Assembly: GCF_965228705.1 (NCBI RefSeq)
Contig: NZ_OZ245832.1
Location: 1,565,340 to 1,597,339, forward strand
Source: Croceimicrobium sp.
Lineage (GTDB): Bacteria > Bacteroidota > Bacteroidia > Flavobacteriales > Schleiferiaceae
Direction of reading: 5' to 3'
DNA length: 32,000 nt
Notes under the pieces: model-generated
Databases searched by the model: none
Seen by the model: the letters and a program-made list of their open reading frames with translations, nothing else
What the model was told of the DNA's origin: nothing
Shown here: positions 1-32,000 of the stretch, in pieces
Numbering within the stretch: position 1 is the stretch's first letter
Layout of the letters: each line of letters begins with the position of its first letter
Position numbers and translations under genes: made by a program

Positions 1-15
1 ATGCTGTTTTCATGT

Positions 16-960
16 TTAGCTAAGTTTAACCTCCTTAATTTGATTGATGTTTTGTTGAAACCACTGGTAAGTATCACTAATGCCTTCTTCCAGTCCTATT
101 TCTGGTGACCAGCCCATGGCTCTTAAAAGAGAACTGTCCATCCATTTACGAGGCGTACCATCTGGCTTAGTGGTATCCCATTGAATTTTACCCTGATGAC
201 CCACTACTTTTTGAATGTTTTCTGCCAATTCCTTTATGGATAAGTCGCTACCGCTACCTACATTGTAGAGGTTGTGCTCTAATCGATTACGAACCGCAAA
301 GCCTACTGCCTTTGCTAAATCATCAACATGCAGAAATTCCCGCATAGGAGATCCACTTCCCCATAAGCCTACCGGAGCATGATTGTTTTCCTTGGCCTCA
401 TGAAACTTGCGAATCATTGCTGGAAGTACATGAGAAGTTTGTAAATCAAAATTATCGAAGGGACCGTATAAATTAGTCGGCATTAAGCTTACGTAATCGT
501 AGCCAAATTGCTTGCGAATGGATTCAGTTGCTTTTACACCACTAATTTTAGCAATGGCATACCACTCATTTGTTGGTTCCAAAGGTCCGGTGAGCAAATA
601 CTCTTCCTTAAGAGGCTGAGGAGCCATTTTAGGGTAAATACAAGAACTACCCAAAAAAACAAACTTTTGAATATTGTTGGCAATAGAGGCACTGATCAGA
701 TTGTTTTGAATCTGCATATTTTCCATCAGAAACTGATAAGGAAAATCATTATTGGCCAGGATACCACCTACTCGTGCTGCAGCATCGATAATTACATCGG
801 GTTTCTCAGTGGCAATAAAATCGGAAACTGCCTGCTGGTTTCGCAAATCGAGTTCCTTGCTGCTTCGGCCGATTAGCTCGATATTTTCCGCACTATTTTC
901 GAAATGCCGCCAAATGGCTGAACCTACCATTCCGCGATGTCCGGCAATGTAAATCTTCAT
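16..960 (-). CDS. fcl: GDP-L-fucose synthase (GDP-4-keto-6-deoxy-D-mannose 3,5-epimerase/4-reductase)
   Basis: 314-aa ORF of the usual Fcl/WcaG length with N-terminal SDR motif 'IAGHRGMVGSA'. Fcl-like blocks 'GGILANNDFPYQFLMENMQIQNNLI', 'FLGSSCIYPK' and 'PTNEWYAIAKI' (YxxxK). It is the last gene of the locus in this window. Confidence 0.9.
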   Translation of the reverse strand: MKIYIAGHRGMVGSAIWRHFENSAENIELIGRSSKELDLRNQQAVSDFIATEKPDVIIDAAARVGGILANNDFPYQFLMENMQIQNNLISASIANNIQKFVFLGSSCIYPKMAPQPLKEEYLLTGPLEPTNEWYAIAKISGVKATESIRKQFGYDYVSLMPTNLYGPFDNFDLQTSHVLPAMIRKFHEAKENNHAPVGLWGSGSPMREFLHVDDLAKAVGFAVRNRLEHNLYNVGSGSDLSIKELAENIQKVVGHQGKIQWDTTKPDGTPRKWMDSSLLRAMGWSPEIGLEEGISDTYQWFQQNINQIKEVKLS

Positions 961-979
961 AAAATCAGGGATCTAATAA

Positions 980-2101
980 TTAGGCTTGTGCCTTAGCCAT
1001 AGTGGCACAAAGCTCGATATATTTTTTAGCCCGCTCTTGCGGACTGTCAAACTTTTTTAACTCTTGATGACCTTGCTCAACCAATTTAGCTTCCAATTGC
1101 TTATCATCTAACAATCGTTCAATTTGATCGGCGGCCGCTTCGGCATCTTTGGCTTTGAAATACAAGGCCGCCTCACCGCAAATGCTGCGAGCAAAACCTA
1201 AGTCGGTGGTAATAATAGGCTTATCCATTATCATCGCCTCGGGATAAGAGGCCGAGAAACACTCTGCCAAGGTTGGCAGGAACATGGCATCACATTCGCG
1301 ATATAAGGAAGGACATTCCCGGGGAGGAACTGGTCCCACACTTACAATATGATTTTGGCCTTTAAAGGCACGGTCAAATTCTTCGGGTTTAATGGTTAAA
1401 ACGAACTCGAAATTTTGGCGCCCACGTTCTTCTAATATCCGGGCTACCTCCTTAATCAACTCCAAATCCTTGTGAGGATAAAAAGCCGATATGGTTACAA
1501 AACGGTATAAAGCCTCAGGCTTAGCTGCTAATTTATTCGGAAAGGACTCGGGTTGCTTGTAATAAGTACTGGCAGTATTGGTAACGGTATACACCTTATC
1601 AAAGCCCAATTCCTTGCGCACCCTTTGATTCACATCATCTGTTTGCGTTACAAAAGCGCTTGCATCTCGTTTAAAGAAGTAATAATGCAGGATCTTCTTA
1701 AAGGCGAATTTAAGTCGACGTATACCGGAAAAGCTTTGCACAAATGGTGATTCCGGATAGATATATAAAGGCAAATTAAATCCTATAATCTGCGGCGCTT
1801 TGGAGTGAAAATACGTTGGCCCGGTGGTAGATATGATTACATCTGGCTTGTATTTCGCCTCCATGGCTTGCATAGCCCTATTAATGGCAAAGGACTTTCG
1901 CAAATTAATAGGGCCAAAATCGAAATTTTCAAAATGAAAATTCTCGGGAAATTCTTCATGATTGACCAATTTTTGAAGACCCGGTCCGAGCATGACAAAG
2001 TACTCATGTTCAGGAAAATCGCGACATTCATTTATGAAGGATAATGCCACTTGCACAGCTCCTCCAAAACGTTGATGTGCCGTATTAATCATCAATCTCA
2101 T
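980..2101 (-). CDS. glycosyltransferase, GT-B fold (GT1/GT4-like)
   Basis: 373-aa ORF. The C-terminal half has a Glycos_transf_1-like pattern ('FLPTLAECFSASYPEAMIMDKPIITTDLGFARSICGEAALYF'). Its start overlaps the stop of the upstream GT by 4 nt (ATGA at 2098-2101). Acceptor and donor are unknown. Confidence 0.75.
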   Translation of the reverse strand: MRLMINTAHQRFGGAVQVALSFINECRDFPEHEYFVMLGPGLQKLVNHEEFPENFHFENFDFGPINLRKSFAINRAMQAMEAKYKPDVIISTTGPTYFHSKAPQIIGFNLPLYIYPESPFVQSFSGIRRLKFAFKKILHYYFFKRDASAFVTQTDDVNQRVRKELGFDKVYTVTNTASTYYKQPESFPNKLAAKPEALYRFVTISAFYPHKDLELIKEVARILEERGRQNFEFVLTIKPEEFDRAFKGQNHIVSVGPVPPRECPSLYRECDAMFLPTLAECFSASYPEAMIMDKPIITTDLGFARSICGEAALYFKAKDAEAAADQIERLLDDKQLEAKLVEQGHQELKKFDSPQERAKKYIELCATMAKAQA

Positions 2102-3171
2102 GATGCAAGCATAAAGTTAAGGTAGTTCTTACAGATTTTTGACAGCTCAAAACTTTGCATCTGCTCCCGAGCTGCAGCTCCCAAACTTTCTCGCTTGCTA
2201 GCATCTGAAACCAGTAATTTAAGTTTAGCTATATAATCTTCATGATTCATTAAGTCAACTAAATAGCCACTTATCTCATTCTCAATTAAATCCGCAGGCC
2301 CAGCTTCACAATCAAAACTAATGACCGGACAGGCAGCACTCATTGCTTCACCTAAAGCATTAGGGAAGCCCTCAGAACTTGAGGTGAAAGCAAAAATCCC
2401 TGCTTCCTGATAATAGGGGCTAATGGGATTAACATTACCCAAGAATTCTATCTGCTCTTTCTTGGGGCTGCGGGCTGCTTTAGCTTTAACCTCTTCCCAT
2501 TTAGGGCCATCTCCCAAAAATCGCAGCGTCCAATCCGGATCCTCAATTTGCTCAAAATACTCAATGAGTAAATCCTGATGTTTGGAGGCTATAAAACGAC
2601 CGGCATTTAAGATCACTTTCTGACGATGCTGTTTGCCAGGTGTTATTTGCGGAACCGGGTTCGGTATAACTTTAATATTCTTATGTCCTGTAGCTTTATG
2701 CATCAGGTTTTTAGCTCTTTCCGTTTGCGCCACTATTCCAGCTGCTCTTCGGTACACCAGAGGGTTTAGTATATCCAGCACCCTTCCATAGCTAATAGAG
2801 GGCCGGCTGCGATCAGAGACAAATACTCTTTGCCCCTTACCTATGGCACTTAACAATACAAAAGCATTGTATTTGCCCCCAAAGGAAAGCGCGGCTCCGG
2901 ATTGTAATTTCTTCCACAGGGAACGCAGCCAGAAGAAGCTCTTTAAAGTAAACTTTAGGCGTCCGAGTTCTTCAATATTAAAGTCTGGTTCATGCACTTG
3001 AATCCTTGAATCCAAATCATAAAATCGAGGGCCTCGTGTCAGTAATATAAGATGTACTTGGTCGACCTCATTTATGAGCCAATTTGCCAAAAGAGAAATC
3101 ACCCTTTCTGCTCCCCCTGCGGAAAGCGAGGGGCTAATTAAGGTTATGGTTTTTACTGGAGTGGATTGCAC
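2098..3171 (-). CDS. glycosyltransferase family 4
   Basis: 357-aa ORF with N-terminal 'SLSAGGAERV' (GT4 N-domain) and a C-terminal EX7E-like region ('FAFTSSSEGFPNALGEAMSAACPVISFD'). Confidence 0.8.
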   Translation of the reverse strand: MQSTPVKTITLISPSLSAGGAERVISLLANWLINEVDQVHLILLTRGPRFYDLDSRIQVHEPDFNIEELGRLKFTLKSFFWLRSLWKKLQSGAALSFGGKYNAFVLLSAIGKGQRVFVSDRSRPSISYGRVLDILNPLVYRRAAGIVAQTERAKNLMHKATGHKNIKVIPNPVPQITPGKQHRQKVILNAGRFIASKHQDLLIEYFEQIEDPDWTLRFLGDGPKWEEVKAKAARSPKKEQIEFLGNVNPISPYYQEAGIFAFTSSSEGFPNALGEAMSAACPVISFDCEAGPADLIENEISGYLVDLMNHEDYIAKLKLLVSDASKRESLGAAAREQMQSFELSKICKNYLNFMLAS

Positions 3172-3177
3172 CTTAGC

Positions 3178-4190
3178 CTATTTGTAATAGGATTGATACC
3201 AATTAACAAATTGTTTTAAACCCTCGGCTATATTAGTACTGGGCTCATAGCCCACGTATTTTTTCAGACGATCTACCGAAGCATAGGTTTTGTAAACATC
3301 ACCCTCCTGCATTTCCATCATCTTCAATTCCGCTTTCTTACCCAAGGCTGTTTCCAGGGTTGGATAAAATCTAAAAGCTTCACCGGTTGATTATTTCCAA
3401 TGTTGAAGATTTGCGCCACTTTAGCAAAAGGTTCTTTACGGATTACTCCTATGACACCTTCCACAATATCATCGATAAAGGTGAAGTCGCGCCATAGTTC
3501 GCCATAGTTAAACACTTTAATAGGCTCTCCTTTAATGATAGCACGCGTAAAAAGGAAGGCGGCCATATCCGGTCGGCCCCAGGGACCATAAACCGTGAAA
3601 AAGCGAAGTCCTGTACATGGAAAGCCATACAAGTGATTATAGGTATGAGCCATTAGCTCATTGCTCTTTTTTGTAGCGGCATATAGACTTACGGGCTCAT
3701 CTACCCGGTCTGACTCTGAAAAGGGAACTTCACTTGTATTTCCATAAACGGAAGAACTGGAAGCGTATACCAAATGCTTTACATCATTTCGACGACAGGC
3801 TTCCAAAATATTGGCAAAACCCACGACATTGGACTGCACATATGCATCAGGATTTAATATTGAATACCGGACTCCAGCCTGAGCTGCAAGATGAAGGATT
3901 TGATAGGGCTTCTCCTCTTCTACCAGATGAAACAGACCATCTTTATTTGTAAGGTCTAATTGTAAGAAGCTTAATTTATCAAATTGGCTGCTTGCTGTTT
4001 TAGTTTGACGGATAAAGGTATCACTGTGCACATCAATACCCAATTCATTTAAACGATCCAATTTTAACTGAACATCGTAATAGGTATTGAGATTATCAAT
4101 GCCGATAATCTCATAGCCAAGGCCCAGTAATTTACGGGCAGTATGGTAGCCAATAAATCCGGCAATACCTGTAATTAAAATCTTTTGCAT
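3178..4190 (-). pseudogene. UDP-glucuronate 4-epimerase-like SDR, interrupted by a 1-nt frameshift near 3357-3362
   Basis: The 3324..4190 ORF has 'ITGIAGFIGYH', 'DNLNTYYDVQLKLDRL' and 'YAATK', typical of Cap1J/LpsL-type epimerases, but ends in aberrant 'PWKQPWVRKRN*'. The adjacent frame continues with 'TLETALGKKAELKMMEMQEGDVYKTYASVDRLKKYVGYEPSTNIAEGLKQFVNWYQSYYK*' (stop at 3178-3180), the expected C-terminus. The shift falls in a short run (plus-strand cc-a-ggg-tt-gg). Confidence 0.75.
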
Positions 4191-4282
4191 GCTTAGAGTT
4201 GCTTAGTGTGTATTCGTTTCTACCGAAACACTTCAATTAAAATTTAATCAATAATCTGAAGGATGGATTTACAGCAATGTGC

Positions 4283-6196
4283 TTAGGCATTAACTTCTGC
4301 TTTATTTATCCATTGATCATACCACATCTGGAACATCAAAATGTACCAGATCACCGGACTGTAATGCATCTTACGCTCATTGAATCTGCGTATTTCAGAC
4401 AATACAAATGGAACATTCAATAAGCCTGACCATTGCAAAGCTTCTTCAGACAGATATTTTTCTTGCAAGAAAAATAGGTCCTTACGCAACCATTCTAATA
4501 CAGGAATTGAAAAGCCCGTTTTTGGTCTTTCCATCATTTCCCTTGGAACGTACTCATGAACAATGTCCCTGAGAATATCCTTTCCAATTTTAGATCCGTC
4601 TTGATATTTAAAACTAAGAGGTAAGCGCGCCGAAAACTCCAATAAACGATGATCCAAAAAGGGCTCTCGTCCTTCCAGTGAAACACTCATGGTTGCTCGA
4701 TCAACCTTAGTGAGGATATCATTTTGAAGGTAATCCTGGTAATCAGCTAACATAAAGCTGTCTTCAGCCTGGCTTAGTTTTTTAACCTGAGATGCCTTTG
4801 CTTTAAGGTCCTTGGACTCGGGCTTGTTCGTCAATAATTTTGCGATATACTCCTCTGGCTTTCGCTTTGCGTAGTAAAATAACTTAGCCGCTTCTACATT
4901 TTCAGATGTATTAAGACTGGCTAAAAAAGAAGAAGCTTTATGTGCGGTTGCTTCATTCTTAATCCAGCTTTTGGCGAGAGGAGCCATTAAGGCCATTGCA
5001 GGCTTAAATGCCTTAGGCACTTTTTTAAGCTTGTTAAGATTGCTGGCTTGTTGAAAATAGCTGTTGTAACCAAAGAACAGCTCATCACCGGCATCCGCAG
5101 AGAGGGCCACCGTTACCTTTTGTTTAGCCAGCTTACTAACCAGAATTGTTGGAATTGCTGAACTATCTCCAAAAGGTTCATCGTAGAAAAAAGGTAAATC
5201 CTTGATGATTTCCTGAGCTTCTTTAGTAGAGCAGAAATACTCTGTATGATCAGTTCCCAGGTATTCTGCCGTTTCCTTCGCAAAAGGAGCCTCATTGTTC
5301 CCCTCTTCAAAACCTATAGTAAAGGTTTTTATCTTCTCCTGGGATTGCCCTTGAAGAATTGAGGTTACAGCGGTACTATCATATCCGCCACTTAAAAACA
5401 CCCCAACGGGAACATCTGCAACCATTCGGTATTGGCAAGCAGATTTCATTAATTCGTGCAATTGATTCTTAGCCTCATCATAGCTAAGCTTCAATTTAGG
5501 CTGACTATAAAAGGTACTGGGATCCCAGTATTTTTCTATCTCAATTTTCTTCGATGAAAGATCAATGGTCAGATGATGCCCAGGCTCTAATTTGAAAGTC
5601 TCTTTAAATATGGAATTAGGAGCTGCTATGTAGCCATACTGCAGGTACTCTGCCAATACTTCCGGAGCTATTTCCTTTTTAAAGTTTGGATGGGCCATAA
5701 GAGCTTTCAACTCCGATCCAAATAAGAAATGATCCTCTGATCGGAAATAATACAAAGGCTTTACCCCGGCACGATCGCGGCTTATGGAAAGTGTATTCTT
5801 TTCGCGATTGTAAATGGTGAACACGAACATGCCTATAAAGCGATGAACTGCATCCAATCCCCATTCATCGTAAGCATGTAAAATAACTTCTGTGTCTGAA
5901 TTGGAGTTAAACTCATGCCCTAAGGCAATTAGCTCATCTTTAATTTCCTGATAATTATATACTTCCCCATTAAATACACAAGAGAGATGTTTATAATGCA
6001 TGGGTTGGTGTCCTCCATGACTAAGATCTATAATGGACAAACGAGCTTGACCAAAACCAATTAGACAATGCTCATTCTCAAAAGTTTCAGCTCCACTATC
6101 ATCCGGCCCCCGATGGTGAAGACTGGCTACCATAGCTTGAAGGCTTTCGGTAGAAGCCGTCTTAGTAAAATCAATAAATCCTGCTATACCACACAT
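4283..6196 (-). CDS. asparagine synthase (glutamine-hydrolysing)-like amidotransferase, WbpS/AsnB-type
   Basis: 637-aa ORF with N-terminal nucleophile 'MCGIAGF' (Ntn glutaminase) and PP-loop 'VGVFLSGGYDST'. Length and architecture match the AsnB paralogues found in O-antigen loci. Confidence 0.85.
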   Translation of the reverse strand: MCGIAGFIDFTKTASTESLQAMVASLHHRGPDDSGAETFENEHCLIGFGQARLSIIDLSHGGHQPMHYKHLSCVFNGEVYNYQEIKDELIALGHEFNSNSDTEVILHAYDEWGLDAVHRFIGMFVFTIYNREKNTLSISRDRAGVKPLYYFRSEDHFLFGSELKALMAHPNFKKEIAPEVLAEYLQYGYIAAPNSIFKETFKLEPGHHLTIDLSSKKIEIEKYWDPSTFYSQPKLKLSYDEAKNQLHELMKSACQYRMVADVPVGVFLSGGYDSTAVTSILQGQSQEKIKTFTIGFEEGNNEAPFAKETAEYLGTDHTEYFCSTKEAQEIIKDLPFFYDEPFGDSSAIPTILVSKLAKQKVTVALSADAGDELFFGYNSYFQQASNLNKLKKVPKAFKPAMALMAPLAKSWIKNEATAHKASSFLASLNTSENVEAAKLFYYAKRKPEEYIAKLLTNKPESKDLKAKASQVKKLSQAEDSFMLADYQDYLQNDILTKVDRATMSVSLEGREPFLDHRLLEFSARLPLSFKYQDGSKIGKDILRDIVHEYVPREMMERPKTGFSIPVLEWLRKDLFFLQEKYLSEEALQWSGLLNVPFVLSEIRRFNERKMHYSPVIWYILMFQMWYDQWINKAEVNA

Positions 6197-6199
6197 ACC

Positions 6200-7321
6200 T
6201 TATTTCGAATAAAGTTGGCCCAAATCATCTGTACTCATAAAAATCACATCGGGATATTTCGTGGTCAGACGACCCAAAAGTTGATCCAATAACCGAAGGT
6301 TCTTTGTTCTGTTGTCCTCATCCAACCTTCCCATGAAGTTCACACGATGGCTGCTTATAACGGCCGGCTTTTTCCAAAAAAAGGCATTCTCAATTTCCTT
6401 GAAAGCCTGATCAACCAGTTCTGGTTTAGAGAGATGTTCTGAAGGTTCAAACATCACATTTCTAACGATTGACATCAATCCGGAACTGTTTCTTTTTGCT
6501 TGCCAATGGTATTTTTTCTCAATCTTTAATTCCAAGCCCGGAGCAGGAACCCTCTGTACATGAGTTCCTTGTAAATATTTTACGCCTTGTACCCACAAAT
6601 GCTGTTCTATTTGAGAAGACCATGTGTAACAAGGTGCGATGAAGCTTAGTGATTTAAAGCCCCAGATTTCCTCGAAGAGTTGCATACCGGAGTCAATTAT
6701 AGACTTCTCCGATTCATATTCATGAGAATAGGCGCGACCAAAAGAATCTAAATAGTCTTTTCTACCACTGGTTCTTCCTTGTCCCGCTACCGTAAACTGC
6801 CCTTCTAAAAAAGCATCCATAAAGCGCTGGTCCCCGGCCTGCAATGCCTCTAACCATCGATTCACATTTACGTGCTCTCGACCGTGAAATTGCATCTGAA
6901 TCAGACCATCTTTCAATCCCTGGTTATAAAGCTCCATTACAGAATCCGTTTCCGAATATTCGCTAAGCGTTTCTACAAAGCTTTTGTAATGGTATTCCTT
7001 ATAATTCGCCTTTTGAATCTTGTCGAAATCAGGATTGGCAACCACATTGTTTAAGGTAAATTTGGCCGGTTTCCCGTCTGCCCCTTTATACTTGGCCAAG
7101 ACTTCCAAAAGCCCGCTAAGATCTTGGTTTCTCTCAACCGCATCAAAGCGATTATAACTGCAATGGTCTACTAAATAGCCCTTACCTCTAAGCGTATCCA
7201 ATGATTTCTTGGATCGCGTGCGGATCATTCCCCAATCATCGCTTTCAAAAAGAACAATCTTCTTCTTGGTCGACTTGCCGAAGGAATTAAACAAATTCTG
7301 TTTGAGCGTGGTCTTGTTCAA
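6200..7321 (-). CDS. uncharacterised protein, possible divergent polysaccharide-deacetylase (CE4/NodB-like) fold
   Basis: 373-aa ORF lying 3 nt upstream of the AsnB-like gene and 6 nt downstream of fnlC. By eye it has NodB-like motifs: 'LFESDDWG' (D-D), 'FHGREH' (HxxxH), 'IAPCY' and 'ISSHRVNF'. The coding call is solid but the function is inferred only from these motifs. Confidence 0.45.
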   Translation of the reverse strand: MNKTTLKQNLFNSFGKSTKKKIVLFESDDWGMIRTRSKKSLDTLRGKGYLVDHCSYNRFDAVERNQDLSGLLEVLAKYKGADGKPAKFTLNNVVANPDFDKIQKANYKEYHYKSFVETLSEYSETDSVMELYNQGLKDGLIQMQFHGREHVNVNRWLEALQAGDQRFMDAFLEGQFTVAGQGRTSGRKDYLDSFGRAYSHEYESEKSIIDSGMQLFEEIWGFKSLSFIAPCYTWSSQIEQHLWVQGVKYLQGTHVQRVPAPGLELKIEKKYHWQAKRNSSGLMSIVRNVMFEPSEHLSKPELVDQAFKEIENAFFWKKPAVISSHRVNFMGRLDEDNRTKNLRLLDQLLGRLTTKYPDVIFMSTDDLGQLYSK

Positions 7322-7327
7322 TTTACT

Positions 7328-8479
7328 TTAAGCTTTCCAAACCGTTCTATTCACATAATCCGTATAACTCAAAATGATCTTAACCATTTTTTGAGACACG
7401 TTTGGCATGCTGTAATCGGCAACTTGTCTAAAGTCTCGCTGTTCTCCTACAGATTGCAATTCAACTTGCTTAATTCCCTGTAAGATTCGCTCAGGACTTA
7501 AGCCCACCATCATAACAGAGGCTTCCTCCATCGCCTCCGGGCGTTCATGAGCCTCGCGAATATTGAGAGCACGGAAATTTAAGATTGAAGACTCTTCCGA
7601 AATAGTACCGCTGTCTGACAATACTGCCTTGGCATTTACCTGTAAGGCATTATAATCTGAGAATCCCATCGGTTTTTGCCACTGAATAAGACTATTCAAG
7701 CTAATATCCGATTGCTTACTTTCTTTTATTTGCTCCAAGCGTTTGCGGGTGCGCGGATGGGTTGAAACTATAATCGGTAACTGGTACTCCTCGGCGAGAA
7801 TGTTTAAGGTTTCCAGAAGGTTGAAGAAGTTTCGATCCGAGGATATATTTTCTTCCCTATGTGCCGAAACAAGGAAATATTGGTTCTTCTCCAAATTCAG
7901 TTTCTGAAGAATATCAGAGGCTGCAATTTTGTCCTTATAGGCATCCAGGACTTCAAACATTGGAGATCCCGTTTTAATAATACGATCGGGAGACAATCCT
8001 TCGCGTAATAAGTATTCGCGGGCAATGGAAGAATAAGTCAGATTAATATCCGCTATGTGGTCAACAATTTTCCGGTTTGTTTCTTCCGGAACCCTTTGAT
8101 CAAAGCAGCGATTACCTGCTTCCATGTGGAAGATAGGAATCTTACGCTTCTTGGCGGGAATGGCGCATAAGCAGGAATTGGTATCACCTAAGACTAAAAA
8201 TGCATCAGGCTGTTCCTGCTCCAAAATTGGATCAATGGCAATTAAAATTTTACCTACCGTTTCGGTGGCATTGGCACCAGCTGCATTCAAGAAATGATCT
8301 GGCTTCCGTACTCCTAAATCTTCATAGAATACTTCATTAAGCTCAAAATCGTAATTCTGCCCGGTGTGTACAGTAATATGTTCTATCGCAGGACTTTCAT
8401 CAAGAGCATACATCACTCTAGATAATCGAATGATCTCAGGACGCGTACCTACAACGGTTAAAACCTTTAACTTCTTCAT
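7328..8479 (-). CDS. fnlC: UDP-2-acetamido-2,6-dideoxy-beta-L-talose 2-epimerase (non-hydrolysing UDP-GlcNAc 2-epimerase family; FnlC/Cap5G/WbjD-type)
   Basis: 383-aa ORF starting 'MKKLKVLTVVGTRPEIIRLS', with 'HTGQNYD' and 'VLGDTNS' blocks of the WecB family. It sits in the canonical fnlA-fnlB-fnlC order. Confidence 0.8.
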   Translation of the reverse strand: MKKLKVLTVVGTRPEIIRLSRVMYALDESPAIEHITVHTGQNYDFELNEVFYEDLGVRKPDHFLNAAGANATETVGKILIAIDPILEQEQPDAFLVLGDTNSCLCAIPAKKRKIPIFHMEAGNRCFDQRVPEETNRKIVDHIADINLTYSSIAREYLLREGLSPDRIIKTGSPMFEVLDAYKDKIAASDILQKLNLEKNQYFLVSAHREENISSDRNFFNLLETLNILAEEYQLPIIVSTHPRTRKRLEQIKESKQSDISLNSLIQWQKPMGFSDYNALQVNAKAVLSDSGTISEESSILNFRALNIREAHERPEAMEEASVMMVGLSPERILQGIKQVELQSVGEQRDFRQVADYSMPNVSQKMVKIILSYTDYVNRTVWKA

Positions 8480-8496
8480 TTTAAACTACCGTATTA

Positions 8497-9624
8497 TTAA
8501 TCTAGTTCAACTTTCTCAAACCAGGTATCTGGATCCTCTGGGTTATAAGGCTCATTAATCCAGAATACTGTTATCAATTCTTCTTGTCCAATATTTTTAA
8601 TGTTGTGCGTATACCAAATGGGCATATCAACATAAGATGGATTTTCACCATCTAATTCAAAATCCAAAACTTCATTGGTTCCAATTCTGCGTAACTGAAT
8701 TCTCGCCTTACCTTGAATTACTGCAAATCGCTCAATCTTACGTGTATGGAAATGTTCGCCTCTGGTAATCTCGGGACGTGTGGTTGAAAAAGAGGTTTGA
8801 CCGGATATTCCAGCTCGCATTAATTCTACAAAATGCCCTCGATTATCGCTATGCTTCGTAAAACGCCGTGGGAAATAATCTTTCTTGGGCATATAGCAGC
8901 GGTAGGTATTGAAGAGATTATGCTCAAATTTAGAGTTGATTTGTGGTATTTCTCCACCTTCCTGATATACCTCGCGATAGCCTTGAAGTAAAGCCAATAT
9001 TTCAGAAACCTTCGACTCAGAGCTATGATTCACGAGCAGTTCAGGCTCATTTACAGACTCATTGATATTCTTTACAATTTCGGATACCAATTCCCCAACA
9101 TAAATAAGCTTTAGATTACCATCAACATCAATGCGAGGCACATCATCATGCGCTACTTGATGACAGAAAGTGGCCACTACCGAATTATAAAAGGGCTGGC
9201 CGAAGGGACCAAAAACATTGGGAATTACCATACCAGTAAAAAGCGCTCCTGAACGCTTTGCCCAATCAGACAATGCTTCGCGTGCTTCTCGCTTCGATTT
9301 TCCGTAAATATTGTCTCTCTCCTCCTGAGTGGAAGAGGATATTAATACATGAGGACGACTATCCGTACGCTCTAAGGCTTCGATAAGCTTTTGAGTTAAG
9401 CCGGTATTCATTCGATAGATCTCCTCAGGATCATTATGGCGATTTAGGGCGGCCAAATGCACAATTACATCACACTTTGCCACAAAGTCATCCATTCCTT
9501 CAGGATTATCAAAATACCCTCTGTCAAATGGAACTAAGTCAAATTGCTCTTTATCTAAGCTAAGGGTTTGACTCAGGTGATAACCAACGAAACCATTTTG
9601 GCCGGTAATTCCAATTTTTTTCAT
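8497..9624 (-). CDS. fnlB: UDP-4-keto-6-deoxy-L-sugar reductase, CapF/FnlB/WbjC-type (N-terminal SDR plus C-terminal cupin)
   Basis: 375-aa ORF with 'GITGQNGFVGYHL' Rossmann motif. The C-terminal cupin is like that of Cap5F ('RGEHFHTRKIERFAVIQGKARIQLR...WYTHNIKNIG'). Confidence 0.8.
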   Translation of the reverse strand: MKKIGITGQNGFVGYHLSQTLSLDKEQFDLVPFDRGYFDNPEGMDDFVAKCDVIVHLAALNRHNDPEEIYRMNTGLTQKLIEALERTDSRPHVLISSSTQEERDNIYGKSKREAREALSDWAKRSGALFTGMVIPNVFGPFGQPFYNSVVATFCHQVAHDDVPRIDVDGNLKLIYVGELVSEIVKNINESVNEPELLVNHSSESKVSEILALLQGYREVYQEGGEIPQINSKFEHNLFNTYRCYMPKKDYFPRRFTKHSDNRGHFVELMRAGISGQTSFSTTRPEITRGEHFHTRKIERFAVIQGKARIQLRRIGTNEVLDFELDGENPSYVDMPIWYTHNIKNIGQEELITVFWINEPYNPEDPDTWFEKVELD

Positions 9625-9667
9625 GGTAAAATATTGTTGTTAGAAGTAGATTAGTTGGATGTAGACT

Positions 9668-10075
9668 TTATTCCCAAGGGATATCTGTGAGATCTGCTCG
9701 GTAATCATCAGACTTGGATTGCTCCAAGGTAGCATCGGAAAAAACCAGTAAAAGACTACCCTTTTCTAATGACTCAAAACCATTGTACATTCCCATTGGG
9801 ATGCTTAGCACTTCTGGTTGAGCGTCATTTAACTCATAATCGCCCAGCAGTTCTTGTGTTTCCAAAGACCTCAGCTTAACCCGAAAACGACCTTTAATGA
9901 CATGGAACCACTTGCTCTCCAGTTTATGCCCTTGCCATGCTCGCCGTACTCCTAATTCCGGCTGAATGCTATAAAAACGCTTGACTTGCGACATGTCAAA
10001 GTCATTGATAAAGGAAATAGATCCTCGCGAATCGATATGCCGATTACCTTTTATTATTATCGCTGATTTATCCAA
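9668..10075 (-). CDS. stand-alone cupin protein, WxcM/FdtA/RmlC-like sugar isomerase/epimerase fold
   Basis: 135-aa ORF, similar in size to FdtA/QdtA (~135-140 aa), with 'IDSRGSISFI...VKRFYSI...RRAWQGHKLESKWFHVIKGRFRV'. The FdtA-type 'RGxHAH' is replaced by 'AWQGH', so the first catalytic His is absent. It is inserted between fnlA and fnlB. Confidence 0.55.
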   Translation of the reverse strand: MDKSAIIIKGNRHIDSRGSISFINDFDMSQVKRFYSIQPELGVRRAWQGHKLESKWFHVIKGRFRVKLRSLETQELLGDYELNDAQPEVLSIPMGMYNGFESLEKGSLLLVFSDATLEQSKSDDYRADLTDIPWE

Positions 10076-10105
10076 TGCTCTCTGGATTGCTAAATTCCTT
10101 TTTCC

Positions 10106-11137
10106 CTATACAAGAAAATCTTCCACTTCCTCTCCAAAAAGCTCTTGTCGAACATAAGCCAGCTTCTTCACCAAACTCTTTACGCCTTCCACGTCCAATC
10201 TATTGGTATTATGGGAGTGATAATCTTCGATTTCTGAAATATTGGCTTCGCCTTCCGAGAAATACAAAGCATAATTCAAATCACGATTATCGGCAGGAAT
10301 TCGGTAAAAGTCACCCATATCCTCCGCTTTGATCATTTCTTCTCGAGTACAAAGCGTTTCATAGAGTTTCTCTCCATGGCGGGTTCCGATAACTTTTATT
10401 TCGTTATCCTGACCCGATAGTTCTTTCATAGCTTGGGCCAGATCACCAATGGTCGAAGCCGGTGCTTTATTTACAAACAGGTCTCCAGAGTTCCCATGCT
10501 CAAATGCAAACAGTACCAAATCAACAGCATCATGCAAGCTCATCAAGAAACGGGTCATATTAGGATCCGTAACCGTTAAAGCTTGATTCGATTTCAATTG
10601 ATTAATAAACAATGGAATTACTGAACCTCTGGAAGCCATTACATTTCCGTAGCGAGTTAAGCAAACGGTCGTATCCTTCAGGTTTCGGCTTTCCGCAATC
10701 GCCACTTTTTCCATCATTGCTTTGGAAATTCCCATCGCATTAATAGGATAGGCTGCTTTATCGGTACTCAAACAAATTACCTTTCGCACGGAGTTCATAC
10801 CCGCAGCGCGAATAACGTTATGCGTTCCTTCCACATTGGTTTTAACCGCTTGCATTGGAAAGAACTCACAAGATGGTACTTGCTTTAAGGCGGCAGCATG
10901 AAAAATATAATCAACTCCCCTTGTGGCAGGCTCTACACTTTCGAAATCGCGGACATCCCCAATATAAAAGCGCAGTTTGTCAGACTTCAGACGATTACGC
11001 ATATCGTCTTGCTTCTTTTCATCACGCGAGAAAATTCGAATTTCCGAAAAGTGATCAGTATTCAAAAATCGTTGAAGAACGGCATTCCCGAAGGAGCCTG
11101 TACCACCAGTAATTAAGAGGGTTTTATCCTTAATCAT
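10106..11137 (-). CDS. fnlA: UDP-N-acetylglucosamine 4,6-dehydratase/5-epimerase (FnlA/Cap5E/WbjB-type)
   Basis: 343-aa ORF with 'LLITGGTGSFGNAVLQRFL', 'FHAAALKQVPSCEFFPMQAVKTNV' and 'STDKAAYPINAMGISKAMMEK'. It overlaps the upstream GT by 8 nt. Confidence 0.85.
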   Translation of the reverse strand: MIKDKTLLITGGTGSFGNAVLQRFLNTDHFSEIRIFSRDEKKQDDMRNRLKSDKLRFYIGDVRDFESVEPATRGVDYIFHAAALKQVPSCEFFPMQAVKTNVEGTHNVIRAAGMNSVRKVICLSTDKAAYPINAMGISKAMMEKVAIAESRNLKDTTVCLTRYGNVMASRGSVIPLFINQLKSNQALTVTDPNMTRFLMSLHDAVDLVLFAFEHGNSGDLFVNKAPASTIGDLAQAMKELSGQDNEIKVIGTRHGEKLYETLCTREEMIKAEDMGDFYRIPADNRDLNYALYFSEGEANISEIEDYHSHNTNRLDVEGVKSLVKKLAYVRQELFGEEVEDFLV

Positions 11138-12341
11138 ACTTGTTTTTTTCTAACAATTGTTCAAAATAATTCTTGAGCTTTTCAGCCTGAATTGAGGCAT
11201 TAAACTCCTTTTCAGCCACTTTCCTTCCGTTGGCTCCAATTTTTTCCGCTTCTTCGGGATTACTCAAAGCCCGTCGCATGGCCGATGCAAAAGACTCCGC
11301 ATTGCCAGGTTCCGCGAAAATAACCGTTTCGCCATCGCTTAGATAATCAGGAATTTCTCCTACTGTGGTTGCACACACTGGTTTAGCGGTTGCTAAATAC
11401 TCTCCCAATTTTGTAGGAAATCCGCCTTGAGCTTGACGCGAAGCCGGGCGAGGTAAAAGGAGCACCTTGGCTTTTAAAAGGAAAGAAGGTATTTGGGTTT
11501 TGTCCAATTCACCAATGAATTGAACCTGATCTTTTAAATCTAAATTTTGGAGTAAAACTTCGTGTTTGGGCGAATCTTCATGTCGAGGGCCCGCAATCTT
11601 CAATTTCACCTCCGGAAATTCTTCGGATATCGCTTTAAAGGCTTTTAAAAGAACATCAATTCCATCCTTGTGATTTCCTAACAAACCGATATAAGCTAAA
11701 TACTGCTCCTGGTTCTCAGAGTCGACCTTTTGACTAAAACGCTCAATATCTACCGTCATCGGTAAATGAAGAACCGGCAAATTATTAGGATTCTTAAAAT
11801 TTTGCACTAAGGTTCTGGTCATCAAAGCAATGCCATCCAAAATGTCTATGGTATGCTTCAAATATTCCTTAAGCTTCCATTCTTTTAATAGCCGTACTCG
11901 AAAAGATAGATTATGTTCCCGATGAAAATCCGGAAACTCCGACATTTCGAGGAAAACCAAAGCTTTACGACTGCTTTTTTTAAGTCGTTTCCCCACCTTA
12001 AAACCCAGTAGGGAATCCTGAATCCAAAAGATAACAGGCTCTTGTCCCGATTTCTTGATCAGTCTTTTTGCAAAAAGACCGGAATAGAGAAATGGAAACA
12101 AATAAGAGTTTAAAAAACCCAACTTAGCCGGAAACTTAAAGGGTGCACTATAATAATGGGCCGTACCAAACTCCGCTTTGGTAGCTTCATCCAATTGCTG
12201 TGGATTAATGCCTAAGAAATGGCTCTCAACCTCAAGGTTTAGAGACTTCAGGCCTTTCATTAATCCCAAGGTTCGGTTGGCATCGGCACTATTCACCTTA
12301 AAAAGTGCGGTATCTCGGACTAATATTACTTTCATAAACAA
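11130..12341 (-). CDS. glycosyltransferase family 4 (position suggests a WbuB-like L-FucNAc transferase)
   Basis: 403-aa ORF with C-terminal GT4 signature 'LLPRPASRQAQGGFPTKLGEYLATAKPVCATTVGEIPDYL'. It lies immediately upstream of, and overlapping, fnlA. The donor assignment rests on context only. Confidence 0.7.
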   Translation of the reverse strand: MFMKVILVRDTALFKVNSADANRTLGLMKGLKSLNLEVESHFLGINPQQLDEATKAEFGTAHYYSAPFKFPAKLGFLNSYLFPFLYSGLFAKRLIKKSGQEPVIFWIQDSLLGFKVGKRLKKSSRKALVFLEMSEFPDFHREHNLSFRVRLLKEWKLKEYLKHTIDILDGIALMTRTLVQNFKNPNNLPVLHLPMTVDIERFSQKVDSENQEQYLAYIGLLGNHKDGIDVLLKAFKAISEEFPEVKLKIAGPRHEDSPKHEVLLQNLDLKDQVQFIGELDKTQIPSFLLKAKVLLLPRPASRQAQGGFPTKLGEYLATAKPVCATTVGEIPDYLSDGETVIFAEPGNAESFASAMRRALSNPEEAEKIGANGRKVAEKEFNASIQAEKLKNYFEQLLEKNKYD

Positions 12342-12430
12342 GAGTAGTAGAGCAGGCTAATACGGTTTCTTTAATAATAGCGGGACTAAATATTGGAGGG
12401 CTTCTCTTATAATACTTTGTATACTAATCC

Positions 12431-13621
12431 TTAGGACTCCATCAGCTCTTGATAAACAGACTCCACCATACGCGCATTTCGATCGGCACTATAGAGTTCC
12501 TCTGCCTTCAGTCTCCCCTTCTTTCCCATTTCAATTAAAATGGATTTATCCTCTGCAATTCGATTTAAAGTATTGGCCAATTCTTGGGCACTGTTATAAG
12601 GATATAAAAATCCATTTTCATTGTGATCAACAATCTCACGCATCCCCTCTATATCAGAAGCTACAACTGGCTTCCCTAATGAAAAAGCTTCAATGGCCGG
12701 ACGAGAAAAGTGGGGCTCAACAAAAGGTGAAACCAACAAGTCTGAACCCTTCAGTGACTTCATGGGGTCTTCCGAAAAGCCCGTTAATTTGGCATTTCTT
12801 GAACCACTGATTTCCTTAAAGCTTTGGTACTTCCCAAAGAAAAGCAACTTCTTGAGCTGGAACTTTAATTGACCTTTAACGCCCTCTGCTGCCTGAAATA
12901 CAGGATAGTTGCCTGCAAACTCAATTAAGACATTAGGCTTTAGATACTTTAATGCTTGAGAAATGATTTTGTAACCTTTGATTTTTGAAGCTCCTCCGAG
13001 ATACAACACTTTAAGGGTGGGGCCGGAATTCTCATAGTTGAGTTCGGAGGAATCAGGAATCTTAATCGAATTATAAATCACTACCGACTTATCATCAAGA
13101 CCCAGTCGGTCCATATTATCCTGACTAATATTAATTACTCGATCACAGTTGTCATTGATCAAGCGCCTTAGAATTCCGTATCGGATTCCAAAATAACCTC
13201 GATATACCGCCTCACGATTATGCAGAACAACTTTATAGGCCTGCTTTTTTGCAGCATAAGCCCAACTGCTCAATACATGTGAGTTCAAGTGAACAATATC
13301 GAATTTCTCACTTTTTTGGAAGTATTCTTTTGCCTCCTGATGGGCTACTTTTTTCCAACTTCGATAAACATTCCAATACTTAAAGAAGAACAATGGAGAA
13401 TAACTTCCCGATTTATTGTGGATAAACCAATTCGTGTTGGAAGGGTAAACTTCAACCTGAATATTGTTCTTTTTAAACAAATCGACTACCACGCTATCAC
13501 GCAAACAAAGAACCTTAACATCATAAGTATTCTGATCTAAGCTATTAATCAGGTTGATCAAACTTATGGGAGCTCCGCCCACTCCAAATCCATGATGTAC
13601 ATAAAGTACTTTAGTTTTCAT
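12431..13621 (-). CDS. glycosyltransferase family 4
   Basis: 396-aa ORF with 'VHHGFGVGGAPISLINL' N-domain and 'VSPFVEPHFSRPAIEAFSLGKPVVASDIEGMREIV' EX7E-type C-domain. Confidence 0.75.
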   Translation of the reverse strand: MKTKVLYVHHGFGVGGAPISLINLINSLDQNTYDVKVLCLRDSVVVDLFKKNNIQVEVYPSNTNWFIHNKSGSYSPLFFFKYWNVYRSWKKVAHQEAKEYFQKSEKFDIVHLNSHVLSSWAYAAKKQAYKVVLHNREAVYRGYFGIRYGILRRLINDNCDRVINISQDNMDRLGLDDKSVVIYNSIKIPDSSELNYENSGPTLKVLYLGGASKIKGYKIISQALKYLKPNVLIEFAGNYPVFQAAEGVKGQLKFQLKKLLFFGKYQSFKEISGSRNAKLTGFSEDPMKSLKGSDLLVSPFVEPHFSRPAIEAFSLGKPVVASDIEGMREIVDHNENGFLYPYNSAQELANTLNRIAEDKSILIEMGKKGRLKAEELYSADRNARMVESVYQELMES

Positions 13622-13698
13622 GATGGTTCTTTTCGATTGACTCCGGTACTAGGGAGCCTTTTGTTTTTAGTTTAACAACCGTCAATTTCTTGCGCTGA

Positions 13699-14994
13699 TT
13701 ATTGCTTGATTAGATCATAGGATCTTATAATTAAACTTCCACTCAAGCCCATAAACAATAGACTAAAGGAGGGTATCAACAGGTACTGCCCTACCATTCC
13801 ACCTATAAGTGCTGAAGAAAAAAGCAATACCACCAAGGCAAGAAACAGCTGGCTGATCCGATCATTCTTCCTCATCTGGTACTTGTTGATTATTCTTCCA
13901 TTCAAAAATGTGATTCGAAGGAAAATAAAGGTCACCAGGAGTCCGCTTATCCAGCCACCTGAACGGATCAATTCCAAGGGAAGGTTATGGATACCAAAAC
14001 TCACATCAGAAATTTCGGATCCATCAATATTGTCAAAGCTAATCTCAGGGTACTCCAAAGGTGGACTAAGTTTTGCATCTTCCCTAAGGTATTTTAAACC
14101 TCCAAGCCAAAGGGTGGATCGATCTCCAATTGCTTTAAACTTGGCATAATCCAGGAAGCTATCCAAAGACTCAAAAGGACTGGTTTCTTCCCAATCCCGT
14201 CTCAAGCTTACCCCTGCTGTTTCTACCTGATTAATCGATAAGATAAATAAGGCAACAAATATGATAAGAACTCTTGGTTTGGTTAGGAGACGGGCTCCTA
14301 GTTTAACTCGCTTATTAAACAAGAGCAATAGGGCGAAAGCCAGAATAAATATAATGGTCCCCTTTACGAAGCCCAATACAAATCCAACCATTAAAAAACC
14401 TACCAAGATTAATAGGTCTAAAAAAGTTAATCGCCCATTGTAGTTCCTTAAAAACATTATACCCGACAAGAGCAAGAAAGGGATAAAAAAGAATAAATAC
14501 CTGACTGTAGCCTCCTCTCCTAATCCTAGCTGAATCACAACGAAGATGGCGATGGCGATAAAGAGTTTCTTGAAAAAATCGGTATCCAGATTGCCTCGTA
14601 AAAGTTGCCCCCAAAAGAAGGGAAAGACAGAAAGTGGAAAAGCCAGAGAAGACAATATTTCCACAAAATTATTGCCTATACGAAGTTGCTCCATCACATT
14701 ATAGCCATGCAAAAGAATCAGCAATCCCGAGAAAATTAGCATTATCCGATTGAACTTGAGCTTCCAGAGACTGCTAAAATGGATCAATGTAATCACCATC
14801 GTCCCCATTAGGATAAAGAAGGAAATGGTGGACCCCAGCATGAAATGAAACAATAGGGGAATTATATAATCCACCCTTCTAAGAAAAAGCAGATAAAGCA
14901 CATAAGGAGCCATGGCTACCTTAAATACATCTCCCAAAGTTAAATACAGGGGAATGCAAGCAACACCAATTATCAGATGTATATACCACTTCAT
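13699..14994 (-). CDS. wzy: O-antigen/repeat-unit polymerase (Wzy-like, O-antigen ligase family membrane protein)
   Basis: 431-aa, highly hydrophobic protein with about 10 or more predicted TM segments. One large hydrophilic loop is followed by 'GIHNLPLELIRSGGWISG', which resembles the Wzy_C motif. It lies next to wzx. Confidence 0.65.
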   Translation of the reverse strand: MKWYIHLIIGVACIPLYLTLGDVFKVAMAPYVLYLLFLRRVDYIIPLLFHFMLGSTISFFILMGTMVITLIHFSSLWKLKFNRIMLIFSGLLILLHGYNVMEQLRIGNNFVEILSSLAFPLSVFPFFWGQLLRGNLDTDFFKKLFIAIAIFVVIQLGLGEEATVRYLFFFIPFLLLSGIMFLRNYNGRLTFLDLLILVGFLMVGFVLGFVKGTIIFILAFALLLLFNKRVKLGARLLTKPRVLIIFVALFILSINQVETAGVSLRRDWEETSPFESLDSFLDYAKFKAIGDRSTLWLGGLKYLREDAKLSPPLEYPEISFDNIDGSEISDVSFGIHNLPLELIRSGGWISGLLVTFIFLRITFLNGRIINKYQMRKNDRISQLFLALVVLLFSSALIGGMVGQYLLIPSFSLLFMGLSGSLIIRSYDLIKQ

Positions 14995-14997
14995 CGA

Positions 14998-16467
14998 CTA
15001 GCTATTGCTTTTATTTCTACCTAAGTTCTTTCTTATCAACTGCATAAGCCATTGCGCTTCCTCTTTATTGATCCAATACCAGAAGAATGTTAAGGCCCCA
15101 AATATGATCAGGGGTAAACCCACCAGCTTCATCCCATTGCTAAAGGTATCAATATCGCCTACAAACCAGAAGAGGGCTCCATAAATGAGGATATACAAAA
15201 TATAAGATGTCCAACCTGACTTCATCAGGGTAAGTAGATTCTTATCGATTAATTTAAGAGAGGCATTCAATTGTGGAATCCCACTAATAATCATTGATAT
15301 AAAAATGCCATAAGCGACTCCCACTGCTCCAAAATTAGCGCCGATGAATACCGCCAAGAGGTATATCGGGAAAACGACCAATGAAATCTTCAATAATTTC
15401 TGCGTAGCTCCTTTTGAATTAAAGAGAATGCCTACCAGCTTAACGGCCGGTAAAATGGCTGCATACAAGGTAAGTACTCGTAAAATTGGAGTTACCGCTG
15501 TCCATTTATCTCCTAGTAAGACATCTATTAAAAGGGGGGCATTAATGAAAATATATACCCCGGAAAAGACCGAAACTAGCAATACGATCTTAAACACGAT
15601 TTTAAAGGATCGATACAGTAATTCGTTATTGTCCTGCCGCTTCGAAAATGAACTAAATAAAGTTTGAGCCAGCATCCCATTAATCTGAGTTCCGGGAATA
15701 ACCACCAACTGAAAGCCTCTGTTATATAAGCCCAAGGAAACCTTACCTATTATTTTCCCAATAATTAGACTATCTAAATTCCTGGATAAGTAGCCCACTA
15801 AATTGGAGCCCAATAAAGGCAGCGAAAAATTCAGAAATGACTTTACGTCCTTAAACTGATAATGCAATTTGGGTAACCAACCCGATAACAACCACAGCAT
15901 GGCTGCAAAAAAGAAGGAAGTGAGGATAACCCGGGCAACCAAACTCCAGTATCCAAAACCGTAATAAGCCAGAGCTAAACTTATTCCTCCAGAAAGTAAA
16001 AGGGCTGCAATCCTTCCTTTAAAGATCAGCTTCATATTGAGCTCCTTTCGAAGCAATGCCAACTGCACCGGTACGGTACTGCTGAGAATGAAGTTCAAGG
16101 ATATAATCTGGGTGATGGCAATAAGGCGTGTATCCTCATAAAAGTTTGCCAAAAATCCTGCAGACAGAAAGAAAATAAAACCCAGAAAAACACCAATCAT
16201 GATGTTCAACCAAAACAAGGATGATTTCTGGTTCTCACTAGGATCTTTGGCTTGAATTAAGGCAGAGCCGAAGCCACTGTCAATAAAAAGGTCCAGAAAG
16301 CCCGCCATTACAGTAGCCAGGGCCACTAATCCGAAATCTTCCGGACTAAGTAGCCTGGCGAAGAAAATTCCAAAGGCTAGATTTAAAATCTGGATGCTCA
16401 GATTTTCGGAGCCATTCCAAATTGCCGCAAAGAAAGACTGCTTAAACAGTGATGATTCCCGACTCAT
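14998..16467 (-). CDS. wzx: polysaccharide flippase (Wzx, MOP superfamily)
   Basis: 489-aa multi-TM protein with a typical Polysacc_synt N-terminus: 'SIQILNLAFGIFFARLLSPEDFGLVALATVMAGFLDLFIDSGFGSALIQ'. Confidence 0.8.
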   Translation of the reverse strand: MSRESSLFKQSFFAAIWNGSENLSIQILNLAFGIFFARLLSPEDFGLVALATVMAGFLDLFIDSGFGSALIQAKDPSENQKSSLFWLNIMIGVFLGFIFFLSAGFLANFYEDTRLIAITQIISLNFILSSTVPVQLALLRKELNMKLIFKGRIAALLLSGGISLALAYYGFGYWSLVARVILTSFFFAAMLWLLSGWLPKLHYQFKDVKSFLNFSLPLLGSNLVGYLSRNLDSLIIGKIIGKVSLGLYNRGFQLVVIPGTQINGMLAQTLFSSFSKRQDNNELLYRSFKIVFKIVLLVSVFSGVYIFINAPLLIDVLLGDKWTAVTPILRVLTLYAAILPAVKLVGILFNSKGATQKLLKISLVVFPIYLLAVFIGANFGAVGVAYGIFISMIISGIPQLNASLKLIDKNLLTLMKSGWTSYILYILIYGALFWFVGDIDTFSNGMKLVGLPLIIFGALTFFWYWINKEEAQWLMQLIRKNLGRNKSNS

Positions 16468-16510
16468 TCTAATCCACTGATATTAGTCTGGGAAAAAACA
16501 ATAATGGTTT

Positions 16511-17665
16511 TCACAAATGCTGTGATAAGTTTGTTTTCAATTCTTTAACCACCTGATCCAGACTAATTTCCTTTAAAATCTTAGTTCGATTATCCTTCAT
16601 TTCAGATTCTGAAAGTGGTGCAAATGCTGAGGCATTGCTAGCGACTAAGTCCTCCTCAATAGAGAAAACCTTAATTCCTATTCGTTTTAAAAACCAGTAA
16701 AGGCTGTTCTTTTTACTTAAATACACTTTCGCTCCCAGGTAAATAAGGTTTAAGACGTTTCCTACGGCCTGTTGACGATAATGATACATAAGCGCGATGC
16801 CACAAGATTGCAGTAAACTTTGATAGTCCTTTAAGGCCATGAAATCCAATAGAGGATCAAATTGATCCCCTAAGACAGTCTTGCCTTCCTGTGCAATAAG
16901 CTTAGCATACTGAAGGTCGCCATAATTTAATGGGCATATCACCTGCCCGATTTCGTCCAGGTTTTGCTTCTTTAAATGATGAAAGGCGTCCAGGTGATTA
17001 TTTGAATACGAAGCTGAATTACCTAATAGTATATTCTTGCCATCAACGAATGGAGCATCCCTCTCAATGATAAAATCGGCTGGATAATACGTAAAGGCGA
17101 TCCTTTTAGCTTCCTTCTTAATTAATTCATATTTACGATACAAATCAACTTCCTCCTGATACAGGATTGAAACATAGTCTGCCTGTTTCAAAATTTTCAT
17201 CGAAGCCGTTTGATCCTTATTCCTTCCTAAAAAATCATTTACCGCTTCCTTTAAAAAAGGCCAAAGCAGAAATTTGAAAAAGGTTTTAGGCGCAAAAGTG
17301 CTTTTCTTCACCTTATACAGTCCATATACCTCGATACCATATACAGACCAAACAAAAATCTTTTGGCTAATCTCCGAATAGGTTTCGAAGACAGCGCGAT
17401 GCATAGGACCCAAACCATGGAAAACCAAAACCTTAGACTCACGAATCAAGTCTTCAATTTGCTCCTTTCTGTCCGCCTTAAAACAATCCTTTTGAGATAG
17501 AGTAGAAAGGCCATCCTCAAAGGATATATTCTTTAAAGAACTCTTATCCTCTGCTCCTAAAATGAGAAAGTAATTCTGATCTGGAAAGGCAATTTCATAT
17601 GACTTCCGAGCAGCATTGATAAACTTTTCGTCGGTTCCTAAATGTAAGATCTTCATCCTACTCAC
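16511..17665 (-). CDS. GT56-family glycosyltransferase (WecF-like TDP-4-acylamino-6-deoxyhexose transferase)
   Basis: 384-aa ORF. Blocks are collinear with my recollection of E. coli WecF: 'VFHGL...', 'IFVWSVYGIEVYG', 'ILLGNSASYSNNHLDAFHHLKK', 'VICPLNYGD', 'KDYQSLLQSCGIALMYHYRQQAVGNVLNLIYLGAKVYL'. It lies directly downstream of the WecE-like aminotransferase. Confidence 0.7.
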   Translation of the reverse strand: MSRMKILHLGTDEKFINAARKSYEIAFPDQNYFLILGAEDKSSLKNISFEDGLSTLSQKDCFKADRKEQIEDLIRESKVLVFHGLGPMHRAVFETYSEISQKIFVWSVYGIEVYGLYKVKKSTFAPKTFFKFLLWPFLKEAVNDFLGRNKDQTASMKILKQADYVSILYQEEVDLYRKYELIKKEAKRIAFTYYPADFIIERDAPFVDGKNILLGNSASYSNNHLDAFHHLKKQNLDEIGQVICPLNYGDLQYAKLIAQEGKTVLGDQFDPLLDFMALKDYQSLLQSCGIALMYHYRQQAVGNVLNLIYLGAKVYLSKKNSLYWFLKRIGIKVFSIEEDLVASNASAFAPLSESEMKDNRTKILKEISLDQVVKELKTNLSQHL

Positions 17666-17740
17666 AAGGCCAATTAAAAATGGGTTCCAGGGATTACCTT
17701 TAAACGAGAGCTAAAGGGATCCATAATAAGCGTGAAGTAA

Positions 17741-18877
17741 TTAAAGAATTGTGTCTGAGTTCAATACACTCTCCAGGGATTCAGCCAGGTAGCTAAGCTC
17801 ATCTTCTTCCATAATATAAAAAGGAAGGCGTACAAGTTTTTCACCAGCCACATCGGTGTTATGCATTGTTCCGTTACTTCTGCCGGCCTTTGAGCCCATG
17901 GGGGAAGTATGTAATGGAACATAGCCTATATAAGCTGACACTTCTTTTTCTCTGAGGGCTTCAAGGAATTTTTCTCTGGAAAGGTTCGCAGGTAATTCAA
18001 TCCAAAAAGCGTGGTAATTGGTTTCCACGTCCTCAGGAACTTGAACGTAGCGAATATTCAGTTGATTCTTCTCCAGGATACTGGTGTAGGTATCGAACAA
18101 TACTTTGCGTTTCTCTTGCAGGTACTCTAAATGCGACAACTGATCAAAAAGCAAAGATGCCAGAAGGTCGGAAATAAGAAAAGAGCTTCCCAGGTCTACC
18201 CAAGAATATTTGTTTTTAACGCCCGCCAGTACTAAGCTGCGATCGGTTCCTTTTTCCCATAAAAATTGGGCTCTTCGATCGTATTGCGAATCATTAATGC
18301 ACAGGGCACCACCCTCGCCACAAGAATAACTCTTGGTGGCATGAAAACTGAAGGTTGCCAAATGACCGATAGACCCGGCATACCTTCCTTTATACTTGGA
18401 GTTTACCGCTTGAGCTGCATCTTCGATTACAACCAGATTCTTCTCTTTGGCAAATTCCATGATAGGATCCATATCGCAAACTATACCGGCATAATGAACC
18501 ACAACAATTGCTTTGGTTCTGTCGGTTACAGCTTCCCGGATACTTTCCAGGCTAATATTCTTATTTGCCTCATTTACGTCAACATAAACCGGAACAAAAC
18601 CATGAGTAACAAATGCCAATGCTGTACTACTAAAAGTGTAGGATGGAAGAATTACCTCATCCCCTTTTTCGCCATCTAAAAGCAGAGCACACATTTCCAG
18701 TGCATCTGTACAGCTAGTGGTTAACAAACACTTGCCTATACCAAAAGTATCCTCAATTAGTTTTTGAGTTTTTTTAGTGAAGGGACCATCTCCCCCGTGG
18801 TATCCGGAATCAATAGACTCTCCTATTACTTTCTTTTCATTACCAGTTAATGGTGCTTTAACAAAAGGAATTCTCAT
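17741..18877 (-). CDS. dTDP-4-keto-6-deoxyhexose aminotransferase, WecE-type (DegT/DnrJ/EryC1 family, PLP-dependent)
   Basis: 378-aa ORF with long collinear similarity to WecE: 'IPF...GDGPFTKK', 'LLTTSCTDALEMCALLL', 'GDEVILPSYTFSSTALAFV', 'HYAGIVCDMDPIMEFAKEKNLVVIEDAAQAV', and the PLP-lysine block 'FSFHATKSYSCGEGGA'. Confidence 0.85.
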   Translation of the reverse strand: MRIPFVKAPLTGNEKKVIGESIDSGYHGGDGPFTKKTQKLIEDTFGIGKCLLTTSCTDALEMCALLLDGEKGDEVILPSYTFSSTALAFVTHGFVPVYVDVNEANKNISLESIREAVTDRTKAIVVVHYAGIVCDMDPIMEFAKEKNLVVIEDAAQAVNSKYKGRYAGSIGHLATFSFHATKSYSCGEGGALCINDSQYDRRAQFLWEKGTDRSLVLAGVKNKYSWVDLGSSFLISDLLASLLFDQLSHLEYLQEKRKVLFDTYTSILEKNQLNIRYVQVPEDVETNYHAFWIELPANLSREKFLEALREKEVSAYIGYVPLHTSPMGSKAGRSNGTMHNTDVAGEKLVRLPFYIMEEDELSYLAESLESVLNSDTIL

Positions 18878-18925
18878 GCTTTTAGTTCTTTAGAAATATA
18901 AATTACACACTGATAAATTCGATAC

Positions 18926-19561
18926 TTAGTTTTCGTCTAAGTCCTCTACAAGCAGTTTAAACTTCTTCCCTTTATACTCGAACCAACAAGGGTAGCGATC
19001 ATTATCCGCTACTCTTAACTTATTGAACTCGGCCTCCAGGGATGATTGAATATCAATTCTGTTATCCTCACGAGTAAATTTTCGGTAGAAGGTTTCTTCA
19101 CCTTCCTGTTTATGACCCTGAACTGGGAAATTCTGGATATACTTTAATACCAAACGCTTGGTTACTTCAAACTGCTTGGCTTTGATTTGAGCATTTAATT
19201 CGGTGCCATCCAAGGGAAAATATTCCTGATAATAAATATCTCCGGAGTCTACTTTGTCCGCAGCTTCAATCAGGCTCACAGGAATTTCTGTGTTTCCTTC
19301 CAATACTTGCCAGGCTACCGGAGACCAACCTTTTCCTTTGGGCAAAGGACTAGGATGTGCCACCACACAACTTTTATAGCGATCTAATACTTCCCTCTTC
19401 AGGATTTTCTCACAGCTTAAGGCGCATAACACATCTCCTCCTTCTGCATCAGAAGAATTAAAAACATGACGCACCTCATGGTCTTTCAAACCTTCCAGGA
19501 GCTCTGGAATGTACTCTACAATCCAGCTTTCTTTATTATCTGTTAAGACGTCTATCTTCAT
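18926..19561 (-). CDS. formyltransferase-fold protein (putative sugar N-formyltransferase; canonical catalytic Asn not evident)
   Basis: 211-aa ORF. 'CVVAHPSPLPKGKG' aligns to the PurN/Fmt 'LNIHPSLLPxxxG' motif, keeping the His but with Val in the Asn position. 'ADKVDSGDIY' keeps the catalytic Asp. The C-terminal part 'FTREDNRIDIQSSLEAEFNKLRVADNDRYPCWFEYKGKKFKL' is like the end of the formyltransferase core. Confidence 0.65.
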   Translation of the reverse strand: MKIDVLTDNKESWIVEYIPELLEGLKDHEVRHVFNSSDAEGGDVLCALSCEKILKREVLDRYKSCVVAHPSPLPKGKGWSPVAWQVLEGNTEIPVSLIEAADKVDSGDIYYQEYFPLDGTELNAQIKAKQFEVTKRLVLKYIQNFPVQGHKQEGEETFYRKFTREDNRIDIQSSLEAEFNKLRVADNDRYPCWFEYKGKKFKLLVEDLDEN

Positions 19562-19623
19562 AATGCTTTTGATGCTAGAAACCCATGTGAACCTGTCTGA
19601 GAATTGAAGCTAATTCTCTGGAC

Positions 19624-20595
19624 TTAAATGGATTTTTGTTTAAAAGACTCAATCAATTTCGCTTGAAGCAGATTTTGCTCATACTCCTCATTTCGCAAAT
19701 CTGAATCCTTATCCTTCAACATTTTATGAAAGTGCAAGGCAATATTGGTGAAGGCATCATCTTCTGGCAGATCTACCGTTTTAGAACCCTCATTTGACTC
19801 GATAGTCATTTGTGGCACAAAACCTTTACGAGCTGTAAACAATCGATTGGTGAAGAGTTTGCCTTTGGAGCCCCAAACTTCAATTCCACATTGGTAGAAA
19901 TTATCAAAACCGAAGGAAACCTGAGCCGTAGCGGCGCCATCTTTGGTTTTCAGCATCCCATTTCCGTAGATATCTACCTGACGGTCCTCATCCATCGCTA
20001 ATTGCGCAGCCACAACTTCAACATCCTTTCCGAGGAATAAAGCGGCGGTTTTTAAAGTATATGCACCTGCATCGAGCAAGGCTCCACCCCCTAAACTCTT
20101 TTGATATCGGATATTATCAGCATCGGGAAAGGGTGGAAAGCCAAAGGAAGCTCTAAATGAGCGAACTTCACCAATAATCCCATCCTTAAGAGACTCTTGA
20201 ATGCTTTTCAACTGCTTATGGAAGCGAAACTGAAAGCTTTCCAATACAACTAATTGCTTTTCCTTTGCTAAAGAAATGAGCTCCTTTACTTCGTCCTCTG
20301 TGCTTGCCAGGGATTTCTCAACCCAAACATGTAAGCCTTTATTTAATGCCTTACGAATCCATTCATAATGCATTCCGATAGGTAATGGAATATATACAGC
20401 ATCCAAGGTATCGATATCCAATAATTGATCATAACCCTCTATAACCGGAATACCATTAATCTCCGACTCTCCATCGGCTTTAGATCTGGTTGCAATAGCC
20501 ACAATTTCGAACTGATCCGAAAGCTCAGCCAAAGTGGGGATAATGGAACGCAGCGCAATATTTGCTTTGCCTAAAACACCAATCTTTATTCTCAT
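19624..20595 (-). CDS. Gfo/Idh/MocA-family NAD(P)-dependent oxidoreductase, probable NDP-hexose ketoreductase (KijD10-like C3-ketoreductase)
   Basis: 323-aa ORF with 'IGVLGKANIALRS' Rossmann motif, 'VWVEKSLA' (EKP-like motif) and 'NIRYQKSLGGGALLDAGAYTLKTAALFLG'. Its start overlaps the stop of the 2,3-dehydratase (ATGA at 20592-20595). Confidence 0.65.
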   Translation of the reverse strand: MRIKIGVLGKANIALRSIIPTLAELSDQFEIVAIATRSKADGESEINGIPVIEGYDQLLDIDTLDAVYIPLPIGMHYEWIRKALNKGLHVWVEKSLASTEDEVKELISLAKEKQLVVLESFQFRFHKQLKSIQESLKDGIIGEVRSFRASFGFPPFPDADNIRYQKSLGGGALLDAGAYTLKTAALFLGKDVEVVAAQLAMDEDRQVDIYGNGMLKTKDGAATAQVSFGFDNFYQCGIEVWGSKGKLFTNRLFTARKGFVPQMTIESNEGSKTVDLPEDDAFTNIALHFHKMLKDKDSDLRNEEYEQNLLQAKLIESFKQKSI

Positions 20596-22004
20596 ACGAA
20601 TGATAATGCTGCAATCAGGCTACGTGCCTGAATGTTTAAATAATTATTATAGCGTAAGAAGTTATGTAGTTGACCCAAGGTCATCCAGATATAGTTTTCG
20701 GGTAATTCTACCGGAATTTCATCACCAGCGATAATCGCCATATTTCGATTTTGTTCCCTGTAAAAACGGCCTCCTTCTTCCGACTGCAGGCAATCAAAAA
20801 TTACTTGATCCTGAGCCGCATTTAAAACATAATCCAAGAAGGGCAAAGAGCCTTGTTTGGATTCTCGGTAATTACCGGTTAAACATTGTACGGTTGGAGC
20901 TAATTCGATGATATCGTGATTACCACATTCCAATTTAGCTTGAACTGCAAAATGTAATACCCCATTAATCTCTTTACAAACAAAGGCACAGAGGCCTTCC
21001 TGAGCAGGCTCAACCATAGGCTGACTCCAACTAACAACCTCCCGGTTACCAATTTGTACATCCACAGGAATTACTCTAAAGTATTTGCCATCAGGACGAT
21101 AAATCATTTCCTGATCAAAAACCCATTGATCCGTTTTTGCCAAATCAACCTTAGATACTTTTAGACTATACATACTCTTAAAGTGAGTAATAAAGGATAT
21201 TACCTCATCTATGGGATGTAAGCTATTTTCATCGGTTAAGGCTGAACGCAAGATCTTACTGGAAACCTCCCCGTCGCTATTATCTAAAAAGGTGTAAAAA
21301 TCTATAGACTCCTGGTTCACCGTACCAAATGGAATACCACTTATTACAGTTCGGGTATCCATATTCACCAAATTATCATAGCGCATCAAGGTCTTTAATT
21401 GCGCCAGGGTAACCCATTGGAAGTTATCGTAAACTTCAATTTCTTCCTCTACCTTGATAATAATATTTCGATTGCGTTTTCGCAAAAAGCGTGCACCCTG
21501 TTCACTTTGTAATTGATCTAATAATACCTGATTTGGACTGGCATTTCTGAAATAGTCCAGGTATAAAGGTTGACGTCCTTTATGAACCTGAGTATAATTA
21601 CTGCGTGTAGCTTGTAAGGTGGGGGAAAGCTGTACGTAATTCACATTGCCCGGCTCAATTTTGGCTTGTACCAGGAAGTGTAAAATCCCATTGAACTCTT
21701 TGGTAATGAACCCTAAATAGCCCACTTCCGGCTGATTGATGATCGGTTGTTCCCAATAAGGAACTTTTCCCCAATCCGTCTCCACAGCAATACCATCAAT
21801 AGAGAAAAACTTACCTGAATTATGGGCAATTCTGCCACTATCCTTATCGTAAGACCACTGCTGTAATTTATCGAAGCGGCTTTTGGTAATTTGAACATTG
21901 ACCGCTTCATTTTGCTCGGCCACCCACTCAATCATTTGAGGAATGGTTTTAAAGCTCCCTTCTAGTGAGAATGCACTCTTTAAAAACAGCTGTGTCTTTT
22001 TCAT
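20592..22004 (-). CDS. NDP-hexose (dTDP-4-keto-6-deoxyglucose) 2,3-dehydratase, EvaA/TylX3/OleV family
   Basis: 470-aa ORF with a clear internal duplication of two ~200-aa lobes: 'GKFFSIDGI..GYLGFITKEFNGILHFLVQAKIEPGN..LQSEQGARFLRKRNRN' versus 'GKYFRVIPV..GLCAFVCKEINGVLHFAVQAKLECGN..LQSEEGGRFYREQNRN'. Size and architecture are characteristic of this family. Confidence 0.8.
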   Translation of the reverse strand: MKKTQLFLKSAFSLEGSFKTIPQMIEWVAEQNEAVNVQITKSRFDKLQQWSYDKDSGRIAHNSGKFFSIDGIAVETDWGKVPYWEQPIINQPEVGYLGFITKEFNGILHFLVQAKIEPGNVNYVQLSPTLQATRSNYTQVHKGRQPLYLDYFRNASPNQVLLDQLQSEQGARFLRKRNRNIIIKVEEEIEVYDNFQWVTLAQLKTLMRYDNLVNMDTRTVISGIPFGTVNQESIDFYTFLDNSDGEVSSKILRSALTDENSLHPIDEVISFITHFKSMYSLKVSKVDLAKTDQWVFDQEMIYRPDGKYFRVIPVDVQIGNREVVSWSQPMVEPAQEGLCAFVCKEINGVLHFAVQAKLECGNHDIIELAPTVQCLTGNYRESKQGSLPFLDYVLNAAQDQVIFDCLQSEEGGRFYREQNRNMAIIAGDEIPVELPENYIWMTLGQLHNFLRYNNYLNIQARSLIAALSFV

Positions 22005-22045
22005 AGGATCTAAATGCTTTTTGTTTTCCTGCCGGAAATCTCAGT

Positions 22046-22921
22046 CTACTTTGTTAAAAGCTTATTCAAGTATTCACCATAAGAACTCTTCCCCTGGTGG
22101 GTCACATGCATTTGAAGAGTTGGCTTATCGATATTACCCATTCGATATGCGATCTCCTCAAGGCAAGCAATCTTCAAGCTGGTTCGTTTCTCAACCGCCT
22201 TAACGAATTCTGTAGCCTCACTCATACTTTCATGGGTACCAGTATCCAGCCAGGCATAACCACGACTCAACTTTTGAAGTTTCAAATTTTGAGCTTGCAA
22301 ATAGTTTTGATTTACGGTAGTAATCTCCAATTCCCCTCTGGAAGAAGGTTTTACCTGCTTTGCAATTTCCACCACAGAATTTGGGTAATAATACAGGCCT
22401 ACAACCGCATAATTTGATTTGGGCTCAAGTGGTTTTTCCTCTATGCTCAATACATTGCCGGCTTCATCAAAATCCGCAACGCCATAGCGCTCAGGATCTT
22501 CCACATAGTAGCCAAATACCACCGCTTTTTGCTCTTCCTTTACTGTACTTACAGCATCAGCTAAAAGCTTTTGCAAACCGGCTCCATAGAAGATATTGTC
22601 TCCCAGCACTAAACACACATCATCATCGCCGATGAAATCTTCGCCAATAATAAATGCTTGCGCAAGGCCATCCGGAGAAGGTTGCTCGGCATAACTAAGC
22701 TTAATTCCAAAGCCACTTCCATCCCCTAATAGCCTTTCAAAGCCAGGTAAATCATGCGGCGTTGAAATAATTAGAATTTCGGTAATACCCGATAGCATCA
22801 ATACCGACAATGGGTAATAGATCATGGGTTTATCGTAAACAGGTAAAAGCTGCTTGCTAACGGCCTTGGTTAAAGGATACAATCGAGTACCGGATCCACC
22901 GGCTAAAATGATTCCTTTCAT
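22046..22921 (-). CDS. rfbA: glucose-1-phosphate thymidylyltransferase
   Basis: 291-aa ORF with '[43 protein letters not shown]' and 'LGDNIFYG', the canonical RmlA sequence. Confidence 0.92.
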
Positions 22922-22926
22922 AAAGC

Positions 22927-23901
22927 TTAATCTTTTTTAGTGCTATACCAATCGAAAACTTCCTTCAAGCCTTTTTCAAAGCGAACTTTGGGCGAATACC
23001 CTAGAAGTTCCTCGGCTTTATTAATATTGGCTTTGCTATGTCTAACGTCCCCAGGTCTTTCCGGTCCGTGGGTAACTTTAACTTTCTTCCCTGCGATTCC
23101 TTCCAGCATGCTCACCATTTCATTCAAGGAAATTTGGTCACCGCAAGCTCCATTATATACCTGGTTCAGTGCCTTTGGATTTTCGGTAAACAGACCCAAA
23201 TCATTCAATAGTACCGCATTATCCACAAAGGTGAAATCACGGCTGGTCTCACCATCACCATTGATGGTAATCTCACCATCCTCTAAAAAGGCCTTACAGA
23301 AAATTGGAATAACCGCTGCATAGGGATTATCCGGATTTTGTTTGGGACCAAATATGTTAAAGTAGCGAAACCCAATCCAGTCCAGACCATAGGTTTTGCC
23401 AAAGACATCGGCAAACTGCTCTACAGAGTATTTAGTTACGGCATAGGGACTCAAAGGATTACCAATACGATCTTCTACTTTAGGCAGACCGGGATGATCG
23501 CCATAAGTACTGGAACTACAGGCCAGTATAACCCTATCCACACCTTGTTTTACAGCGGCATGCAAAACATTTACCGTTCCGAGAATATTCACCTCAGTGC
23601 TTCGCATTGGGTTTTCGATGCTTCTTGGCACTGATCCCAAAGCAGCCTGATGACTGATTTTATCAATACCCTCGCAAGCCTTTAAGCAAGTCTCGTAATT
23701 GGTGATATCACCATTGATAAACTCAAATTTGCTGTGCCCTTCGAATCCTTTGATGTTTTCGTAGTAGCCATTACTCAAATCATCGAGAATGCGCACTAAT
23801 GCCACACGTTCATCATTGAGAAAGTGCTCTACCAAATTGGAGCCGATAAAACCGGCACCACCGGTAATAAGAAGATTGATTGGTTTATTCGCTTCGCTCA
23901 T
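22927..23901 (-). CDS. NAD-dependent UDP-GlcNAc(A) C4-epimerase, WbpP/TviC-like SDR
   Basis: 324-aa ORF with '[16 protein letters not shown]', '[11 protein letters not shown]', '[15 protein letters not shown]' and 'YAVTK'. It is paired with a TviB/WbpO-like dehydrogenase upstream. Confidence 0.75.
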
Positions 23902-24017
23902 GCTATTGTAATTGAGGCTTCGATTATTATTCTCGGAGCGCCTTAATTAATTTACAATTCGATTTTTCCGAATTTGAATAGATTTGGATAGGAGTTAAGA
24001 AATATCTCAGACTTCTA

Positions 24018-24086
24018 CCTAATAAAAGACCCAGAACGATTTGAGAGAAATGATTGCTCATGACTTCTCAAAATAGGTAGGGTCTT
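24018..24086 (-). terminator. compound stem-loop with U-rich tail between the dehydrogenase and epimerase genes (possible partial terminator or attenuator)
   Basis: The outer stem AAGACCC (24026-24032) pairs with GGGTCTT (24080-24086). The inner stem TTTGAGA (24040-24046) pairs with TCTCAAA (24066-24072). On the minus strand the structure is followed by TTTTATT. It starts 59 nt after the stop at 24145. Confidence 0.3.
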
Positions 24087-24144
24087 CATTTTAATTCAAC
24101 ATCACCCAATGGTGAGTTTATTTATAAGAATAGTTCTTAGTCGA

Positions 24145-25449
24145 TTACAGACGGCCATCCACCAATTCCTTTGGTAGAATGCTTTTCACATCGTACAGAA
24201 CGCCTCCGTCTCGGGCAAGAGATTTTAAGTCCATCTCCAAGAACTCATTATGTGCTACGGCTAATACCACTGCATCATAATTTGATTCCAGATTATCCAC
24301 TGCGCGCAATCCGTATTCATGCCACACTTCTTCTTTATCCGCCCATGGATCATAAACATCCACACTCAGGTCATAGGAACGAAGCTCTTTGTAAATATCA
24401 ATCGCTCGGGTATTTCGGATATCAGGACAATTCTCTTTGAAGGTAATACCCAACATCAAGATTTTGGAACCTAATACCTTGAGATCCTTCTTCACCATTA
24501 GCTTCACTACCTGGGTTGCCACATACTGCCCCATGGAATCGTTCAAACGGCGACCGGCAAGGATAATTTCTGGATGATAACCAACTTCCTGAGCTTTTTG
24601 AGCCAAATAATAAGGATCCACTCCGATACAGTGCCCCCCAACCAAACCTGGCTTGAAGGGTAAGAAATTCCACTTGGTACCGGCCGCTTCCAATACTTCC
24701 TGGGTATCAATACCCATCAAATTGAAAATTTTGGCAAGCTCATTCACAAAAGCGATATTAATATCACGTTGAGAATTCTCAATCACCTTTGCTGCTTCAG
24801 CCACTTTTAAGGACGAAGCTTTGAAAGTCCCAGCCGTAATTACAGAGCGATATAACTCATCAACATACTCAGCCACCTCGGGAGTTGATCCTGAAGTAAC
24901 TTTTAAAATTTTGGTAACCGTGTGTAATTTATCACCCGGATTAATACGTTCGGGAGAATAGCCTACAAAGAAATCTTCATTGAACTTTAAACCTGAGGTT
25001 TTCTCCAAAATTGGAACACAATGTTCTTCAGTTACCCCTGGATATACGGTAGATTCATAAATAACCACATCGCCTTTGCCTAAAACACGACCAACAGTTT
25101 CGCTAGACTTGGTAAGGGGGGTTAAAACAGGACGATTATGTTCATCTGTAGGAGTAGGAACCGTTACGATGTATATATTACATTCGCTGATGTCGGTAAC
25201 TGCATCACTGCAATACAATCCCTTACCATTGATTTTAAGTTCCATGGGATTGGGCAATACAACAGATTGCAACTCTTCATCACTTACCTCCAGGGTACGA
25301 TCCGTCCCTTTGGAAAGTTCTTCTACCCTTGCCTTGTTGATATCAAAACCAACTGTAGGGAATTTCTTGGCAAATTCCACTGCCAAAGGAAGGCCAACGT
25401 AGCCTAATCCTATTAAAGCAATTTTTGAATCCTTCAGATCCTTCATCAT
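24145..25449 (-). CDS. UDP-N-acetyl-hexosamine 6-dehydrogenase (nucleotide-sugar dehydrogenase, TviB/WbpO-like)
   Basis: 434-aa ORF with '[21 protein letters not shown]' NAD motif and catalytic-Cys block '[17 protein letters not shown]'. The size (~425-435 aa) is typical of TviB/WbpO rather than Ugd. Confidence 0.85.
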
Positions 25450-25457
25450 ATTAGCAT

Positions 25458-25985
25458 TTAACTCTCCCAGATCAACAAATAACTCTGCCGATCCAGTAAT
25501 TTTTCAATTTCTACTCGTGACTTAAAATGTACATAACGGATTTTCCGCTCGATTTCCTTTTCTGCTTTCTCAAGTAAAATCAAGAGATAATCCATATTTA
25601 ACTCCGATCCTAAAACAAAAAGGTCGATGATACCACTATCCCGACCTTCCGCATAATCCCCCACTAAATATACCGCTTCAACCTTACCTAAACGCTCAGT
25701 TATACTATCTACAATTTTATCTAAGCCAACATACTTCATTACTAAACCATGCAAGTTCTCAAATAAAGGATGCTTGGGATTAGCACGGTAGACCTTTTTA
25801 TTGCCCTCAGATTCTGATGAAAGCATACCTGCTTCCTCAAATTTATTGAGCTCCAACCGGATGGCATTCGTACTTTCACCAAACTCGTGTTCAAGGCTAC
25901 GTAAATAACCTTTGGACTGAGCATTCAGAAAGAATTTCAGCAATAATTTAATGCGGGTACGAGAAGAAATGAGCGTTTCGAGCAT
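25458..25985 (-). CDS. winged-helix (ArsR-like) transcriptional regulator with C-terminal nucleotidyltransferase-like domain
   Basis: 175-aa ORF with an N-terminal wHTH pattern ('[43 protein letters not shown]'). The C-terminal '[22 protein letters not shown]' resembles the minimal NTase G-x-x-A-x-G...D-x-D motif. It is the first gene of the locus, 8 nt upstream of the dehydrogenase gene. Confidence 0.6.
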
Positions 25986-26040
25986 ATTTTAAATACGGCT
26001 TCGCCTGGTGAGTCCCAGGAAAATGGGATTCACAAATGAT

Positions 26041-26063
26041 ATTGAGTAGAATAATTACTCAAT
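26041..26063. promoter_or_regulatory. perfect 8-bp inverted repeat ATTGAGTA-N7-TACTCAAT (candidate operator)
   Basis: Read directly from the sequence. It lies just downstream of the candidate -7 promoter box and ~55-78 nt upstream of the regulator start codon. Confidence 0.35.
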
Positions 26064-26066
26064 AAG

Positions 26067-26074
26067 CAAATATA
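26067..26074 (-). promoter_or_regulatory. candidate Bacteroidota sigma-A -7 box (TAtaTTTG) for the polysaccharide locus
   Basis: The minus strand reads TATATTTG, matching the TAnnTTTG consensus. It lies ~82 nt upstream of the regulator ATG and just downstream of a strong terminator. No clear -33 TTTG was found. Confidence 0.35.
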
Positions 26075-26123
26075 TACAGTACTCGGAAATTAGAAAACAG
26101 CTTAAAATTATTTTTTTGTTACC

Positions 26124-26153
26124 AATAAAAAAAGGAGTGCAATGCACTCCTTT
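26124..26153 (-). terminator. Rho-independent terminator
   Basis: The minus strand reads AAAGGAGTGC-ATT-GCACTCCTTT, a 10-bp perfect stem, followed by TTTTATT. It lies 25 nt after the stop of the 59-aa ORF. Confidence 0.7.
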
Positions 26154-26177
26154 CTAGTATAATATCCAATTGGATTA

Positions 26178-26357
26178 TCAATTTTCTTTACTCTTCGAGT
26201 GAACAGCTTTCGCTCCCACCAATGCTCCGGCAGCGGCCAGGATTGCCAATCCGGGAATCGGAGTTGGTGTTCCACCTGGTGTAGGATCTGCAGGTTGTGC
26301 ATTTAGGACCATAGCTCCCATCACAAAAAAGGCAATAATTACAATTCTCTTTTTCAT
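26178..26357 (-). CDS. 59-aa secreted mini-protein with PEP-CTERM-like C-terminal tripartite tail
   Basis: The ATG at 26357 is preferred because the track's start at 26363 is TTG. The protein has a signal peptide 'MKKRIVIIAFFVMGAMVLNA', a Pro/Thr-rich 16-mer 'QPADPTPGGTPTPIPG', a Gly/Ala-rich hydrophobic stretch 'LAILAAAGALVGA' and a basic end 'KAVHSKSKEN'. It starts 12 nt after the T9SS cargo stop codon and is followed by a terminator. Confidence 0.5.
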   Translation of the reverse strand: MKKRIVIIAFFVMGAMVLNAQPADPTPGGTPTPIPGLAILAAAGALVGAKAVHSKSKEN

Positions 26358-26369
26358 CTCCAAATTTCT

Positions 26370-28602
26370 TTACTTAATCAGTTTTTGAGTAAACACGGGG
26401 GCATTCTTAGACTCCACTTTAAGGATATACACACCAGCACTTAAGGCTGTGGTCAGGACTTCTTGCTCCTGAACTTCATCAAAATGACCTTGCCACACTA
26501 ATTGACCGGCCTGATTAAATAGATACATATCTACCTGTGGAAGAGTTTGACCGCAAACTACTTTGAAACCATTCTCGGTATTGTAAGCGTAGTTGTTGTT
26601 TACAACCTGCTCCTTTACACTTACTCCGGTTTGGTTGATGTGAATTACAAATCGATCCGCTAGGTTTCCGGGAACATGCATAAACTGATAACTGCTGGTT
26701 TTTAAATCAACACGAGTACCGGTTAATTTATCCTCCAACTCCACTAACCAAGAAGCTGGTAAGCGTAAATCATTGATGCTGATAGTATAGGACTGCTCTA
26801 ATCCTGATTTAAAGGATAGATCCACTGATTTGCTGCTAAAGGACTCATTCAACTTATTGGCAAAGAATTGATCTCCATTGGCAGAAGTGGTATACAAGCT
26901 GGGGTATAAAGTGGTATTCATACGTTTTACAGCATCCAAACCATTATCCCATCCATCAGTGTACTGGCTGCTGAAAGCCAAAAGAGTTTCGTCGCTAATA
27001 CCATCGGCAGAAGCCACCTTCAATTTCAGTACTTGAGCAGCGCTATTGGTTTTGCTTTGCGATGGACTTTCAGTTAAAATGCGATCAGCATTATCCAGAG
27101 CCAGGTTGATACTTCCACTTCCCGTGTTCTGCACAAAGAATGCTTGCATAGGCGCGATATACTGAGACCCTGAGTTTAATGGACTATCAGTATTGGCATC
27201 GTATCCAATCCACTGACTACCATTATAGATATAATAAGTAGAAGTTAAGTTGGTGCTATTTGCATCATGATAGGTATTCCAATCAATGGCCGACGGATAA
27301 GGATTAGGAACTAAGTTCCACCCGCTATTACTATTATCCAGGGCTATATTGATAGCACCGTCATTTAATGCCGTTCCGCTGGCGGTTAAGGTAATGGGTA
27401 AGGTTCCAAAATAAGTTCCATCTCCCAGGTAAAGCCCAAAACCATTATCAGTAGTTGAGAAAGAGGTATTTGGTACAGCAGTCCAAGTTCCTTCTCCGTT
27501 ATTTGCAGTACTGGGATCGTAATAATAGATATTCACTTGATTGCTGGTACCTCCGGCACTGGTAATAATACTACCATCACTTACCGACCAACCGGAAACG
27601 GTTCCGCTGGAAATTGGAGATGCGGCGTAAAACCATCGCCCGCTTCCTGTAAAAGTGCGTTCTACATTAATGGTATTTCCACCAGAAACAGTTCCTATAA
27701 TTTGACCATAATTTCCACTATTGTCAGAATCTAAGGTAGTAGTTCCACTTACAGTTAAGGTATTACTGTTGGTGTTGAGGGTCGCGGAAGCACTCACCGT
27801 AAGGTCATTATTTACGGTTACATTTTGAGCCATGCCTACCGTAGCAGAGGTATTGCTTACAACCATATAATCAAATGTGACCGGATCGCTGGTTCCACCC
27901 ACACTTTGAGCGGCAGTACCATCAAAAAATACCGCACGACTATTATTAGTTAAGGTGCCTCCATTCAAATTGAAATCACCTCCAACATTTAAATCACCTC
28001 CTGAAGTACTGGATAAGCTCAAGGTTCCTGAACTACCAATAGTAACATCACCGGCTACATCGATCACATCCGAAGATGTTCCATAATCGATGGTACCATC
28101 ATTTACAATAAAGTCATTAGCAATGGTCCAGGCACCAGAAGCCGCTCTGGTAATTGATCGACCGGAACTGTTCATGGTGAAGTCATAAACTGAAATCGAA
28201 CCAAAACCTGTAGCATCCGCACTACCTACAAAGCAATAAGACTCTTGTGAGAAGGGTGTTGTAGAGGATCCATCAGTGGTATTGCTTACATTATAATAAC
28301 GAACATAGTCGGCACTTACACCAGTTGGATTGTTTGAAGGAATACGGGCAAAGGTTCCACCGCCACCGCCAGAGTAAGACATAAACCCAACGAAATTGAA
28401 GGCGGAAGGACGACCCGACCCGGTGATTGCGGACCATGGAATTGCAAATTCACCTACATCATTAGCATCGCTAAAGCTTTTAGTTAATGTACCAGTTGTA
28501 GAGGCTCCCCAGCTTCCAGCGCCATCATCTGTCTTGTAGTCATCATAGGTATCCTTGACAAAGGCAAAAAAGTCGGCCCGAAAGGGAAAGTTGGGAGTCA
28601 CA
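26370..28602 (-). pseudogene. T9SS-secreted beta-helix/adhesin-like protein, C-terminal fragment (IS-disrupted)
   Basis: The C-terminus 'VDMYLFNQAGQLVWQGHFDEVQEQEVLTTALSAGVYILKVESKNAPVFTQKLIK' is a type-A T9SS sorting domain. The central region has G/S/T/N-rich beta-helix-like repeats ('GDVTIGSSGTLSLSS..GGDLNVGGDFNLNGGTLTNN..TVNNDLTVSASATLNTNSNTLTVSGTTTL'). The first 43 residues of the track ORF (28603..28730) are read-through into the IS. Confidence 0.8.
28600..28602. repeat. target-site duplication, left copy (ACA)
   Basis: The same ACA flanks the other IS end at 29830-29832. Removing one copy plus the IS restores the reading frame. Confidence 0.6.
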
Positions 28603-28627
28603 GTGTAAGCTTCCCTTAAAACCGAAC
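28603..28627 (+). repeat. IS left inverted repeat (G)TGTAAGCTTCCC-TTAAAA-CCGAAC
   Basis: It matches the reverse complement of 29807-29829 (TGTAAGCTTCCC-CTGAT-CCGAAC): 12/12 terminal nt plus a conserved CCGAAC block, with a TG...CA terminus. Confidence 0.75.
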
Positions 28628-28670
28628 TGTTTAAAAGTAGAGGAATAGGATTAATTTTAAACAGTCGATT

Positions 28671-28937
28671 ATGAGAAAGAGTAAGTTTTCGCCAGAGAAG
28701 ATTGCCAGGGTCTTGAAAGAGTTTGATCAAGGTAGAAGTGCACAGGAATTGAGCCGAGAGTACGGGGTTAGTACCGCAACGTTTTACAAATGGCGAGAGC
28801 GTTATGCTGGCATGAGTGGAAAGGAGTTAAAGCGTATAAAGGATCTTGAAGAGGAAAACAGGAAGCTTAAGCAGATGTACGCGAACCTGGCCCTAGATCA
28901 TCAACTAGCTAAAGAGATTATTGAAAAAAAGCTTTAA
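28671..28937 (+). CDS. IS3-family transposase OrfA (HTH DNA-binding protein)
   Basis: 88 aa with an HTH ('[24 protein letters not shown]') followed by a leucine-zipper-like '[27 protein letters not shown]'. Confidence 0.85.
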
Positions 28938-28998
28938 AGCCCTGCCGTAAGAGAGAGATTGGTCAGGAAATATCTAGACGCTACGGTATTAGCAGGGC
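28925..28998 (+). promoter_or_regulatory. programmed -1 ribosomal frameshift signal: slippery heptamer A_AAA_AAG plus downstream stem-loop
   Basis: The heptamer at 28925-28931 is in the correct X_XXY_YYZ phase of orfA. After a 7-nt spacer, GCCCTGCCGTA (28939-28949) pairs with TACGG (28982-28986) and GCAGGGC (28992-28998). The -1 frame is open from 28931 into orfB. Confidence 0.7.
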
Positions 28999-29026
28999 AT
29001 GCCGTGTATTAAACCTCAGTAAAAGC

Positions 29027-29800
29027 GTGTATTACTATCAAGCCCAAGCAAAGGATGATCGTGAGCTGGAAGAAGCATTACTGACGAAAGCAAAAGAACA
29101 TTCTGAGGAAGGCTTTTGGAACGCCTATCACCGCTTACGTAATGAAGGCAAGACTTGGAACCACAAACGACTACATCGTGTTTATGTGGCTTTAAAACTA
29201 CCTTTAAGACGAAAGGTTAAGAAGCGATTACCCGCTCGGGTAAAAGAACCGTTAGTGGTGCCTGATAGGCCGAATCAGACCTGGAGTATGGACTTTGTAC
29301 ATGATGTACTAGAAAACAAGCGCAAGTTTCGTGCATTCACGGTAATTGATGACTACAATCGAGAAGCACTACATATCGAAGTAGATTTCTCACTTCCATC
29401 AAACAGAGTAGTATATGTGCTTAATCATTTAATCAATCGCAGGGGTAAACCCGATGTGATCCGAATGGACAATGGGCCCGAGTTCATTGCTGAGCTCACT
29501 AAATCATGGAGCGTCATTCATGAAATAGAATTTAGATATATCCAACCCGGCAAACCCACACAGAACGCTTTTATAGAGCGATTTAATGGAAGCTACCGCC
29601 GAGGAGTGCTGGACAAATATATTTTTGAAGATATCCATCAGGTAAGGGAGCAAACAGAAAAGTGGATGCATGACTATAACAACTTTAAACCTCATGATTC
29701 ATTAGGAAATATACCGCCTAGGGTATACGCCAAACGCAACCACCCCGAGGGTACCCTCGGGGTGGTTGAAAACAATACTATCTTTGGAAAAGTCAATTAA
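29027..29800 (+). CDS. IS3-family transposase OrfB catalytic (DDE/RNase H-like) region, expressed as OrfAB fusion (28671..29800 with -1 shift)
   Basis: Integrase-core motifs 'NQTWSMDFV' (D), 'IRMDNGPEF' (D) and '[16 protein letters not shown]' (E) are present. The frame is -1 relative to orfA and open back to the slippery site. The stop lies 6 nt before the right inverted repeat. Confidence 0.85.
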
Positions 29801-29806
29801 CTAATG

Positions 29807-29829
29807 GTTCGGATCAGGGGAAGCTTACA
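29807..29829 (-). repeat. IS right inverted repeat
   Basis: The plus strand reads GTTCGG-ATCAG-GGGAAGCTTACA, the reverse complement of the left end. Confidence 0.75.
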
Positions 29830-29832
29830 ACA
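29830..29832. repeat. target-site duplication, right copy (ACA)
   Basis: Identical to 28600-28602. Confidence 0.6.
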
Positions 29833-30155
29833 CCATCATATCCAGTTCCACTTGCTGTTCCATTGGAATTGGTCCCGGAATTAATCGGACTTAAATTATC
29901 CACATCAATATAAATCACAATCGCATCCCCGAAATTGGTATGCCCGGATACACCGATGTATAGATTACTGTCATCCCAGGTAAGGTTCCACACTCGAGAA
30001 TCAACCGTTACGCTGTGTGAACTTCCATATTCACTGGCACCAATTGTTCCATCGATAGTTGGTGTGGTAAATTGCCCGAATGAGGGAGAAACACCAAATA
30101 ATATTGCGGCCAAGAGGCCCAAGGTAAATTTGGCCTTAAAGTACTTATGCACCAT
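29830..30155 (-). pseudogene. T9SS-secreted protein, N-terminal fragment (signal peptide plus CBM9/DOMON-like start), IS-disrupted
   Basis: The ATG at 30155 gives 'MVHKYFKAKFTLGLLAAILFGVSPSFGQ' (signal peptide), then 'FTTPTIDGTIGASEYGS...WNLTWDDSNLYIGVSG'. The frame runs into the IS and stops at 29814. Confidence 0.75.
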
Positions 30156-30265
30156 TCTAAGACATTTTTTATTAGTAGAAAAACAAATCAATCATCCGAC
30201 TAATTTGCAGGCATTAACATTTTATTCCACCAAAAATATTAAAAGGGATGAAAGATTTAAAGAAT

Positions 30266-30286
30266 AAAGTGTAGAAATTACACTTT
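30266..30286 (-). terminator. 8-bp hairpin AAAGTGTA-N5-TACACTTT downstream of nadC (possible terminator)
   Basis: A perfect 8-bp stem lies 68 nt after the nadC stop. Only a weak T-rich tail (ATTCTTT) follows on the minus strand. Confidence 0.3.
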
Positions 30287-30353
30287 AGCGATTTTTTTGA
30301 AAGATTCTAAGACCAAAATTCGCTATTCAATGACCCGATTTTACGCTAAAAAA

Positions 30354-31202
30354 TCAAGCTAGTTCTGCTTTCAAACTCATATCCAAGCCAGAGACACTAT
30401 GGGTTAAGGCTCCCATAGAAATGAAATCCACTCCGGTTTCGGCATAGGCCACCAAGGTTTGCCCCGTAATCCCACCGGAAGATTCGGTTTCAATAGCATT
30501 AGCCACCCGCTCTACAGCGCGATAAGTATCTTCAATAGAGAAATTATCGAACATAACTCTAAGCACACCTTTCGATTCGAGAACCTGATCCAGTTCCTTA
30601 AAATCTCGTACCTCCACTTCAATGGGAATATCCAATCCATGCTCAGCCTTATAATCCAATGCTTTTTGAATGGCCTGAGGTACTCCGCCCGCAAAATCGA
30701 TATGATTGTCCTTGAGCATGATCATATCAAATAAACCAAAACGATGGTTATAGCCACCTCCCCAGCGCACTGCTTCCTTTTCAAAAACACGCAAATGAGG
30801 GGTAGTCTTACGCGTATCCAATAAACGTGCATGGGTATGAGAAATAGTATCCACCAGGGCTCTGGTTTTAGTAGCAATCCCACTCATACGCTGCATAAGA
30901 TTTAAGGCTAATCGCTCTCCTTGCAGCAAACTATGGGCTGGTCCTTCAAGATGAAAGGCCAAATCTCCAGGTTTTATTCGACTACCGTCTTCTATAAGGA
31001 TTTCCATCTTTATTAGTGGATCGACTAATTTAAAAACCTCTCGAGCCACCGCAACCCCAGCCAAAACACCTTGTTCTTTCACCAATAATTTCATACGTCC
31101 CTCTATGCCTTTCGGAAATGCACAATTGGAACTATGATCGCCATCGCCAATATCCTCTGCCAGGGCCGCTTTGATTAATGAATGATACTTTTCGGTGTTC
31201 AT
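30354..31202 (-). CDS. nadC: nicotinate-nucleotide pyrophosphorylase (carboxylating) / quinolinate phosphoribosyltransferase
   Basis: Blocks 'LLDTRKTTPHLRVFEKEAVRWGGGYNHRFGLFDMIMLKDNHI' and 'EVEVRDFKELDQ' are present. The start is set at the internal ATG (31202, 'MNTEKYHSLIKAALAEDIG'), giving ~282 aa. The 48-aa N-terminal extension in the track looks non-coding. Confidence 0.85.
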   Translation of the reverse strand: MNTEKYHSLIKAALAEDIGDGDHSSNCAFPKGIEGRMKLLVKEQGVLAGVAVAREVFKLVDPLIKMEILIEDGSRIKPGDLAFHLEGPAHSLLQGERLALNLMQRMSGIATKTRALVDTISHTHARLLDTRKTTPHLRVFEKEAVRWGGGYNHRFGLFDMIMLKDNHIDFAGGVPQAIQKALDYKAEHGLDIPIEVEVRDFKELDQVLESKGVLRVMFDNFSIEDTYRAVERVANAIETESSGGITGQTLVAYAETGVDFISMGALTHSVSGLDMSLKAELA

Positions 31203-31375
31203 GCTAGTAAACTTTGGTCCAGGCAAAATTCGAAAATTGGAAAGACTCATTCTCGAATTATTGATAATAAAACTAAATAGAACTGAATTAGCCGATTTCA
31301 AACAAAATCTACATAGTCCTAAAAGCACTATGCAAATATTTGCCACTGCTTCGGAGCAATTTCTAATTTTAAGCC

Positions 31376-31984
31376 ATGAATCAAAAGCAGCCTGAAACCC
31401 TGCACATAGTTCCTAGTGGTGGTTTTTCATCAGAAGTCCAAGCCCTAGCCAAAAGTCTGGGGTACAATGACTTTAAGTTCTATGATGATGGAATTCCCTC
31501 TTTTAAAAAGCTAGCTGAATTTCCGTCTGAGGCTCTTGCAGTTATCGCGGCGGGTTCCTCTGAATTACGAATGAAGATAGTCCAAGAGCTTCCGGCTGAT
31601 ACCAGGTTCCCTACTTTAATTCATAAATCAGTTCTTTTAATGGACCCCAGCTCTACCGAAATTGGCAAAGGGACCTTAATTGCCGCTGCTTCTGTTTGTA
31701 CAACCAACATCCAAATTGGAAATTTCGTGGTCATTAACTTGCATTGCAGCATTGGTCATGGTTGTAAAATTGCAGATTTTGTTTCCCTTATGCCCGGTGT
31801 GCGCATAAGCGGCGAAGTCAAAATTCACCAGGGAGCCTATCTGGGATCGAACGCCGTTATACTACCCAATATTACTATTGGTGAAAACGCGACTATTGGT
31901 GCCGGAGCCGTGGTTACCAAAGATGTAGCCGCCAACACAACCGTTGCTGGCGTTCCTGCCAAACCCATAATTACCAAGAGCTAA
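31376..31984 (+). CDS. hexapeptide-repeat sugar acetyltransferase, NeuD/PglD family
   Basis: 202-aa ORF with an N-terminal Rossmann-like 'HIVPSGGFSSEVQALA' and a C-terminal left-handed beta-helix of hexapeptide repeats ('IGNFVVINLHCSIGHGCKIADFVSLMPGVRISGEVKIHQGAYLGSNAVILPNITIGENATIGAGAVV'). Confidence 0.8.
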   Translation: MNQKQPETLHIVPSGGFSSEVQALAKSLGYNDFKFYDDGIPSFKKLAEFPSEALAVIAAGSSELRMKIVQELPADTRFPTLIHKSVLLMDPSSTEIGKGTLIAAASVCTTNIQIGNFVVINLHCSIGHGCKIADFVSLMPGVRISGEVKIHQGAYLGSNAVILPNITIGENATIGAGAVVTKDVAANTTVAGVPAKPIITKS

Positions 31985-32000
31985 CTTAAGCCTTCACCTC

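Follow-up and report, generated by a model that had tools for sequence, protein, structure and literature searches.

A gene cassette in the marine-type genome of Croceimicrobium sp. (Flavobacteriales) very probably encodes the synthesis of a dTDP-sugar with a 4-amino-2,4,6-trideoxy core, and we give roughly even chances to the complete reading, in which the cassette contributes a dTDP-sugar branch to a surface-glycan locus of the Wzx/Wzy type according to the pathway proposed below. A preliminary description of this DNA had inferred, as main product, a dTDP-4-amino-2,4,6-trideoxyhexose that is acylated (formylated) at the amine and inserted into a repeat unit. Our data support an N-acylated sugar of this kind well, and it fits a four-gene module that is conserved in at least seven loci.

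Organization of the gene locus

The window is a stretch of 32,000 nt from contig NZ_OZ245832.1, and all coordinates given here are window positions. On its minus strand, rmlA is followed by the genes for a dehydratase, a Gfo/Idh/MocA reductase, a formyltransferase-fold (FT-like) protein, an aminotransferase and a GT56 transferase, and then by wzx and a putative wzy, which are located just beyond the range 16511-22921. The intergenic distances from rmlA to the putative wzy are, in this order, 41, -4, 62, 48, 75, 43 and 3 nt, and this confirmed the run of eight same-strand genes with overlaps or gaps of at most 75 nt that had been described initially. The five family assignments made at that time were upheld when the proteins were searched with Pfam profiles.

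The product of rmlA (22046-22921), a glucose-1-phosphate thymidylyltransferase, scored 460 bits with TIGR01207 (cutoff 360.65) and 255 bits with PF00483, and its predicted role is the supply of dTDP-glucose. As had been cautioned before, the window was found to lack rmlB; among its SDRs, even the strongest candidates reached 119-151 bits and stayed far below the 365-bit cutoff of TIGR01181. This missing gene counts against our main reading. Upstream of rmlA, and transcribed in the same direction, are the genes for a TviC-like epimerase and a TviB-like UDP-GlcNAc 6-dehydrogenase (22927-25449, minus strand; NF011729 588 bits at a cutoff of 592, NF011728 288 bits), which are predicted to supply UDP-GalNAcA for the same glycan.

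Wzx (14998-16467) was recognized as a flippase of the MOP family by PF13440 (274 bits) and PF01943 (127 bits). The gene of the putative Wzy polymerase (13699-14994) starts 3 nt after wzx and its product, in which some 10 hydrophobic segments are interrupted between residues 262 and 346, did not match any Pfam profile even at E ≤ 1. We call this gene wzy solely from its position beside wzx and the polytopic membrane character of its product. Thus, the earlier wzx/wzy call stands for wzx, and its second half found no profile support.

Predicted 2,3-dehydratase and C3-ketoreductase

The 470-aa dehydratase (20592-22004) consists of two tandem Hexose_dehydrat (Nudix-like) domains, so that PF03559 matched twice (508 bits, cutoff 25). 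It aligned with EvaA (4j7g) at E 3e-105 and 42% identity across 418 aligned positions, and both halves were covered. E117 and E168 occupy the positions of E139 and E190, the glutamates that have been proposed as catalytic in EvaA, and are invariant among 15 homologues. The enzyme is predicted to convert dTDP-4-keto-6-deoxyglucose to a 3,4-diketo-2,6-dideoxy sugar.

The start of the reductase gene (19624-20595) overlaps the dehydratase stop by 4 nt, which read ATGA. The protein matched PF01408 and PF22725, and its best PDB match was KijD10 (3rbv; E 1e-65, 225 bits, 41% identity); the next one, another Gfo/Idh/MocA protein, scored 92 bits (E 2.6e-25). K94 in the motif VEK aligned with AEK of KijD10, the column in which the variant 3rcb reads Glu, and Y179 (LDAGAY) aligned with LDIGVY. 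We take these residues to be the counterparts of the active-site Lys and Tyr of KijD10, numbered K102 and Y186. Judged from these alignments, the dehydratase is specifically EvaA-like and the reductase specifically KijD10-like, with conserved catalytic residues, and the initial assignment of both enzymes was borne out.

This pair had also been regarded as "antibiotic-style" and unusual for Bacteroidota. At the level of genomes, this view did not hold. Bacteroidota and environmental contigs contain many close relatives (54-78% identity), and our neighbourhood survey (n = 47) indicates that related gene sets are common in environmental Bacteroidota. The ketoreductase adjoined the dehydratase in all 47 loci with enough flanking sequence, and either a C4-aminotransferase or an SDR reductase was found beside the pair in 43 of them. 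The examples listed in a 2022 review all belong to antibiotic pathways.

Aminotransferase

The PLP-dependent aminotransferase (17741-18877) matched PF01041 with 260 bits. It passed the WecE equivalog NF008687 (450.9 bits, cutoff 375) and stayed below the older subfamily model TIGR02379 (398.8 vs 434.85). Comparison with WecE structures yielded E-values of 2.5e-92 (6blg) and 8e-90 (4piw), whereas the C3-type enzyme QdtB gave only 4e-36. K182 (SFHATKSY) aligned with the lysine in SFHETKNY of 6blg and was assigned by us as the putative PLP-binding residue. From the gene context, the natural substrate is predicted to be a 2-deoxy sugar.

These data bear on an alternative order of steps that had been put forward, in which the 3,4-diketo intermediate is aminated at C3 and then reduced at C4 to yield a 3-formamido-2,3,6-trideoxyhexose. 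Such a route exists in actinomycete pathways (EvaA/EvaB, for instance). Here, it conflicts with an aminotransferase that passes the C4 equivalog and with a reductase that is specifically of the KijD10 (C3) type, and we therefore regard it as highly improbable. Moreover, there is no SDR in the module, and to our knowledge the C4 reductases of such pathways are SDRs.

Recurrence of the four-gene module

The combination of an FT-like protein, a dehydratase, a Gfo/Idh/MocA reductase and a DegT aminotransferase was found in shuffled order in at least seven loci (the window, L008, L010, L144, L168/P0133, P0134 and P0135), although the L144 reductase was not observed because this 3.1-kb contig ends within the aminotransferase gene. 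The aminotransferase scored as WecE type in the window, L008, L010, L144 and L168, whereas for P0134 and P0135 the assignment is to the DegT family; that of L168 is 67% identical to the window enzyme. The L008 locus belongs to Tenacibaculum sp. MAR_2009_124 and carries the module together with rmlB-rmlA.

The module also helps to judge whether two separate sugars might be made. WecE, the FT-like protein and the GT56 transferase would then form and transfer dTDP-4-formamido-4,6-dideoxygalactose with its C2 hydroxyl kept, and dehydratase and ketoreductase would lead to a 2,6-dideoxyhexose via an unlinked 4-ketoreductase. In the enterobacterial common antigen (ECA), WecE and a GT56 enzyme do work together on a C2-hydroxylated sugar. 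In addition, loci with dehydratase, ketoreductase and SDR in which any aminotransferase is missing are common (15/47), and two SDRs of the window (3324-4190 and 16-960) are without assigned role. However, in the SDR-type loci the reductase adjoins the pair, but here the 288-aa SDR lies 15 kb away and is just 25% identical to the SDR-locus type; the other one is Fcl-like. The aminotransferase gene is interleaved between dehydratase and ketoreductase genes in L008, L010, L118 and L142, and members of the FT-like clade are accompanied by the dehydratase and not merely by WecE. A split into two sugars thus appears rather improbable to us, and a single 4-amino-2,4,6-trideoxyhexose is the preferred reading.

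Formyltransferase-like protein

The FT-like protein (18926-19561; 211 aa) had been taken as an ordinary formyltransferase, but our data place it elsewhere. PF00551 matched with 47.7 bits (cutoff 26.1) over profile positions 73-174 only, and no NCBIfam model was passed (TIGR00460, the best one, 70.6 vs 201.5 bits; PRK07579 26.5 vs 238). The C-terminal dimerisation domain PF18216 was not matched in the Pfam search, and the N-terminal subdomain is shortened. The AF2 model (pLDDT 96.2) displays the full FT fold. In our alignments, Val67 replaces the catalytic Asn, and His69 and Asp105 of the triad are present. Among 92 family sequences, position 67 is occupied by Val (90) or Ile (2), and H69 and D105 are kept in all of them; the SLLP-like motif 'HPSPLPKGKGWSP' is invariant or nearly so. 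By these sequence features, the protein is a member of an uncharacterised Asn-less clade of about 210 aa. Its gene matches the Flavobacteriales MAG UBA7878 at 99%.

Outside the dTDP-module clade, this family usually resides in Pse/Leg clusters. In a neighbour-joining tree of the 92 sequences, all module members fell into one clade of 17, which did not include any Pse-cluster member. In Pse clusters, the family occurs with a deacetylase and often with a second FT-like gene, which in the clusters inspected encodes proteins with the 1ZGH-like motif 'CVIFHMTDVPFGRGGSP'. PseH was not matched among the eight genes of the sole Pse cluster that was annotated gene by gene. The Pse/Leg context implies that the substrate would be an amine, borne either by an NDP-4-amino-4,6-dideoxyhexose or by its descendant.

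Since the clade is Asn-less and usually occurs in pseudaminic acid clusters, N-formylation is something that we infer rather than read from the gene; it is plausible but unproven. Still, we consider it fairly probable that the FT-like protein N-formylates the C4 amine. Alternatively, the core pathway might be retained and the FT-like protein might not be an N-formyltransferase, so that the amine stays free or carries another group, or the protein has a different folate-dependent or a non-catalytic role. The substitution of the catalytic Asn throughout the family is in line with this explanation. The closest solved structure, 1ZGH (profile E 2.5e-23, TM 0.79), is a structural genomics entry annotated as Clostridium thermocellum 'Met-tRNA formyltransferase' and is itself uncharacterised. 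The second-best structural match, the N-domain of HypX, likewise lacks the Asn in the alignment. For HypX, the acceptor of the formyl group is reportedly a thiol and not an amine, and the same has been noted for the FDH N-domain. Furthermore, the deacetylase and the frequent second FT-like gene make it ambiguous which protein formylates in Pse clusters. The nonulosonic acids of Kuenenia bear one free amine (preprint). On the other hand, the same preprint describes an N-formylated nonulosonic acid for Kuenenia, whose cluster has a deacetylase and a formyltransferase. His69, Asp105 and the SLLP-like motif are preserved, the fold is complete and confidently modelled, and within the dTDP module the FT-like gene and the aminotransferase gene are always inherited together. 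Profile annotation detected no other N-acyltransferase gene in the operon, and at the corresponding place in the cassette of Saccharicrinis carchari there is a canonical 4-N-formyltransferase. Taken together, we consider a role other than N-formylation the less probable reading, although the missing Asn, the shortened N-terminal subdomain, the failure to pass any equivalog and the lack of a characterised clade member do weigh against our main reading.

GT56 transferase

The WecF-like GT56 protein (16511-17665) matched PF07429 with 58.8 bits (cutoff 25), but only its C-terminal half was covered (residues 208-341, profile positions 184-319). It stayed below the WecF equivalogs NF002756 (151 vs 457 bits) and NF052570 (59 vs 525 bits), and the related modules of L008, L010 and L168 have no GT56; these observations speak against the main reading. 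A GT56 gene follows the formyltransferase gene in the S. carchari cassette, too. On balance, the protein is probably the transferase for the acylamido-deoxyhexose.

Proposed pathway and implications

In the pathway that we propose, RmlA and an RmlB encoded elsewhere would provide dTDP-4-keto-6-deoxy-D-glucose. The EvaA-type enzyme would strip off the C2 hydroxyl to give the 3,4-diketo-2,6-dideoxy sugar, the KijD10-type enzyme would reduce C3, and amination of C4 by the WecE-type aminotransferase would lead to dTDP-4-amino-2,4,6-trideoxyhexose, with the amine probably axial as in Fuc4N. The FT-like protein would then acylate this amine, most likely with a formyl group from N10-formyl-THF, and the GT56 transferase would move the sugar onto a lipid-linked repeat unit that is flipped by Wzx and polymerised by the putative Wzy. 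Our observations comprise the genes and their order, their families, the conservation of catalytic residues and the joint inheritance of the module; from these we deduce the enzyme activities, the sequence of steps, the formyl donor, the stereochemistry and what the GT56 enzyme acts on.

We found no 2-deoxygenated N-acylated 4-amino surface sugar in the searchable literature. More far-reaching, and in our judgement somewhat short of an even chance, is the proposal that the cassette makes 4-formamido-2,4,6-trideoxyhexose. A 2-deoxy amino sugar would then be demonstrated for the first time in the surface polysaccharide of a Gram-negative bacterium. Acid-labile 2-deoxy sugars of this type would be widespread and overlooked in Bacteroidota glycans, and the formyl group would be introduced by a mechanistically distinct, Asn-independent N-formyltransferase clade that was recruited once from nonulosonic acid pathways. 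Acid hydrolysis during composition analysis destroys 2-deoxy glycosides, and surface sugars of this kind may therefore have evaded chemical detection.

If our reading is correct, 2-deoxygenated 4-amino sugars with various N-acyl groups (predicted as formyl here, and in sister loci as acetyl and aminoacyl, among others) would commonly be built into the cell surfaces of environmental Bacteroidota. EvaA/KijD10 chemistry would no longer be confined to the 'antibiotic sugar' box, soluble Gram-negative enzymes would become available for chemoenzymatic 2-deoxy sugar synthesis, and there would be a new formyltransferase-fold clade with pseudaminic/legionaminic acid tailoring as its main role.

Comparison with known systems

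The FT-like protein shares fold, similar size, the His and Asp of the triad and the presumed acceptor, a dTDP-4-amino-6-deoxyhexose, with WbtJ, VioF and Rv3404c (4nv1, 4yfv, 4pzu). In contrast, identity is only about 20%, Val replaces the catalytic Asn, PF18216 is missing, the N-terminal subdomain is shorter, and the C-terminal subdomain aligns to the FMT profile (TIGR00460) up to about position 244 and to ArnA. In 1ZGH, too, Val takes the place of the Asn (CVVFH), but with 260 aa and 20% identity it represents a paralogous family and not the same one. PseJ (6ci2/6ci4) is said to be the formyltransferase of the 7-formamido-pseudaminic acid pathway and to act on a 4-amino-4,6-dideoxyhexose nucleotide. 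It resembles the FT-like protein in fold, length (about 200 aa) and the Pse-cluster context common to most FT-like relatives. However, it belongs to a different family: the FT-like family profile gave E 2e-8, which is weaker than for VioF, ArnA or FMT, and single-sequence comparison yielded no match at E ≤ 0.01.

At the level of whole gene sets, the S. carchari cassette likewise combines dehydratase, ketoreductase, aminotransferase, N-formyltransferase and GT56, but it is non-orthologous, with a DesI-like aminotransferase and a canonical WbtJ/VioF-type N-formyltransferase. The Fuc4NAc branch of ECA (WecE, WecD, WecF) also pairs a WecE-type C4-aminotransferase with a GT56 enzyme, which acts on a dTDP-4-acylamido-6-deoxyhexose, and the same activity is predicted here. 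The natural substrate of WecE keeps its C2 hydroxyl and the product is dTDP-Fuc4N, whereas the substrate here is predicted to be 2-deoxygenated, and instead of the GNAT acetyltransferase WecD there is an FT-fold protein. With the EvaA/KijD10 pair of actinomycetes (4j7g, 3rbv), the two window enzymes share the families at the identities given above, the catalytic residues, neighbouring and translationally coupled genes and the dTDP context, but their genes are part of a putative Wzx/Wzy surface-glycan locus and not of a secondary-metabolite cluster.

Gene organization and identity of the core enzymes

The ORF map upheld the run of eight same-strand genes, arranged with overlaps or gaps of 75 nt or less, that the preliminary description had reported. 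On the minus strand, rmlA (22046-22921) is followed by genes for a 470-aa dehydratase (20592-22004), a 323-aa reductase (19624-20595; PF01408 and PF22725), a 211-aa formyltransferase-like (FT-like) protein (18926-19561), a 378-aa aminotransferase (17741-18877; PF01041), a 384-aa GT56 transferase (16511-17665; PF07429, C-terminal half), a 489-aa Wzx (14998-16467) and a 431-aa putative Wzy (13699-14994). The spacings from rmlA to putative wzy are 41, -4, 62, 48, 75, 43 and 3 nt, and the 4-nt overlap of the dehydratase and reductase genes reads ATGA. Pfam searches bore out each of the family names that had been proposed, and the 2,3-dehydratase profile PF03559 matched the 470-aa protein twice. 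As to the polymerization genes, wzx is backed by PF13440 and PF01943, but the putative Wzy has no Pfam match even at E<=1 and takes its name from position and polytopic character alone.

As had been described, rmlB is absent from the window. Two further short-chain dehydrogenases (SDRs) are present, of which one is a weak generic epimerase and the other (16-960) is Fcl-like; profile and sequence comparisons ruled out either as RmlB or as a 4-ketoreductase of the Flavobacterium nackdongense type. A sigma-70 promoter scan, the consensus of which differs from Bacteroidota promoters, gave 22 sites when 33.6 were expected. Contigs near-identical to the window occur in several marine samples.

The dehydratase is 42% identical to EvaA (E 3e-105). 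In the literature two glutamates are named as the probable catalytic residues of EvaA; both are kept here as E117 and E168, and they are invariant across homologues. The reductase matches KijD10 at E 1e-65 (41% identity; next Gfo/Idh/MocA structure 2.6e-25) and retains both the lysine and the tyrosine of that enzyme. The aminotransferase passed the NCBI equivalog model for WecE (451 bits vs a cutoff of 375) and matches WecE structures (E 2.5e-92) far better than QdtB, a C3 aminotransferase (4e-36). Judged by these comparisons, the three proteins are specifically of the EvaA, KijD10 and WecE types on which the original proposal of a 4-amino-2,4,6-trideoxyhexose had been built. An alternative order had also been considered, in which amination at C3 precedes reduction at C4. 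Because of the three identities together, this order is unlikely.

The formyltransferase-fold protein

The PF00551 match of the FT-like protein is confined to the second half of the profile (positions 73-174), and the protein passed none of the curated NCBI models. Its best solved relative is 1ZGH, which is itself uncharacterised. The active site of formyltransferases is Asn-x-His, but the FT-like protein reads Val-Ala-His at this place. Across 92 family members the Asn position is occupied by Val (90) or Ile (2), and His69 and Asp105 are present in all of them. An AF2 model (pLDDT 96.2) contains the complete formyltransferase fold. When this model was used for a fold search, 1ZGH, the HypX N-domain, FMT, ArnA and sugar N-formyltransferases were about equally distant; all matches had about 20% identity and TM 0.7-0.8, values at which N-formyltransferase and HypX-/FDH-like chemistry are not separable. 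The fold assigned in the preliminary description stands. PseJ is the characterised formyltransferase of the pseudaminic acid pathway; the family profile matches it at E 2e-8, and identity of the FT-like protein with PseJ was ruled out. The FT-like proteins form an uncharacterised clade of the formyltransferase fold.

A scan of species-representative genomes found FT-like members in 428 stretches from many phyla. Among the best 80 of these 428 stretches (L007-L086), 63 are clusters of the pseudaminic/legionaminic type (including L036 and L081); a PseI-like synthase is present in 65, an LmbE-type deacetylase in 52, a second FT-like gene in 32 (scored with the paralogue of L024) and a 2,3-dehydratase in only 3. 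The one second FT-like gene whose sequence was read, that of L081, carries a 1ZGH-like motif. In L054, L057, L062, L071 and L081 the FT-like protein appears fused to PseG. A Polaribacter cluster (L024:6134-13056) has the order PseB, PseC, PseF, PseG, FT-like, second FT-like, deacetylase, PseI, and PseH was unmatched among these eight genes. For Kuenenia, a preprint describes a nonulosonic acid in which one amine is formylated and the other free, made by a cluster that includes a deacetylase and a formyltransferase; an FT-like gene is present in a related anammox genome (L074). This context supports acylation by the FT-like protein of an amine on a 4-amino-4,6-dideoxyhexose derivative, but falls short of proof that this protein transfers formyl. 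In the pseudaminic/legionaminic clusters, FT-like protein and deacetylase may constitute an uncharacterised system that swaps N-acetyl for N-formyl.

In two short contigs, L045 (Omnitrophota) and L046, the FT-like gene adjoins WecE-like aminotransferase genes and a dehydratase is not visible. These may be versions of a C2-hydroxylated pathway leading to a 4-formamido-4,6-dideoxyhexose.

A four-gene module

The FT-like (FTL), dehydratase (DH), ketoreductase (KR) and aminotransferase genes recur together. The cultured strain Tenacibaculum sp. MAR_2009_124 (L008) has the order rmlB-rmlA-FTL-DH-WecE-KR and L010 has DH-WecE-KR-FTL. A 3.1-kb contig (L144) reads rmlA-FTL-DH-WecE and stops inside the aminotransferase gene, so that the reductase is out of view. 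The contigs of the relatives P0133 (L168), P0134 and P0135 share the order FTL-DH-KR-aminotransferase; the aminotransferases of L168 and of the window share 67% identity, and those of P0134 and P0135 were recorded as DegT family only. The gene order thus shifts between loci, and the content is constant. In a neighbour-joining tree the FT-like proteins of the module form one clade (17 of the 92 sequences) without any member from a Pse cluster, which suggests a single recruitment into a dTDP pathway.

An alternative explanation is that the WecE-type, FT-like and GT56 proteins on the one hand and the dehydratase and ketoreductase on the other serve two separate sugars. A gene content that stays constant while the order is shuffled speaks for action of the four module proteins on one sugar and against the two-sugar explanation. 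The latter is further weakened by the spare SDR of the window, which is far, in position and in sequence, from the 4-ketoreductase type.

Frequency of the dehydratase/ketoreductase pair

The pair had been described as antibiotic-style, but it is not unusual for Bacteroidota: at E<=1e-20 the database holds at least 8000 dehydratase relatives, and the best 120 of these (65-78% identity) come, where named, from Flavobacterium, Saccharicrinis, Sediminibacterium, Cyclobacteriaceae, Bacteroidota MAGs and Rhodohalobacter. We then surveyed 80 metagenomic loci with close dehydratase relatives (54-70% identity), 47 of which had at least 3.5 kb downstream. Here, we found a KijD10-like reductase in 47/47. 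The pair was accompanied by a DesI-like C4 aminotransferase in 23 loci, by an SDR of the F. nackdongense type in 15, by a WecE-type aminotransferase in 3, by a DesI-like aminotransferase plus a canonical formyltransferase in 1 and by both DesI-like and WecE-type aminotransferases in 1; in 4 loci dehydratase and reductase stood alone. The window is a minority version among such loci. In F. nackdongense the SDR next to the pair is presumably a 4-ketoreductase yielding a 2,6-dideoxyhexose. Of the 80 metagenomic loci, 15 had a wzx gene no more than 6 kb away.

In the common loci with dehydratase, ketoreductase and aminotransferase (L087-L166), the gene that follows the aminotransferase varies in the amine-modifying enzyme that it encodes, with PglD-like hexapeptide acetyltransferases, WbqC-like proteins, ATP-grasp ligases, formyltransferases or pyruvyl transferases, which suggests a set of differently N-acylated 4-amino-2,4,6-trideoxyhexoses. 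As a trait of these glycan loci, the predicted 4-acylamido-2,4,6-trideoxyhexoses and 2,6-dideoxyhexoses seem to be common yet uncharacterised.

Remainder of the locus

Several GT4 transferases belong to the same locus. TviB/TviC-like enzymes (22927-25449) are predicted to supply UDP-GalNAcA, and FnlA/WbcJ-like/WecB-like (FnlA/B/C-like) enzymes (7328-11137) would provide an L-FucNAc-type sugar via the 2-acetamido-2,6-dideoxy-L-hexose route. The repeat unit probably contains many unusual sugars, including a uronic acid that may carry an amide; an AsnB-type amidotransferase is encoded at 4283-6196. Between the FnlA-like and WbcJ-like genes lies a 135-aa ORF (9668-10075, minus) with weak cupin-type matches (FdtA/WxcM-like C-terminal, Polysacc_synt_C).

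The locus opens with a 175-aa protein (25458-25985, minus) without significant family match, the gene of which is preceded by a strong terminator-like hairpin (26155-26129). Its N-terminus is similar to that of the protein opening a glycan locus of Balneolaceae (L009:3354-3869), and the 175-aa protein is a possible conserved winged-helix regulator of loci of this kind. Farther out, an insertion of about 1.2 kb (28604-29829) with 12-nt terminal inverted repeats at its ends and an rve-type integrase ORF (29027-29800, plus) splits the gene of an 851-aa secreted protein into flanking ORFs (26370-28730 and 29814-30191, minus). A contig nearly identical to the window has this gene unbroken (L001:3078-5633), and the proteins share 89% identity in the N-terminal 114 aa and 97% in the C-terminal 743 aa.

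Proposed pathway and comparison with known systems

RmlA and an unlinked RmlB would form dTDP-4-keto-6-deoxyglucose, which would undergo 2,3-dehydration, reduction at C3 and then transamination at C4. The amine would be N-acylated, probably N-formylated, and GT56 would move the sugar onto an undecaprenyl-linked repeat unit, to be flipped by Wzx and polymerised by the putative Wzy. All activities, the step order, acyl donor, stereochemistry and GT56 substrate are what we infer here. Of the preliminary description, the gene observation was confirmed and the interpretation holds in part only.

In a 2022 review of nucleotide-sugar dehydratases, the 2,3-dehydratases listed are all from antibiotic pathways. 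In the openly licensed literature, which makes this weak evidence, we found no report of 4-acylamido-2,4,6-trideoxyhexoses, 2,6-dideoxyhexoses or formamido-trideoxy sugars in surface polysaccharides, nor a precedent for the combination of dehydratase, ketoreductase and formyltransferase. An Aeromonas O-antigen paper was ruled out as precedent, its '3-dehydratase' being a GDP-sugar enzyme. Known enzyme families would be combined here into a sugar type unreported from surface glycans, and the class of such gene sets appears widespread.

A comparable cassette is found in Saccharicrinis carchari (L005:10001-18847), where genes for a dehydratase, a ketoreductase and a DesI-like aminotransferase occur with those for a GT56 transferase and for a canonical 4-N-formyltransferase of the WbtJ/VioF type (E 5e-55 to 4nv1). 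This cassette is broken up by Schlafen/AlbA_2-type and DUF559 genes and lies beside ABC-transporter genes, whereas that of the window lies beside wzx/wzy. The two are parallel but non-orthologous, which shows that 2-deoxygenation, a C4 amine, a formyl group and GT56 were assembled at least two times.
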